Below are positions 1 to 64,000 of a stretch of DNA of 64,000 nucleotides, piece after piece. The DNA lies in NCBI GenBank assembly GCA_964639255.1, contig CAZXDP010000009.1, forward strand, positions 788 to 64,787, written 5' to 3'. Under the pieces are notes generated by a model. That model saw only the letters and a list, made by a program, of their open reading frames with translations, was not told where the DNA came from and searched no databases. This stretch comes from an uncultured Flavobacteriaceae bacterium (GTDB lineage Bacteria > Bacteroidota > Bacteroidia > Flavobacteriales > Flavobacteriaceae). Position 1 is the stretch's first letter; every line of letters begins with the position of its first letter. Both the position numbers and the translations under genes were made by a program.

Positions 1-1
1 G

Positions 2-382
2 GCGGAAATATTGGAATTTCATGTTGTTCTTGACCGGGCCAACGACCTAGGGCCGGATGCTTCCTCTTCCTTGGAAATTTCTGAAATTACCCAATTGGTA
101 CGAGGCGTAAAAAATATCACCGTGGCTCTAAAGAACCCGGTGGATAAAAGCGATGTGGCTCCTTTCCGTGAGATAAAAGGCATTTTTGAAAAGTCGCTTG
201 CCGTGAATAAAAATTTGCCAAAAGGCCATATCTTGCGGTTTGAAAACCTAGAAGGGAAAAAACCGAAGGGATTCGGTATCGCTGCTCTAGAATTTGAATG
301 GGTAATTGGGAAACAACTCAGTCGAGATATGGAGCAATGGGAATTTTTAAACAAAACTGATATTGCCCATGACGAAGCGTAA
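2..382 (+). CDS. neuB: Nonulosonic (sialic-acid type) acid synthase, C-terminal fragment; 5' end lies outside the window
   Basis: The frame is open from the window edge (same frame as ORF 11..382). The tail ...KSLAVNKNLPKGHILRFENLEGKKPKGFGI... resembles the SAF/antifreeze-like C-terminal domain of NeuB-family synthases. neuC- and neuA-like genes follow immediately. Confidence 0.55.
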   Translation, partial: AEILEFHVVLDRANDLGPDASSSLEISEITQLVRGVKNITVALKNPVDKSDVAPFREIKGIFEKSLAVNKNLPKGHILRFENLEGKKPKGFGIAALEFEWVIGKQLSRDMEQWEFLNKTDIAHDEA

Positions 383-1526
383 AATATGCGTGGTCGTTAC
401 GGCCCGACCTTCCTACAGCCGCATAAAAACCGCCCTTACGGCCATCAAGAACCATCCGAAACTGGAACTGCAATTGGTCATCGCTGGATCGGCCTTGTTA
501 GATAGATATGGTAACGCCGTAGATTTTATCGAAAAGGACGGATTTACCATTACCGAAAAAGTATTTATGGTACTTGAAGGAGAGAACCCAACCGCTATGG
601 CGAAAACCACGGGACTTGGCGTTATGGAATTGGCAAATGTGTTTTACAACCTTCAGCCCGACGCAGTAGTTACCATAGCCGACAGATTTGAGACCATTGC
701 CACCTCTATCGCAGCCGCTTACCAAAATATTCCGTTGGTGCATATTCAAGGAGGAGAGGTAACGGGTAACATTGATGAAAAGGTGCGACATGCCAATACA
801 AAATTGGCTGATCTTCATTTGGTAGCTTCGGAAGAAGCGAGAAACCGCGTTATAAAATTGGGCGAGGATCCAGAATTTGTAAAGAATACTGGTTGTCCGT
901 CCATAGATCTGGCTGCACAGGTACTTGAAAACCCTTCTTTGGATTTCGATCCTATAGAAAAATACGGTGGAGTTGGAGGAAATTTCAATGTTGACAATGG
1001 ATACCTTGTGGTAATGCAACATCCTGTAACCACCGAATATAAAGCGGCTCGTGAAAATGTTCTAAAAACTTTGCGTGCTGTCCACACCTTAAATATGCCT
1101 ACCTTTTGGTTCTGGCCCAATGTTGATGCCGGCGCCGATGGCACATCCAATGGAATTCGCTCGTATCGCGAAAAATACGATCCGGAATACATCCATTTTT
1201 TCAAAAATATGGAGCCGGTCGATTTTCTAAAGCTGCTCGCCAATAGTAAGTGCCTAATAGGGAATAGCAGTGTAGGCCTTCGCGAATGCTCCTTTTTGGG
1301 AGTGCCCGTGGTTAATATTGGCAGCCGCCAAAACCGCCGGCTTCGGGGCGATAATGTTCTTGATGTACCTTATTCCGAAGAAGCCATAGAAAATGGAGTA
1401 AAAGAACAATTAGTGCGCCCTAAAAACAATCGAAGCACCATTTACGGTAAGGGTGGAAGTGGAAAGATCATTGCTGATTTGCTAGCTACGACCGAACTGC
1501 GTTTTCATAAAACCATCACATATTGA
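369..1526 (+). CDS. neuC: UDP-N-acetylglucosamine 2-epimerase (hydrolysing, NeuC type)
   Basis: N-terminus KRKICVVVTARPSYSRIK... and overall length (about 385 aa) are typical of NeuC/LegG-type epimerases. The ATG at 369 is preferred over the TTG at 363. It overlaps the neuB stop. Confidence 0.72.
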   Translation: MTKRKICVVVTARPSYSRIKTALTAIKNHPKLELQLVIAGSALLDRYGNAVDFIEKDGFTITEKVFMVLEGENPTAMAKTTGLGVMELANVFYNLQPDAVVTIADRFETIATSIAAAYQNIPLVHIQGGEVTGNIDEKVRHANTKLADLHLVASEEARNRVIKLGEDPEFVKNTGCPSIDLAAQVLENPSLDFDPIEKYGGVGGNFNVDNGYLVVMQHPVTTEYKAARENVLKTLRAVHTLNMPTFWFWPNVDAGADGTSNGIRSYREKYDPEYIHFFKNMEPVDFLKLLANSKCLIGNSSVGLRECSFLGVPVVNIGSRQNRRLRGDNVLDVPYSEEAIENGVKEQLVRPKNNRSTIYGKGGSGKIIADLLATTELRFHKTITY

Positions 1527-2224
1527 TGCGAGTATTGGGTATCATACCTGCACGGGGCGGTAGCAAGGGCATTCCTCATAAAAACCGAAGGGAACTTAGC
1601 GGTAAGCCATTGTTATATTATACAATAGAGGCTGCACTTCAAGCAAAGAAATTGGATCGCGTCATTTTTTCCTCAGACGATGAAAGGCTCATCTCCCTGG
1701 CTCGGAGAGCTGGTGTCGAGGTTCCTTTTGTGCGACCTTCCCATCTGGCGCAAGTCGATTCAGGTTCTTTAGCCGTAGTGCAGCACGCGGTACAATATTT
1801 AGAAGAACAAGGCCATCAATACGATGCCGTATGCCTTTTACAGGTTACCAATCCATTCCGCACAGCAACTGATATAGACAGCGCTATATCAAAATTTCAG
1901 GATGAACATACAGATTCGCTTATTTCAGTAGTGCCGGTTCCCCACGAATTCAATCCGCATTGGGTTTTTGAGCCTACTATACGTGGAACACTGAAACTGG
2001 CCACCGGTGACAAAGAGATCATTCAGCGAAGGCAGGAATTGCCCAAAGCATATATTCGTGATGGAGCAATCTATCTCACTAAAACTGAAGTGTTGTTTCA
2101 GAAAAACTCTTTCTATGGTTCCACGATAGGGTATGTAATTTCTGATGCCGAACGACATGTGAATATCGATACGGAAGCAGACTGGCAAAGAGCCGAAATG
2201 CTCGCTAAAAAATTGAAAGTCTGA
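1526..2224 (+). CDS. neuA: Acylneuraminate (nonulosonate) cytidylyltransferase
   Basis: MRVLGIIPARGGSKGIPHKN is the classic CMP-NeuAc/CMP-Kdo synthetase family N-terminal motif. The ATG at 1526 shares its A with the neuC TGA (TGATG overlap). Confidence 0.75.
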   Translation: MRVLGIIPARGGSKGIPHKNRRELSGKPLLYYTIEAALQAKKLDRVIFSSDDERLISLARRAGVEVPFVRPSHLAQVDSGSLAVVQHAVQYLEEQGHQYDAVCLLQVTNPFRTATDIDSAISKFQDEHTDSLISVVPVPHEFNPHWVFEPTIRGTLKLATGDKEIIQRRQELPKAYIRDGAIYLTKTEVLFQKNSFYGSTIGYVISDAERHVNIDTEADWQRAEMLAKKLKV

Positions 2225-3924
2225 TGTGTGGTGTCGCAGGAATCATCGGAAACACAATTTCCAGGGAAACGATGGAAAACATGCTGCAACGGCAGCAGCA
2301 TCGCGGTCCCGACCATACTGGCATCTTTTCTGAAAATGGGGTTGTGCTCGGCCATAATCGGCTTTCCATTATCGACCTCTCAGCGGAAGCCAACCAGCCT
2401 TTCCACTCTTCAGATGGAAGGTACGTGCTTGTTTTTAATGGAGAAATTTATAATTATAGAGAACTAAGGGTCAAGCTGAAGCACAAATATCCCTTTACTA
2501 CTCAATCTGATACCGAGGTGCTGCTGGCCGCTTATAGCACTTGGGGAAAAGAATGCCTGTCCCGCCTCAACGGTATGTTTGCCTTCGCCATTTGGGATAC
2601 ACAACGGCAACAGCTTTTTGCCGCCCGTGATCGGTTTGGTGTAAAACCTTTCTATTATTCCCTCTATGACAAATCCTTCTATTTTGCCTCTGAGATTAAA
2701 ACTTTGTTTGAAGCAAAGGTCCCTAGGTCGGCCCATGAGAAAGTATGGGCCAACTATTTTGCCTATGGTAGTTACGGAATGCCCAATGAAACCTTCTGGG
2801 ATGGTATTTTCCAATTACCAGCGGGACATTTTCTATTTTTTGAAAATGGTAAAGTCTCTATAAAACAATGGTATGTCTTTGAAAAGGAGATCCAAACCCA
2901 TTCCGAAGCGCAGTCATTGGAAGCTGTAGCGGAAAAATACTTGAGTTTGCTGGAAGATAGCATTGCATTGCGTTTTCGAGCAGATGTTCCTATAGGGTTC
3001 AATATTAGTGGCGGGCTAGACAGTTCCTTGCTGCTCGCATTGGTCAATAAAAATAAGGAAGGCGGCAACATTGGCGCCTTTACGTTTTACACCGGTGACG
3101 AACGGTATGACGAGCTTCCTTGGGTGGAAGCGTTAATTTCCATCACAAAGAACCCGTTACACAAGATAAAGCTGGAGCTTTGTGAGGTTCGAGAATGGAG
3201 TCAGTTGTTGGCAGAGCAACAAGATGAACCTTATGGAGGGCTGCCTACCATTGCCTATGCAAAGTTGTTCTCGGAAGCCAGAAAGTTAGGCACTTTAGTG
3301 CTGCTCGACGGGCAGGGAATGGACGAGCAGTGGGCCGGATACGATTACTATGGCAAAGCAAATGGGGAAATCCTTCAGGGTGTTCGAAAATCGCCCCTTC
3401 GACCCGATGTGCTTTCGCGTGATTTTTTAGCCCTAGCCGAAAAACCTGAATATCCAGCACCCTTTGAGGAAGCTCTTCTAAATTTACAGTACCGTGATCT
3501 GTTCTATACTAAGCTCCCAAGGGCCCTTCGGTTCAACGACCGAATATCTATGGTGGCCGGTACAGAGTTGAGGGAACCGTTTTTGGATTACCGATTAGTG
3601 GAATTCGCCTTCGCACAACCAAAACGATTCAAGATACAGGATGGGAGGCATAAGTATGTATTGCGATTGTTGGTCAAGAAACTATTGCCAGATACCCTAC
3701 GGTTAGCCCCCAAAAGGGCTCTGCAAACACCCCAACGGGAGTGGTTGGGAAACGAGCTACAGCCTTGGACCCGGGAGTGCGTACTATCATTGAGAAAACA
3801 TCCTTGGTTCCAAGACGATCTTCTAGAGAAAGAATTGGACTGCTATATAACGGGCGACCGGGACAGTAGTTTCCATATATGGCAGTGGATCAATTCTTCT
3901 TTGTTGATGGGGAAAAACAAATGA
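2224..3924 (+). CDS. asnB: Asparagine synthase (glutamine-hydrolysing)-like amidotransferase
   Basis: The MCGVAGIIG N-terminal Cys nucleophile indicates a class II glutamine amidotransferase. The SGGLDSS PP-loop is at ...GFNISGGLDSSLLLAL.... Length is 566 aa. The start has a TGATG overlap with the neuA stop. Confidence 0.8.
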   Translation: MCGVAGIIGNTISRETMENMLQRQQHRGPDHTGIFSENGVVLGHNRLSIIDLSAEANQPFHSSDGRYVLVFNGEIYNYRELRVKLKHKYPFTTQSDTEVLLAAYSTWGKECLSRLNGMFAFAIWDTQRQQLFAARDRFGVKPFYYSLYDKSFYFASEIKTLFEAKVPRSAHEKVWANYFAYGSYGMPNETFWDGIFQLPAGHFLFFENGKVSIKQWYVFEKEIQTHSEAQSLEAVAEKYLSLLEDSIALRFRADVPIGFNISGGLDSSLLLALVNKNKEGGNIGAFTFYTGDERYDELPWVEALISITKNPLHKIKLELCEVREWSQLLAEQQDEPYGGLPTIAYAKLFSEARKLGTLVLLDGQGMDEQWAGYDYYGKANGEILQGVRKSPLRPDVLSRDFLALAEKPEYPAPFEEALLNLQYRDLFYTKLPRALRFNDRISMVAGTELREPFLDYRLVEFAFAQPKRFKIQDGRHKYVLRLLVKKLLPDTLRLAPKRALQTPQREWLGNELQPWTRECVLSLRKHPWFQDDLLEKELDCYITGDRDSSFHIWQWINSSLLMGKNK

Positions 3925-3930
3925 ACGTTT

Positions 3931-4146
3931 TCTACTCGCTTCTCGATACGATTTCTATAAAGCCGATGGCTTTATAAAAATCTACTCGAAGTGACAAACA
4001 AGTGCATTGTCAGGCCGAGTTTTTAAAACCGTGGAGCGGTTTTGGAAAAGTATCGAGACCAGGTCACTTCTCGAAACATTTTTTCCTTTCCGCTATCGCT
4101 TCAAGAAAAAAACACTCGAAGTGACAGAACATTGGCAGGCCGAGTG
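3931..4146. repeat. Cluster of short palindromic intergenic repeat units (REP-like)
   Basis: ACTCGAAGTGACA occurs at 3984-3996 and 4114-4126. Each copy is followed 14 or 9 nt later by CAGGCCGAGT (4011-4020, 4136-4145), forming imperfect hairpins (ACTCG..TGACA / TGTCA..CGAGT). Related pieces are CTTCTCGATACG at 3939-3950, TATCGAGAC at 4051-4059 and GTCACTTCTCGAA at 4063-4075. The same motifs recur inverted at 10171-10316. Confidence 0.65.
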
Positions 4147-4228
4147 AATTTGAGAAATACGATAGCGTTATCTCAAATTTGTAGAGAGATCCTTTTCATT
4201 TCAATCCCTTTTTTTATCTTGCCGACCT

Positions 4229-5617
4229 ATGAAAAAACTCGGCATTGTGATTACCGATGGGGTGGGCTTCCGAAATTTCGTGCTGAGCGATTTCCTGAAG
4301 GAGGCACAACAGCAATTCGATGAGCTCACCATCTTCTCCTTTCTGCCATCAAATGTATATCACGGTCATACCAATTGCCGGGTCATCGAGCTTCCCGTGT
4401 TGCGTGAATCTTTTCCTACCTGGTTTTTTAGGAAGGCCAAGGAGCTTGCACACCTGCAACTGCATAAAAAGGGCAATTTCGGCATTTCCGATAACCTGCG
4501 CGCCAATGCTTCCACCGCTAAAACACCTCGCGGCCGTGCCACCCGATTGCTGTTGAAGTGGACCGCCCATTTCCATAGCGAAAAATGGATTGCCCGCTAC
4601 ACCCGCCTGCAGGCGCATAGTTTTAAGAACAATGCGGTGACCTTGGAATACCAACAGTTGCTGGAAAATGACAACTTCAGTTTGCTTTTCTTCACCCACC
4701 AACGCCCTCCCTATTTGGCGCCGCTGGCATATGTGGCACAAAAAACGGGTATTCCCACAGTTTCCTTTATTTTCAGTTGGGACAACCTCGCTTCCAAAGG
4801 GCGGATGGCCGCCGATTTTGATAAGTATATTGTTTGGAGCGACTTGATGAAAACCGAATTGCTGCAGTTCTATTCGCGCACCCGGCCCGAAACGGTAAAG
4901 GTAGCCGGGACACCACAGTTTGAGCCCTACGTGCTTCCGAGGTATAAAACCGAAAAAAAAGCGTTTTATCAACGGTTTAATTTAAATGCTGAAAGTAGAA
5001 CCATTTGCTTCAGTTGTGGCGATAGTTCTACCAGTAAGAATGATGAGCTGTATATCAGCATCTTGGCGGAAGCTCTTCAGAAAAATGACATTCCAGAGGT
5101 ACATTTGCTGGTACGCACCTCACCGGCCGAGGACCCCATCCGATTTCAGGAGATTTCTGAAAAATATACATTCATAAAATGGAACTATCCCGACTGGAAA
5201 TTGAGTCGCGAAAACCATCCCGAGCCTTGGTCCCAGCGGGTTCCTTCAGAACAGGACGTGCACGATTTAAGAGCTATTTTAGAGCACGCCGACCTGAACA
5301 TCAATATGCTTTCTACGATGAGCTTAGATTTTATGCTGTTTGATAAACCCGTTATCAATCCGGTGTTTGGTACAGGGGAAAATGACCTGTACAACGACCA
5401 GCGTTTCTTGAAATATGCACACATTGAATATTTGGTCGATAGTGGTGCTACCAAAATCGTTACCGATCAAAATGAATTGTTGCAAGCGGTGAATTTTTAT
5501 TTGGAACATCCTGAGGCCGATCGCGAAAACCGAAAAGAATTGGTCGCCCTGGAAGTGGGCTGCCCATTGAAAGGCACTGGAAAGAGAATTGCCAAACTAT
5601 TGAGAGAATGGGGTTAA
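4229..5617 (+). CDS. Conserved hypothetical protein of the polysaccharide locus, possibly a GT-B-fold transferase of unassigned family
   Basis: A 462-aa ORF with good coding appearance. The C-terminal segment ...LRAILEHADLNINMLSTMSLDFMLFDKPVINPVFG... resembles the donor-binding C-terminal half of GT-B or TagF-like transferases. I recognise no family-specific motif. Confidence 0.4.
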   Translation: MKKLGIVITDGVGFRNFVLSDFLKEAQQQFDELTIFSFLPSNVYHGHTNCRVIELPVLRESFPTWFFRKAKELAHLQLHKKGNFGISDNLRANASTAKTPRGRATRLLLKWTAHFHSEKWIARYTRLQAHSFKNNAVTLEYQQLLENDNFSLLFFTHQRPPYLAPLAYVAQKTGIPTVSFIFSWDNLASKGRMAADFDKYIVWSDLMKTELLQFYSRTRPETVKVAGTPQFEPYVLPRYKTEKKAFYQRFNLNAESRTICFSCGDSSTSKNDELYISILAEALQKNDIPEVHLLVRTSPAEDPIRFQEISEKYTFIKWNYPDWKLSRENHPEPWSQRVPSEQDVHDLRAILEHADLNINMLSTMSLDFMLFDKPVINPVFGTGENDLYNDQRFLKYAHIEYLVDSGATKIVTDQNELLQAVNFYLEHPEADRENRKELVALEVGCPLKGTGKRIAKLLREWG

Positions 5618-6687
5618 CCGAACGAAAAATAGCGGTGCTTTGCGATTACGAGTTGTTGCCCGAACGGGTAGGGGGGATGGATTATTTCTTTTGGGAATTT
5701 GAGGCGAGATGTAAGCAAGAACATATTGACGTTCACTGGTTCTTTCCGAACAAAGCTTCGCACGGCAGGTATGTTAACATGACTATTTTTCCGCAGATGG
5801 CCACTTCCATCGAAGCCACTTTTTTACAATATGCTGATGCCGAAAAACCCCAATACACCTATATTATCACCCATTTTTTGGAGTTGTGCACCCCTTTTTT
5901 TAAGAAAATAAAAACCATTTGCAAAGCGAAGACCATCGCCGTAGACCACAATCCGCGCCCGTTAAAAGGCTATCCGCTAAAAAAGCGCCTTAGAAAACGA
6001 TTAAAGGGATGGCTGTATTCGCCGTACATCGACGTATTTGTGGGAGTTTCCAACTATACCGTAGAGGAATTGATAAAGGATTTTGGGAAACACATCCACT
6101 CCAAAACGATTACAATTTACAATGGCGTAATTCTAGATGAAATAGTAATACGAAAAGATAGGGCTCTAAAACACCCCAAATTCCTAGTTGCTTCGCATTT
6201 GCGCGAATCGAAAGGCATTCAGGATTTGATCGAGGCCGTAGCTTTGCTTCCTGCCCAATATAAAACCGATTTAAAGATCGATATTTATGGAGACGGGCCG
6301 TATAAAGATCAATTGGTTCAAGCCATTGCCAAGCACCAACTTCAGGAAAATTTTATCTTTCACGGCAGTACCGATTCTTTGAAAGGGGTCTTTTGCCAAT
6401 ACGACTATCTCCTGCACCCCACCCATATGGAGTGCTTTAGTCTCACCTTATTGGAAAGTTTAGCGGCCAATGTCCCGGTCGTTACAACGCCCGTGGGAGG
6501 AAATACAGAGGTGGTTCGCCACGGCGAAAATGGTTTTTTATTCGAAACTCAAAATGCGGAGCAACTTGCTTCCCTACTGGAGAAATTAATTATTGGCGAA
6601 AAAAAAATCACTGCCAACACCCGCACCGATATCGCCGAAAGATTTACAATTGAAAGGATGGTGGATGAACATTTTAACCGTTTATAA
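5608..6687 (+). CDS. Glycosyltransferase family 4 (GT-B, retaining type)
   Basis: E-x7-E region ...HPTHMECFSLTLLESLAANVPVVTTPVGGNTEVVRHGENGFLF.... It overlaps the upstream gene by 10 nt. Confidence 0.8.
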   Translation: MGLTERKIAVLCDYELLPERVGGMDYFFWEFEARCKQEHIDVHWFFPNKASHGRYVNMTIFPQMATSIEATFLQYADAEKPQYTYIITHFLELCTPFFKKIKTICKAKTIAVDHNPRPLKGYPLKKRLRKRLKGWLYSPYIDVFVGVSNYTVEELIKDFGKHIHSKTITIYNGVILDEIVIRKDRALKHPKFLVASHLRESKGIQDLIEAVALLPAQYKTDLKIDIYGDGPYKDQLVQAIAKHQLQENFIFHGSTDSLKGVFCQYDYLLHPTHMECFSLTLLESLAANVPVVTTPVGGNTEVVRHGENGFLFETQNAEQLASLLEKLIIGEKKITANTRTDIAERFTIERMVDEHFNRL

Positions 6688-6698
6688 ACAGCGCCAGA

Positions 6699-8132
6699 AT
6701 GCTTTTCAATTCTCTGACCTTCGCTATTTTTCTGCCTGTTGTTTTCGCGCTGTATTGGTTTGTATTCAATCATAAAATCAGTTGGCGCAATACGTTTATT
6801 CTGGTGGCTAGTTATGTATTTTATGGTTGGTGGGATTGGCGATTTCTTTCCTTAATAGTCTTCAGTACCTTGGCTGATTTTATTTTGGGCATCTTGTTGG
6901 CAAAAGAGCTACCCAAGCACTACAAAAAAATTCTATTGGGAATTAGCTTAATGGTCAATTTGGGGCTACTTGGATTTTTCAAATATTACAATTTCTTCAT
7001 AGACAGTTGGATCTCGATTTGGGAGGAGTTTGGTGTTGCAATGTCTGCTTCCTCATTAGAGATTGTTTTACCAGTAGGTATTTCTTTCTATACTTTTCAA
7101 ACATTGAGTTACACCATAGATGTGTATCGCGAAAGGCTAGAGCCTACCACCAATTTGACAAATTTTGCAGCTTACGTTGCGTTTTTTCCTCAACTTGTGG
7201 CCGGTCCAATAGAACGGGCCAATAGATTGCTGCCACAGTTCAATCAAAACCGAAATTTTGATTATCGACGGGGTATTTCTGGTATTAATTTAATCATCTG
7301 GGGCCTTTTCAAAAAAGTCGTGGTCGCCGATAGCTGTGCCATTTACGCAGATGAAATTTTTGGTAACACTAATAATATGAATTCTGCCAGCCTTGTTTTG
7401 GGCGCTATCTATTTCGCTTTTCAGATATATGGCGATTTTTCCGGGTATTCAGATATTGCCATTGGCACGGCCAGATTGTTCGGTTTTTCTTTGATGAAGA
7501 ATTTCGATTACCCTTATTTTTCAAGAAATATCGCAGAATTTTGGAGACGATGGCACATTTCGCTTTCCACGTGGTTCAGGGATTATCTGTACATTCCTTT
7601 AGGCGGTTCTCGCGGTTCCAAACCAAAACAAATCCGGAACGTGATTATCATTTTTGTCGTAAGCGGTTTTTGGCACGGGGCTAATTGGACTTTCGTTGTT
7701 TGGGGCTTTCTTCACGCCCTGTATTATATTCCACTCTTATTGGCCGGCAGAAACCGTTCATTTTTAGATAATATAAATATTAAATCTTACTTTCCCCGTT
7801 TTTCAGAATGGTGGCGCATTATAGTAACTTTCATACTTGTAACAGTAGCCTGGATATTCTTTCGGGCAGATTCTCTATCGCATGCCTATCAATATATTTT
7901 AAGGATGGTTACGAATTTGAATTTTGAAATTTCATATTTATCGATCGAACGATATAATATAGAAATGCTTGGCATCATTTTCATTTTATTGTTATTTGAA
8001 TGGTTCCACCGTAAACGGGAGCAACCGTTTGTGGGACGATATAAGTGGATAAAAATGTGTGCAGTTATTACATTAATGCTAACATTAGGAGTATATTCAG
8101 ATTATAAGGAATTTATCTATTTTCAATTTTAA
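6699..8132 (+). CDS. MBOAT-family membrane O-acyltransferase (AlgI/DltB-like)
   Basis: Polytopic membrane protein of 477 aa. It has the MBOAT signature around the invariant His: ...IAEFWRRWHISLSTWFRDYLYIPLGGSRG.... Confidence 0.85.
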   Translation: MLFNSLTFAIFLPVVFALYWFVFNHKISWRNTFILVASYVFYGWWDWRFLSLIVFSTLADFILGILLAKELPKHYKKILLGISLMVNLGLLGFFKYYNFFIDSWISIWEEFGVAMSASSLEIVLPVGISFYTFQTLSYTIDVYRERLEPTTNLTNFAAYVAFFPQLVAGPIERANRLLPQFNQNRNFDYRRGISGINLIIWGLFKKVVVADSCAIYADEIFGNTNNMNSASLVLGAIYFAFQIYGDFSGYSDIAIGTARLFGFSLMKNFDYPYFSRNIAEFWRRWHISLSTWFRDYLYIPLGGSRGSKPKQIRNVIIIFVVSGFWHGANWTFVVWGFLHALYYIPLLLAGRNRSFLDNINIKSYFPRFSEWWRIIVTFILVTVAWIFFRADSLSHAYQYILRMVTNLNFEISYLSIERYNIEMLGIIFILLLFEWFHRKREQPFVGRYKWIKMCAVITLMLTLGVYSDYKEFIYFQF

Positions 8133-9010
8133 TGGCAAAATTTGGCCTATATATTTTTACGGTGCTCTTAAGTACGATAATACTTGCGGTCTTGTTGGAT
8201 CGGCTCTATTCCTTTGTATATCAACATAGTGAACCGCGCTCTAAGATCCAATACATCCTTCAACTTGAAAACAAGGAGTTTGATATTGCCTTTTTTGGTT
8301 CCTCCCGGACTGAAAATCATATAGATTGCGATTTAATTGCCAAAATGACTGGAGAATCTTGTATCAATTTGGGTGAAGCAGGAAGCAACATAGACGATAT
8401 GTTATTACTAATGAAAATCGCGTTGGACAACAATATTCAATTTAAAAAAGTGTTTATGCAAGTTGACTATTCTTATAATTACTCAGGTTATTCTAAGAAA
8501 TTTATCGCTAGCTTAACTCCTTTTCTAAATCGACCAATTGTATCGAATGGGTTATTTGGAGCAGATGAGATAGTTGCATATAAATATGTTCCGTTTTATC
8601 GATACATGGATAACAGTAAAATTGTCGGGTTTCGGGAGTTCATTGCAAGTATAGTTGGTAAAAAGACGAAAGTTGACTTAAGTAATGGGTTTAAGCCAAA
8701 ATATGGAATTGGTGAAGCGCTCGCTGGAGAATTCCCCAGATTTTTTAGTGAAAGAAATCTGGTACTTGAAGAGATGATTGGTTTGTTCAAAAAAAGGGAT
8801 ACGGATTTACAATTTTTCATAGCTCCTTATTGTGAAAATGTAGAAAATAGAGAGCTTCTAAACACATTGGAATTGCGTCTCGAAGGCATTTTAAATTATG
8901 TCTCAATCTTTGATGGTCAAGAAGAATTATTTTATAATTGTGGCCATTTAAATAATGTAGGTGCTGAAAAATTTACCAAGATATTGATGAAAGATAGTGG
9001 TATACTTTGA
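8132..9010 (+). CDS. Partner protein of the MBOAT (DltD/AlgJ/SGNH-like, putative O-acyl relay)
   Basis: The start codon abuts the MBOAT stop (TAATG). It has a single N-terminal TM helix, then ...DIAFFGSSRTENHID..., which resembles the GDS(L)/SGNH block I serine. MBOAT plus a small SGNH-like partner is a standard pairing. Confidence 0.45.
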   Translation: MAKFGLYIFTVLLSTIILAVLLDRLYSFVYQHSEPRSKIQYILQLENKEFDIAFFGSSRTENHIDCDLIAKMTGESCINLGEAGSNIDDMLLLMKIALDNNIQFKKVFMQVDYSYNYSGYSKKFIASLTPFLNRPIVSNGLFGADEIVAYKYVPFYRYMDNSKIVGFREFIASIVGKKTKVDLSNGFKPKYGIGEALAGEFPRFFSERNLVLEEMIGLFKKRDTDLQFFIAPYCENVENRELLNTLELRLEGILNYVSIFDGQEELFYNCGHLNNVGAEKFTKILMKDSGIL

Positions 9011-9020
9011 ATCAAATCCA

Positions 9021-10166
9021 ATGAAAATAGCCTTCCTTACCCCCGAATACCCACACCCCAAAACCGGAAGCGCTGGGGGAATTGGCACCAGCATTATGAA
9101 TTTGGCCAAGGGATTGCACAACCAAGGACACACTGTGACAATACTTGTTTATAAACAGGATAAAGACACCTTTTTTGAACAGGCAGGGATTTCAATTTAT
9201 AAAATTAAGAATGTCAAGGTGAAAGGGTTGTCGCTATTTCTTACCCAACGAAAAGTAACGCGATTGATTAACAAATTGGTATATGAGGGGAAAATAGATA
9301 TCATTGAGGCACCAGATTGGACTGGGTTTACCTCCTTAGTTTTCCCAAAATGCCCCTTGGTGATACGATTGAACGGTAGCGACACCTATTTCTGCCACTT
9401 GGAGGAGCGTCAAGTCAAGTACCGAAATAGATGGTTGGAAAAAACGGCGCTGCTTAGAGCCGATGGTATTATTTCGGTAAGCGAATTTACAGGTAAGCTT
9501 ACCCAAAAGTTGTTTCAGTTACACAAGAAATTTACAGTCATTCCCAACAGTATTGATCTCAATAATTTTGAGCCTTCGGTAATACAAGCGAAAAATAACA
9601 CAATCCTATATTTTGGAACGCTTATTCGAAAAAAGGGCCTCTTGGAACTTCCGTTGATTTTCAACGAAATTATTAAAAAGCAACCCGATGCAAAATTGAT
9701 TTTGGTGGGGAAGGACAGTGGCGACAAGCAATCGGGCAGCCCTTCTACCTGGAAATTGATGCAACCCCTGTTCACTTCGGAAGCATTTAAAAATACGGAA
9801 TATTACGGTGTTGTGCCCTATTCTGAAATCAAACAGCACATCGCGCAAGCCACTGTGTGTGTTTTTCCTACTTTTGCCGAAGCGCTTCCGGTGTCGTGGA
9901 TTGAAGCCATGGCCTTGGAAAAGGCCATCGTGGCCTCTAGTATAGGCTGGGCGCCCGAAGTGATTGACGACGGTGTCAACGGCTATTTGGGGCATCCAAA
10001 AAACCATGACCAGTTCGCTTTTCGCATTCTTAAATTACTGAAAGAGGAGCCTCTTAGGAAGAAGATGGGGGCGGAGGCGAGAAAAAAAGTGATACAGAAA
10101 TTTAGTATTAATAAAGTTGCCGAACAGAGCGTACAGTTCTATAAAGAGATTTTAAAAGAGAAATAG
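9021..10166 (+). CDS. Glycosyltransferase family 4
   Basis: MKIAFLTPEYPHPKTGSAGGIGTS... N-terminus and ...FAEALPVSWIEAMALEKAIVASSIGWAPEVIDDGVNGYL... E-x7-E block. The ATG at 9021 is preferred to the GTG at 8997, which would overlap the upstream gene. Confidence 0.8.
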   Translation: MKIAFLTPEYPHPKTGSAGGIGTSIMNLAKGLHNQGHTVTILVYKQDKDTFFEQAGISIYKIKNVKVKGLSLFLTQRKVTRLINKLVYEGKIDIIEAPDWTGFTSLVFPKCPLVIRLNGSDTYFCHLEERQVKYRNRWLEKTALLRADGIISVSEFTGKLTQKLFQLHKKFTVIPNSIDLNNFEPSVIQAKNNTILYFGTLIRKKGLLELPLIFNEIIKKQPDAKLILVGKDSGDKQSGSPSTWKLMQPLFTSEAFKNTEYYGVVPYSEIKQHIAQATVCVFPTFAEALPVSWIEAMALEKAIVASSIGWAPEVIDDGVNGYLGHPKNHDQFAFRILKLLKEEPLRKKMGAEARKKVIQKFSINKVAEQSVQFYKEILKEK

Positions 10167-10170
10167 TGTT

Positions 10171-10316
10171 TCGATACATCCCGAAGCAAGTTCGGAACAC
10201 TCGACCTGACGATGTGCTGTCACTTCGAGTAGCTTTTAAAAAGTCCTGCTTTTTAAGAACGTATCGAGAAGCGGTCTCGATACTATCCCGAAGTCTCGGG
10301 ACCACTCGACCTGACA
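10171..10316. repeat. Inverted copies of the 3931-4146 palindromic repeat family
   Basis: TGTCACTTCGAGTAG (10218-10232) is the exact reverse complement of CTACTCGAAGTGACA (3982-3996). ACTCGACCTGAC at 10199-10210 and 10304-10315 is the reverse complement of GTCAGGCCGAGT (4009-4020) with 1 mismatch. CGTATCGAGAAG (10260-10271) is the reverse complement of CTTCTCGATACG (3939-3950). ATCCCGAAG is duplicated at 10178-10186 and 10285-10293. Confidence 0.65.
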
Positions 10317-10332
10317 ATTTAGAAGAAATAGA

Positions 10333-11877
10333 ATGACACCAGCATTTAAAACATTTCAAAATTCAAAAGGAGAAAAGTTGCTGTACCTTGGCAATCCAGA
10401 TTTCGCCCTGTTGGAAAAACTCTCCCATGGCCCTGGCGATCTTTGGCATAGCAGTTTTGAACAAGGCTATAAAAATGCCTTTCTCGATATTGTTTACCAA
10501 GCCGTGGTGTTTTTTTGGTATGTGTACGATTTTGACGGTTTGGATCAAAGCGTAAGTTGGCGGCTGAATCCAAATCTCTTTGCCATTCGTGAGCGAATTT
10601 GGAAGGAACTGGGAGGTTTTGATCCAGAGTATTCCAATCCCGACTTGCAAGCTTTCGATTTTGCCTATAATGCGCTAAGGAATGGCGGGACCATCCCCCT
10701 TTACATTAAAGGTCTCTATACGGTATTAGAACGCTCGGTTCCGCAAATTTCAACTAAGGATCGGTACGTTTTTTACCGAAAGAACTTCAAGATGGCGCAT
10801 TCTTGGTATATGCTCTTCCGGAAGGGGGCTTGGAAGTTTTCAGAATGGCGTGGCCTTCTGAATGCGAAAAAAAAGTATGTCCAGCGGACCACTTTTCCGA
10901 AGGTAAGTCCGAGGCAGTTAGATAACCTTCAAGGAAAGCCTACGGTGAGTTATATCATACCCACCATGTTACGCCAAGAATACACCTTAAACTTGCTGAA
11001 CGATCTTAGCAAACAGACCTATTTGCCAACTCAAGTGGTCGTTGTAGATGCTACTCCGCGCGAGAAACGCAATGAGGCCCTATACCAAGCTGAGAAATAT
11101 CCATTTGAAGTAGAGTTTCACTGGCAGACCACCAAGGGAAGCTGTCGGGCACGTAACGAGGCGATTGGGCGATGTACGGGAGATTACATCATTTTTGGCG
11201 ATGATGATATACGCATTCCGCCCGATTTTATTGAAGGACACCTTAGATTATTACAGACCTATAACGCTGGGGCCTGCAACGGACTTGATATTCGTGCCGA
11301 CCATCAGCAGCAGGGTTTGGAAGATCTTCAGGAAAAACTTGCCAAGATGGATGCAACGCGGTGGTATGTGGGAGCAGCTACTAGTTATAGCAATGCCAAC
11401 AGTTGTGTGAAACGGGAATATGTAAACGTGCTGGGTGGTAATGATATTAATTATGATGGTGGCTATGGTGAAGATAGTGATTTCGGAATTTCGCTTACCA
11501 AATTAGGCGTAACAGTGCTCCACAATCCTTTCTCGGCAAACTTGCACTTAAAACCGCCTGCAGGGGGATACCGATTTTGGGGAAGCGAGGGGAAATTGTT
11601 GGGAAAAAAGCGAAAGAAACAACCTTGGGAGCTTGATCATCCTGTTCGTTTTATACGTCCTGTGCCTAGCCCAACAATTATGTACCAGTTATTCAAGCAG
11701 TTCAGCGCACGGCAACGAAGAGAGTATTGTTACAAATATTTTATCCGCTATCTTGCCACGGAAACCTTATGGCAATTACCCTTACGACTTTTGAAATTGC
11801 CTTACCGTATGGTTCAGTACAACAAGTCTAAATTTTATGCCAAGCAATTGCTAGCACTCGGAAAACGGATCCAATAA
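10333..11877 (+). CDS. Glycosyltransferase family 2 with about 190-aa N-terminal extension
   Basis: GT-A motifs lie in the C-terminal two thirds: ...PTVSYIIPTMLRQEYTLNLLNDLSKQTYLPTQVVVVDATP..., DxD-like ...IIFGDDDIRIPPDF... and ...GGYGEDSDFGISL.... Confidence 0.7.
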   Translation: MTPAFKTFQNSKGEKLLYLGNPDFALLEKLSHGPGDLWHSSFEQGYKNAFLDIVYQAVVFFWYVYDFDGLDQSVSWRLNPNLFAIRERIWKELGGFDPEYSNPDLQAFDFAYNALRNGGTIPLYIKGLYTVLERSVPQISTKDRYVFYRKNFKMAHSWYMLFRKGAWKFSEWRGLLNAKKKYVQRTTFPKVSPRQLDNLQGKPTVSYIIPTMLRQEYTLNLLNDLSKQTYLPTQVVVVDATPREKRNEALYQAEKYPFEVEFHWQTTKGSCRARNEAIGRCTGDYIIFGDDDIRIPPDFIEGHLRLLQTYNAGACNGLDIRADHQQQGLEDLQEKLAKMDATRWYVGAATSYSNANSCVKREYVNVLGGNDINYDGGYGEDSDFGISLTKLGVTVLHNPFSANLHLKPPAGGYRFWGSEGKLLGKKRKKQPWELDHPVRFIRPVPSPTIMYQLFKQFSARQRREYCYKYFIRYLATETLWQLPLRLLKLPYRMVQYNKSKFYAKQLLALGKRIQ

Positions 11878-11878
11878 T

Positions 11879-12877
11879 ATGAATTTCGCCCTTATCATCT
11901 GTACCTATATGCGTCCCGAACCACTGCGGAAATTGCTCGATTCGGTGGCCTTGCAAACCCCCTATCCGGATGCGGTAATCGTTGTCGATGGTTCAAGGGA
12001 TGATGATACACGTTCTATCTTGAACCAATCTTCTTTTAAAAATCTTGAATACCATAAAGTTTCAGATGCAGATCGGGGATTGACCCGTCAACGCAACTTC
12101 GGAATCAAGAAGGTGAAAGAAGGAACTGAAATCGTTTGTTTTTTGGATGACGACACTATTTTAAAGCCCCATTATTTTAAAGCGCTAATTGGAACCTATG
12201 AAGCCTATCCTGAGGCGATTGGGGTGGGCGGATATATCATCAATGAGATTAAATGGTGGACAGTTTCAAGCGATTATCGAGCAAATCCTAGTGAATTTTG
12301 CTATGATGGTTATTGCCGAAAGGATGGATCTCGTTTTGTACTTCGGAAAAAATTAGGGCTTGATGCCAACAGACCGCCCGCTCATTTGCCAGACTTCTCC
12401 CACGGCCGCTCGGTTTCCTTTTTACCCCCTTCCGGAAAAATTTACGAAGTGGAGCAATTTATGGGAGGCGTAGCTTCCTATAAAAAAGAAGTGCTGGACA
12501 CCGAAAAATTTTCAGAATATTTTGTGGGCTATGGGCTATACGAAGATGCCGAGTTTACACTGCGGCTTTCCAACAAGGGAAAACTTTACGTGAACACCGC
12601 CGCGCAACTGGAGCATCACCATGATGCCTCGGGCCGTCCCAATGCCTATAGCTACGGGAAGATGGTAGTGCGTAATGGTTGGCTGGTGTGGCGCACCAAA
12701 CACCCAAATCCTTCATTAAAAGCAAAGCTGAAATGGCATGCCACCTCTTTATTGCTCACGCTTATTCGGTTTGGGAATGTTCTTACCGGCAGTGAGAAAA
12801 AGCCAGCCTTGCGGGAAGCGATGGGCAGGACGGCGGGCTGGTTCAGTCTGTGGTTCCATAAACCAAAGGCGCGATGA
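11879..12877 (+). CDS. Glycosyltransferase family 2
   Basis: NFALIICTYMRPEPLRKLLDSVALQTPYPDAVIVVDGSRDDDT..., ...CFLDDDTIL... (DxD), ...GLYEDAEFTLRL.... Confidence 0.75.
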   Translation: MNFALIICTYMRPEPLRKLLDSVALQTPYPDAVIVVDGSRDDDTRSILNQSSFKNLEYHKVSDADRGLTRQRNFGIKKVKEGTEIVCFLDDDTILKPHYFKALIGTYEAYPEAIGVGGYIINEIKWWTVSSDYRANPSEFCYDGYCRKDGSRFVLRKKLGLDANRPPAHLPDFSHGRSVSFLPPSGKIYEVEQFMGGVASYKKEVLDTEKFSEYFVGYGLYEDAEFTLRLSNKGKLYVNTAAQLEHHHDASGRPNAYSYGKMVVRNGWLVWRTKHPNPSLKAKLKWHATSLLLTLIRFGNVLTGSEKKPALREAMGRTAGWFSLWFHKPKAR

Positions 12878-13989
12878 GGTTAGCCATTATCACCCATGTG
12901 TTGCACCACAGGGCGGACGAAAAATGGTTCGCCTACGGCCCCTACATTCGCGAAATAAACCTTTGGGGAAACCACGTGTCCTCTATTGAAATTGTTGCAC
13001 CTACTATTAACGATTCGCCTACTGCCATACATGAGGCTTATGACCATTCAAACATAACGTTTACGAAAGTACCGGCCTTTTCATTTGTTTCTATTTGGGA
13101 TGCCACGAAAGCCCTTGTTAAAATCCCCTATATTTTATTTAAAATAGTGGGGGCGATGCGCCGGGCAGACCATATTCATTTGAGGTGCCCCGGCAATATG
13201 GGACTATTGGGATGTGTGGCCCAACTGTTTTTTCCGAGTAAACCCAAAAGCGCGAAATATGCGGGCAATTGGGATCCCAATGCAGTACAGCCCTTCAGTT
13301 ACCGCCTTCAGAAATGGTTTCTTGGCAATACATTTTTGACCCAGAATATGAAGGTCTTGGTATATGGCGAATGGTCCAATCAATCGAAAAATATCAAACC
13401 GTTTTTTACCGCCACGTATTCAGAAAAAAAACAGATGGAGGTGGTTGCAAAACGATTCGCCCCACCTTGGAAGTTCCTTTTTGTAGGTACCCTTTCGCCG
13501 GGGAAGCGTCCGGAATACGCCGTACACCTTGTCGAACAGTTGCACCAACGCGGATTTTCAGTACAGTTGGATGTATATGGTGAAGGGCCTGAACGTTCGG
13601 CATTGAAGGATTATATCAAGGCGCATCAATTAGAGGCAATAGTGATGCTACACGGCAACCAAACCGCTGATGTCATAGAAGGCGCCTATAGGGAGAGCCA
13701 TTTTTTGATCCTGCCGTCAAAATCGGAAGGATGGCCCAAGGTGGTGGCCGAAATGATGTTTTGGAGAGGTGTAGCCCTAGCCACGCCTGTTTCGTGCGTG
13801 CCTTGGATGTTGGATGGAGGAAATCGGGGTGTCCTATTGACCGAAACGGTAGCCAGGGATGTCGATAAAATAAGTACCTTGCTAGAGCAACCTCCACTGT
13901 TAGAAACTATGGCTGAAAACGCGGCGGCCTGGTCGCAAAAATATACATTGGAATCTTTTGAAGTGGCCATTAAAACCGTATTGAAATGA
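12874..13989 (+). CDS. Glycosyltransferase (GT-B, GT4/GT1-like)
   Basis: ATGA start/stop overlap with the upstream gene. C-terminal ...LILPSKSEGWPKVVAEMMFWRGVALATPVSCVPWMLDGGNRGVL... resembles the GT4 E-x7-E region. Confidence 0.65.
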   Translation: MRLAIITHVLHHRADEKWFAYGPYIREINLWGNHVSSIEIVAPTINDSPTAIHEAYDHSNITFTKVPAFSFVSIWDATKALVKIPYILFKIVGAMRRADHIHLRCPGNMGLLGCVAQLFFPSKPKSAKYAGNWDPNAVQPFSYRLQKWFLGNTFLTQNMKVLVYGEWSNQSKNIKPFFTATYSEKKQMEVVAKRFAPPWKFLFVGTLSPGKRPEYAVHLVEQLHQRGFSVQLDVYGEGPERSALKDYIKAHQLEAIVMLHGNQTADVIEGAYRESHFLILPSKSEGWPKVVAEMMFWRGVALATPVSCVPWMLDGGNRGVLLTETVARDVDKISTLLEQPPLLETMAENAAAWSQKYTLESFEVAIKTVLK

Positions 13990-15038
13990 ACGTTTTGCAG
14001 CTTATCGATTCCCTGGCGCCGGGCGGGGCCGAACGGATGGCGGTCAATTTGGCCAATGCGCTATTTCAAAAGGGTTTTCGGTCGCATATTATGGCTACTC
14101 GATGTGGAGGATCCTTGGAGCAGATGGTAATAGCTCCGCTTTCGGTGGTCATTCTGAAAAAAGGGCATACATTAGATTTACGCGCTCTTTCAAAAGCTGT
14201 GGCCTATATAAAGAGTAATGGGATCACCATAATCCACGCGCACACCACTTCTTATTTTTTTGCTACATTATTGAAAATTAAAGTACCTGAAGTACGTCTC
14301 ATCTGGCACGAACATCACGGATTTCGTGAACAAACAACACTTTGGAATAATAAGGTGTTGTATTTCTGTTCTCATTTTTTCTCAGCCATCATTACTGTTA
14401 ATGAAGGGTTACAGTCTTGGTGCCGAAAGAACTTAAAGGTTCGAACTGTAGTTTATCTGCCGAATTTTGTTCCACAACAGATTAATGAGCCAAAGTTGGG
14501 TGCCAATGAAAAGGTAATTGTCTGTCTGGCCAATTTAAAAACTCCAAAAAACCATTTGAATTTAATAAAGGCATTTTCGTTAGTGGCTGTACAATTTCCA
14601 GATTGGTCGCTCCATTTAATCGGCAAGCACTTTGGTGATCGGTATGCACGGGAGATAGAATTGTATTTAGAAGAAAATGGATTGTCTGACAAGGTACTGC
14701 TTCTGGGGAGTCGTAATGATGTCCTCCAGTTGTTGCAGCAATCGAGCATAGGTGTCATTACTTCCGATAGTGAGGGTCTGCCTATGGCTCTCTTGGAATA
14801 TGGCTTGGCTGGTCTCGCGGTGGTGACCACCGATGTAGGCCAGTGCCGTGAGGTAGTCTTAGGAAATGGGATAGTTGTCCCACCTAACGATCCGAAGGCT
14901 CTTTCAAAAGCTATCAAGACGTACATTGCAGATAGTGTACGGCGCGAAAGCGATGCTGCGTCCTTTAAGGTACACGTGGAGAAAAATTATACCTTTGATG
15001 CTATCTGGCCCCATTTGAAAAAAGTTTACACCGCTTGA
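13986..15038 (+). CDS. Glycosyltransferase family 4
   Basis: ATGA overlap with the upstream gene. N-terminal ...LAPGGAERMAVNLANAL.... Also ...ITSDSEGLPMALLEYGLAGLAVVTTDVGQCREVV.... Confidence 0.8.
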   Translation: MNVLQLIDSLAPGGAERMAVNLANALFQKGFRSHIMATRCGGSLEQMVIAPLSVVILKKGHTLDLRALSKAVAYIKSNGITIIHAHTTSYFFATLLKIKVPEVRLIWHEHHGFREQTTLWNNKVLYFCSHFFSAIITVNEGLQSWCRKNLKVRTVVYLPNFVPQQINEPKLGANEKVIVCLANLKTPKNHLNLIKAFSLVAVQFPDWSLHLIGKHFGDRYAREIELYLEENGLSDKVLLLGSRNDVLQLLQQSSIGVITSDSEGLPMALLEYGLAGLAVVTTDVGQCREVVLGNGIVVPPNDPKALSKAIKTYIADSVRRESDAASFKVHVEKNYTFDAIWPHLKKVYTA

Positions 15039-16390
15039 GGAGGTTACGCGACATAAAATCGATCACCTATGTGCAATTGGTATTGGCCCACGTTGCGCTC
15101 GGACTCTTACTCTTTACCTTTCGCCCCCTGTCCAAATTCGTTCTGTTCGCGGTAATCTTGTATTTTCTCTACCGCATCTTCAACAACGGAAACCGAAAAG
15201 ACGAGGTATTGCTGGCTGCAGGTTACATCACGGGTTTTGAGGTGTTTTCGCGGATGACCGGCGGGGCGTTTAGCTATGAGTTTGCGAAGTATGCCGTCAT
15301 CGGATTTTTAAGCTTGGGCATGTTCTTTAGAGGTTTCAATAGTAAGTCGTGGCCTTATATATTTTACTTGCTATGCCTATTGCCAGGCATTCTATTTTCG
15401 GCGATCAATCTTAGCTACGGCGCTAAGATCGGCAACGCAATCGGATTTAATCTAAGCGGTCCTATATGTCTTGGTATTGCTGCCTTGTATTGCTATAATC
15501 GAAAAATGCCAATGGAGCGGTTGCAGGGGATTCTATTGGCGGTGACATTGCCAATTGTTTCTACTACCACCTATCTGTATTTATATACACCGAGCATACG
15601 GGAGGTATTGGACGGAACAGCCTCTAATTTTGCCGCCTCTGGGGGCTATGGCCCCAATCAGGTGGCAACCGTTTTGGGCTTGGCGATGATTATACTGTTT
15701 TCCCGCTTATTTTTGATCAAATCTCGATTGGTAAATAGTATCGATTTGATTCTGTTGGCAGCCATTAGCTATCGGGCCATCATCACATTCTCTAGGGGCG
15801 GGGTCATCACTGCCATCGCCTGTATTATCGTTTTTATAGCGATTTATTTTATACGATCGAACGTTCGGGAACGAGCCATTGCTATTCCCAAGGTGGTTGT
15901 GATGGTATTGGTGGGATTGTCCATTTGGGGTTTTTCATCGCTCACTACGGAAGGTCTAATCGATAAGCGCTACGCCAATCAAGATGCCCTGGGGAGGGAA
16001 AAAGCAGATGTTACCACCGGCCGGGCCGAATTGATCGAATCGGAATTACAAGCTTTTTACGACCACCCCATCACCGGAATTGGGGTAGGCAAGAATAAGG
16101 AATATCGTTTGGAAACCATAGGGGAGCTTTCCGCAACGCACAATGAGGTGAGCCGTATGTTAGCTGAGCACGGGCTACTGGGCGTTATTGCACTAGGTAT
16201 TTTGGGGTTAACACCCTTGCTTTATCGTATACGGAATAGAACAAATGTGTATCTATTTTCCTTTCTCATTTTTTGGTTTTTAACCATCAACCATTCCTCT
16301 ATGCGAATCGCTGCCCCTGCATTTATATACGGCCTTAGTTTGATCACCATAATCCACGGCACCCATGGCACTCGCATACATAGGCAATAA
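15035..16390 (+). CDS. O-antigen polymerase/ligase-like polytopic membrane protein (Wzy-type)
   Basis: About 10-12 predicted TM segments. There is a large loop ...EGLIDKRYANQDALGREKADVTTGRAELIESELQAF..., then ...THNEVSRMLAEHGLLG..., typical of the O-antigen ligase/Wzy_C family. The TTG start overlaps the upstream TGA; the exact start is uncertain. Confidence 0.6.
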   Translation: MRRLRDIKSITYVQLVLAHVALGLLLFTFRPLSKFVLFAVILYFLYRIFNNGNRKDEVLLAAGYITGFEVFSRMTGGAFSYEFAKYAVIGFLSLGMFFRGFNSKSWPYIFYLLCLLPGILFSAINLSYGAKIGNAIGFNLSGPICLGIAALYCYNRKMPMERLQGILLAVTLPIVSTTTYLYLYTPSIREVLDGTASNFAASGGYGPNQVATVLGLAMIILFSRLFLIKSRLVNSIDLILLAAISYRAIITFSRGGVITAIACIIVFIAIYFIRSNVRERAIAIPKVVVMVLVGLSIWGFSSLTTEGLIDKRYANQDALGREKADVTTGRAELIESELQAFYDHPITGIGVGKNKEYRLETIGELSATHNEVSRMLAEHGLLGVIALGILGLTPLLYRIRNRTNVYLFSFLIFWFLTINHSSMRIAAPAFIYGLSLITIIHGTHGTRIHRQ

Positions 16391-17375
16391 GACTTCACCA
16401 TCAGGAGGCAGTGTCACTACCCTCGAAACCTTAACGGGCTTATTGGAAACCGAGGGGTTTACCGTTTATACAGCTTCGAGCCGGAAGAATAAATTGTGGC
16501 GATTCATCCACATGATGCAAACCGTTTTCAGAAACAGGAAAATTCTTTCAATGGTATTGATCGATACCTATAGTACACAGAATTTTTACTATGCAGTTCT
16601 CATAGCCAAATTGTGCCGGGCTTTCCGTTTGAAATACATACCCATACTCCACGGAGGAAATCTTCCGTATCGCCTTTCCGAAAACCCTAAGTTATGCCGT
16701 TCGCTCTTCGGGAAGGCATACACCAACGTGGCTCCCTCACGGTATCTGTTAGAAGCTTTTCGGGAAAAAGGATTTAAGAATCTTACCTATATTCCAAATA
16801 TTATTGAGCTTGTAAAATATCCTTTTCGGCACCGTATGCACGTACAGCCTAAATTGTTGTGGGTGCGTTCCTTTGCCGCACTGTACAATCCTGATTTGGC
16901 ACTGGAGGTTTTGGAGGCTCTTCTGAAACAAGGTGTAGACGCAACCTTATGTATGGTAGGACCCGATAAAGATGGCAGTCTGGCCCGCTGCAAGGCTTAT
17001 GCCCAAGAACGAAATTTGCCCGTTACCTTTACCGGAAAATTGGAAAAGGACGAATGGATCGCCCTGGCCGCCTCTTACGATATCTTTCTCAATACAACAA
17101 ATATAGACAATACCCCGGTAAGTGTCATCGAAGCTATGGCCCTAGGATTGCCGGTAATTTCCACCAACGTGGGAGGCATTCCATACCTCTTGGAGCACGA
17201 TCGCAATGCGCTGTTGGTTCTACCCAATGATCGCGATGCGTTTGTCGAACAACTCATTCGCCTTTTAAATACTCCCAACCTTGCCGGCTCCTTATCACAG
17301 CAAGGCAGAGAAATGGTTTCGGCTTTTGACTGGCAGCAGGTAAAACCCCTTTGGCTGAAGCTTTTGCGCCATTAA
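16365..17375 (+). CDS. Glycosyltransferase family 4
   Basis: ...NTTNIDNTPVSVIEAMALGLPVISTNVGGIPYLLEHDRNALLV... E-x7-E-type block. It overlaps the Wzy-like gene by 26 nt. Confidence 0.75.
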   Translation: MALAYIGNKTSPSGGSVTTLETLTGLLETEGFTVYTASSRKNKLWRFIHMMQTVFRNRKILSMVLIDTYSTQNFYYAVLIAKLCRAFRLKYIPILHGGNLPYRLSENPKLCRSLFGKAYTNVAPSRYLLEAFREKGFKNLTYIPNIIELVKYPFRHRMHVQPKLLWVRSFAALYNPDLALEVLEALLKQGVDATLCMVGPDKDGSLARCKAYAQERNLPVTFTGKLEKDEWIALAASYDIFLNTTNIDNTPVSVIEAMALGLPVISTNVGGIPYLLEHDRNALLVLPNDRDAFVEQLIRLLNTPNLAGSLSQQGREMVSAFDWQQVKPLWLKLLRH

Positions 17376-17414
17376 ATAAATCCCTACTTTTACGGCAAGC
17401 AATCTACTCCCCCG

Positions 17415-18800
17415 ATGACCCAGAAGTCCAATATCCATTTCGATATATCTGAACGTAAGGTCCTGCTGAGGATTATGGACATCGTTAGCGTGTTGGCAGT
17501 GCTGTACGGAGTGGGAAAATTTTTTCATTTCGATTATTTCGAGTTCACTGAGGACAACTGGTATTGGTCTGTCGTCTTGGCGCTCTACCTTACTCTGTTT
17601 GCTACCATTTTTGAGCTGTACGATCTTCAGAAAGCGAGCCGATTTGAGATAGTGGCGCAAAATGTAGTACTGGCGTCATCCGTTACCGTGCTCTTTTATT
17701 TGCTAACACCCTTTTATACGCCTACACTGCCAGAAAACCGGTTGCAAATCATCTATTTCTACCTTTCGGTAAACCTTGCTTTATTGCTTTGGCGCTACGC
17801 TTACATCACCTTTATTTCGGCACCGCGTTTTTTTAAGCGGCTATTGCTTATTGGCGACGCCGCTACGATCGATTTAATCGTAACTTCCCTTCAGAAATCA
17901 GATCCCAACTATAAGGTCGTCGGTTTTATCAATACTGGCAAAACAGAATACTCTACCAAGGCGATCCTGGAGTTCAACGAACTCAACATCCACAAAATAA
18001 TTGCTGAACATGCCATTTCCGAAGTGGTCGTCGCAGTGCCCGAAGGCGCCGGGATGACCGTTGCCCTAAACAATCAGCTTATTAGGGTGTTAGAACAGGG
18101 CGTGCACATTCGGGCGTACACCCAAGTATATGAGGAAATCACGCGCCGAGTGCCTGTACAGCACGTCTCGACCGACTTTTACCGGTATTTCCCTTTTAGC
18201 CGAAGCAACCAGAATAAGCTCTATTTATTCATCCATAGGGTGATGGATCTACTGTTCTCCATCATAGGGTTGCTATTCGGTATTTTTTTGGCCCCCTGCA
18301 TATTTATTGGGAATCTTTGCGGAAACCGCGGACCGCTTTTTTATACGCAGACCCGCGTGGGGAAGAATGGGGCGCATTTCAGGATTTACAAACTGCGAAG
18401 CATGGTGACCGATGCCGAAAGGGACGGCGCGGCATACGCTTCGCTCAAGGATTCGAGAGTCACAAAATTCGGAAGATTTCTAAGGCGAACGCGCATCGAT
18501 GAGATTCCGCAGTTCATCAACGTGATTAAGGGAGAAATGAGCATTATTGGTCCGCGTCCCGAGCGTCCTATTTTTGTGAAGGAACTTTCGGAAAAGATAC
18601 CATTTTACGAAATTCGGCACTTGGTAAAACCGGGCCTTACCGGTTGGGCGCAGGTAAATGCCAAGTATGGTTCTACGGAGGCCGATGCGCTCGAAAAGTT
18701 GCAGTACGACCTTTATTATATTAAACGCCGCAGCATTTTCCTCGATGCAAGCATTTTGATGAAAACCCTTAGTACCGTTATCTTTTTCAGGGGGCAATAA
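17415..18800 (+). CDS. Polyprenyl-phosphate glycosyl-phosphotransferase (WbaP/EpsB-type initiating sugar transferase)
   Basis: N-terminal TM helices plus a central domain. The C-terminal bacterial sugar-transferase domain reads ...FRIYKLRSMVTDAE...RRTRIDEIPQFINVIKGEMSIIGPRPERP...KPGLTGWAQVN.... Confidence 0.85.
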   Translation: MTQKSNIHFDISERKVLLRIMDIVSVLAVLYGVGKFFHFDYFEFTEDNWYWSVVLALYLTLFATIFELYDLQKASRFEIVAQNVVLASSVTVLFYLLTPFYTPTLPENRLQIIYFYLSVNLALLLWRYAYITFISAPRFFKRLLLIGDAATIDLIVTSLQKSDPNYKVVGFINTGKTEYSTKAILEFNELNIHKIIAEHAISEVVVAVPEGAGMTVALNNQLIRVLEQGVHIRAYTQVYEEITRRVPVQHVSTDFYRYFPFSRSNQNKLYLFIHRVMDLLFSIIGLLFGIFLAPCIFIGNLCGNRGPLFYTQTRVGKNGAHFRIYKLRSMVTDAERDGAAYASLKDSRVTKFGRFLRRTRIDEIPQFINVIKGEMSIIGPRPERPIFVKELSEKIPFYEIRHLVKPGLTGWAQVNAKYGSTEADALEKLQYDLYYIKRRSIFLDASILMKTLSTVIFFRGQ

Positions 18801-20009
18801 TCATGGACGAACTTCTTCGGAAACATCTGGCCGTTGTTTCTTCAGAAAATAGATGATAAAAAGGTACCGAACTGCCAATGCCACCAATAGCGGCAGCAAT
18901 GCGGGCGGAAATGATTGTACGCCCGTAATCCAATGGATGCAAAGCAGCAAGAGCAATAATACCAAGAAGATAATATAGCGCCGTACCCAACTCTTTGGAT
19001 AGGATTGAGAAATGGTGTACGTAAATAGCAACGAGAAGGGGAAAGCCCATAACAAGTTATAATTGTTGGCCGTAGATTGATGATCTGTGGCGAACCATAA
19101 CAGTGAGAGTACCACACCAATAAGGCCGGTCGTGAAGAAAATTAGGCTATCTAAAAGTCGCGTACGTCGCTCTTTTCTATAATCGCGATAGGTAATGCCC
19201 AGCAATACTGCGGCCAATAAACCAAACAATGCCAAGGGGCTTACCAAAAATTGTCCCCTAGCTGGTGGGGTTTCTGTTTCGTAAAGTGCCGAAGTAGTAG
19301 CCACCAAGGGTTGTGTTTCTCCATCTATGGCAATGGTGGCGGTAGCGGCGGCCTCAAACACATATTCCGGTAAGAACTGGTACTCCCAGGCAGATGCAGG
19401 CTGGTCTACCACGGCGCCAATGGCCACATCCATACCTAGACTGCCCCAAGTATTCCAATGCACATTTTTCTGTATTAGCTCACGGAAGGTATATGGTCTA
19501 TCCACAAATGCATCGTTGTACTGAAGCTTTTCGCCCAGGCTTCGCTTTAGGACATCGCGAATTTTCGTTGCGCAATTGTCATAAAAGAAATCGTATTGGT
19601 AGTATTGATTTTCGGGTTGGGTATTTTCAATGAGAAAATTGAATATGGCGAGTTTTTGCGAATAGGTTAGGTTGAGCACCTGCTCCTTCACCCAACGATC
19701 TTGCGCCACATAACTATTGAAGAAGGGCTCGTAAGGGCTCACCGCCAGCTTGTAGAGCAATTTTCCCTGGGCAAATTTTGAATAGAAATTGGGCGTATCG
19801 AAATCGTACACCCCATAGTTAAAAACAAGGTCCAATCCCGTTTTGGGATCTTCTATTCGGAAGGCACTGTGGCCAAATTTATCGTAAAGATACTTGCCGG
19901 GGCCGATGGTCAAGATGCTAATAGCGGCATCGTCTGAAAGGGTTAATGTTTGCGATTGGCTCGAGAAAGACAACAGCAGCATCAGTGCGAGATACAGGAT
20001 TTTTTTCAC
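18801..20009 (-). CDS. DUF4105 (Lnb N-terminal periplasmic domain) protein with C-terminal TM segments
   Basis: Signal peptide. ...ISILTIGPGKYLYDKFGHSAFRIEDP...VFNYGVYDF... matches my memory of the DUF4105 GH[ST]A[FL]R core. The C-terminal third is hydrophobic. Confidence 0.55.
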   Translation of the reverse strand: MKKILYLALMLLLSFSSQSQTLTLSDDAAISILTIGPGKYLYDKFGHSAFRIEDPKTGLDLVFNYGVYDFDTPNFYSKFAQGKLLYKLAVSPYEPFFNSYVAQDRWVKEQVLNLTYSQKLAIFNFLIENTQPENQYYQYDFFYDNCATKIRDVLKRSLGEKLQYNDAFVDRPYTFRELIQKNVHWNTWGSLGMDVAIGAVVDQPASAWEYQFLPEYVFEAAATATIAIDGETQPLVATTSALYETETPPARGQFLVSPLALFGLLAAVLLGITYRDYRKERRTRLLDSLIFFTTGLIGVVLSLLWFATDHQSTANNYNLLWAFPFSLLFTYTISQSYPKSWVRRYIIFLVLLLLLLCIHWITGVQSFPPALLPLLVALAVRYLFIIYFLKKQRPDVSEEVRP

Positions 20010-20077
20010 AGAAGAAAATTAGATAGCATTCGGTAAAATTACGCAAAATATGGAAGAAGGAAGAATACCTGAATTGC

Positions 20078-21163
20078 CTATCGGAAAATACTCCAATCCA
20101 ATTTTAGCGAGAAAACGTTCGAATACAGGGCGGCACTTTGGTCGCCAATGTCGGTAAGGGCATAGTCCACTTGAATGCCTTTGTACTTGAATCCTACACC
20201 TATATTTGGCTGAAAGGCTACGGAATCGTTCCCGTCCAGCTCGACAGTGTTTTGGAAATTTCCTACCCCTGCCCGTACGAACACCATATCGATATAGCCA
20301 AATTCGAGTCCGGCGGCAGGCGTCATACTGGTAAAGGAAGAAGAGAATACATCGTTGGTTTCCGCAAAGCGAAAATTAAGGTCCACTTCGGTAAGCAACG
20401 AGAAATCGTAATGGAAAACAAACTTTCTCGCCACACCAAACTGTAGTTTCGGAATGGTAATCTCGGTGGTTTCCGGCAATTCTTGATTTTGACCCTCCAC
20501 GGCGCCCTGTATGGTGGCAAATTCTTCCTCATCGATAGACCAGGCGTTGAAGGTCGTGGTAATATCGCGGGCCATCACTCCAAACTTCCAATTGCCTGTT
20601 TCAAATTGCAATCCGGCATCTAGACCAAAACCCCAGGAGGATGCGAAATCGCCGATAATACGACGTATTACCTTTGCATTTACACCTATGTTTAATCCAT
20701 CTAAAGGTAATTTGCGGGCGTAGGAAAAGGTAAAACCATAATCGGCGGTAGAAAAGAGGCTAATCCTATTGTAGTCAATATTCCCTTGCTCATCGATCAA
20801 TTGGGTGGTGTTCAAGATATCGTCTACCCCGAAGCGTATGGCCGAAAACGCGACCACACTGCGGTCGTCCAGCGGTTTGGCGAAGGCGGCATAATCGTAG
20901 TTGGCAATATTGGCAAAGTAACTGGCGTGCATCAAGGAAAGTTGGTTGTCTTCCAAATGCACGAGCCCTGCGGGATTCCAATAGCCTGCATTAACATCTT
21001 GGGTAGAGGCTACCACGGCGTTCGCCATGCCAAAAGCAGCCGCATCTACCCCAATATTCATAAATTCATTGGAGTACTTACGGACGCTTTGGGCGCTAAC
21101 CCCAATGGCAACCAATAAGAGGGCAATTACTAAATTCTTCTTCAAGCTTGAATTTTTTCGCAA
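20078..21163 (-). CDS. PorV/PorQ-family (PorV2-like) outer-membrane beta-barrel, T9SS-associated
   Basis: Signal peptide. ...KYSNEFMNIGVDAAAFGMANAVVASTQDVNAGYWNPAGL... is the characteristic N-terminal block of flavobacterial PorV/PorQ-family proteins. The C-terminus ends in ...LKLDWSIFR (aromatic-rich beta-signal). Confidence 0.55.
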   Translation of the reverse strand: MRKNSSLKKNLVIALLLVAIGVSAQSVRKYSNEFMNIGVDAAAFGMANAVVASTQDVNAGYWNPAGLVHLEDNQLSLMHASYFANIANYDYAAFAKPLDDRSVVAFSAIRFGVDDILNTTQLIDEQGNIDYNRISLFSTADYGFTFSYARKLPLDGLNIGVNAKVIRRIIGDFASSWGFGLDAGLQFETGNWKFGVMARDITTTFNAWSIDEEEFATIQGAVEGQNQELPETTEITIPKLQFGVARKFVFHYDFSLLTEVDLNFRFAETNDVFSSSFTSMTPAAGLEFGYIDMVFVRAGVGNFQNTVELDGNDSVAFQPNIGVGFKYKGIQVDYALTDIGDQSAALYSNVFSLKLDWSIFR

Positions 21164-21269
21164 ATATCTTACTATTTTACAGAATACTAAACTATAAATT
21201 TGGGCACATATTGTATAGGCTTGTGCTTAGACGTAAATACTTTGCTAATTTTACATAGTTACATCAATT

Positions 21270-22022
21270 ATGAAAAAACAGATACCAAACATCATTACCT
21301 CGCTCAATTTATTATGTGGCTGTGTTGCCATTCTTTTCGCCGTATCGGACGATTTAGTCACGGCGGCATTTTTCGTTTTTTTTGGCATCTTTTTCGATTT
21401 TTTCGACGGTCTGGCGGCTCGTGTGCTACGTGCCCAGAGCGAGGTGGGCCTACAAATGGATTCATTGGCCGATGTAATAACCAGCGGAGTGGCTCCGGCA
21501 GTTGTCATGGTGCAATTATTGAGCCAAGCATTGTCTGGCGAAGTCTATCATATTTCAGAAGCATTTCATCCCCAAGCCTGGAACACGGGTTTGACTAGCT
21601 ATCTTCCGCTATTCGGACTACTAATCGCCGTTGCCTCAGCCTACAGATTGGCGAAGTTCAATGTAGATACACGACAGACCGATAGTTTCATCGGGCTGCC
21701 CACACCGGCCAATGCCTTGCTAATATTGAGTTTGCCGCTCATTCTAGAATTTCAATATACCGAAGGAATAGAGCTCGTCATATTCTCCCCATGGTTATTG
21801 ATGTCGCTCACGGTAATTAGTTCCTTATTGCTGAACGCCGAACTGCCCTTGTTCGCCCTTAAATTTAAAACGTGGAACTTCCAGGGCAATGCGCTGCGTT
21901 ATGTGTTTTTGGCCCTATGCGCGATTGCCATCTTCTTGCTGAAATTTATCGCCATTCCCGTTATTATTCTATTGTATATCGCGCTTTCGCTCGGTTCGCT
22001 TTCGCGCAGGGCAAACCGGTAA
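21270..22022 (+). CDS. pssA: CDP-diacylglycerol--serine O-phosphatidyltransferase (CDP-alcohol phosphatidyltransferase family)
   Basis: Motif D-x2-DG-x2-AR-x8-G-x3-D-x3-D is seen as FFDFFDGLAARVLRAQSEVGLQMDSLADVITSG. It is a multi-TM protein of 250 aa. Confidence 0.8.
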   Translation: MKKQIPNIITSLNLLCGCVAILFAVSDDLVTAAFFVFFGIFFDFFDGLAARVLRAQSEVGLQMDSLADVITSGVAPAVVMVQLLSQALSGEVYHISEAFHPQAWNTGLTSYLPLFGLLIAVASAYRLAKFNVDTRQTDSFIGLPTPANALLILSLPLILEFQYTEGIELVIFSPWLLMSLTVISSLLLNAELPLFALKFKTWNFQGNALRYVFLALCAIAIFLLKFIAIPVIILLYIALSLGSLSRRANR

Positions 22023-22289
22023 TACATCCGTTCACTAGCTCATCTACGGCGGAACAGCTCATGGTGTGTCCTAAATAATGGGTAATAATCCATTTGAAAT
22101 TACCCTACGGAAGACCTTTCGTTATGGTTCCGTTAGGGCAGAATACTCGATGCGATGTAAGTGGTTGTGTCTTAAGCTATGCAATTATAAAAATCGCCGC
22201 GCACAAGGAGCTACACTAATATGCTGATTTGTAATCGATATGAAATCGCTAAACCAATCGTAGTCCCGACTATTGCATAAAAGGAACCC

Positions 22290-22312
22290 GAAACATCGTT
22301 TCAGTTTTTTTT
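22290..22312 (+). terminator. Weak intrinsic-terminator-like hairpin plus T8
   Basis: GAAAC-atc-GTTTC (22290-22302) is followed by T8 (22305-22312). The stem is only 5 bp. It abuts or overlaps the lptB stop on the other strand. Confidence 0.3.
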
Positions 22313-23051
22313 AGAAGAGTATCTTTTTCTTCCGAAGTTCGAAATTCTGCCCCAGATAGACTTTCCGTACCATTTCATCGGCGGCCAGTTCCTCGGGCGA
22401 CCCATGCTTTAGGATGCTGCCTTCAAACATCAAGTACGTTCGGTCGGTAATGGCCAGGGTTTCCTGTACATTATGGTCGGTTATCAAAATACCAATGTTC
22501 TTGTTTTTCAGCTGTGCCACGATACGCTGTATATCCTCTACGGCCACGGGATCAACGCCCGCAAAAGGTTCATCGAGGAGGATGAAATGCGGATCGGTGG
22601 CCAGGGCGCGGGCAATTTCGGTACGGCGGCGTTCGCCCCCACTCAACAGATCGCCCCGGTTGGTTCGAATGTGACCAAGACCAAACTCCTCGATAAGCGA
22701 TTCCATCTTGGACTCCTGTTCCTTTTTAGACAGTTTTGTTAACTGCAGAACGCTCAAAATGTTATCTTCTACGCTCAACTTCCGAAATACCGATGCCTCC
22801 TGAGCCAAATAGCCAATACCGTTCTGTGCCCGTTTGTACATGGGGTATTTGGTTATATCGGTACCGTCTAAGAAAATCGTGCCGCCGTTGGGCTTGATGA
22901 GCCCTACGATCATATAGAAAGAGGTAGTTTTTCCCGCCCCGTTAGGCCCTAGCAACCCTACAATTTCGCCTTGGTTCACTTCTACGGAAATACCCTTTAC
23001 GACCTTGCGGCCCTTGTATTGTTTAATAAGGTTTTCGGCTCTTAGCTTCAT
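22311..23051 (-). CDS. lptB: LPS export ABC transporter ATP-binding protein
   Basis: Walker [10 protein letters not shown], signature LSGGERRR and Walker [10 protein letters not shown]. The size (246 aa) and end ...[11 protein letters not shown] are typical of LptB. Confidence 0.88.
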
Positions 23052-23109
23052 AGTAGGCGATTCTGGAATGCAAACGTTAAAAATACAGTTTAATTTTCCG
23101 AAGAAAAAA

Positions 23110-23463
23110 TCATTCCGATTTTTCCTCTAGCGCTTCCCAGAATTCGTAGGCCCTGCGAAGATGCGGAATGACGATGGTGCCTCCAATGAGAAGGGAGATG
23201 CTCAGTGCCTCTACCACTTCTTCTTTTGAAATGCCAAGCTTATAGCACGCCTCCAGGTGATAGCGTACGCAATCATCGCAGCGAAGCACCATACTATTGC
23301 CAAGGCCCAACAGTTCCTTGGTACGTTTGCTTAGGGCACCTTCGGCAAACGCGTTGGTGTCTAGGTTAAAAATGCGCTTGATGATTTTATTGTTATCCTC
23401 CATCAATTTTTCGTTCATTTTTGAACGGTACGCATTGAAATCGTCTACTAAATTCTGTGACAT
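23110..23463 (-). CDS. Carboxymuconolactone decarboxylase (AhpD-like) family protein
   Basis: 117 aa. ...[10 protein letters not shown]... CxxC-containing AhpD/CMD-type core. Confidence 0.7.
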
Positions 23464-23505
23464 AAAGGTAGTTGTATTTATTGTTCTATGTGATTTTTAC
23501 AGGCG

Positions 23506-24354
23506 TTATGGCTTGCCTCGCTGCGCCGCCCGTTCCTTTCGCTTTTGACCACGAATGACTGCTTTTGAAATGTATATGCTTATTTCATATAGGATTACTA
23601 CCGGAACAGCAACAATTACTTGGCTGGCAATATCTGGTGGTGTAATGATCGCTGAGATAATCAATACGATGACCAAGGCAAATTTTCGGTATTTCCGAAG
23701 GAATTCTGGCGTGACCAAGCCAATTTTCGTAAGGAAATAGATAATGATGGGCAGTTCAAAAATAAGTCCACTTGCCAACACCGAGGCACGAACTAGCGAG
23801 ATATAACTGCTTAAATCGAAATCGTTGAACACCTCTTCGCTTACGCGATAGCTTCCAAGGAAATTGATGGAAAGCGGGGTGATAACGTAGTACCCAAATA
23901 ACACGCCAACAAAGAACAAAAAGGAGGCGATTAGGATAAAGCCTCGGCTGGTTTTTCGTTCATTCTGCATGAGCCCCGGACTCACAAATTTCCAAAATTC
24001 ATAGAGTACGTAGGGGAAGGCAACTATGAGACCGGCCGTGATGGAGGTCCAAATATGGGCCGAAAACTGTCCAGACATCGTACGGCTTTGAATGCGGAAC
24101 GGCAGCTCATCGAAACAAAAGCTGTTCATCCCAATGGCATTGGCGGCCCTACATAGTAACCGATAGGTGGGAAAATCGGCCTTCTTGGGCCCAAAAAGAA
24201 GTACATCAAAAATAAAATCCTTAAAAATAAAGGCCACCAGTCCCATGACCACCACCGCTACCGTGGACCGGATGAGATGCCAGCGCAACTCCTCCAAATG
24301 ATCCAAAAAGGACATTTCCTTTTGTTCGTTCTTTTGCTGTAAGCGTTTGGCCAT
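23506..24354 (-). CDS. tatC: Twin-arginine translocase subunit TatC
   Basis: ...MSFLDHLEELRWHLIRS... is a canonical TatC N-terminus. Six TM segments, 282 aa. Confidence 0.9.
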   Translation of the reverse strand: MAKRLQQKNEQKEMSFLDHLEELRWHLIRSTVAVVVMGLVAFIFKDFIFDVLLFGPKKADFPTYRLLCRAANAIGMNSFCFDELPFRIQSRTMSGQFSAHIWTSITAGLIVAFPYVLYEFWKFVSPGLMQNERKTSRGFILIASFLFFVGVLFGYYVITPLSINFLGSYRVSEEVFNDFDLSSYISLVRASVLASGLIFELPIIIYFLTKIGLVTPEFLRKYRKFALVIVLIISAIITPPDIASQVIVAVPVVILYEISIYISKAVIRGQKRKERAAQRGKP

Positions 24355-24369
24355 AGTATAGGGGAGCGG

Positions 24370-25335
24370 TTATATAATACCTTCTTTGGTAAGGTTATGA
24401 ATATGAACCACGCCGCTGTATACGCCGTTTTCTTCGGCGAGCAATTGAGTGATACCATATTTGTCCATCAGTTCCATCGCCTCGACGGCCATTGCATCGT
24501 TGGCAATTTTTTTCGGATTTTGGGTCATGATGTCGCGCGCCGTAAGTCCGCTAAACGAATCGGTCTTGGTTAGCATTCTCCTCAGGTCCCCGTCGGTAAT
24601 AATTCCAACGATGGTGTCATTTTCAACAACCGCGGTCACGCCCAGCATTTTTTCAGAAATTTCTACAATCACCTTTTTCACATCGGTTTCTGGTGCTACT
24701 TGTGGCATGGCGTTCAGCGAGGTTAAATCGCTTACCCTTAGGTACAATTTTTTGCCGAGGGCGCCTCCAGGGTGAAATTTGGCAAAGTCTTTGCTTGAAA
24801 ATCCGCGCAGATCCAACAAGGCCATCGCCAGTGCATCGCCCATAACCAATTGAGCGGTCGTACTAGTTGTAGGAGCAAGGTTGTTGGGGCAAGCTTCTTT
24901 TTCGGCCAGCGCGTGCAAAACGAAATCTGCCTGTTGGCCCAAAAAGGAGTCGCGATTTGAGGTAATGCCAATGAGCTTGTTCCCGCTTCCTTTAATAAGG
25001 GGCACTAATACCTTAATTTCGGGGGTGTTGCCACTCTTTGAGATACAAATTACCGTATCGTTTTCAAGAATGGTTCCCAAGTCGCCGTGAATGGCATCGG
25101 CGGCGTGCATAAAGATGGAAGGGGTACCCGTACTGTTAAGGGTTGCCACTATTTTGGTGGCGATATTGGCGCTTTTGCCAATACCTGTAACAATGACCCT
25201 GCCTTCTGAGTGGTAGAGATACTCTACGGCTTGTGCGAACTCCTCGTCGAGGAGGTCGATGAGGTTGGTAATGGCTTGTGCCTCAATACGAATGGTTTTT
25301 TTGGCCACCGCCAATATTTGTTGGTATCTGTGCAA
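24370..25335 (-). CDS. kpsF: Arabinose-5-phosphate isomerase (KpsF/GutQ family; SIS + tandem CBS)
   Basis: SIS motif ...VIVTGIGKSANIATKIVATLNSTGTP..., plus C-terminal CBS pair ...LGVTAVVENDTIVGIITDGDLRR.... 321 aa. Confidence 0.9.
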   Translation of the reverse strand: MHRYQQILAVAKKTIRIEAQAITNLIDLLDEEFAQAVEYLYHSEGRVIVTGIGKSANIATKIVATLNSTGTPSIFMHAADAIHGDLGTILENDTVICISKSGNTPEIKVLVPLIKGSGNKLIGITSNRDSFLGQQADFVLHALAEKEACPNNLAPTTSTTAQLVMGDALAMALLDLRGFSSKDFAKFHPGGALGKKLYLRVSDLTSLNAMPQVAPETDVKKVIVEISEKMLGVTAVVENDTIVGIITDGDLRRMLTKTDSFSGLTARDIMTQNPKKIANDAMAVEAMELMDKYGITQLLAEENGVYSGVVHIHNLTKEGII

Positions 25336-25532
25336 AATTTACAGTTTTGAATGTTTGTAACTGTTTCAGAAATTAGTATATTTAAAATGCGGGTTGTTAT
25401 TGCGCTCGCCACACTAAATGATTGTCTAATAGATACAGCAGTACGTAAACGGTTGCAAAATTACAATTGTTATCTATCAAATCAACCAGATTTGAACCAA
25501 ATAATAAGAATCTTTAAAATTAGAACTATCAC

Positions 25533-27725
25533 GTGACCGATAATGAATTATACGGGGCACTAAAGGAATATTTTGGATTTAGCCAGTTCAAGGGGCTCCA
25601 AGAGGAGGTCGTGAAAAGCGTCCTTGCCGAGGAAAACACCTTTGTCATCATGCCTACTGGAGGCGGCAAATCCCTTTGCTATCAACTCCCCGCCCTTATC
25701 AAGGAAGGCACTGCCATTGTAGTGTCGCCCCTCATTGCATTAATGAAGAACCAGGTAGATGCCCTACGGGCCCTTTCGGCCGACGAGGGGATTGCCCATG
25801 TGCTCAATTCTTCCCTGAACAAAGGCGAAGTGAAACGTGTAAAGAGCGATATTACAAATGGTATTACAAAATTGCTCTATGTAGCACCCGAGTCGCTTAC
25901 CAAGGAAGAGTACGTAGAATTTCTGCAAAAACAAAAAATTTCTTTTGTGGCCATAGACGAGGCCCATTGCATTAGCGAGTGGGGCCACGATTTTAGGCCG
26001 GAATACCGCAACCTTCGCAGTATCATAAAGCGCATAGGCGATAATATCTCTATTATTGGACTTACTGCCACAGCAACCCCGAAGGTTCAGGAAGATATCC
26101 TAAAAAATCTCGGTATACAGGAAGCCAACACATTTAAAGCCTCCTTCAACCGTCCCAATCTGTACTACGAAATACGGCCTAAAACCAAGAATGTAGATGC
26201 CGATATCATTCGCTTCGTTAAAAAGAACGAGGGTAAGAGCGGCATCATTTACTGCCTTAGCCGAAAGCGGGTGGAAGAATTGGCGCAAACCCTTCAGGTA
26301 AACGGAATAAAAGCCGTTCCGTACCACGCGGGCCTCGATGCCAAAACACGTGTAAAGCACCAGGATATGTTCTTGATGGAAGATGCGGATGTGGTGGTCG
26401 CGACGATCGCTTTCGGTATGGGAATCGATAAGCCCGATGTTCGGTTTGTGATACATAATGATATGCCCAAGAGCATAGAGAGCTATTACCAAGAAACCGG
26501 TCGTGCGGGTCGTGATGGAGGTGAGGGGCACTGTCTTGCTTTTTATAGTTATAAGGACATCGAGAAATTGGAAAAATTCATGAGTGGCAAGCCCGTCGCC
26601 GAACAGGAAATTGGCCATGCCCTGTTGCAGGAAGTGGTAGCCTTTGCCGAAACCTCCATTTCCCGGCGCAAGTTCATTCTACATTATTTTGGCGAGGAAT
26701 TCGATACCGAGACCGGCGAGGGAGGTCAAATGGACGATAACATGCGCTATCCCAAGAAAAAGCACGAAGCCACTGGCGATGCCGTGAAGCTGTTAAGCGT
26801 TATAGAAAAGACCAATCAACAATACAAGGCCAAAGATGTTGTGAACGTTATGGTTGGTAAGCTCAACGCCATGATTAAATCGCACCGTACCGATTCCTCG
26901 CCCGTTTTCGGTAGCGGTACCGAACACGATAACAGCTATTGGATGGCGCTGCTGCGGCAATTGCTCGTGGCGGGATACATTCGGAAGGATATAGAAACCT
27001 ACGGCATCATCAAGCTTACAAAAAAGGGAAAGGCGTTTATTGAATCGCCCGAGCCGTTTATGATGACCGAGGACCATTCTTTTAAGGAAGCGAACGATGA
27101 GGGTATTGTAAGTGCCAAGAAAAGCGGTCACGTGGCCGACGATAACCTCTTTAAGCTTTTGAAGGCCGAACGCAAAAAAGTGGCGACGCAAAAGGATTTG
27201 CCTCCCTTTGTAATCTTTCAGGATCCATCGCTAGAGGATATGGCGCTCAAATACCCTGTCTCGATGGAGGAGCTAGCCAATGTTCACGGCGTGGGTGAGG
27301 GAAAGGCCAAAAAATATGGAAAGCCTTTCTTGGAGCTCATCCAGCGCTATGTCGAAGAACATGATATCGTTCGTCCTGAGGATTTTGTAGTAAAGTCTAC
27401 CGGCACCAACAGTGCCCTTAAGCTTTATATTATTCAAAACATAGATAGGAAACTGCCCCTAGATGATATCGCCAACGCCAAGGGTCTCGATATGGATGCG
27501 TTTATTAAGGAAATGGAAGCCATAGTATACAGCGGCACCAAGTTGAATATAGATTACTGGGTGGACGAGATATTGGATGAGGACCAACAGGAAGAAATCC
27601 ACGATTATTTTCTGGAGGCCGAAACCGACAAAATCGAGGTGGCCATGGAAGAATTTGAAGGCGATTATGATATTGAGGAGTTGCGATTGTACCGCATCAA
27701 ATTTATCAGTGAAGTTGGAAATTAA
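25533..27725 (+). CDS. recQ: ATP-dependent DNA helicase RecQ
   Basis: ...FGFSQFKGLQEEV...MPTGGGKSLCYQLPAL...DEAHCISEWGHDFRPEY..., followed by RQC and HRDC regions. 730 aa, GTG start. Confidence 0.95.
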   Translation: MTDNELYGALKEYFGFSQFKGLQEEVVKSVLAEENTFVIMPTGGGKSLCYQLPALIKEGTAIVVSPLIALMKNQVDALRALSADEGIAHVLNSSLNKGEVKRVKSDITNGITKLLYVAPESLTKEEYVEFLQKQKISFVAIDEAHCISEWGHDFRPEYRNLRSIIKRIGDNISIIGLTATATPKVQEDILKNLGIQEANTFKASFNRPNLYYEIRPKTKNVDADIIRFVKKNEGKSGIIYCLSRKRVEELAQTLQVNGIKAVPYHAGLDAKTRVKHQDMFLMEDADVVVATIAFGMGIDKPDVRFVIHNDMPKSIESYYQETGRAGRDGGEGHCLAFYSYKDIEKLEKFMSGKPVAEQEIGHALLQEVVAFAETSISRRKFILHYFGEEFDTETGEGGQMDDNMRYPKKKHEATGDAVKLLSVIEKTNQQYKAKDVVNVMVGKLNAMIKSHRTDSSPVFGSGTEHDNSYWMALLRQLLVAGYIRKDIETYGIIKLTKKGKAFIESPEPFMMTEDHSFKEANDEGIVSAKKSGHVADDNLFKLLKAERKKVATQKDLPPFVIFQDPSLEDMALKYPVSMEELANVHGVGEGKAKKYGKPFLELIQRYVEEHDIVRPEDFVVKSTGTNSALKLYIIQNIDRKLPLDDIANAKGLDMDAFIKEMEAIVYSGTKLNIDYWVDEILDEDQQEEIHDYFLEAETDKIEVAMEEFEGDYDIEELRLYRIKFISEVGN

Positions 27726-27744
27726 AAGCAATAATTATATATAG

Positions 27745-27770
27745 AAAAAGGGGCCTCGTGGCCCCTTTTT
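27745..27770. terminator. Bidirectional intrinsic terminator between convergent recQ and lysA
   Basis: A5-GGGGCC-tcgt-GGCCCC-T5 (stem 27750-27755 / 27760-27765). Confidence 0.7.
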
Positions 27771-28976
27771 CTATAATTGGATGATATGCTGGTTGCGCAC
27801 CAAATCATCAAACGTTTCCCGAGAGCGAATTACATGTGCCTTGCCTTGGTGCCAAAATACCTCTGCCGGGCGGTAACGTGAATTGTAGTTGCTCGCCATG
27901 GTAAAGCAATAGGCACCGGCATTGCCAAAAGCTAAAATATCTCCCTCGCGTATTTCGGCTATTCGGCGGTTGTTGGCAAACGTATCGGTTTCGCAAATGT
28001 ACCCTACCACACTATAAAACCGTTCTCTGCCGGTAGGGTTCGAAATGTTTCGAATAGGATGTTGAGCCCCGTAGAGCATAGGTCGTATTAAATGGTTGAA
28101 ACCGCTATCTACCTGGGCAAATACGGTAGAGGTGGTTTGCTTTACCACATTTACCTGGACCAGGAAAGTGCCAGCCTCGCTCACCAAAAATTTGCCCGGT
28201 TCAAAAGCGAGTCTCAAGGGCTTACCATATTCTTTGCAAAACGAGTTGAAGCGCTGGCTCAGTTTTTCGCCCAGTTCTTCTACATTGGTCTGTATATCAT
28301 TTTCGGAATAAGGTACCTTAAAACCGCTTCCAAAGTCTATAAATTCGAGATTTTTGAAATGCGTTGCCGCCTCGAATAAAATTTCCGAGGCATAGAGAAA
28401 TACATCGATATCCAATATATCGCTACCGGTATGCATATGAATGCCGTTTATGGTCATCCCAGTATTTTTTACGATGCGCTCTACGTGCGGAAGCTGATGG
28501 ACAGAGATTCCAAATTTACTGTCGATATGCCCTACGGAAATGTTCGTGTTTCCCCCTGCCATCACATGAGGGTTAATACGTATGCAAACTGGGGTATTTG
28601 GATGGCGCGTCCCAAACTGCTCTAGGATAGACAGGTTGTCTATGTTTATTTGTACACCCAATCCCGCAGCCCGCTCGATTTCCTCGAGCGATACGCCGTT
28701 TGGCGTGTAAATGATGTCGCCGGGAGCTACACCGGCCTCAAGCCCTAATCGCACTTCTTGTATGGAGACCGTATCGAGTCCGCAGCCCAGGGAGGCGAGG
28801 TACTTTAATACCGAAATATTGGATAGCGCCTTTACCGCATAATGGAACTTCACATCCTTGACCTTCTTGAATGCCGTTGTCAATCGTTTGAATTGCGCTT
28901 CCATTTTGGAGGCATCATATACGTAAACTGGGCTTTCAAATTCGCGGACAACCGCTAATAGATCTTGATGTGTCAT
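27771..28976 (-). CDS. lysA: Diaminopimelate decarboxylase (PLP-dependent, group IV decarboxylase fold)
   Basis: PLP-lysine context ...FHYAVKALSN..., ...IDFGSGFKVPY..., ...VGYICETDTF.... 401 aa. Confidence 0.78.
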   Translation of the reverse strand: MTHQDLLAVVREFESPVYVYDASKMEAQFKRLTTAFKKVKDVKFHYAVKALSNISVLKYLASLGCGLDTVSIQEVRLGLEAGVAPGDIIYTPNGVSLEEIERAAGLGVQINIDNLSILEQFGTRHPNTPVCIRINPHVMAGGNTNISVGHIDSKFGISVHQLPHVERIVKNTGMTINGIHMHTGSDILDIDVFLYASEILFEAATHFKNLEFIDFGSGFKVPYSENDIQTNVEELGEKLSQRFNSFCKEYGKPLRLAFEPGKFLVSEAGTFLVQVNVVKQTTSTVFAQVDSGFNHLIRPMLYGAQHPIRNISNPTGRERFYSVVGYICETDTFANNRRIAEIREGDILAFGNAGAYCFTMASNYNSRYRPAEVFWHQGKAHVIRSRETFDDLVRNQHIIQL

Positions 28977-29172
28977 TGTTTCGGTAATGGAGATTTAAGA
29001 TTAAGCGCGTAAAAGTAGCACAGGTTTTCCAGTAACAGGGGAAAATTCAAAAAATTTTAACGACCGGTACGACTTCGCTCGCGCATCTTATTTCTGAAGC
29101 AAAAAAGATTAGGGCAATCCTGCAACATTTGCTATTTTTGTGGTTTCGTAAAACAAGCAGAAAAAAGCGATT

Positions 29173-30363
29173 ATGAATTTACACGAATATCAAGGAAAGG
29201 AAATATTAAATAGTTTTGGTGTTGAGATTCAACGCGGTATTGTAGCCCAAACCCCAGCCGAAGCCGTAGACGCTGCCAAAAGGCTCACCGAGGAAACCGG
29301 AACGGGCTGGCACGTTATCAAAGCCCAGGTTCACGCCGGTGGCCGTGGTAAAGGTGGTGGCGTAAAATTGGCCAAGAACCTCCAGGAGGTCGAAAAAATT
29401 GCGAATGACATTATAGGCATGAACTTGGTGACCCCACAAACCAGTGCCGAAGGTAAGAAAGTACACCAAGTACTCGTGGCAGAAGATGTTTACTATCCTG
29501 GCGACCACGAGCCAGAAGAATACTATATGAGCGTACTGCTCAATCGTTCTACCGGCAAGAATATGATTATGTATTCTACAGAAGGCGGTATGGATATAGA
29601 GCAAGTAGCCGAAGAAACGCCGCATTTGATTTTTCACGAAGAGGTAGATCCCGCGACGGGGTTGATGCCCTTCCAAGCGCGCCGCATTGCCTTTAACCTT
29701 GGCCTTAGCGGAAAAGCGTTTAAAGAGATGACTAAGTTCGTAACCGCTTTGTATAAGGCGTATACCAGTTCTGATTCTTCGTTGTTCGAGATCAATCCGG
29801 TTTTGAAAACCAGCGATGAGAAGATTATTGCCGTGGATGCCAAGGTAACGCTCGACGACAATGCCTTGTTCCGCCATAAGGAATATGCCGCTATGCGCGA
29901 CACGCGTGAGGAGAATCCCGTGGAGGTAGAAGCTCGCGAAGCTGGACTTAGCTATGTTGATTTGGATGGGAATGTAGGCTGTATGGTAAACGGCGCTGGT
30001 TTGGCGATGGCCACTATGGACCTCATCAAACAAGCGGGTGGCGAACCTGCCAATTTTCTCGATGTTGGTGGAACTGCAGATGCAGAACGAGTTGAGACTG
30101 CATTCAACCTCATTTTGAAAGATCCTAACGTAAAGGCGATTTTAGTAAATATTTTTGGAGGTATTGTACGTTGCGACCGCGTGGCGCAGGGAATCGTAGA
30201 TGCCTACAAGAATATGGGAACCATCGATGTACCCATTATCGTACGTCTACAAGGTACCAACGCCGATAAAGCGAAAGAACTTATCGATAACAGCGGCCTG
30301 GCCGTACAGAGCGCCATCGAATTTAAGGAGGCGGCAGATAAGGTTCAGCAAGTACTCTCATAA
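29173..30363 (+). CDS. sucC: Succinate--CoA ligase (ADP-forming) beta subunit
   Basis: [12 protein letters not shown]...[16 protein letters not shown]...[10 protein letters not shown].... Confidence 0.95.
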
Positions 30364-30380
30364 ACAAGTTTTGATAGAGA

Positions 30381-30411
30381 AAAAGCCCTGGTTCTGCCAA
30401 GGGCTTTTTTT
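30381..30411 (+). terminator. Intrinsic terminator after sucC
   Basis: AAAAGCCCTGG-ttctg-CCAAGGGC followed by T7. The stem is imperfect. Confidence 0.6.
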
Positions 30412-30512
30412 ATATCCATACGTTAACAGAATGTTAATATTGAAGCGTAAGTGTAACACTATCAGTCATAACGGCGTCTATTCAATACATCAATCAATTA
30501 AAACGTACCGTT

Positions 30513-30851
30513 ATGAAAAAAATGCAAGTATTGCTAATAGCGCTTTCGCTATTGGTTGGAACAGGCACTACCCTGGCCTATGGGCCAATTAATGTGCCAA
30601 CAGACCCCGCCTCGAGCCTGGAAATTTCAGAATTGCTCAAGAATCCAGAATTTACCATTGAGAACGATTGTCAAGCAACAGTAGAATTCGTGATGAACAA
30701 ACATCACGAAATGGTTATCCTTACCGTGGAGGCCGAAGATAATACGTTCGAGGAATTTCTACGCAATCGGTTGAATTACCAGTTGTTGGAAACTCCCTTG
30801 GAGATTGGAAAAACCTACACCGTGCCTATCAAGTTGGTAGCCATCAAGTAA
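30513..30851 (+). CDS. Small secreted hypothetical protein
   Basis: Signal peptide MKKMQVLLIALSLLVGTGTTLAYG. 112 aa. Bounded by terminators on both sides. No recognisable motif. Confidence 0.5.
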   Translation: MKKMQVLLIALSLLVGTGTTLAYGPINVPTDPASSLEISELLKNPEFTIENDCQATVEFVMNKHHEMVILTVEAEDNTFEEFLRNRLNYQLLETPLEIGKTYTVPIKLVAIK

Positions 30852-30871
30852 CTGGAATTTGAATTAGTCCT

Positions 30872-30902
30872 AAAAATCCCGAACGTATCGTTCGGGATTT
30901 TT
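30872..30902. terminator. Bidirectional intrinsic terminator
   Basis: Perfect 10-bp stem ATCCCGAACG (30876-30885) / CGTTCGGGAT (30889-30898), with a 3-nt loop, flanked by A5 and T5. It lies between convergent genes. Confidence 0.75.
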
Positions 30903-30906
30903 AGTT

Positions 30907-32190
30907 TCACCCTATGCCATCGCGTAGCCTGCCAATATCGTATTGTGAAGCGAAGCTGTCTTCAGCATCTTTGGTGAGGTGCTTCAACTCTTCTTTCACG
31001 GCCTCGCGATAGGCCTCATTTTGGCTTGGCGATTGTTTAAGGTAATTAAGCATCCACAGTAATTTCTGCACAATTACGGGATCGTGCTTGCAATAGGTGC
31101 GAAGCGATGCCATACTATGGTAGAGCAGTTCCTTAAAAGGTACAATGCAAATCTTTACAAAGGCCGTATCCTCACTTACCAATATTCCAGTATCCCGTTT
31201 CCGCATTCGTAGCGCAAACAGTTCAGTAAGATAATCGATGGCATTTATGGCCGTACCAGGATCGTTAACGCCGGGGGACATCGCCTTTACCGCGATTTCG
31301 GTTATTTGCTTAAACGCCAGTACGTAATTGTCGCTCACCAATTCACCACGCGCAAAATTAATATTGGAGAGAATATCGGCTAGGGTTTCATCGTCCAATT
31401 CCTTTTCAGATTTGATAAATGGGACATTTGGGAGCACATACATCCCCTTCGGTATGGTTACAAAAAGTTTCGACTCTGCATTCTTTGCGATGGTGATGAG
31501 GTTCTTAAATGATATATTCTGAAAATATCCGCTTTCATTACTTGGATAAGCATGCCAAGAGTCGGTGTCGGGAAAGTTATCCAACGTATCAGAATTTTTA
31601 GTAGATTCTTCTTCAATGATATATTCCAACCTGGTTCTCGAGGTATGGTAAATGTTATCCAAGATGTTGTTTATTTGGATACTCTGCGAAATGTTGTGGA
31701 TAAAGTAGATGAACAGGCACAGGCACATGATGGTTAAGGCAATGCCCAACAAAATGGAGAGGCCCGGCAGGCTGAATTTCTTATCATTTGGTTCTACCGA
31801 AAATAATGTGAAGATATTGTACAATATCGTCGCGAGATAGGCGCCCAAGATTATTTGGTGGCGCTTGTCTGATATAAGTCCGGGCAATAACCGCGGTGAG
31901 AAATTGCTCGAAGCTTGGCTTAGCAACAGCATTACCATGGAAAAACTGAATACCATCATGGAAATGAGTCCGCCGATGCACGCGCTAAGCACGGTAAGGG
32001 CCGTATCGCCATCTTCCAACACCAGTTGAGGCACATTTTCAAGCAAGCGGTTGCTTATGCCGCTGGCTTCTATGGCGGTCATGATAAAGGTGAGGAAAAA
32101 GCCTACTAAGGCGAGAAACGTAGGGTAGAAGGCAATTTTGCTCTTTATAGTATTGAAAAAGGCAATAAGTTTAATGTACAGTTGTTTCAT
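30907..32190 (-). CDS. DUF2254-family membrane protein
   Basis: N-terminal four TM helices with ...LLLSQASSNFSPRLLPGLISDKRHQ..., which I recognise as the DUF2254 core. The C-terminal half is soluble. Confidence 0.65.
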   Translation of the reverse strand: MKQLYIKLIAFFNTIKSKIAFYPTFLALVGFFLTFIMTAIEASGISNRLLENVPQLVLEDGDTALTVLSACIGGLISMMVFSFSMVMLLLSQASSNFSPRLLPGLISDKRHQIILGAYLATILYNIFTLFSVEPNDKKFSLPGLSILLGIALTIMCLCLFIYFIHNISQSIQINNILDNIYHTSRTRLEYIIEEESTKNSDTLDNFPDTDSWHAYPSNESGYFQNISFKNLITIAKNAESKLFVTIPKGMYVLPNVPFIKSEKELDDETLADILSNINFARGELVSDNYVLAFKQITEIAVKAMSPGVNDPGTAINAIDYLTELFALRMRKRDTGILVSEDTAFVKICIVPFKELLYHSMASLRTYCKHDPVIVQKLLWMLNYLKQSPSQNEAYREAVKEELKHLTKDAEDSFASQYDIGRLRDGIG

Positions 32191-32859
32191 CTGGAAGGAC
32201 TTGGCTTCTATAAAAATAACCCCATTCCCATTTCTTTTTCTTAAAATTGAATTAAATATAGCGAATAGACTGACTCCTTGACAGACAACGATATGATTTT
32301 CAAGACGTAATGGCCTGTTGTATGGTTCGGCTTCTTTTTTGTTATTATTCTTCAGAATCTGATGGGAAAAAACAGGTAAGAGATGTACAATAAAGTGCTA
32401 GGAATTTAGTTACTAATAGAAACACATAATTACCCTTTTTTTTAAAAGGTGTTTTTACTGAAAATAGATGGATGTGCCTAATTATGAAAACTTTAGCATT
32501 CCGTAGGATCGTATTCAGGAAAAAAGAACGAATTTTGTATTTAAGCTTAAAGTACCTAGTTTAAAGACGAATTAGAGTATTGTTGAAATAGAAGGGGGAG
32601 ATGCTAACAGTCTCTTCTTCGATGAAAAAAAGGAATTTGAAAAAGTTGCAGAAAATTCTGTCATTTTATATGAAAAGAATTTAATTTTGCCGACTTATTA
32701 AAAGATTTGTCCTAGCCAAAATTTACAGTGTGAAGCTATTACAGCAAGGTATGAATAGAGGGGGTTAGGAGTAGAGTTGTTTAGTAAAGAAAAGAAAGCA
32801 TTAAAGAGAATGGTTGAGATTTCATAATTGAAATTTAATTTGGTTAGTTAGTTGAAACG

Positions 32860-32893
32860 ACCGCGTGCTACTCAATCGGTACGCGGTTTTTTT
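32860..32893 (+). terminator. Intrinsic terminator, + orientation, with no annotated + strand gene upstream
   Basis: Perfect 7-bp GC-rich stem ACCGCGT (32860-32866) / ACGCGGT (32881-32887), 14-nt loop, then a T run to 32893. Confidence 0.55.
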
Positions 32894-32902
32894 GTGTCCA
32901 AG

Positions 32903-33688
32903 CTAGCGACCGCGCCGGCGCTTCCCAACTGTTCGTTGTTGTGTTCTTTGCGCTTGGGGTACATTTTTCGAGCCGCTTACGGCGTCTTTGAGTCCTTGTA
33001 GTTCTTTCGCTGTCAAATTCCGCCATTCGCCCACTTTCAAATCCTCTAGCCCTATGTTCATAATTCGAATGCGTTTCAAGGAAACTACTTCGTACCCCAA
33101 ATACTCGCACATTCGCCTAATTTGCCTGTTAAGGCCCTGCACCAATACAATCCGGAACACAAACCGACTCAATTGCTCTACTTCGCACCGTTTGGTCGTG
33201 GTTTGCAATTCTTCCAGATAGATACCGCTGCCCATACGCAGCACAAAATCTTGGGTAACGGGTCGGTCTACCCTAACAATGTATTCTTTTTCGTGGTCAT
33301 TGCCAGCCCGTAAAATCTTGTTTACGATATCGCCATCGTTGGTCATTAGCAAAAGCCCCTCACTAGGCTTGTCCAACCTGCCCACGTGAAAGATGCGCTC
33401 TTTATGATTTATGAAGTCTACCACGTTGCCCTCAACGCGCCTATCGGTGGTACATGTAATGCCCACGGGTTTGTTGAGCTTGATGTACACCAAATTTTCA
33501 TTTTCGGTGATAAGTTTACCATCTACCCGTACCTCATCTTCTGGCATGGCGCGATCCCCCAATGTCGCTACCATTCCGTTTATGGTAACCTTGCCTTGTT
33601 CTATAAGTGTATCGGCCTTTCGGCGAGAGCAGTAGCCACTATCGCTAATCGCTTTGTTTATCCTAACCGAGTCTGGGTGATGTTCCAT
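32903..33688 (-). CDS. rRNA pseudouridine synthase (RsuA/RluB/RluF family) with S4 domain
   Basis: S4 domain ...[31 protein letters not shown].... Catalytic ...[20 protein letters not shown].... Basic C-terminal tail. Confidence 0.85.
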
Positions 33689-33778
33689 AGCGACAAAGAT
33701 ACAAATTGTTCAACCGTTAAACTTCCTTTAAAAAGTTGAACGGCCCCGGTAATTATCATAATTTCCGAAAAAAAAGAT

Positions 33779-35305
33779 ATGGCTGTATTGGGTTCCATCA
33801 TTAAAGGTGCGATTGAATTGCGCGATACGTTGGTTTCGGAAGATTCTCCCGTAGTCGCACAGGAAAAGGTACTTCAGAAATTGTTGGAAAAAGCCAAGGA
33901 AACCGCCTTCGGAACGTTTTATGAATTTGATAAAATCCTAGCGTCCGCTTCTCCTGCCAAGACGTATGCCGAAACCGTTCCCTACCACGATTACAACCAA
34001 ATGACACAGCGCTGGTGGCACCGGGTACACGATGGTGCCGAAAATATTACCTGGCCAGGAAAGCCTACCTATTTTGCGCTGAGCAGCGGTACCACGGGCT
34101 CGAGCAGCAAGCGCATACCTGTCACCGATGCTATGATAGATGCCATACGAACCACCGGTATCAAGCAGGTAGGGGCTCTTTCTAATTTCGACCTTCCTTC
34201 CGATTTTTTCGAAAAGGAGATTATGATGTTGGGAAGTTCTACCAACCTTGAGAATCGCGATGAATTTAAAGAGGGTGAAATAAGCGGAATTAGCGCCAGT
34301 AACATCCCTTTTTGGTTTCGCGGCTACTATAAGCCGGGCGAGGATATTGCCAAGATAGACGATTGGGACGAGCGGGTACAGACCATCGCCGAACGAGCTG
34401 GCGATTGGGATATTGGTGCCTTAAGTGGTATTCCCTCATGGATGGAACTTATGATGAAAAAAGTGATAGACTATAACAACTTAGAGACCATTCATGATAT
34501 TTGGCCCAACCTTCAGGTGTATACCAGCGGTGGCGTGGCCTTTCAGCCGTATGAGCGAAGTTTCTCCAAATTGCTCGCGCGTCCCATCACCGTCATCGAT
34601 ACCTATTTGGCCTCCGAAGGGTTTTTGGCCTTTCAGCAACGGCCCGATACTACCGCTATGAAGTTGGTGACCGACAACGGCATTTACTTTGAATTTGTTC
34701 CCTTTGATCCAGATTATATCAACCAAGATGGAAGCTTGCGCCAAGATGCACCATCAATAACATTGGCTAATGTGGAAGCAGATAAGGACTACGTCCTGCT
34801 TATTTCCACCGTATCCGGCGCCTGGCGATATCTGATTGGCGATACCATTGCCTTTACCGATATTGAAAAGGCCGAGATAAAAATAACCGGTCGCACCAAA
34901 TTCTTCTTAAATGTAGTAGGTTCGCAACTGTCTGTAAACAAGATGGAAACTGCCCTTAGAAAACTGGAATCTGAATTCGATATAGAAATACCCGAGTTTA
35001 CCCTATCGGCCGTAAAAATCGATGGGGAGTTCCACCACCATTGGTATTTGGGAACCACCGGTGACATACCCGAAGAGCGTTTGGCGCAATCGCTTGACGC
35101 GCATTTAAAGGAGGCCAATAAAAACTACAGGGTAGCCCGTGGCAAGGCGTTGAAAGGGGTTAAGGTGAGCAAGGTGGCACCCAGCGTATTTTATGATTGG
35201 AACGAGCGAAATAAAAAGAAAGGCGGACAGGTGAAAATGGAACAGGTGATGGATGAGGAGCAATTTGCGCAGTGGGAGGCTTTCGTCAATGAGGAACAGT
35301 CTTAG
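33779..35305 (+). CDS. GH3 (auxin-responsive promoter) family acyl-adenylate-forming protein
   Basis: ...YFALSSGTTGSSSKRIPVT... AMP-binding-like motif. Length 508 aa and overall pattern are typical of the Bacteroidota GH3 family. Confidence 0.75.
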   Translation: MAVLGSIIKGAIELRDTLVSEDSPVVAQEKVLQKLLEKAKETAFGTFYEFDKILASASPAKTYAETVPYHDYNQMTQRWWHRVHDGAENITWPGKPTYFALSSGTTGSSSKRIPVTDAMIDAIRTTGIKQVGALSNFDLPSDFFEKEIMMLGSSTNLENRDEFKEGEISGISASNIPFWFRGYYKPGEDIAKIDDWDERVQTIAERAGDWDIGALSGIPSWMELMMKKVIDYNNLETIHDIWPNLQVYTSGGVAFQPYERSFSKLLARPITVIDTYLASEGFLAFQQRPDTTAMKLVTDNGIYFEFVPFDPDYINQDGSLRQDAPSITLANVEADKDYVLLISTVSGAWRYLIGDTIAFTDIEKAEIKITGRTKFFLNVVGSQLSVNKMETALRKLESEFDIEIPEFTLSAVKIDGEFHHHWYLGTTGDIPEERLAQSLDAHLKEANKNYRVARGKALKGVKVSKVAPSVFYDWNERNKKKGGQVKMEQVMDEEQFAQWEAFVNEEQS

Positions 35306-35942
35306 CTGCTTCTTTCAATTTTCCTTTTTGGATGAGTTCCATCACCTCTTCTGGGGACATATAGAACGAGCGGATGCGCCTTTTGTATTTTTCTGAAATG
35401 GCCGCGTGGTCTAAAATAAAATTCTTGGTTTTCAAAATATAATCTCCCATCCCGTGGGAAATGGCGTAGAGGTCTGCCGTACGTTCCACTTCTTTGATAT
35501 GGGCTGGGGAAAAAAGGTATTTTATTCCGAAGAAAAGCATGCCCGCACTACTGCGCTCGCGGTAGTCCAACACATGCCCCAACTCGTGTCCCAACCAGCC
35601 AATAATTACGTCGCTTGGAATGTCGTCTATGGAAAACTCCTCCTCCTCGATTTGTATGGTGCGACTCATCAAGATAATATAGGCCCTGTTCTGCTTCGGC
35701 TTAAAGAAACTTCCCCAAGTTGGTTGGGCCTGCATGGTCGACTTCTGTATGTTGTCCTTAAACTTAAAGGTGATTTCTGTATCCTTCAACTCTGGAAAAT
35801 AACGTAGCGCGCTTATCGCTTCCGCATAGATCGAATGGGGAATGGTTTTGTTTTCGAGGTTGATTTCTTGGGCGTGCATCATAGAACCCATAAAATACAA
35901 AAATAGAAAGAGGCGATATGTTAATGGGAAGGTAATTCTCAA
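35286..35942 (-). CDS. Secreted hypothetical protein with HExxH zinc-metalloprotease motif
   Basis: Signal-like N-terminus. ...IIGWLGHELGHVLDY.... 218 aa. Its 3' end overlaps the GH3-family gene by 20 nt (convergent). Confidence 0.4.
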   Translation of the reverse strand: MRITFPLTYRLFLFLYFMGSMMHAQEINLENKTIPHSIYAEAISALRYFPELKDTEITFKFKDNIQKSTMQAQPTWGSFFKPKQNRAYIILMSRTIQIEEEEFSIDDIPSDVIIGWLGHELGHVLDYRERSSAGMLFFGIKYLFSPAHIKEVERTADLYAISHGMGDYILKTKNFILDHAAISEKYKRRIRSFYMSPEEVMELIQKGKLKEAAKTVPH

Positions 35943-35944
35943 TG

Positions 35945-37945
35945 CTATTCCACCTCCTCGAGCTGTTTCTGAAAGCTCTTTATTTTATCCCGTAGCTTGG
36001 CGGCCATCATAAAATCAAGTTCCTTGGCGGCTTTCTCCATTTCCTTTCGGGTATCTCTAATTTTTTTCTCTAGTTGCGGTTTGGTGAGGTATTCGTTCTC
36101 GGGCTCAGCGGCAAGTGTCTCTGCCGTGTCGAAAGTAAACCGCTCGGTCTTTTTCTTGGTAAGCGCATTTTCCATCGATTTCACAATGGCTTTAGGCTGA
36201 ATGTTATGTTCGGTATTGTAGGCGATTTGCTTTTCGCGCCTATATTCGGTTTCATCTATGGTGGCCTGCATGCTCTGGGTAATTTTATCGGCATACATAA
36301 TGGCTCGTCCATTAATGTGTCGTGCGGCACGGCCCACCGTCTGGGTTAGTGAGCGGTTGCTTCGCAGAAATCCTTCTTTATCGGCATCTAAGATCGCCAC
36401 TAATGACACTTCTGGCAAGTCTAAGCCTTCCCGTAATAAATTAACACCTACCAATACATCGAATAGCCCAAGGCGCAAATCCTGCATAATCTCTACCCGT
36501 TCGAGGGTATCCACATCACTATGGATATAGCGGCAGCGAATTTGAATACGGGTGAGGTATTTGGTAAGCTCCTCGGCCATACGTTTTGTAAGGGTGGTTA
36601 CCAGTACCCGTTCGTCCTTCTCCACGCGAAGTTGAATCTCTTCCAACAGGTCGTCGATTTGATTTAGGCTGGGGCGCACTTCAATGGGAGGGTCTAATAA
36701 ACCGGTAGGACGTATAATTTGCTCTACATAAACGCCACCGCTTTTCTCAAGCTCATAGTCTGCCGGTGTCGCACTCACGTAGATCACCTGATTTTGAAGT
36801 GCTTCAAATTCCTCAAATTTAAGCGGCCGGTTGTCCATCGCAGCCGGCAATCGAAATCCATATTCTACCAAGTTTTCCTTACGGCTGCGATCCCCGCCGT
36901 ACATAGCGCCCACCTGTGGAATGGACACATGGCTCTCGTCGACAACCATCAGGTAATCATCGGGAAAATAATCGAGCAGACAGAAGGGGCGGGTGCCGGG
37001 CAGACGGCGATCCAAGTATCGGGAATAGTTTTCGATACCACTGCAATAGCCAAGCTCACGTATCATCTCTAGGTCAAAATTGGTTCGCTCTTCCAGTCGT
37101 TTGGCCTCCAAAGGCTTCCCAATTTCCTTGAAATAATCAATCTGCTTAACCAAATCGTTTTGTATCTCCCGAATAGCGCCCTGCAGTACGTCGGGAGAGG
37201 TAACAAACATATTGGCGGGATAAATGTTGAGCCGATCGTATTTTTCGATTACTTTGTTGGTCTGCGGATTGAAAGCTTCGATCTCCTCGATTTCGTCACC
37301 GAAAAAATGAACTCTGAAGGCATCATCGGCATAGCCAGGGTAGATGTCCACCGTGTCTCCCTTTATCCTGAACCTCCCATTGTGGAACTCTCCCTCGGTA
37401 CGGGCATAAAGGCTTTGTACCAACCGATGCAGCAGTTTGGTGCGGGCCAAGGTTTGTCCCTGTGAGAGACTTATAACATTCTTCTGAAACTCTATTGGGT
37501 TTCCAATTCCATAAAGGCATGAAACCGACGCTACCACCAACACATCGCGCCGGCCCGATAAGAGGGAAGAGGTGGTACTCAACCGCAGCTTTTCTATTTC
37601 CTCATTAATGGAAAGATCTTTTTCAATATAGGTGCCGCTGGTAGGAATATACGCTTCGGGCTGGTAATAGTCATAGTACGATACGAAGTATTCGATGGCA
37701 TTGTTTGGAAAAAACTGCTTGAACTCTGAGTACAACTGTGCGGCCAAAGTCTTGTTGTGGGCCAGCACCAGCGTAGGCTTCTGTACTTGCTCCACCACGT
37801 TCGCCACCGTAAAGGTTTTTCCGCTACCGGTTACGCCCAGAAGGGTCTGGTATTTTTCATTGGCCAGCAATCCGTTGGCCAACGACTCAATCGCCTGGGG
37901 CTGGTCGCCCGTGGGGCTAAAATTGGAAACAATGTTGAATTTCAT
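35945..37945 (-). CDS. uvrB: Excinuclease ABC subunit B
   Basis: ...PTGDQPQAI...[12 protein letters not shown]..., helicase motifs, and a C-terminal UVR motif ...[17 protein letters not shown].... Confidence 0.97.
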
Positions 37946-38199
37946 AGCGTTGGCAAAAATACTGAAAATTTGAGTAGGAAATCTTCAAACTCCATACCAA
38001 GAAATCCATTCAGAAACGATTACCGACCGTTATAGATGGTATAATTCAACTCATGTCGATCATTTTTGTATCGTTTCAGAAGAAAGCTTCAAAAACGCTG
38101 TATAAAATATCACATCTATGAAACGCTTTCCGTAGTATTTCAGCAACATAAAAATACTTTAACGTATAGCAAATAGACGTAAAATGGCACTAGTGGGTT

Positions 38200-39174
38200 T
38201 TATTTTCTTCTCTTATTGTTCCCCACGGTGCACGGACAATCGCTTAACCCTTGTAAGAGATCTAGCCCTAGGGTTACCGAATGTGTTCCCGAATTGTACG
38301 CCGAAAGCTCATTGGTGGTTAAAATATAGGAATAGGAGAAATAGAATATCGATTTTTTGAATCCCACCATTGGGCCAATGTTGAGAGGCTTCAGGAATTG
38401 ATCGTTAAGAAAGCGATAGGAAGCGCCTACCCAAAAGTAATCGTCGTAACTGTTGAATTTTCTGTACTTAAGGTTCAAATCGGTGCTGGATCGTTGGTCG
38501 CTCACGAAGAATTGGGTGAACAAGGAAGGCTCCCACTGCGAATAGTTATCGGCATCGATCACATATCCCGTATACACTTGCAGATTGAGCAGGTTATTGG
38601 GTTCAAATCCGGTAAAATCATCGATTTCCTTCGGCAAAATGTTATTGGCGTTGAAACTGAGATATGCTTTTTGGATCCTGTACAGGAAGCCTACATCAAA
38701 ATTAACATTGGTGACCGCCCGGTCATCGACAATGCTAGGGTCGACGATGGGGATATCGTAGGTAGGCTCAAAGTTTTCGATATCGATTCTAAAATTGTTC
38801 ATATTGAATGACAGGCCCAAGGACAGGTATTGTTTCGATTTATAATCCAATATTAAGTGGTGCGCATACGATACCTTAAATCCTTGTTGCCTCGTGTTTC
38901 CATTTCTGTCGTTATAAAGTGAGAGGCCTGCCCCAGAGCGGCTGGCGATGCGTGCATCGACATAAAGGGCTTGATTGTCTGGAGCATCTTTAATGCCTAC
39001 CCACTGGGTAAGGCCATTTACACGGGTTCTAAAATTATCGCCAATACCGGCAAAGGTTGGGGAAACTACAAAGTCACTATCGGCGAGATACTGAGTAAAC
39101 ACAGGCAAATTCAACTCTTGCGAAGTTGCCTGTGCCACCACGAGTAACACTATATATTTGATTAGATTTTTCAT
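38200..39174 (-). CDS. sprF: PorP/SprF-family type IX secretion outer-membrane protein
   Basis: Signal peptide, then ...LNLPVFTQYLADSDFVVSPTFAGIG... (family pattern p-x-f-t-q-Y...NPa-x-aG). Beta-barrel-like alternation, about 320 aa. It starts 39 nt downstream of a type-B-CTD giant adhesin, as sprF does after sprB. Confidence 0.72.
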   Translation of the reverse strand: MKNLIKYIVLLVVAQATSQELNLPVFTQYLADSDFVVSPTFAGIGDNFRTRVNGLTQWVGIKDAPDNQALYVDARIASRSGAGLSLYNDRNGNTRQQGFKVSYAHHLILDYKSKQYLSLGLSFNMNNFRIDIENFEPTYDIPIVDPSIVDDRAVTNVNFDVGFLYRIQKAYLSFNANNILPKEIDDFTGFEPNNLLNLQVYTGYVIDADNYSQWEPSLFTQFFVSDQRSSTDLNLKYRKFNSYDDYFWVGASYRFLNDQFLKPLNIGPMVGFKKSIFYFSYSYILTTNELSAYNSGTHSVTLGLDLLQGLSDCPCTVGNNKRRK

Positions 39175-39213
39175 GAATGCGTAATTTAAGTTAGGTTAAG
39201 TGGTGTCTCATTT

Positions 39214-42200
39214 TTAGCGGTACAAGGTGAAATGCCCTACAAAATCTCTGTTGGAATTTGCCGCGAGCTTTACTACGTACCAGTAATCTCCCGTTGGCAA
39301 TTCGGAGCCGTTGTACCTGCCGTCCCAGCTTTCACCTGCCCGGAGCTCTGCTACCTTTCGTCCATAGCGGTCGAAAATAGCAGTCAAAATATTGGGGTAA
39401 TATTCTGCACATCCCGGTTTCCAGGTGTCGACGACACCATCGCCATTCGGGGTAAAATAGTTGGGGATACATATTTCTATGAATTCTAAGAATATTAGGG
39501 CTTGTGCTGTACAACCACTGCTATCTGTAACGGTCACCAAATATTCACCTGTTTCGGAAATGATAAAGGAATTGGTACTGCCATAATCGGTTCCGTTCAA
39601 GGTATATACATATCCTCCCGTACCTCCCGCGGTATTCGCCAAAATCTCGTTGAGGCCACCTTCCGAAAGGGAGAGGGTAAGGGGATCAAATTGGCCAATA
39701 TTGAAGAATTCTGTTGAAACGATACAACCGTTACTGTGTCGCACCAAGATATAATTGTCTTGACTTGGCGGCAGGTTCTCGAACACGTTGCTACTCTGGT
39801 AGGGACCACCGTTCAACGAATAATCAATCTGCGATACATCGGTATTGCTGTCATCTACCGTAACGGTCACTACATTGCCCGTGAAATTATTCTCACATAT
39901 GTACTCCAGATCTATAAAAGGATTCAACAATACAGCATCCGGGAATTCAATTTCCTGCTCCCGTTCGCAACCGTTGGCGTCGCGTATATACACCACGTGG
40001 TTGCCACCGCCCAAGTTGTCGAAATCAAAAATGGTTTGGGTAGGTGTTCCAGCAGTATACGGACCGTCATAATTGTTCAAACTTACACTATAGGGTGGGG
40101 TTCCTCCTTGAATTTCAACACTGAAGGCACCATCGGCATCGCCCACGCAAATCTCTGGCAGGGTAGAACCCGGTACAATATCTGCTAAAATAGGTGCTGG
40201 CTCTGCAATGGTAAAGCTATAGTTTATGAAGCAACCAAGTTCATCTTGAATAATGGCATCATAGTCTCCCGGAGCAAGATTCTCAAAACGATCGGTCACG
40301 AAAAACTGGTCTAACCTTGGCGAAATGGCGTATTGTATAGTTCCAGTACCACCAATTCCGTTGAATTCTATCCATCCATCCCTATCTCCAAAACAAAGCA
40401 CATTGCCAATTTCAGGATCAATTTCAAGGGCCGTATCGGGTTCGGTAATTTCAATGGTTTCCGAAGTTTCGTTACAATCGTCACTTTCCACATAGACCGA
40501 ATAGCTACCTGCCGCCAGTTCATCGAAAATTGCTGGGGTATCGATGGAGGTTCTTATTGTATTCCCTGCACTGTCCCGTAGGTAATACACATAATTGCCC
40601 AAACCACCCAAGGCCCTTGCCACGATTACTCCCGTCTCGTCGCCCACACAATTGATGGTGGGATTGGTCGAATTTAGTACGATTTCCAAATCTGGTAACG
40701 GATCAATGGTAATATCATTGGTGACATTGGCGATACATCCATTATCATCTCTCACATAATACCTATAAGTTCCTGGTGTTACGCTAAAGGTTGTCGAGGT
40801 AGTAAACGTCCCTAAAATGGGCGTAAAGCTAGGATTGTCACTATACTCATAAGGCCCCGTTCCCCCACTTGCGCTTAAGGTTAATTGCGTATCGACCGTA
40901 CAAGTTTGCGTGCTTTCCACAATAAGATTGGGCGAAACCTCTGTTGGCTGGTTAATGATCACGTCCTCAGATTCGAAAACGCACTGAAGTGCATCGGTAA
41001 TTCGGACTTGGTATACCCCAGCCGATAGATTCTCAAAAATAGGGTTCGTTTGTGGGCCAGAGGTAAAGCTATCTGGCGACGATTTTACAAGTGTATACAA
41101 ATAGTTGCCTCCCTGTCCTCCTGAGATATTAATTACTTCAATGGTACCATCTTGGTCTCCATAGCATTCCAATGTGATGTTGTTCGCGACAAAATCGGCG
41201 TCAATGGGATCAGGCTGTTCAAGAGATACCGTTGCAATCTCGATACACCCTTGAGCATCCCGAACGGTGACCGTGTAAATTCCTGCACCGAGGTCTTCAA
41301 AAACATTGACCGGAGAGAAAGGTACATTGACCGGGCCGGATAATTGAAAGTTGTAAGGCGGTGTTCCGCCAGAGCCTACTGCCGTAATGATTCCACCATC
41401 ATTATCGCAAGTAACTGGAGCAGTTTCATTGGCTACCACATCTACTGCGGAATTGGGAGCATCTATATTTACCACATTTGAAACCGTGGCACAAAACGGA
41501 CTGTCGGTTTCAATAATTTCAACAGAATAATTACCTGCGGCTAAACCTGTTATCAACTGCGGATTTGTGGATGTATTGGCAGTTATGGGGCCACCGATAG
41601 GGTTCCCGGCACCATCCAATAACTGGTAGGTGTAGTTTCCGGTATAGCCGACGATATCCAATTCCATTTCGCCAATGGCATCACCAAAACAATTGTTATC
41701 TGCAATCGGTGTTAAGGTGGCTTCAATTAAATCGAATGGTGGAACCTCGAATGCGTTCGTCAAATAATAACAGTTGGTGTCCAGATCATTTACTTGGAAG
41801 TAATAATTGCCCGGACCAGGAATACTGAAAATATTAGAGGTTTGGGGCAATCCGTCAGGGAGCATCTGATACGTATAATTTCCGCCTGGAGGTGTTACGA
41901 TAATTTCAATTTCACCTGTATTGTTACAATCGATAGGAGAAACTATCCCAAAGCTTGCAGCCGTAATGGTTTCTAGAGGATCGATCGTAATCGTATCCGT
42001 AGCGATACAGCCATTGCTATCTTGAACATAAGCGGTAATGGTTTGAACTGTTCCATCGTCGATGACGGTAAAAGTGTTGTTTGTAAAATAATTTAGGTTG
42101 TCTAAACTATAAAGGTAGCCAGGTGTTCCGCCTAAGCCTGTAATGATTACAGTTACGGTGCTCGGAGTGTTATCTGGGGTGCAAACAAACGCATCTGCAG

Positions 42201-45200
42201 TAGCTGAAGCATCCAATACCGGCGGTTCGCCAATTGTTGCATCGGCCGTTGCGATACAGTCCCTTCCCGAAGTCACTTGAACGGTATAGGTGCCTGTGGG
42301 CAGTCCGGTAAAAATGTTCGATGTTTGCGCCGGAACAACAATTGGAGCGATTATCTCATAGGTATATATTGGATTATTATTTCCCGGTGCTAAGGTGACA
42401 GTAATAATACCGTCGCTACTACCTACACAACTGGTATCGGTTGTATTGGTTGTAAATGTTACAGGAGTGGCAGCTTCCATGGTAATTGCTACATCCTCTG
42501 TACAACCTGTCGCAGTGTCTGTTACAGTAATCGTGTAGGTACCTGAGGGCACTCCACTGAAAACATTTCCAGCTAAGGTTATCGAGGGTGGATTGGGTAC
42601 TATGGAATAGGTATAGCTACCCGTTCCGCCATTCGCATTAACGGTAATCACTCCATCATCATTACTACAACTAGGCAATGAGGTGGCGGTGGCGGCAAGA
42701 CCCAAAGGCGGAGCAATGGTTACCGATACTGTATTGCCGCAACCGTTGGCATCGTTTACCTCAATGGTATGGGTGCCAGAGCTCACATCAGTAATGGTAT
42801 AGGGTAGCGTCTGAGTTTGGAAAGAACCGCCGTTGAAGCTAATGCTGTAGGGAGGTATTCCAGCGCTCACCAAGGTAACATCTATTTCAAAATCGCCTTC
42901 AGCCGTATCACATTGGTTGGTCACATTTGCATCAATTACCGGTGCTGGGTCTTCTGGTAAAATGGTCGCAGGGCCAGTAACAATACAACCATACGCATCC
43001 TTTACGTGAATATAATACGTCCCTGCATTGGCATTGAACGTGTTGTTCGACCCCCAAGAAGGATCGGTTGGAGCTGGAGCTGCAGGTGTTGTTGTCATTT
43101 GATACTGGTAGGGTGGTGTTCCATCCTGACCGAGTGCGCTAATGACACCAGAATTTGCATTACAGTTGGCATTTTGATCTACCGTCACATCTATATCCAG
43201 TTGAACCTGCGATTCGGTAATGTTAAAGGCTGCGGTAACCACACCACAACCCGCGTTGGAGCCAGATGTTTCCGTGATAAGAACAAAATAACTGCCCACG
43301 GGTAATGGGCCCAAATCGGTAACGGTTATAGAACCTCCGGCCGGTATCACACCAGAACCATTGATTCCTGTAGTAGTTGTGGTGGTAGATTCATAAATTT
43401 CATAATCTACATTCACCGCTGTTGCGTATGTACTATTTACGGTAAAGGTTACGGTACCATCGGCACTTCCCGTACAGGTAACATTATTGCTGCTTACCGC
43501 ATCTACCGTTAAGGTTGAATTTGTTGGTACCGGAATGGTGGATTGCTCGTAGTAATAGCATTGTGTCGATTCATCGTATACGATAAATGTGTAGGTAACT
43601 CCTGGGATTAGCCCAGTAAAGGTGGCCGAACGGCTTCCTGCCGGAGTTTCGGGAATCCACGTTCCTCCAGGTGGCGGAACAACAACGCCCCCGTTATAGA
43701 TATCGAACCAGAATGGACCGGCGCTCGGCAGTGAGGACGCAACTGTAACCACAGCGGTTCCGCCAGTGGCACAATCTACTGTAGTATCAATATCAATATC
43801 CAAATCACTTGGTGGAGAAGCTATTAATATATTCTGAATAAGCTCCACACAGCCATTGGCATCGATTACCCGTAACTCATAAATCCCGAAATCTAGGCCC
43901 GAAAAGGTGAAGGAAGCGCTACCATCGTTATCTATTTCAGAACCTGTATAGCCATTGGAACCTGTCAAGTAGTAATCATATAATGGTGTACCGCCAGAAA
44001 CTCCGGTTATTGTAATTTCACCTTGCGAAGTACCCCCGGGCGTACACGTAATGTCAACACTAGTATAATTCACGGCAATTGGGTCTGGTTCGGTAAGAGT
44101 TATCGTGTCGGAATCGGAACAAGCATTGGCATCGGTAAGGGTTACGGTATAGGTTCCCGCGGGAAGTCCTGTCGTTTGTGTTCCGTAATCGATTCCGGAA
44201 GTGTTGTTGAAAACATTAATGGTAAAGGGAGGCGTACCCGCAGAAGGATCAAAAGTTACGTCAATTGCTCCGTTGGCATCCCCGTTACATAGGATGTTTT
44301 GCGATTGGGCCACGACATCCAATTGGGGCAATGATAGCGGGTCGATCGTTATAATACCAGATTCTACCGTACAACCTTGGGCATCGGTTACTTCAAATTG
44401 GTAGGTGCCCGGTGTTCCGGTGGGATAGGTAAAGGGGGAACCCGTGGCGCCCAAAGCCGTGTATGCACCTCCATTAAAAGATACGGCGTAGTTGAAGGGA
44501 GCTGTTCCGCCGCCAATAGTACCCGTTATAATAGCATCTGGATTTGTTGTGCAATCGAGATCTTTCGTTAAAACAGCACTTAGGGTTAGCTCTGGTGCGA
44601 TAACTTGGGTAGGAAGGGTTACCTCGCAACCCAGCGCATCCCGAACGATAATTGTATAGCTGCCTGGTCCTAATCCAGTAAAGACATTGCTGGACTGGAA
44701 CGGGCCGCCATTCAGACTAAATTCAAAGGGAGCTTGTCCTGCCGTTACGGTGACCTCAATGGAAGCGCCGTTCGTAGTGTCGTAACATAAGTCGGAGGCA
44801 AGGCTAATTTCAGCCACTGGCGTTACGGGTGCGGTCAAATCGAACGTATCGGTCACGATACAGCCATTGGCATCTTCTACCGTTACGATATAGGTGCCGG
44901 TTTGGGTTAATCCAATAAAGATATTGCTGCCCTGTGGGCCTAGCACTGTAGCATCAGGGAGTTCTAAGCTATAAGAATTTCCGCCCCAGCCACCTGTGGC
45001 TGTTATGGTGACACGACCTGAGTCTATACAACTTATAGGGGTTACATCTGTTGTAAAGGACAGCGGTGTATTTGGTTCGGCCACAATGACCGATGTGGTT
45101 GCTTCACAGTTGGTATCATTGTCGGTCACCACGATGGTATAAGTTCCTGCGGCAAGTCCAGTAAGGATTATTGGCGAAGTCCCAGCGGTTGGGAGTCCGC

Positions 45201-48200
45201 CATTGATGGTATAGACGAAATTTGTGGTGCCTGATACGGTAAATCGAACCGATCCGTCATCATCGCCCACACAGGTTACATCGTTTAGATTTTGGCCTAC
45301 GACCGAAATGGTAGGCAATGGCAAAATGCTGTACGATTCGCTATAGGTACATTCGTTGGCGTCACGTACTTGGAAGGTATAGGTACCAGGAGCTAATCCT
45401 GCAAAAATATTAGAAGATTGATATGGTGTTGCCGCTGCAGCGGGTGCAATAATTTGATATTCCAAAGGTGCTACACCACCGCTCCCTGCTGGTACCGTAA
45501 CCGTAACCGTGGTCTCATTGGTAGGGCAGGTAAGGGGTGTGTTGCTAAAGGTTAAATCTGTGGGAGGATCTAGTGGCGGAATGGTAATTTCATTGGTTAC
45601 AAATGTACAATCGTTGGCGTCTCTTATCGTAACACTATAGGTTCCTGCTGTTAATCCTGTAAAGATTGGACTTGTCTGGTAGGTAACTCCATCGATGCTA
45701 TATTCATAAGGAGGTGTACCGCCAGATACGCCGGTTACCTCAATCGTACCTGTTGCATTACAAGTATAGGGGGAGGTTAATTCTGCGATTCCCTCAATGG
45801 GCGTCGCGGTGTCAATAACGACTTGTTGTGCTGGTGTAAAACAAACCGATGACCCTACTGTATATTCCACGACAGCTAAGTAAGTGCCTGCTGAAAGTCC
45901 CGTAAAAACAGGAGAGTTGCTAAACGTTCCCAAGGGGCCATTAATTCCGTAGCGCAAGGAATTACCATTCGGGTTGGAAACGTTGAAGGTAATGCTACCC
46001 GTATTTCCAGGTTCGGCGCAAAGAATATCCTCGTGGGTAACCATAAATTCTGGTGCAGGTATTTGATTTATAGTAATTGTAGTAGTCGCCTCACAATTGT
46101 TATTATCAACCACCCTAATGTTATAAGTTCCTCCTGGTGCTGAGACGGCAAATACAGGATCTGTCTGAAATACGGTGGTGCTATTTATATAATAGAAGTA
46201 GGGAGGGGTACCGCCCTGCGGATATATGGTTATTTCCCCGTCTGTACATGTAAGGGGTTCGGTTATCGCGGCCGAAACCGTAAGCTCGGGTGGTTCTACT
46301 ATTTCCACATCTCCTTCAAAAAAGCAACCGTCTTCGGTTTCCACTACCGCTCTATAGAAGCCCGGGTTTAAATTTGAAAACGTATGGCTGTTAGGGGCAA
46401 TGGGACCTACACTATTTATCAAAGTCGCTCCTTGGTATAGCGAATAAAAATATTGCGGTTCCGCATCGTTCGCAGCTAAAGTAATGCTACCCTTGTCTCC
46501 ATGACACAAAGGTTGGGCGATGTTGGTTGTTACGGTAAAATCTCTTTCCCTTATCTGAATGTCGGGTACTGTAAACACACACGCCTCTTCTGGATTGGGC
46601 AATCCCGATTGCCTAATGTGTACCGTATACAACCCGGCCGCTGTTATCGTAAATTCATTGCTGGCCTGATAAGTAACACCGTCTAGGCTATATTCGTATC
46701 CGCTTGGTACATTGATAACACGGATACTTCCTGGGGAATCGCAAATAATATCGGTAGCCTCCACATCGGGGTTCAGTAAATTTTGGTAGACGTTGAAGTA
46801 AAACTGATTGAAACATCCGCCTGGATAGTTGATTGTGAGCCTAAATTGTCCGGCCGTATTGGCCGTATAATTGGGACCCGTAGCAATTTGGTTCCAGGTA
46901 CAAGAAGGGTTCTCGTTGGCACAATCTGAATTTCCAACGGGAGTACAACTGGTTTCATCCAACTGTTCCCAAATAATTGAGGTGGCCTGTCCCAAATCGA
47001 CATTGAGCTCTGTAAAATCATTGAGACCGCAGAGGTAAATATTTGGAAGTTCTTTCCCGTCATTAGGGCAAATTACCACTTCATCGGCATAGGGGATAAT
47101 GGGATTGGTAATGTTCGCGCCGTACAGCGTAACATTGTATTGTTGCACGATGGAACGGCATGGGGCGGCCGCCGTGTTGAACGAATAGTACGTTCCCGTG
47201 GCAATCACGGTAATGGTTTGGCCCGTGCCAATAACAGGGGTGCCGGAAGGATCTGTAGACCAAGAATACGATACGTACCCTGGTTCAGCCGTTAGTTCTA
47301 TGCTATCTCCACAGAGTACCTCGTCTTGTTCAAATACGCAATCGTCAAGATCTACCAAAGTGTTGGTTACACTTGGCGTAGTTAGACATCCTGTATTGGT
47401 GCTATAACTGGGATCGTCTGTAATTTGAAAATCGGGGTTGAGTGTGCCGTAATAGGTTGCGAAGGCTTGGTTTTCAATAATGTTAGAGCATACTGGTGCC
47501 AATTGCTGGCAGGTTTCAACCACATTCGCCTTGATCCGTATTTCTGAAAGGGGCGTATTCTGTAGGACTAGATAATCTTCAATGCTAAAAACAAGCTCGC
47601 GCGCCACAGGATTATAGGTATGTGTTACCCCAGCGGGGAGCGTAAGGTCGGCCTCATCAAATTCAATGTTAATGGGCAGAACATCCCTAATAGTGAAGTT
47701 GCGGGCATCGTCGTTTCCAATGTTTTGGAAACCAATAACATAATTGAGCTCTTGTCCAAGATTTACAGGTTGGCCGCCAATATCGTTGCCAAATTCATCC
47801 TCTACGATTTTTGTAAGCAATATTCTGGGCTCGATAATTTCCACCGCGAACGCAAATAGGTACTGTAAGAAGAAATCGCTCGAGGTTCGTAAACTCATCG
47901 TTGCTTGCGTATCGCCGTTGTTGATTACACTATTGCCAGGATTTGGCACCCTAAGGATACCCGAATCGAACCCTAAGGTGTTGGCACTATTGAGGTTTCT
48001 ATCGTTTACTGGGGTGGCATCCAACTGGGTGACGGCACTTCTGAAAAAGTTGTTGGCAGGCCTGTCTGTCGTGGAAAGGTTCGTTCCGTTTAGCGCCATT
48101 TGATCTCCTGTAATCGAAACATCGCCTTCTAATGTGGCAAAGGCCAAGTTAGCCCGCACGGGCTGGGGTGCAGGAACGGTCCTAAATCCATCTACAATAA

Positions 48201-48897
48201 TATCCACGTCGGGAATATTTCTAAAAATAGCACTGAATCCATCAAAACTTGTAATGGATTTGCTGGGCAGAGTAAGATCTTCATAAACAACCAATAAAGA
48301 CCAGCCTGCACTATTTCCATTACGGTTGTTCTGTTGGTTCCCAACACCTTCTCTAGTTGAAATGTTACCCACGGTGTAGGTGCCCTCGGCATCAGTACCG
48401 TAGCTTTGCAACATGGTAGTTACATCGGCTACGCACGCATAGGGATAGGCATCGTTTAATGGGGTGGTCTGGTCGCGATAGATAATTTCACCTGTAATAT
48501 CTACGTAACCACCTGTAGGGCCTTTGAACCTCACTTGATTTACAACAGGATCGTCTGAGACCACAGCTGCCCAATAGAGGCTTGCGTGCACGATTTCATA
48601 ACAATCGGGATCGGGAAATTCCAAATCGGCGCTACTTGAATTGAACGTACTGGGGTCGCCATCAATATCCACATAGATCATGTTGATATTACTATTGTTC
48701 CCGGCATTTAGATCATTAAAGGGGACATTGCTATAGGGCCCAAGGTTATTGTTTCCTATAAGTTCAATATCGCCTTTTAGATCATCATCAAACCGTGGGG
48801 TAAAAGGAATGAGGTTCTGCGCAAAACCGTGTAGTCCAAAGAGCAACACTAGGGCTACTAAGACAACTTTTTTGGGGTGGGGTAATGGTTTTTTCAT
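39214..48897 (-). CDS. Giant SprB-like cell-surface repeat adhesin with T9SS type-B (gliding motility-associated) C-terminal domain
   Basis: 3227 aa with a signal peptide. There are roughly 30 tandem modules of about 75-85 aa with the SprB-repeat-like pattern C-x-G-x2-(D/N)G-x-I ... GG(T/V)PPY-x-Y ... F-x-(G/N)L-x-(A/P)G-x-Y ... D-x-(N/Q)GC. The last 85 aa (39217-39471) read CIPNYFTPNGDGVVDTW...GRYNGSELPTGDYWYVVK...GHFTLYR, matching the TIGR04131-type CTD as I remember it. Confidence 0.85.
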   Translation of the reverse strand: MKKPLPHPKKVVLVALVLLFGLHGFAQNLIPFTPRFDDDLKGDIELIGNNNLGPYSNVPFNDLNAGNNSNINMIYVDIDGDPSTFNSSSADLEFPDPDCYEIVHASLYWAAVVSDDPVVNQVRFKGPTGGYVDITGEIIYRDQTTPLNDAYPYACVADVTTMLQSYGTDAEGTYTVGNISTREGVGNQQNNRNGNSAGWSLLVVYEDLTLPSKSITSFDGFSAIFRNIPDVDIIVDGFRTVPAPQPVRANLAFATLEGDVSITGDQMALNGTNLSTTDRPANNFFRSAVTQLDATPVNDRNLNSANTLGFDSGILRVPNPGNSVINNGDTQATMSLRTSSDFFLQYLFAFAVEIIEPRILLTKIVEDEFGNDIGGQPVNLGQELNYVIGFQNIGNDDARNFTIRDVLPINIEFDEADLTLPAGVTHTYNPVARELVFSIEDYLVLQNTPLSEIRIKANVVETCQQLAPVCSNIIENQAFATYYGTLNPDFQITDDPSYSTNTGCLTTPSVTNTLVDLDDCVFEQDEVLCGDSIELTAEPGYVSYSWSTDPSGTPVIGTGQTITVIATGTYYSFNTAAAPCRSIVQQYNVTLYGANITNPIIPYADEVVICPNDGKELPNIYLCGLNDFTELNVDLGQATSIIWEQLDETSCTPVGNSDCANENPSCTWNQIATGPNYTANTAGQFRLTINYPGGCFNQFYFNVYQNLLNPDVEATDIICDSPGSIRVINVPSGYEYSLDGVTYQASNEFTITAAGLYTVHIRQSGLPNPEEACVFTVPDIQIRERDFTVTTNIAQPLCHGDKGSITLAANDAEPQYFYSLYQGATLINSVGPIAPNSHTFSNLNPGFYRAVVETEDGCFFEGDVEIVEPPELTVSAAITEPLTCTDGEITIYPQGGTPPYFYYINSTTVFQTDPVFAVSAPGGTYNIRVVDNNNCEATTTITINQIPAPEFMVTHEDILCAEPGNTGSITFNVSNPNGNSLRYGINGPLGTFSNSPVFTGLSAGTYLAVVEYTVGSSVCFTPAQQVVIDTATPIEGIAELTSPYTCNATGTIEVTGVSGGTPPYEYSIDGVTYQTSPIFTGLTAGTYSVTIRDANDCTFVTNEITIPPLDPPTDLTFSNTPLTCPTNETTVTVTVPAGSGGVAPLEYQIIAPAAAATPYQSSNIFAGLAPGTYTFQVRDANECTYSESYSILPLPTISVVGQNLNDVTCVGDDDGSVRFTVSGTTNFVYTINGGLPTAGTSPIILTGLAAGTYTIVVTDNDTNCEATTSVIVAEPNTPLSFTTDVTPISCIDSGRVTITATGGWGGNSYSLELPDATVLGPQGSNIFIGLTQTGTYIVTVEDANGCIVTDTFDLTAPVTPVAEISLASDLCYDTTNGASIEVTVTAGQAPFEFSLNGGPFQSSNVFTGLGPGSYTIIVRDALGCEVTLPTQVIAPELTLSAVLTKDLDCTTNPDAIITGTIGGGTAPFNYAVSFNGGAYTALGATGSPFTYPTGTPGTYQFEVTDAQGCTVESGIITIDPLSLPQLDVVAQSQNILCNGDANGAIDVTFDPSAGTPPFTINVFNNTSGIDYGTQTTGLPAGTYTVTLTDANACSDSDTITLTEPDPIAVNYTSVDITCTPGGTSQGEITITGVSGGTPLYDYYLTGSNGYTGSEIDNDGSASFTFSGLDFGIYELRVIDANGCVELIQNILIASPPSDLDIDIDTTVDCATGGTAVVTVASSLPSAGPFWFDIYNGGVVVPPPGGTWIPETPAGSRSATFTGLIPGVTYTFIVYDESTQCYYYEQSTIPVPTNSTLTVDAVSSNNVTCTGSADGTVTFTVNSTYATAVNVDYEIYESTTTTTTGINGSGVIPAGGSITVTDLGPLPVGSYFVLITETSGSNAGCGVVTAAFNITESQVQLDIDVTVDQNANCNANSGVISALGQDGTPPYQYQMTTTPAAPAPTDPSWGSNNTFNANAGTYYIHVKDAYGCIVTGPATILPEDPAPVIDANVTNQCDTAEGDFEIDVTLVSAGIPPYSISFNGGSFQTQTLPYTITDVSSGTHTIEVNDANGCGNTVSVTIAPPLGLAATATSLPSCSNDDGVITVNANGGTGSYTYSIVPNPPSITLAGNVFSGVPSGTYTITVTDTATGCTEDVAITMEAATPVTFTTNTTDTSCVGSSDGIITVTLAPGNNNPIYTYEIIAPIVVPAQTSNIFTGLPTGTYTVQVTSGRDCIATADATIGEPPVLDASATADAFVCTPDNTPSTVTVIITGLGGTPGYLYSLDNLNYFTNNTFTVIDDGTVQTITAYVQDSNGCIATDTITIDPLETITAASFGIVSPIDCNNTGEIEIIVTPPGGNYTYQMLPDGLPQTSNIFSIPGPGNYYFQVNDLDTNCYYLTNAFEVPPFDLIEATLTPIADNNCFGDAIGEMELDIVGYTGNYTYQLLDGAGNPIGGPITANTSTNPQLITGLAAGNYSVEIIETDSPFCATVSNVVNIDAPNSAVDVVANETAPVTCDNDGGIITAVGSGGTPPYNFQLSGPVNVPFSPVNVFEDLGAGIYTVTVRDAQGCIEIATVSLEQPDPIDADFVANNITLECYGDQDGTIEVINISGGQGGNYLYTLVKSSPDSFTSGPQTNPIFENLSAGVYQVRITDALQCVFESEDVIINQPTEVSPNLIVESTQTCTVDTQLTLSASGGTGPYEYSDNPSFTPILGTFTTSTTFSVTPGTYRYYVRDDNGCIANVTNDITIDPLPDLEIVLNSTNPTINCVGDETGVIVARALGGLGNYVYYLRDSAGNTIRTSIDTPAIFDELAAGSYSVYVESDDCNETSETIEITEPDTALEIDPEIGNVLCFGDRDGWIEFNGIGGTGTIQYAISPRLDQFFVTDRFENLAPGDYDAIIQDELGCFINYSFTIAEPAPILADIVPGSTLPEICVGDADGAFSVEIQGGTPPYSVSLNNYDGPYTAGTPTQTIFDFDNLGGGNHVVYIRDANGCEREQEIEFPDAVLLNPFIDLEYICENNFTGNVVTVTVDDSNTDVSQIDYSLNGGPYQSSNVFENLPPSQDNYILVRHSNGCIVSTEFFNIGQFDPLTLSLSEGGLNEILANTAGGTGGYVYTLNGTDYGSTNSFIISETGEYLVTVTDSSGCTAQALIFLEFIEICIPNYFTPNGDGVVDTWKPGCAEYYPNILTAIFDRYGRKVAELRAGESWDGRYNGSELPTGDYWYVVKLAANSNRDFVGHFTLYR

Positions 48898-48970
48898 AGT
48901 CTGTTAGGTTGTTGTGGTACAGTAATATCCTAATCTAAATTAGGATAGCGCGGGGAACACTGTGTTATGG

Positions 48971-51604
48971 CTAATTTTCTATTTTATATAGGGATAATTG
49001 TTTGTTAAAGGGTTCGTTTTTCTGTGCTTCCATAATCCTATTGGCATCTTCAATTCTATCAATTCTTTGGTAATAGGTGTAATATTTACTACGGCTAACA
49101 TCGTAGAAGAAATCTACACCGCTGTATCCAGCGGCGATTACCTTGCGCAAGAAAGTATTTCGCTCCTCTGCCGAATTGTGAACTGCCATCACCAAATAAT
49201 ATCCATTCTCCGTATTGGCCACGTTCTTCAAAATTTGTACGTTGTTGCTCTTCTGTGCCTCGCCAAAATTAAAATCAGCTTCAGATAGTGGGGTACTGCT
49301 TTGCTCTGTGGTTTGCTTAATGCTATTTAGGGTCGATCTATCACGGCGGAAGCGGTCATCCTCATTGTTATAAGCGGCTCGCTTTATACGACGCTTTCTC
49401 TCAATATCGGTAGCTACCGCAATTTCCTGTAGTGAGGAAACCAACTGTGCCTTTTCTCGTTGTGCCGCCTGGAGTTCAGCCTGAAGCTGGCTCAATGCGT
49501 TTTGATAGTACAAATTGAATTCCTTATCAATGCCGCCTTCCTTAGCAAAACGCTGTTGGTACAAGGCTTCCAGCTCCTCGATTTTCTTGCGATAAGTGAG
49601 GATTACCTCGTCTAGATTAATTTTTATAAGATCGATAGCCGCATTTTCCTCGGTGATGCTCTTAAAAGGTTTTGGTTCTGAAAAGATGCCCTGTTCGCTT
49701 AGATCGTTTTCCCGTTTCAAATCTTTAAGATCTTGATCTTTAATAGCCACGGCATCGCGTAACTCCTGTAGCAAATCATTCTTATTGGCAGCCGTTGATT
49801 GGGTTTCTTCCAAAAGTGATTTCATAGATGTGGCCAAGGCATCGGTATACTGCGCCAAGGTATTTTCCGTTGTCGCTTCTATCACGGGTTCAGTTTGGGC
49901 AAGTTGCTCTTGCTCGGCCGCCAATCGCGCTTGTTCTGCAGCTTCAAGCTGAGCCAATCTTTCAGCTTCCAACCGAGCTTTCTCTTGAGCTGCTGCCAAT
50001 GCTCTTTGTTCAGCAGCCAAACGTGCTTTTTCTTCTGCTTCAAGCTGAGCCAGTCTTTCGGCTTCCAGACGCGCTTGTTCCTCGGCTTCCAAGCGGGCTT
50101 TCTCCTGTGCTTCGGCTAATGCCTTTTGTTCAGCAGCCAAACGTGCTTGCTCTTCCGCTTCAAGCTGGGCAAGCCTTTCAGCTTCCAGACGCGCTTTTTC
50201 CTCGGCTTCCAAGCGGGCTTTTTCTTGAGCTTCTGCCAGAGCTTTTTGTTCAGCGGCCAGACGTGCTTGCTCTTCCGCTTCGAGCTGGGCAAGCCTTTCA
50301 GCTTCCAGACGCACTTTTTCCTGTGCTTCGGCTAATGCCTTTTGTTCAGCAGAAAATCGTGCTTGTTCTTCGGCTTCAAGCTGGGCCAGTCTTTCTTCTT
50401 CCTGTTGTGCTATCGCTTCGGTTGCAGCAGCTTGTTCGGCGGCTAACTGTGCTTCTGCTAAGGCTTCTTGCTCTTTTTCTTTTTGTGCTGCCTCCTGTTT
50501 GCGCTCCTCCATCGCAGCTTCCCAGGCCTGTTTTCTCGCACTGTTTTTGGCTCGCTGTTCCTCTCGTGCTGCCGTCAGGGCAGTTTCCTCTTCTTGAGTT
50601 AGATTTTGCTTCTTACGTTTTGGAGATTTTTTTCGTTTCTTTTCAAAAGACAGTAAACCTGCCATATCCTCTTCTTTACTGAAATCGAAATAGTCGTTGT
50701 TCGCAAAGCGGTAGGCCAAAGTAAATTCGTGGGTGACGCCGAATTCCGAAAAATCCCCCAAGGGTTTTTCAAAGTTGTACTCTATGGCAATCTCCTTGGT
50801 GAGGTTAATACCCAGACCCACAAAGGCACCGTGAATGCTATTATAGCCAGCTTGACTCCATATTCCCCTGGGAACGGTGAACATAATAGATCCAGTAAGT
50901 TCGGTAGTTTCTTGCCGAAAAGCGGCCTGGCCTAATGCCGAAAATTTACTATCACGGAAAAAGCCATAGCCTCCCGTATAGCCCGTATACATTATATGCC
51001 CCTGAATGCCCTGTTGGGGGTCGTCTTCCAAGAGCGTGGATGCATTGACATTGTAAGCCACCAAATTGTTTACCGAAATGCCGAAATCGAAAAAGGCGGT
51101 CCCATAATTGACGCCTGGCGTTGCGGTGAACATGAAATTTGAGGGAATGTTATTGAGCACAGGGTCTGGTTGGTTGGTCACCACTCGATCCATATTAACA
51201 CCACTTTGGTAAGCGGCGACGTTTATTCCAAAGGTGAGGTTGCTTTCCCGCTGCAGCTGTGCGTTATAGGCAAAATTGGCAATGCCACCAAATGTGGTAA
51301 GCACCCCGAAGTTCTGCTGAAAGGCACCAATTCCCACTCCCATATTTTCTTGAATCCTTCCAGAGAAGCTGGCCAAATAGGTTACAGGCGCGTTTTCTAC
51401 CTGCTGCAACTCCCTTTTGTTTGAAATGGCGATGAATTTATTTTGTTCTCGAACAAAACTGAAAGTAGGATTTAGGACAAATCTGTTAAACGTCATGGAA
51501 TTTCTCACCGGTAGATCCAAGGGAATAGCCCCTTCTCCTTCCTGAGAGGAAATCGTCTGTATAAAACAGAGTGCGAAGAACAAATATGTCGCAGTTTTTT
51601 TCAC
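48971..51604 (-). CDS. PorP/SprF-like barrel - long E/A/Q/K/R coiled coil - SPOR-like C-terminal domain fusion protein
   Basis: 877 aa with a signal peptide. Residues about 25-310 are PorP/SprF-like (...MTFNRFVLNPTFSFV..., beta-strand alternation, ...HEFTLAYRF). A basic linker KKRKKSPKRKKQ follows. Residues about 334-745 are heptad-like and charged, with tandem repeats. Residues about 798-877 (...GYYLVMAVHNSAEERNTFLRKVIAAGYSGVDFFYDVSRSKYYTYYQRIDRIEDANRIMEAQ...) look like a SPOR fold. The GTG start lies 1 nt after the upstream gene's stop. Confidence 0.6.
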   Translation of the reverse strand: MKKTATYLFFALCFIQTISSQEGEGAIPLDLPVRNSMTFNRFVLNPTFSFVREQNKFIAISNKRELQQVENAPVTYLASFSGRIQENMGVGIGAFQQNFGVLTTFGGIANFAYNAQLQRESNLTFGINVAAYQSGVNMDRVVTNQPDPVLNNIPSNFMFTATPGVNYGTAFFDFGISVNNLVAYNVNASTLLEDDPQQGIQGHIMYTGYTGGYGFFRDSKFSALGQAAFRQETTELTGSIMFTVPRGIWSQAGYNSIHGAFVGLGINLTKEIAIEYNFEKPLGDFSEFGVTHEFTLAYRFANNDYFDFSKEEDMAGLLSFEKKRKKSPKRKKQNLTQEEETALTAAREEQRAKNSARKQAWEAAMEERKQEAAQKEKEQEALAEAQLAAEQAAATEAIAQQEEERLAQLEAEEQARFSAEQKALAEAQEKVRLEAERLAQLEAEEQARLAAEQKALAEAQEKARLEAEEKARLEAERLAQLEAEEQARLAAEQKALAEAQEKARLEAEEQARLEAERLAQLEAEEKARLAAEQRALAAAQEKARLEAERLAQLEAAEQARLAAEQEQLAQTEPVIEATTENTLAQYTDALATSMKSLLEETQSTAANKNDLLQELRDAVAIKDQDLKDLKRENDLSEQGIFSEPKPFKSITEENAAIDLIKINLDEVILTYRKKIEELEALYQQRFAKEGGIDKEFNLYYQNALSQLQAELQAAQREKAQLVSSLQEIAVATDIERKRRIKRAAYNNEDDRFRRDRSTLNSIKQTTEQSSTPLSEADFNFGEAQKSNNVQILKNVANTENGYYLVMAVHNSAEERNTFLRKVIAAGYSGVDFFYDVSRSKYYTYYQRIDRIEDANRIMEAQKNEPFNKQLSLYKIEN
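49892..50395 (-). repeat. In-frame tandem coding repeats (96- and 120-bp units)
   Basis: Protein residues 404-572 contain ERLAQLEAEEQAR(F/L)(S/A)AEQKALAEAQEK(V/A)RLEA four times, in 32- or 40-aa versions, plus a partial fifth. The DNA shows the matching near-identical CTTCAAGCTG(A/G)GC...TTTC(A/G)GCTTCCA periodicity. Confidence 0.85.
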
Positions 51605-51605
51605 G

Positions 51606-53078
51606 TCAGCGCACTATGGTTAAAGTTCCTTGAATGGGTTCTTGGCCGTTTTTGACAATTCTATAATAAAAAACTTGGTTGGTATTGTCGATTAGGTTCG
51701 TTCCAGTATCTGGCCAGTTGTTGGTATACTCATTCGTTTTGAAAACGACCTCCCCCTGGCTGGAAAGTATGGTAATATCGGTTCCTGAACCTTGTGTGTA
51801 CTCGAGGGGAATTATCCAGGTATCATTAATACCGTCGCCGTTCGGGCTTACGATATTGGGAATTTTTGCTACATCTGGAAAAGGCTCTGTTAGTTCGGTA
51901 ATTTGAAAAATAAGTTCTTTTGTGGCGTTACAGCCTTCGGTTTGCGTTACCGCAACGGTATAGTTTCCGAAGTCGGTCGCCTCGTAGCTATTTTCGGTGG
52001 CGTTTTCAATGGGCTCACCATTCAGGAACCACTCAAAAATGGGTAGCTGTGCATCGGTAATGACATTGACTAGCAAGCTTTCTCCCATCATCATTTCGTT
52101 TACGGGAGCTACATCGATCTCTGCCTGGAAATCGCCCGCTACCAATTCTATGGAGCCTACTGCTTGGCAACTACCAAAGCCGACTACAACGGAGTACGTT
52201 CCAGAAATTTCTGTGCTGTAGGTACTGTTGGTCGCACCGGGAATATCCTCCCCATTTAGGGACCATTGATAGCTATTGCCTTCAATGGTTGAAAGAATAG
52301 TTGGTCCATTGCCATTACAAAATGGATTTCCCAGACTGGAGGTGATGGTGGCTATGGTAGTTCCGCCACCCTCTGCCTCGGTTACGGTAACCCGATTGGA
52401 GAACGAATCCGAGGTACAGGTGCCATAGTCCGTCTCGGCAAAATAGGTGCCTTCTTGAGATACTTCCAAAGAGTCGCCCTTCGCCACAAATATTGAAGTA
52501 GTGCTGCTGGTTACCCGAAACCAGTTGAAGGTAAGCTGGGGATACTGCAAGGGTGAATCATTATTTCCGGTGCCAGGATTGTCAATGGTAAGGAGGTAGC
52601 TCCCGCCCGGACAAAACGTGGCTGTTGGCTCTAGGTTATTGATGGTAAAAGGACTGTCCTGTATTTTGTAATAAGCCGCAAATGCTGCAGATCTCGCCCC
52701 GACTACAGCGGGATTGGTAGACCGAACCCTAATTTTATACCCTTCGCCTGCCGTATTGGTAGGTAAGGCAAAAGAAATTGTGGCGGGAGAGGACGTAATG
52801 GCACCGGGAGAAGAACTAAAGACTTGTGTTGGGGCATCGAAATTACCGTCTCCGTCAGATAGCTCGAGAATGAAACTGTTATTGGCGCCCAATGCCTGCT
52901 CTGGCGTAAACGCAAAGGTTGCGCTAAATGTATTGAAAGATGCATTAGCACAGGCTTGGTTAAATTCCAAATTAGGTGCGCCAATGGCGAATTGTGCCCA
53001 AGCGCGTGTACCCGATGCAAGGGCAAACAAACAGGTTAGGAGCGTTACAACTTTTACGTAGGTAGTAGTTTTTGGCAT
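51606..53078 (-). CDS. Secreted Ig-like-domain protein with T9SS type-B (gliding motility-associated) C-terminal domain
   Basis: 490 aa with a signal peptide (...LASGTRAWAQ). The body is Cys-paired and beta-rich. The last 85 aa (51609-51863) read IPNIVSPNGDGINDTWIIP...NQVFYYRIVKNGQEPIQGTLTIVR, the same CTD type as the giant adhesin. Confidence 0.7.
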   Translation of the reverse strand: MPKTTTYVKVVTLLTCLFALASGTRAWAQFAIGAPNLEFNQACANASFNTFSATFAFTPEQALGANNSFILELSDGDGNFDAPTQVFSSSPGAITSSPATISFALPTNTAGEGYKIRVRSTNPAVVGARSAAFAAYYKIQDSPFTINNLEPTATFCPGGSYLLTIDNPGTGNNDSPLQYPQLTFNWFRVTSSTTSIFVAKGDSLEVSQEGTYFAETDYGTCTSDSFSNRVTVTEAEGGGTTIATITSSLGNPFCNGNGPTILSTIEGNSYQWSLNGEDIPGATNSTYSTEISGTYSVVVGFGSCQAVGSIELVAGDFQAEIDVAPVNEMMMGESLLVNVITDAQLPIFEWFLNGEPIENATENSYEATDFGNYTVAVTQTEGCNATKELIFQITELTEPFPDVAKIPNIVSPNGDGINDTWIIPLEYTQGSGTDITILSSQGEVVFKTNEYTNNWPDTGTNLIDNTNQVFYYRIVKNGQEPIQGTLTIVR

Positions 53079-53101
53079 GTAACTTGATATTGGGGCTTAA
53101 G

Positions 53102-53135
53102 CCATATGCTTTCCTTGGGTAGAGAAAGCATATGG
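53102..53135 (-). promoter_or_regulatory. Perfect 12-bp stem-loop in the gap before the 490-aa CTD gene
   Basis: CCATATGCTTTC (53102-53113) / GAAAGCATATGG (53124-53135) with a 10-nt loop and no flanking U-tract. It ends 23 nt upstream of the ATG at 53078. Confidence 0.45.
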
Positions 53136-53182
53136 ACTTGGTTACATCTTAATTGTAAGATTGCCTGTATGGACTCGATTCT

Positions 53183-54484
53183 TTATTCCTGTTCGTTGAT
53201 CGCAATAATTTTGTCGATTCTCAGTCTGAAATCTGGATTGTCCAAATTATGGGCATCTATGAACGTCTCCCTGTCTTGGCCTTTTGAATAAACATTGAAA
53301 AAGGCACTGTTCCCATACCAATTTTCAAGATCTTCGTTATTCGAATTTCCAGCAACGAAAATATTGCCACGACAGTTGTTAAAGTACATATTGGTAAACC
53401 GAATCTTCTCGAGGCTAGGTCCGGAAATCTTAATAGCCCTGTCGAAAATTACCGCTGGCTTAAAGCCAGAGAGGACACTTTTATCCATCGTTAAGGAAGC
53501 GTCTTTCGTAACATACACTGCTTCGTCTACCAAGCCCACGTCCATATCGGCGTTGATATCTTTGCTTAAATTGAGCAGGGTTAGGTTTTTAGCTGAAACC
53601 GTGGTGTTTTCTTTGGTAAGGTCCACTTCTGCCTCGTCGCTATGGGAAGCTACAATAAGACTAGTGCCTTTTCCTGCTGCCGAAACATATGGCGAGCGCG
53701 CGGCCAACGAGTTGTGTATGGTAGCGTTAGTGCCGTCCTCAAACTTAAAGTCGGCCCTGCTGGCATGAAAAGATATTAGATTGTACAGGTTTACGTTACC
53801 GCCGCGCACGTAAAAAGAATTCCCCTGGCAGTAGCTCACCATTACATTCTCAATAACGGTTTGGTTTCCTACCCCAGCCAAGGTGAGGCCATTAAAGTAG
53901 CCATAGTCCTTCGTCCTGTTTCCGGCATATTCTATGCGCACGTAGCGCAGTATCCCAGAGTTGCTCTCTAGGTTCTCACCACCGTAGAAAGTACTTGTTG
54001 GGGTTGGGGGGTTCAATCCCATGTTCAAGTTCCATCGACTGCCAATTTTATTGACCGGGGCACTACCGTGTATAAAAACACCGCCCCAATCGCCTTTTTT
54101 CCGAACATCTGCGTTCGAAGAAAATACAATAGGGTCTGTTTGTGTTCCTTCGGCAATGATTTTCGAACCATCTGCGATGGTAAGGGAACCCTTTGTTTTG
54201 ACATCCCCCAAGATGACGGTTCCCGGCTCTATGGTTAACGTAGCGCTATCTGTAACAAATACGTTTCCCATTAACAAATAAACATCCTTTTTGTAAAGCT
54301 TTGTGTCTTTGTTGATATCCCCAACCAGAATGCGCGATGGCTGGGCAAATTCGTTCTTACTCGGCTTGAACTCCGTCCAGAGGTTCAGCCAGTTCTCAAT
54401 TCCATAAATTCCTTTCTCCTGTTGTGCGAGGGCACCAATGGCGATAAAAAGGAACCACACGGGTACTAGTAGTTTTTTTATCAT
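53183..54484 (-). CDS. Secreted hypothetical protein, probably right-handed parallel beta-helix-like
   Basis: Signal peptide. Repetitive short beta-strand/turn pattern: ...ATLTIEPGTVILGD...GSLTIADGSKIIAEGT...PIVFSS...GDWGGVFIHGSAPVN...YGGENLESNSGILRYVRIEYAG...GLTLAGVGNQTVIENVMVSY.... I cannot name a family. Confidence 0.45.
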   Translation of the reverse strand: MIKKLLVPVWFLFIAIGALAQQEKGIYGIENWLNLWTEFKPSKNEFAQPSRILVGDINKDTKLYKKDVYLLMGNVFVTDSATLTIEPGTVILGDVKTKGSLTIADGSKIIAEGTQTDPIVFSSNADVRKKGDWGGVFIHGSAPVNKIGSRWNLNMGLNPPTPTSTFYGGENLESNSGILRYVRIEYAGNRTKDYGYFNGLTLAGVGNQTVIENVMVSYCQGNSFYVRGGNVNLYNLISFHASRADFKFEDGTNATIHNSLAARSPYVSAAGKGTSLIVASHSDEAEVDLTKENTTVSAKNLTLLNLSKDINADMDVGLVDEAVYVTKDASLTMDKSVLSGFKPAVIFDRAIKISGPSLEKIRFTNMYFNNCRGNIFVAGNSNNEDLENWYGNSAFFNVYSKGQDRETFIDAHNLDNPDFRLRIDKIIAINEQE

Positions 54485-54551
54485 GGTTGTTGAAAATTAA
54501 TTGATATACATACTTATATAGTCAAAAATATAAAAAAATATCCACGAAATG

Positions 54552-54559
54552 CAAATATA
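54552..54559 (-). promoter_or_regulatory. Candidate Bacteroidota -7 promoter box (TAnnTTTG) for the 53183-54484 gene
   Basis: The reverse complement reads TATATTTG, about 68 nt upstream of the ATG at 54484. I saw no convincing -33 TTG at the right spacing. Confidence 0.25.
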
Positions 54560-54663
54560 ATCGATAAAATGCACGATTTTATTTTGAACAATCCCAATTG
54601 TTAACAAAATATTGAATGAAAACGGTTTCCGTGGGAATGCATAGGACATCCCTGGTTGCCTGT

Positions 54664-54709
54664 GCAAAAGGCGTAGGACACGGGGAATTGGCGAGCAGTT
54701 ACCCCGTCC
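54664..54709 (-). terminator. Possible intrinsic terminator after the 148-aa gene
   Basis: On the - strand, GGACGGGG-(16 nt)-CCCCGTGTCC (an 8-bp stem with a 2-nt bulge) is followed by ...CCTTTT. It lies about 30 nt downstream of the stop at 54738. Confidence 0.35.
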
Positions 54710-54737
54710 CAGCGATTAGTTCGGGTCCCTTTCGGAA

Positions 54738-55184
54738 CTAGTTAAATTCATCGAAAGTGTGAAGTGCTTTCAAAGTTTGTTCATAAAACAAGATCGCTGC
54801 GATGAGGTTCGACTTATCAGAATAGGGTAAAATCAATTTCTGAAAGGCAATGGTGTTTTCAAAATAAGTAGACGTAGCTTGAATATTGTCTTCCAAAGCT
54901 TTTCGATGCTCCTTAGTATCAGGAATCCCTAACGAGCTCATCGTTACGCCTGGTTTTGTAGTAAAAGCGATATTAGGTAATATCTTGATAATTACTTCAA
55001 TACGGGCATTGTAGAGTTCGAGCAATTTTCCCTTGGGAAAAGATTCGAGCTCTTCCCTATCGTGGTACTTATCGATATTAACGTTATCGCTTATGATAAA
55101 TTGGGCGTCTTTCTGCGCCAAAGTGGTCGCGGTACCAAATACGAACAAAACAACAAAAAGTGCGAGGGTAGTTTTCATAGTCAT
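54738..55184 (-). CDS. Small secreted hypothetical protein
   Basis: Signal peptide MTMKTTLALFVVLFVFGTATTLAQ. 148 aa. No recognisable motif. It is flanked by its own putative promoter and terminator. Confidence 0.5.
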   Translation of the reverse strand: MTMKTTLALFVVLFVFGTATTLAQKDAQFIISDNVNIDKYHDREELESFPKGKLLELYNARIEVIIKILPNIAFTTKPGVTMSSLGIPDTKEHRKALEDNIQATSTYFENTIAFQKLILPYSDKSNLIAAILFYEQTLKALHTFDEFN

Positions 55185-55372
55185 AATTAGGTTTTAGATT
55201 GAGGGCTTTATGCTAACAATTAACAATGCTACAATAATAATCGATTAAATGAAAAAAACATCGGCAAAATACCAAAAATATCTGGAAAGGTATGCAAAAT
55301 TTAATATATTGCAGAATATTCCTACATTATATCGCTTTTAAATACGAAGGTTTTGTATGCTTGGTTTTGAAT

Positions 55373-55403
55373 AAAAAAAACCGCCTTGTATCACAAAGCG
55401 GTC
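55373..55403 (-). terminator. Intrinsic terminator after the SusD-like gene
   Basis: On the - strand, ACCGC(t)TT-gtgatac-AA(g)GCGGT is followed by T8 (the + strand A8 at 55373-55380). It lies 20 nt downstream of the stop at 55424. Confidence 0.55.
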
Positions 55404-55423
55404 TTAATTGGGGTGTAAAACTG

Positions 55424-57115
55424 TTAATCAATGAAACCGGCTGGATTGTTGTCCCAAAAAACCTGAGTGGTAGTTGGCTTGAATTCCAGATTTGGATTCA
55501 ACGAGACCCAGTCAACTGGGTAAGGTATCGATCGTGGGAAAGGCTCTTTGCCAAAAACGGGCGCTTGTAGGTCGGGCATTCCTGTTCGGCGATATAGATT
55601 GTAGATTTCAATACCATTTCCAAAAGCGGCCAGGAAATATTCTCGCGCTACGACAGCAAGCTTTTCCTGGGCGCCAGCGTCATTAAATTCGGCCAGTACT
55701 CTAGCCACATAGGCGTCAACATCGGCTTGTGACGCCTCCAAATTTATTCCAGAATTGGGACTAACGGTGTTAAGCCCATCTGAAAATCCCAGGACCTTCT
55801 GCATACTTTGACGTATGGCAGTTTCTAAGTATTCATTCGGGCTACCTGGTGTGCCCAAGGTCAAAGATGCCTCGGCTAGCATAAAATGGGTGAAGGAACT
55901 CAATGCAATTGGGAGAATTCCCCCTCCAGAGAGCGTGTTGTCGCTCATTCGTGCCTGTTCAAAGGCATCGTTGTCAAATGCGCCGCCAATGGGATACACT
56001 CCTAATGTTGATCGCCTTGTCCCGTCGTTTGGCAAACCCTCATCGTCAGCGTGATCGCGGCCCCAGTATAGATTTCCAACATAGCAATAATCGTAGACGG
56101 GATCGCCCGCGCACGGTAAATTACTGCCAGATGGAGGGTTTTCCGTTTGCCTGTAGGTATAATATCTTAATCTAGGATCGGCGATGCCCTCTTCGATAAA
56201 TGGCGGATTGGCGTCTCCTGCATTAAGATAGTCCAGCATATTGTTGCTTAGGTAGAAAGTTGCGCCACCGCCTGAATAATTTAGGTAGTACCATAGGTGC
56301 TCATCTAAAGGAAAAGGGCCAAAGTCGTATTTATAATAAAAATCTTCGTTAGGCTGGTCTATAAGGTCTTCATTTAACAAACGGGTAATCCCAGCTGTCG
56401 CCCTCGCTGGATCCACAAGACGTAAGTTTAAGAATGCTTTTAGCTGAAGCGTATTGGCAAATGCTATCCACTCTTGTTTGTTGAAATTTTTACTATTGTA
56501 AATTTGAAGGGGAATTTCAGCAGAGCTCTTCTCAAAATTGATCTTGGCAGAATCTAAGGCAGCGATTTGTGCATCGTAAATGAAACTGCCGTCGTCCAGC
56601 CCTGCCGAATATGAACTGTTCACATCGGTAGCTTCGGTATAGGGAATATCTCCGTGGAAATCTACCGCCGTCATAAATTGATACGCCTGCATCACCTGTG
56701 CGGTGCCTCTATAATAAGGGATGTCGTAAATATCGGTAGAATCGAACCGACGAATATAATCCAAATTCTGCTTAGATTGATACAAGGTGTGCCACGAATT
56801 GCTGCCAGAAAAAGGCACATTGTTCGTATACGTGCTAAACATAGCAAGGTGTCTCACAAATCGTGTGCTTACCAAATTATAGTGGTTATAATAGTCTATT
56901 GTTCTGTCTAAAATATATTTTAGATAGATATCGGGATCTCCCGGGGGCAGGCCATTCGCCCCTAAGGCGCCATCGCCACCACCATTATTGGGAGTGTCTG
57001 CGATAGGATCATCAGGAACAGGATCGCCCATATCATCGGTCTCACTGCAACTGGCAGAGAAAAGTACCATTAAAATAAAGGCCAAAAAGACGTTTGGGGT
57101 GAGTGTATTTTTCAT
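55424..57115 (-). CDS. SusD/RagB-family outer-membrane lipoprotein
   Basis: Lipoprotein signal ...VLFSASC. ...AYQFMTAVDFHGDIPYTEA... matches the SusD-family xFGD(V/I)PY block. The alpha-helical TPR-like composition, 563 aa length and C-terminal ...VFWDNNPAGFID also fit. Confidence 0.7.
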   Translation of the reverse strand: MKNTLTPNVFLAFILMVLFSASCSETDDMGDPVPDDPIADTPNNGGGDGALGANGLPPGDPDIYLKYILDRTIDYYNHYNLVSTRFVRHLAMFSTYTNNVPFSGSNSWHTLYQSKQNLDYIRRFDSTDIYDIPYYRGTAQVMQAYQFMTAVDFHGDIPYTEATDVNSSYSAGLDDGSFIYDAQIAALDSAKINFEKSSAEIPLQIYNSKNFNKQEWIAFANTLQLKAFLNLRLVDPARATAGITRLLNEDLIDQPNEDFYYKYDFGPFPLDEHLWYYLNYSGGGATFYLSNNMLDYLNAGDANPPFIEEGIADPRLRYYTYRQTENPPSGSNLPCAGDPVYDYCYVGNLYWGRDHADDEGLPNDGTRRSTLGVYPIGGAFDNDAFEQARMSDNTLSGGGILPIALSSFTHFMLAEASLTLGTPGSPNEYLETAIRQSMQKVLGFSDGLNTVSPNSGINLEASQADVDAYVARVLAEFNDAGAQEKLAVVAREYFLAAFGNGIEIYNLYRRTGMPDLQAPVFGKEPFPRSIPYPVDWVSLNPNLEFKPTTTQVFWDNNPAGFID

Positions 57116-57216
57116 GTAAAAATCATTATAAGGCGTAAATCTAAAAAAAATATTGAATTTCGGAATTAAAGAAGACCGTTCGAATCAACAATTTTTCCTT
57201 TCTGCCAAATTCGTTC

Positions 57217-58895
<1,679 letters not shown>

Positions 58896-59000
58896 CAGAC
58901 AATTTGTCGCAACGGTTCTTTGGGAGAAGTTGTTGCTATAAATAGAAAAACCTAGCACAATACGAATAATGTAAACACCGCATTAAGAGCGGTTTATTTT

Positions 59001-60878
59001 ATGGAAGAAAAGAAATTTGATGTTAATTCCCTCATAGGATTTGTACTCATTGGCGCCATCTTGGTGTGGATGCTTTACATGCAAAAACCATCGAAAGACG
59101 AGGTACAGGCAGAATCCCAAACCACCGAATCGGTCGCTTCCGAAACTTCGAACGCCGTACCCGCCAGTGACACGGTACCGCTTCAAGAAGGCATAGACAG
59201 TTTTTCCACATCTCAAGATTCCTTGGCCATGGAAAAGCTGCGCACCCAATTGGGCTCGTTTGCCTATTCCGCATCCATGCCTTCGGCTACAGATCAGGTT
59301 ACCGTCCTCGAAAACGAGGTGTTGTATCTTGAAATTAACAACAAGGGAGGGTATATTGAAGAAGCCCGTTTAAAGCAACATAACACCTTCGATGGCCATC
59401 CTGTATATTTAATTGAAGACGGCAATGCTTCCTTTAACCTACAGTTCTCTTCAGAAAACCGACAGCTCAATTCAGAGAACTTATATTTTGAGCCAAGCTT
59501 TTCGGAAAGCGGAGATACCCAAGTGCTTTCCATGAAGCTGAAAACATCAGAAAACGCTTACATAGAGTATCGTTATGAATTGCCACCGAATGAATACATG
59601 CTCGATTTTAGCATTCGCTCGCAAGGGGTGGAAGGTGTCGTCGATATGTCACAGCCCATCTATCTCGACTGGCAACTTAAGGGATATCGCCACGCAAAGA
59701 GCATTACCTACGAGAACAGGTATTCTAGATTGACCTACGAATATGAGGATGACAACTACGATAAGCTGTCGCCTACCGGGGAGGATAGTGAAATTGAAAA
59801 AGACGTCGATTGGATGAACTTTAGGCAGCATTTCTTCAGCTCCATGCTCCTAACCGACACCCCATTTAAGGAAGTGGCCTTCAAATCGGTCGATTTGGTA
59901 GAAGATGAAGAGGTAGACACGCTTTATACCAAACAATACGGTGCCAAAATGCTGCTCGAACCCAAGGCCGGTTCGCTGGCCTATGATATGAATATGTACT
60001 ATGGTCCAACCGATTATCAAATTTTCAAGCAGTACGATCGCAACCTTGATGAGGCTATGCCGCTCGGGTGGGGAATCTTCGGGACGATCAACAAATATAT
60101 CATCATCCCGCTCTTCGGATTCTTAAGTGGTTTCTTGCCAGCAGGAATTGCCATTATCTTTATGACAGTGCTGGTAAAGTTGGTGCTCTCGCCCGTACAG
60201 TACAAACAATACCTTTCGCAGGCCAAGATGAAAATCTTGAAGCCCGAAATTGATGAAATTCGCGAAAAGTACGAGGGCAATCAGATGAAGATCCAGCAGG
60301 AAACCATGAAATTGCAAAGCATTGCCGGTGCCAGTCCGTTAAAAGGTTGCTTGCCTGCCCTGTTGCAAATTCCAGTTTTCTACGCCCTGTTTACCTTTTT
60401 CCCTACCGCCTTCGATTTAAGGCAGAAGAGCTTTCTATGGGCCGAAGACCTCTCCAGCTATGATACCATTGCAGAGCTTCCATTTCACATACCGTTTTAC
60501 GGTGACCACGTGAGCTTGTTCCCCATTTTGGCGTCGATTGCCATTTTTGCTTATATGATGATGACCATGGGGCAGAGCATGCAGGCGCAGCAGCAGCCAG
60601 GAATGCCCAACATGAAATTTTTAATGTACCTCTCGCCACTCTTTATGTTGGTGTTCTTCAACAACTACGCCAGCGGGTTGTCCCTGTATTATCTTACCTC
60701 CAACTTAATTACCATAGGCATTATGTTGGTGATAAAGAATTTTATATTGGACGAGGATAAGATACACGCGAAAATTCAAGAGAACAAGAAAAAGCCCAAA
60801 AAGCAAAACCGTTTCCAGCGGAAAATGGCCGAAATGATGGAGCAGGCAGAACAACAGAAAAAGGCTGGAAAAAGATAA
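59001..60878 (+). CDS. yidC: Membrane protein insertase YidC
   Basis: A long periplasmic P1 domain after TM1. The C-terminal 60-kDa IMP core reads ...GWGIFGTINKYIIIPLF...LVKLVLSPVQYKQYLSQAKMKILKPEI.... The C-terminal tail is basic. Confidence 0.9.
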   Translation: MEEKKFDVNSLIGFVLIGAILVWMLYMQKPSKDEVQAESQTTESVASETSNAVPASDTVPLQEGIDSFSTSQDSLAMEKLRTQLGSFAYSASMPSATDQVTVLENEVLYLEINNKGGYIEEARLKQHNTFDGHPVYLIEDGNASFNLQFSSENRQLNSENLYFEPSFSESGDTQVLSMKLKTSENAYIEYRYELPPNEYMLDFSIRSQGVEGVVDMSQPIYLDWQLKGYRHAKSITYENRYSRLTYEYEDDNYDKLSPTGEDSEIEKDVDWMNFRQHFFSSMLLTDTPFKEVAFKSVDLVEDEEVDTLYTKQYGAKMLLEPKAGSLAYDMNMYYGPTDYQIFKQYDRNLDEAMPLGWGIFGTINKYIIIPLFGFLSGFLPAGIAIIFMTVLVKLVLSPVQYKQYLSQAKMKILKPEIDEIREKYEGNQMKIQQETMKLQSIAGASPLKGCLPALLQIPVFYALFTFFPTAFDLRQKSFLWAEDLSSYDTIAELPFHIPFYGDHVSLFPILASIAIFAYMMMTMGQSMQAQQQPGMPNMKFLMYLSPLFMLVFFNNYASGLSLYYLTSNLITIGIMLVIKNFILDEDKIHAKIQENKKKPKKQNRFQRKMAEMMEQAEQQKKAGKR

Positions 60879-60957
60879 TGCTGTAATTTCATTTTTTTTT
60901 GAAATTTTCGCTTTGCCCGAACGTTAAGGGATTGTAGAAGTAAAATTCTGAATACTT

Positions 60958-61632
60958 ATGAAGTATACCCTAATCCTTTCTTTGTTACTCGGTGTTCTAG
61001 CCCATTCGCAGGAGGGCAGCAACGGGTACGATGCCCAAGGCAAACGGCATGGCATATGGGAGAAAAGGTATCCCGGAACCCAACAGCTTCGGTACAAAGG
61101 AGCATTTGAGCACGGTAAGGAAGTGGGGACCTTTCGCTTTTATTGTGAAACCTGCGTAGACCAGCCCAGTACGGTGATGGAATACCAACCTGACGGTTCG
61201 GCCAATGTATCTTATTTCACCACAGAGGGGCACCTTGTTAGCACCGGTTCCATGCGTGACAAAAAGCGCCAGGGAGAGTGGCTATACTACCACGAAGGTT
61301 CGAATAGTATAATGATGCGTGAGCATTACGAAGATGATGTACTACATGGCATAAAAGAAACCTACTATCCTAGTGGCCAAATCACCGAAACCCAATACTT
61401 CCAAAATGGTGTGGCCAATGGTGAAAACCGCTATTATTCGCCAGTGGGCATCCTCATCAAGAAATTGATGTATGTCGATGGAAAGCTGCACGGCTCGGCC
61501 GAATATTACGATGCCTCTGGAACCCTCAGCATTTCAGGTACTTATAAAAATGGACAAAAGCACGGACTTTGGAAATATTTTGAAGAAGGTGTACTTAGCA
61601 GGGAGGAAACGTTTCCAAAAAAATTCAAGTAG
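60958..61632 (+). CDS. MORN-repeat (YwqK-like) secreted protein
   Basis: Signal peptide. Repeated G-x-W-x2-(Y/F)Y-x-(S/N/E)G ... G-x2-(H/N)G units, for example GEWLYYHEGS, HGIKETYYPSGQ, NGENRYYSPVG, HGSAEYYDASG, HGLWKYFEEG. Confidence 0.65.
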   Translation: MKYTLILSLLLGVLAHSQEGSNGYDAQGKRHGIWEKRYPGTQQLRYKGAFEHGKEVGTFRFYCETCVDQPSTVMEYQPDGSANVSYFTTEGHLVSTGSMRDKKRQGEWLYYHEGSNSIMMREHYEDDVLHGIKETYYPSGQITETQYFQNGVANGENRYYSPVGILIKKLMYVDGKLHGSAEYYDASGTLSISGTYKNGQKHGLWKYFEEGVLSREETFPKKFK

Positions 61633-61714
61633 CAGTTTCGCGAACTTTTTCGTCACTAGAAAAAGCGTCTAGTGCGCCGGCTGGGCATCGCTGCCTAAAA
61701 CCAGTCTAATTGCG

Positions 61715-61722
61715 TACCTTTG
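61715..61722 (+). promoter_or_regulatory. Candidate -7 promoter box (TACCTTTG) for mnmA
   Basis: Matches TAnnTTTG and ends 16 nt before the ATG at 61739. No clear -33 element. Confidence 0.3.
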
Positions 61723-61738
61723 CAAAAAATTGAATCTG

Positions 61739-62926
61739 ATGAAACGAGTGGTTGTGGGTCTTAGCGGTGGCGTAGATTCCAGCGTGGCAGCTTGGTTGCT
61801 GAAAGAGCAGGGCTATGAGGTCATTGGGCTGTTTATGAAGAATTGGCACGACGACAGCGTAACCATCTCCGACGAATGCCCTTGGTTGGAAGATAGCAAC
61901 GACGCTATGCTGGTGGCTCAAAAATTGGGCATCCCTTTTCAAACGGTCGACTTGAGCGAGCAGTATAAAGAACGTATTGTAGATTATATGTTCAAGGAGT
62001 ACGAACGTGGTCGCACCCCCAATCCAGATGTGCTTTGTAACCGCGAGATAAAATTCGATGTATTTATGGATATTGCCCTTAGCTTGGGTGCCGACTATGT
62101 CGCGACAGGGCACTACTGCCGTAAGGACAGTATTGAAAAGGAGGGAACCACCGTGTACCGCTTGTTGGCGGGTAAGGATCCCAACAAAGACCAATCGTAC
62201 TTCCTTTGTCAATTATCGCAAGAGCAATTGGCCAAAACCTTGTTCCCCGTGGGGGAACTGCTCAAGCCAGAAGTACGGAAAATTGCCGCCGAACAGCATT
62301 TAGTTACGGCCGAAAAACGGGATTCCCAAGGGCTATGTTTCATCGGCAAGGTGCGACTGCCCGAATTTTTACAGCAACAATTGGCTCCTAAGGAAGGGAT
62401 AATTGTAGAGGTACCGTCTGAGTTTGAAGGGTATAAAAACGAGGTTTCCGCGTTTGCTTCAGAAGAGGAAAGGCTGCAGCACCTATCGCGCAAGACTACC
62501 TATTCCATCGCAGATGGTAAGCAGGTGGGAATGCATCAAGGCGCACATTACTTTACCAAGGGTCAAAGAAAGGGACTTGCCGTTGGTGGCACAAAAGATC
62601 CTTTGTTCGTTATTGAAACCGATGTTTCCCAGAATATCATCTATACCGGTCAAGGAAAGGACCATCCTGGGCTATTTAGGCGCGGTTTGTATGTTCAGGG
62701 AAATGAGGTGCACTGGGTACGGGAAGATCTTCGCCTTGGTGAGGACGAAACGAAGGAGGTTATGGCCCGTATTCGCTACAGACAACCGTTGGAGAAGGCA
62801 ACACTGCACCAAACGGCTATGGGACTTTATGTTATCTTTGAAAATCCGCAAACCGCTATCGCCGAAGGCCAATTTGTAGCTTGGTACGATGGCGAGGAGC
62901 TGTTGGGCAGCGGCGTTATTTCATAA
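61739..62926 (+). CDS. mnmA: tRNA 2-thiouridine(34) synthase
   Basis: [21 protein letters not shown] (PP-loop), ...[14 protein letters not shown]..., ...DQSYFL.... The ATG at 61739 is preferred over the TTG at 61730. Confidence 0.95.
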
Positions 62927-62990
62927 GAACACAATATCTTTTTGAACACCATTAAAAGAAAAAAAACCACCCCCTAAAAATAGTCACACC

Positions 62991-63932
62991 GTGCCAAATA
63001 GAATTACGCAACTTTTCAATATTCAGTATCCCCTCATCCAAGCAGGAATGATCTGGAACAGTGGCTGGCGACTTGCCAGCGCCGTGAGCAACGCCGGTGG
63101 TTTAGGCCTGCTGGGCGCTGGCTCTATGTATCCAGAAGTGCTTCGGGAACATATACAAAAATGCCAAAAGGCCACTTCAAAGCCTTTTGGTGTAAATGTG
63201 CCGATGCTCTATCCAGATATCGATACCATTATTGATCTAATAATCGAAGAAGGGGTTAAAATCGTATTCACCTCTGCGGGAAATCCAAAAACCTATACCG
63301 GAAAGTTAAAAGAAGCGGGCATTACTGTAGTGCACGTGGTAAGCAGCGTTAAATTTGCCACGAAAGCCCAAGAAGCGGGCGTAGATGCAATCGTTGCCGA
63401 AGGATTTGAAGCCGGGGGCCATAACGGCCGCGATGAAACCACGACGTTTACGCTCATACCTATGGTTCGCGAAAAAATTGACATTCCACTTATTGCAGCG
63501 GGAGGCATTGCCACAGGCAGAGGCATGCTCGCGGCAATGGTATTGGGCGCCGATGGCGTACAGGTGGGAAGCCGGTTTGTAGCTTCCAACGAGGCTAGTT
63601 CCCATCGTGCATTCAAACAAATGGTCGTAGATGCAAAAGAGGGGGACACTATGCTTACCCTTAAGGAACTCGCACCAGTGCGCCTGTTGAAAAATAAGTT
63701 CTTTGAGGATGTGATGGATCTATACACAAAAAGCCCGTCGAAGGAGGATCTGCAAAAGCTTTTGGGCCGCGCCCGCGCCAAAAAAGGGATGTTCGAGGGC
63801 GATTTGGACGAGGGCGAATTGGAAATTGGTCAGATCGCCGGGCTCATTCACGATATTAAACCGGCGGCTACGATCGTTTCAGATATGATTTCAGAATATG
63901 AGAACGCCAAGAAAGAGATTGCCAACCTTTAA
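62991..63932 (+). CDS. Nitronate monooxygenase / FabK-like NAD(P)H-dependent flavin oxidoreductase
   Basis: ...YPLIQAGMIWNSGWRLASAVSNAGGLGLLGAG...EGFEAGGH...IAAGGIATGRGMLAAMVLGADGVQVGSRF.... GTG start. Confidence 0.85.
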   Translation: MPNRITQLFNIQYPLIQAGMIWNSGWRLASAVSNAGGLGLLGAGSMYPEVLREHIQKCQKATSKPFGVNVPMLYPDIDTIIDLIIEEGVKIVFTSAGNPKTYTGKLKEAGITVVHVVSSVKFATKAQEAGVDAIVAEGFEAGGHNGRDETTTFTLIPMVREKIDIPLIAAGGIATGRGMLAAMVLGADGVQVGSRFVASNEASSHRAFKQMVVDAKEGDTMLTLKELAPVRLLKNKFFEDVMDLYTKSPSKEDLQKLLGRARAKKGMFEGDLDEGELEIGQIAGLIHDIKPAATIVSDMISEYENAKKEIANL

Positions 63933-63959
63933 CAAAACATAAAACGAAAAACTGATATT

Positions 63960-64000
63960 ATGGATAACGGATTGTATGCAAAAATTACTACGGAAAAGGG
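63960..64000 (+). CDS. 5' end of a probable cyclophilin-type peptidyl-prolyl isomerase (truncated by window)
   Basis: Only MDNGLYAKITTEKG is visible. It resembles the N-termini of flavobacterial PPIases (..G(I/L)YAK.NT.KG..). The evidence is very thin. Confidence 0.3.
   Translation, partial: MDNGLYAKITTEK

Follow-up and report, generated by a model that had tools for sequence, protein, structure and literature searches.

The window, a 64,000-nucleotide stretch from an uncultured Flavobacteriaceae bacterium, encodes on its minus strand, at 48971-51604, an 877-aa protein that is almost certainly an orthologue of SprD. SprD is a known gliding-motility gene family, and the window copy is its marine-flavobacterial version. 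It joins a PorP/SprF outer-membrane barrel to a long helix and, at its end, a small alpha/beta domain, a three-part architecture that the original prediction described essentially correctly. Overall, SprD is best explained, at a probability of roughly 0.5, as a carrier of SprC that has a slack periplasmic leash to peptidoglycan in place of a CxC-GldK hook.

A requirement of both SprC and SprD for colony spreading was reportedly established in 2011. Loss of sprD leads to non-spreading colonies with residual motility, a phenotype given for F. johnsoniae only (cited in PMC9389320), and recent reviews describe the role of SprC and SprD as still unknown (PMC9389320, PMC10202324). In 2025, SprF was reported to be propelled because its invariant CxC tail is disulfide-bonded to GldK (PMC12635249), which raises the question of how other track riders, such as SprC, are coupled. 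The anatomy of SprD makes this question testable: it is a PorP/SprF paralogue paired with SprC, whose carrier it may well be, it belongs to a cysteine-poor family and it bears an uncatalogued tail of ~250 residues on a slack helix.

SprD in a conserved gliding operon

The 877-aa ORF fills its interval exactly, with a GTG start, and the plus-strand translation of the same interval is riddled with stops; the predicted ORF is genuine and lies on the minus strand. A hydrophobic N-terminal leader is seen in the sequence, and Gln21 is invariant in the family alignment. By the 'Q-rule' of Bacteroidota, with signal-peptide cleavage before Gln, Gln21 is probably the first mature residue.

The genes around sprD are arranged on the minus strand in the order remF, remG, sprC, sprD, sprB and sprF (Table 1; remF and remG are named after PMC9723704), in agreement with the published F. 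psychrophilum remFG-sprCDBF operon. The F. psychrophilum locus L001 has genes for proteins of 145 aa, 430 aa, 477 aa (CHU_C) and 854 aa (PorP_SprF), followed by SprB; its five upstream and central genes have collinear homologues in the window, and sprB and sprF come after. SprC of the window is 38% identical to F. psychrophilum SprC (5e-95), and SprD is 34% identical, over its full length, to the product of the gene at the sprD position (1e-156). The sprC gene lies immediately upstream of sprD in 82 of 82 Flavobacterium loci, and the single nucleotide between the sprC stop and the sprD GTG start in the window is kept in 79 of these 82 loci; the two genes are probably translationally coupled. 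Just upstream of remF, at 55405-55377, the preceding SusD-like gene has a terminator-like hairpin.

Table 1. Positions in the window of the parts of SprD and of the neighbouring operon genes
Feature	Position	Strand	Basis
remF orthologue, 148 aa, first gene of the operon	54738..55184	-	42% identity, 9e-40 (F. psychrophilum)
remG orthologue, 433 aa	53183..54484	-	47% identity, 4e-145, to F. psychrophilum gene at remG position
sprC orthologue, 490 aa, type-B CTD (CHU_C) surface protein	51606..53078	-	CHU_C 8.8e-13
SprD signal peptide, residues 1-20 (MKKTATYLFFALCFIQTISS)	51545..51604	-	translated sequence
SprD PorP/SprF-family 14-strand outer-membrane beta-barrel, residues 32-299	50708..51511	-	PF11751, TIGR03519, AF2, Foldseek
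SprD disordered polybasic linker (EKKRKKSPKRKKQ), residues 300-336	50597..50707	-	pLDDT <50 for 307-337
SprD continuous helix rich in Ala/Glu/Gln/Leu, residues 337-578	49871..50596	-	AF2 single helix, pLDDT ~50
SprD conserved non-repetitive helical module, residues 579-787	49244..49870	-	invariant alignment columns; pLDDT 84-92
SprD ferredoxin-like (SPOR-like) beta-alpha-beta-beta-alpha-beta domain with extra N-terminal strand, residues 788-877, ending ...KIEN	48974..49243	-	AF2 topology
sprB orthologue, 3227 aa, 24 SprB repeats and type-B CTD	39214..48897	-	PF13573 7.8e-75 (24 stretches); CHU_C 2.7e-16
sprF orthologue, 324 aa, stand-alone PorP/SprF barrel, Cys-Pro-Cys C-tail at 313-315	38200..39174	-	PF11751 1.1e-66

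The F. johnsoniae sprD deletion primer 1296, described as the 'final 33 bp of sprD' (PMC9870892), has an exact match at L022:14270-14291 in a johnsoniae-clade genome, which is there the 3' end (33 bp) of an ORF of 1433 aa. The product of this ORF shares 48% identity with the window protein in the barrel and 40% in the C-terminal 370 aa. For Fjoh_0980 of F. johnsoniae UW101, probable identity is judged from peptides derived from the primer and from a close relative. Operon position, homology and the sprD primer match thus bear out the original guess that the protein may correspond to SprD. The SprD proteins of F. johnsoniae (Fjoh_0980) and F. psychrophilum (THC0290_0024) are likewise sited between sprC and sprB and comprise, as in the window, a PorP/SprF barrel, a repeat helix and a constant tail of ~250 aa from DLKDLK to the end. 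The repeat helix is shorter in the window protein (877 aa in total versus 1433 aa for the johnsoniae-clade protein), and it is acidic and Ala/Glu/Gln-rich, whereas the Flavobacterium versions are Ala/Lys/Asp-rich.

The layout of an outer-membrane barrel with a long arm of helix and a small domain at its end is common to the SprD family as a whole, and the fusion is no oddity of this genome. A search gave 1712 matches, there are hundreds of homologues, in genomes of many genera, and 239 Flavobacterium-type genomic relatives were found.

The outer-membrane barrel

The N-terminus had been predicted to be a PorP/SprF barrel, and two family models score above their curated cutoffs, PF11751 (PorP_SprF) on residues 32-298 (9.7e-42, 143.8 bits versus a cutoff of 22.3) and TIGR03519 (4.2e-46, 157.7 bits versus 90.55). 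AlphaFold2 (AF2) also predicts 14 strands, within residues 57-299, and PorP is described as 14-stranded (PMC9143113). Foldseek matches the domain to outer-membrane barrels, among them PorV of the T9SS complex (8gl6_F), and the adjacency to a type-B CTD cargo gene, sprC, also points to membership of the PorP/SprF family. The SprD barrel is only 21% identical to the SprF barrel of its own operon.

SprD has both its barrel family and its site directly downstream of a type-B CTD gene in common with the stand-alone type-B carriers SprF and PorP (TIGR03519), whose role as carrier and anchor is presumably also that of SprD. However, SprF has a periplasmic Cys-X-Cys tail, whereas SprD has none and bears a predicted periplasmic extension of ~575 residues instead. 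There is no cysteine after the signal peptide in SprD of the window, none beyond residue 30 in 175 of 182 SprD homologues and none in the periplasmic module of any of the 182. The extension starts with the expected K/R linker (EKKRKKSPKRKKQ), and among 182 homologues the median net charge of the 50 residues following the barrel is +4.

A repeat helix of variable length

The helix of residues 337-578 is built of 8-residue units in 16/32/40-residue super-repeats and has a net charge of -26. AF2 models it as a single unbroken helix, but the confidence of this part of the model is low (pLDDT ~50). TRF detects tandem repeats with periods of 24, 96 and 120 nt at 49965-50402, and the predicted tandem-repeat block of ~170 residues is thus present at the DNA level. 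Two other parts of the earlier description, a low-complexity stretch of ~400 residues and a 'heptad-like' helix, need revision. The stretch comprises only the ~240 residues of this helix, with residues ~580-787 forming a separate, conserved and non-repetitive module, and its hydrophobicity repeats every 8.0 residues, lacking both a peak at a 3.5/7-residue periodicity and the heptad or hendecad pattern of a canonical coiled coil. Among 200 homologues, period 8 is the commonest top peak (84) and period 7 is found in 11; peaks near 5, 4 and 3 in another 86 are read as harmonics of the 16-residue unit.

The spacer between the barrel and the conserved module varies about five-fold, from 145 to 738 aa, across 201 homologues, and the SprD proteins of different F. 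psychrophilum strains have 847 to 1070 aa in total, contrary to the proposal that the helix is matched in length to the distance between outer membrane and peptidoglycan. As the spacer spans such a range, the helix is no fixed ruler, and the variation argues against a precise structural role for spacer length. A single helix of 242 residues would be ~36 nm long at 0.15 nm per residue, which is well over the outer membrane-peptidoglycan distance, and, as estimated from spacer lengths, the shortest spacer of the family (145 aa) would reach ~12 nm or more and the full range would be ~12-100 nm.

The layout of SprD is like that of TolA, which has a membrane anchor, a long Ala/charged helix across the periplasm and a small globular end domain. 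However, SprD is anchored by an outer-membrane barrel and TolA by an inner-membrane TM helix, and the likeness is compositional and architectural only, with no sequence or Pfam relationship; a search for TolA in Pfam and NCBIfam gave no match to SprD.

The conserved C-terminal part

Outside the barrel, SprD is most conserved in the helical module of ~190 residues that follows the repeat helix. AF2 predicts helices at residues 589-637, 650-689, 694-745 and 748-765, and the invariant motifs are DLKDLK-ENDLSEQG...PKPFKS and ERKRRIKRA. The module has no match in Pfam, NCBIfam or PDB sequences. It belongs to a constant C-terminal part of ~290 residues, which includes the ~250-residue tail (DLKDLK to the C-terminus) made up of the helical bundle and the end domain.

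For the end domain, the original prediction of a beta-alpha-beta-beta-alpha-beta topology agrees with two AF2 models, since the full-length model has the order beta-beta-alpha-beta-beta-alpha-beta (pLDDT 82-92) and a model of the isolated domain gives the same topology, while the predicted assignment to the SPOR family found no such backing. The Pfam SPOR model (PF05036, gathering score 21 bits) does not match the window end domain even at E<=10, and a profile of the end-domain family matched nothing among PDB sequences. An hhalign comparison with three true SPOR domains is in the correct register, at a probability of 1.6% and an E-value of 0.031. The best Foldseek E-value is 0.088; the top TM-scores belong to the SPOR domains of CwlC (1x60, 0.51/0.63) and DedD (6ztg, 0.51), at E ~0.3, and by E-value ACT, PII and RRM folds rank equal to or above SPOR. 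Sub-threshold Pfam SPOR scores are found in 2 of 22 family members (best E 0.012; one example at 15.5 bits); some HU-CCDC81-type copies of the domain have such scores in the correct register. The predicted fold resembles that of SPOR domains (PF05036; FtsN, DedD and CwlC) and related copies adjoin true SPOR domains, although the GAF-type beta1 motif of SPOR domains is AVH in SprD. In HU-CCDC81 membrane proteins, a homologue of the end domain directly follows a canonical SPOR domain (Pfam 3.9e-11 to 2.3e-13), and the domain is also present in OmpH-like lipoproteins, with neither group of proteins having a PorP barrel. Because the HMM, profile and Foldseek tests are all below significance, membership of the SPOR family is unproven, and the end domain is described here as SPOR-like in its predicted fold. 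The binding of peptidoglycan, which had also been predicted, has this likeness of fold, significant in no test, as its sole support.

A possible leash between SprC and the cell wall

An even-stranded barrel puts both of its ends in the periplasm and the C-tail of SprF is periplasmic (PMC12635249); hence, the whole extension after the barrel is very probably periplasmic in SprD. Genes for type-B cargo proteins and for the PorP/SprF proteins that match them lie in clusters, with the carrier as the anchor of the cargo (PMC10202324, PMC9143113, PMC12635249). As type-B cargo genes are normally paired with a carrier gene of their own, we lean towards SprD being the dedicated carrier and surface anchor of SprC, a pairing read from gene order alone, and SprD would then hold SprC as SprF does SprB.

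Without a cysteine, SprD cannot hook GldK by a disulfide. We hypothesize that its helix instead acts as a slack leash, ~12 nm long or longer, which would place the conserved end module on a partner off the membrane. This partner would most likely be peptidoglycan, in an 'in-cis' form of the PorP-PorE-cell-wall bridge. Peptidoglycan is favoured because the gliding track is located directly beneath the outer membrane (PMC9870892) and needs no spacer, yet even the shortest spacer is ~12 nm. That the end module binds peptidoglycan is, taken on its own, a tentative proposal with a little less than even odds. A precedent for the proposed logic is PorP-PorE-PG1035 of Porphyromonas gingivalis, in which a PorP-type barrel holds a type-B cargo and the link to the wall is made by a periplasmic peptidoglycan-binding module; six of ten F. 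johnsoniae porP-like genes adjoin porE-like genes (PMC9143113). However, PorE is a lipoprotein in its own right and has TPR, beta-propeller, CRD and OmpA_C domains, whereas the putative wall-binding part of SprD would be fused in cis, reached via the long helix and SPOR-like, in contrast to the OmpA-like part of PorE. No OmpA, TPR or propeller match was found in SprD or the operon genes scanned.

SprC is reported to travel on the gliding track (PMC12635249), and a stable peptidoglycan anchor on its carrier would conflict with this mobility; Gorasia et al. have proposed that mobile type-B proteins are not wall-anchored (PMC9143113). An alternative that we consider possible but rather unlikely is that SprD is itself a mobile carrier. 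Its conserved C-terminal module (the helical bundle with its invariant ENDLSEQG...PKPFKS loop, the end domain or both) would then have a non-covalent hold on the moving GldK/GldJ/GldN track, replacing the SprF CxC-GldK disulfide, so that SprC rides the track. If SprD moves, another coupling device is needed, since it has no cysteine, and a highly conserved helical module without a known family is a pattern typical of a dedicated protein-protein interface. Consistent with such a device, SprC movement is unimpaired in an sprF C324A (single-cysteine) background (PMC12635249) and PorP has been reported to contact PorK (PMC9143113). However, a spacer with an estimated reach of roughly 12-100 nm would be unnecessary for this, and the presence of the end domain in HU-CCDC81/SPOR and OmpH-like proteins without a PorP barrel points to a general envelope ligand rather than one specific to gliding. 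Also, multirail structures persist in the spr mutants examined in a study for which a sprD deletion strain was built (PMC9870892).

It is improbable that SprD carries no cargo and has a structural, accessory part in the SprB adhesin complex, for example as a periplasmic strut or damper which organises SprB/SprF on the cell, with the barrel as a mere membrane anchor. SprC and SprD have been called 'proteins that support SprB function' (PMC5879114), both are needed for colony spreading in a role given as unknown in reviews (PMC9389320), and lolA1 and TamL-depleted mutants have less SprD, and less of other gliding proteins, in the outer membrane. Yet the SprD barrel scores far above the PorP/SprF cutoffs, its gene occupies the canonical site just downstream of a type-B CTD gene, the 1-nt gap between the two being conserved, and SprB already has a carrier, SprF, in the same operon. 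An extracellular helix and end domain, forming a fibrillar surface stalk like the Ala-rich helices of the streptococcal M-protein type, is very unlikely. It would fit the Ala/Glu-rich repeat, whose length is polymorphic among strains in a way reminiscent of surface fibrils subject to diversifying selection. However, the 14 predicted strands put the C-terminus on the side of the N-terminus, in the periplasm, the SprF C-tail is periplasmic (PMC12635249) and the end domain is found together with SPOR and OmpH-like domains, which are periplasmic. A 284-aa mirror ORF on the opposite strand of the repeat region (49828-50682) indicates that it is easy for long ORFs to occur there. Even so, the probability of an artefact, whether a fusion of two genes through sequencing error or a spurious ORF in repetitive, low-complexity DNA, is negligible: full-length collinear homologues with the same N- and C-terminal domains in hundreds of genomes refute it, and an identical protein is already in the database (P0001).

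For SprD as a SprC carrier leashed to peptidoglycan, the most far-reaching version, which we regard as doubtful, is that of a second, disulfide-independent coupling of a type-B carrier to the envelope, or 'PorP-PorE in one polypeptide'. Here, the barrel would hold the mobile surface protein SprC, and a single alpha-helix of 8-residue repeats, variable in length and not a coiled coil, would leash it to a SPOR-derived wall module not recognised before, with the end domain apparently also recruited by HU-CCDC81/SPOR and OmpH-like proteins. If true, the leash would restrict or steer how part of the gliding machinery moves laterally with respect to the sacculus, like a reversed TolA. In annotation, such proteins are best named SprD-like, and not by the generic 'PorP/SprF family' or, wrongly, 'TolA'. 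One database source tags an SprD homologue (P0101) as 'TolA protein'.

Identification of the target as SprD

The 877-aa target is a new member of the known SprD family, and its fused architecture is the norm in this family, visible in public annotation. The genes around it (Table) are collinear with their homologs at the F. psychrophilum locus of database protein P0274, where ORFs of 145, 430, 477 (CHU_C) and 854 aa (PorP_SprF) are followed by SprB. F. johnsoniae was compared via a deletion primer and a johnsoniae-clade relative, strain UW101 apparently lying outside the 82 Flavobacterium loci. The primers used to delete F. johnsoniae sprD are printed in PMC9870892, and one of them, primer 1296 (labeled 'final 33 bp of sprD'), specifies the peptide G-K-M-A-I-V-K, the C-terminus of the target's family. 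In a johnsoniae-clade genome (locus L022), a 1433-aa ORF ends in 33 bp that this primer matches exactly; the ORF has the target's architecture and is 48% identical to the target in the barrel and 40% in the C-terminal region. Primer 1295, from the 5' end of F. johnsoniae sprD, has no exact match in the genome contigs or the 82 loci, and none in L022 even with 3 mismatches. Based on the collinear operon homologs and the match of primer 1296 in an ORF sharing the architecture, the target is the SprD ortholog. The correspondence to SprD that the original prediction had raised as a possibility is therefore borne out by operon order, full-length identity to the F. psychrophilum protein and primer 1296.

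Features of the gliding operon, its surroundings and the predicted parts of SprD (window positions unless stated otherwise)
Feature	Position	Strand	Observation
remF, 148-aa ORF		minus	First in neighbor order; 42% identity, 9e-40 to F. psychrophilum
remG, 433-aa ORF		minus	47% identity, 4e-145 to F. psychrophilum
sprC, 490-aa protein with CHU_C type-B CTD		minus	38% identity, 5e-95 to F. psychrophilum
sprD, target ORF	48971-51604	minus	34% identity over full length, 1e-156 to F. psychrophilum
3227-aa protein, 24 SprB repeats and type-B CTD		minus	Next after the target
324-aa stand-alone PorP/SprF barrel		minus	Last in neighbor order
Cys-Pro-Cys of the operon's SprF (residues 313-315)	38230-38238	minus	
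SprD, 14 beta-strands	residues 57-299		AlphaFold2
SprD, disordered polybasic linker	residues 300-336		AlphaFold2
SprD, single uninterrupted helix	residues 337-578		AlphaFold2, pLDDT about 50
SprD, four confident helices	residues 589-765		AlphaFold2, pLDDT 84-92
SprD, beta-beta-alpha-beta-beta-alpha-beta domain	residues 790-876		AlphaFold2, pLDDT 82-92
Carriers of the end domain outside PorP barrels (database proteins)			P0211, P0204, P0222, P0205; P0171, P0172, P0196
284-aa ORF antisense to the SprD repeat helix	49828-50682	plus	
138-aa ORF between remG and sprC	L022:8132-8548		Johnsoniae-clade genomes
uvrB	35945-37945	minus	Downstream flank; NF003673, 1042 bits
Terminator-like hairpin	55377-55405	minus	Strong; 13 pairs and a T-run
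SusD-like lipoprotein gene	55424-57115	minus	Upstream flank

The called ORF starts with a GTG codon, giving the MKK... leader present in all homologs, and translation of the plus strand over the same interval is riddled with stops. The deposited protein P0001 (870 aa) is identical to the target, but its start is called 7 codons downstream (window 51584-51604, minus strand). The public gene call looks truncated at the N-terminus, since it is the GTG start that yields both the homologs' leader and the conserved gap of 1 nt to sprC. Residues 32-298 match Pfam PorP_SprF (9.7e-42) and the whole N-terminus scores 157.7 bits against TIGR03519 (cutoff 90.55), confirming the N-terminal PorP/SprF barrel that had been proposed. 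A gene-fusion artefact was rejected, as full-length relatives with the target's architecture are found in many genomes. The ORF antisense to the repeat helix is most likely no gene but a mirror ORF arising from the GC-skewed, low-complexity repeat.

The database proteins matching the target number 1712, and the best 120 of these are all full-length relatives of 780-1095 aa, from Winogradskyella, Xanthomarina, Psychroserpens, Gelidibacter, Aureisphaera and other genera, annotated as 'PorP/SprF family' and in one case as 'TolA'. A Flavobacterium-type query recovered the architecture in many Flavobacterium species, with 239 genomic relatives, from which 80 loci were kept; 82 Flavobacterium loci were compared.

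The repeat helix and the conserved helical module

In the AlphaFold2 model (25 homologs as input, mean pLDDT 70.7), the barrel is followed by a linker, a long helix, a helical module and an end domain, and a Foldseek search with the whole model retrieved outer-membrane barrels, namely OmpG, FadL and PorV of the T9SS complex 8gl6. The long helix (Ala 29%, Glu 25%, Gln 13%, Leu 12%; net charge -26) repeats an 8-residue unit (RLEAEEQA / RLAAEQKA / LAEAQEKA...). Its hydrophobic period gives a Fourier peak at 8.0 with no signal at 3.5 or 7, and the underlying DNA repeats with periods of 24, 96 and 120 nt. Among helices drawn from 201 full-length homologs, period 8 is the top hydrophobic peak in 84 of 200; another 86 of the 200 peak near 5, 4 and 3, which we take to be harmonics of a 16-residue unit. 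The heptad-like coiled coil originally assigned to this stretch is thus unsupported, and a heptad coiled coil was rejected for a protein whose period of 8 is also the commonest in its family.

Among the same 201 homologs, the spacer between the end of the barrel and the conserved DLKDLK motif ranges from 145 to 738 residues, and the motif lies at a constant distance of about 251 residues from the C-terminus. This five-fold variation rules out the earlier suggestion that the spacer matches the gap from outer membrane to peptidoglycan, and a fixed-length ruler between the two was likewise rejected. By calculation, the 242-residue helix of the target would span about 36 nm if fully extended as one helix. 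SprD alleles of F. psychrophilum strains range from 847 to 1070 aa (P0229-P0282), a repeat-number polymorphism within one species.

Residues ~580-787, which had been counted as part of the coiled coil, form a separate region that is the best conserved outside the barrel, with the invariant motifs ENDL, PKPFKS and ERKRRIKRA and no meaningful match in Pfam, NCBIfam or PDB sequences. Some SprD homologs (P0061, P0063, P0066 and P0115) have the module in two tandem copies (NPTDxIGKS...DLKDLKEEN...), the first of which lacks RRIKRA and the end-domain part.

The SPOR-like end domain

The terminal 90 residues of the target have no Pfam match even at E<=10, and a family profile retrieved no SPOR chain from PDB sequences. 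The latter result weighs little, as even a genuine SPOR domain used as phmmer query barely reaches the SPOR sequences of the PDB (E 0.077). Modeled alone, the end domain adopts the topology of the full-length model again (pLDDT 65.8, core about 80). Tyr803, His809, Phe833 and Tyr841 are invariant residues of this domain. Its Foldseek matches are ferredoxin-like folds, none of them significant (best E 0.088), the highest TM-scores (0.51-0.63, E about 0.3) being those of the SPOR structures of CwlC (1x60) and DedD (6ztg). Alignment with three true SPOR domains by hhalign places beta1-alpha1 in the correct register with a probability of 1.6%, and Pfam SPOR matches 2 of 22 end-domain relatives below threshold, in the right register. 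In the relatives without a barrel, the beta1 motif is LGAF or LDAF, in SPOR style. The end domain has a predicted SPOR-like fold and is plausibly an offshoot of SPOR domains, but family membership falls short of established, the Pfam, PDB profile, hhalign and Foldseek comparisons all being non-significant.

Residues 572-877 were searched exhaustively against 1.84 billion representative proteins, with hits in only 102 clusters. These include HU-CCDC81 membrane proteins whose SPOR domain is canonical (Pfam 3.9e-11 to 2.3e-13) and precedes a homolog of the SprD end domain, as well as a few OmpH/Skp-like lipoproteins in which an OmpH-like domain is followed by the SprD helical module and end domain. 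The occurrence in these two protein types suggests that the C-terminal module of SprD is mobile and also used outside PorP barrels. Among the OmpH type, P0171 is a singleton, and the 3-kb contig that encodes it gives no usable gene neighborhood.

A possible carrier with a probable periplasmic extension

Type-B T9SS cargo requires and remains bound to its own PorP/SprF carrier, the gene of which usually adjoins the cargo gene (PMC10202324, PMC9143113, PMC12635249). SprF, the SprB carrier, is pulled via a Cys-X-Cys motif in its periplasmic C-tail that is disulfide-bonded to GldK (PMC12635249). The Cys-Pro-Cys with which the operon's SprF ends matches this GldK-bonding motif of F. johnsoniae, so this marine flavobacterium has kept the twin-cysteine motif. 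The SprD and SprF barrels of the operon are just 21% identical, and whereas SprF has the CPC tail, SprD has no cysteine after the signal peptide; 175 of 182 SprD relatives are likewise cysteine-free, and none of the 182 has a cysteine in the periplasmic module. We consider it slightly more likely than not that SprC has SprD as its cognate carrier. Its C-terminal extension is very probably periplasmic, given the even-stranded barrel of the model and the analogy with the SprF tail, and would take the place of the CxC tail in connecting the carrier to a partner within the envelope.

In P. gingivalis, PorE bridges PorP to peptidoglycan, and 6 of the 10 porP-like genes of F. johnsoniae adjoin porE-like genes, but sprF does not (PMC9143113). 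We hypothesize, with a probability of roughly 0.4, that the SprD extension targets the cell wall, combining PorP and PorE functions in cis. The cell wall is favored because even the shortest spacer of the family, 145 aa, has an estimated reach of at least about 12 nm, while the gliding rails lie directly beneath the outer membrane (PMC9870892), and because the end domain is SPOR-like and found alongside true SPOR domains. The main rival, which we consider less likely, is that the extension binds the GldK/J/N track non-covalently; SprC travels on the gliding track (PMC12635249). Since the mobility of SprC and the proposal by Gorasia et al. of mobile type-B proteins without wall anchoring (PMC9143113) oppose a stable wall anchor, a cell-wall link through SprD would have to be a slack or transient tether, compatible with SprC mobility.

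Reviews describe SprC and SprD as proteins of unknown role (PMC9389320, PMC10202324). The searchable literature, with key J. Bacteriol. papers outside its coverage, holds no account of the 8-residue-repeat, non-coiled-coil helix of SprD, of its constant, uncatalogued C-terminal tail or of a SPOR-like end domain common to SprD, HU-CCDC81/SPOR and OmpH-like proteins. The existence of a SprD-type protein is no surprise to a T9SS specialist. The analysis offers a hypothesis that is concrete and testable for a gliding protein labeled 'function unknown' for 15 years, and it is timely after the discovery of the SprF-GldK disulfide.

Operon layout

sprC lies directly upstream of sprD in all 82 Flavobacterium loci. 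Exactly 1 nt separates the sprC stop from the sprD start in the window (51604-51606), and F. psychrophilum and 79 of the 82 loci share this spacing (junction at position 10000 in L001, an F. psychrophilum locus, and L022), which suggests translational coupling; the sprB-sprF gap in the window is 39 nt. Downstream of sprD, sprB is split into four ORFs in L001, which could reflect a pseudogene or an assembly error, and is continuous in the F. psychrophilum locus L002. The additional ORF of johnsoniae-clade genomes shares 4 nt with the start of sprC in L022, is absent from the window and F. psychrophilum, and has no Pfam match. Upstream of remF, no sigma-54 motif as published for F. psychrophilum was found above chance; a TAnnTTTG-type element (TATTTTTG) precedes the remF start codon by roughly 90 nt. 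With the hairpin directly behind the SusD-like gene and upstream of remF, the gliding operon begins as a transcription unit of its own, and the flanking uvrB and SusD-like genes appear to have no functional link to the gliding genes.
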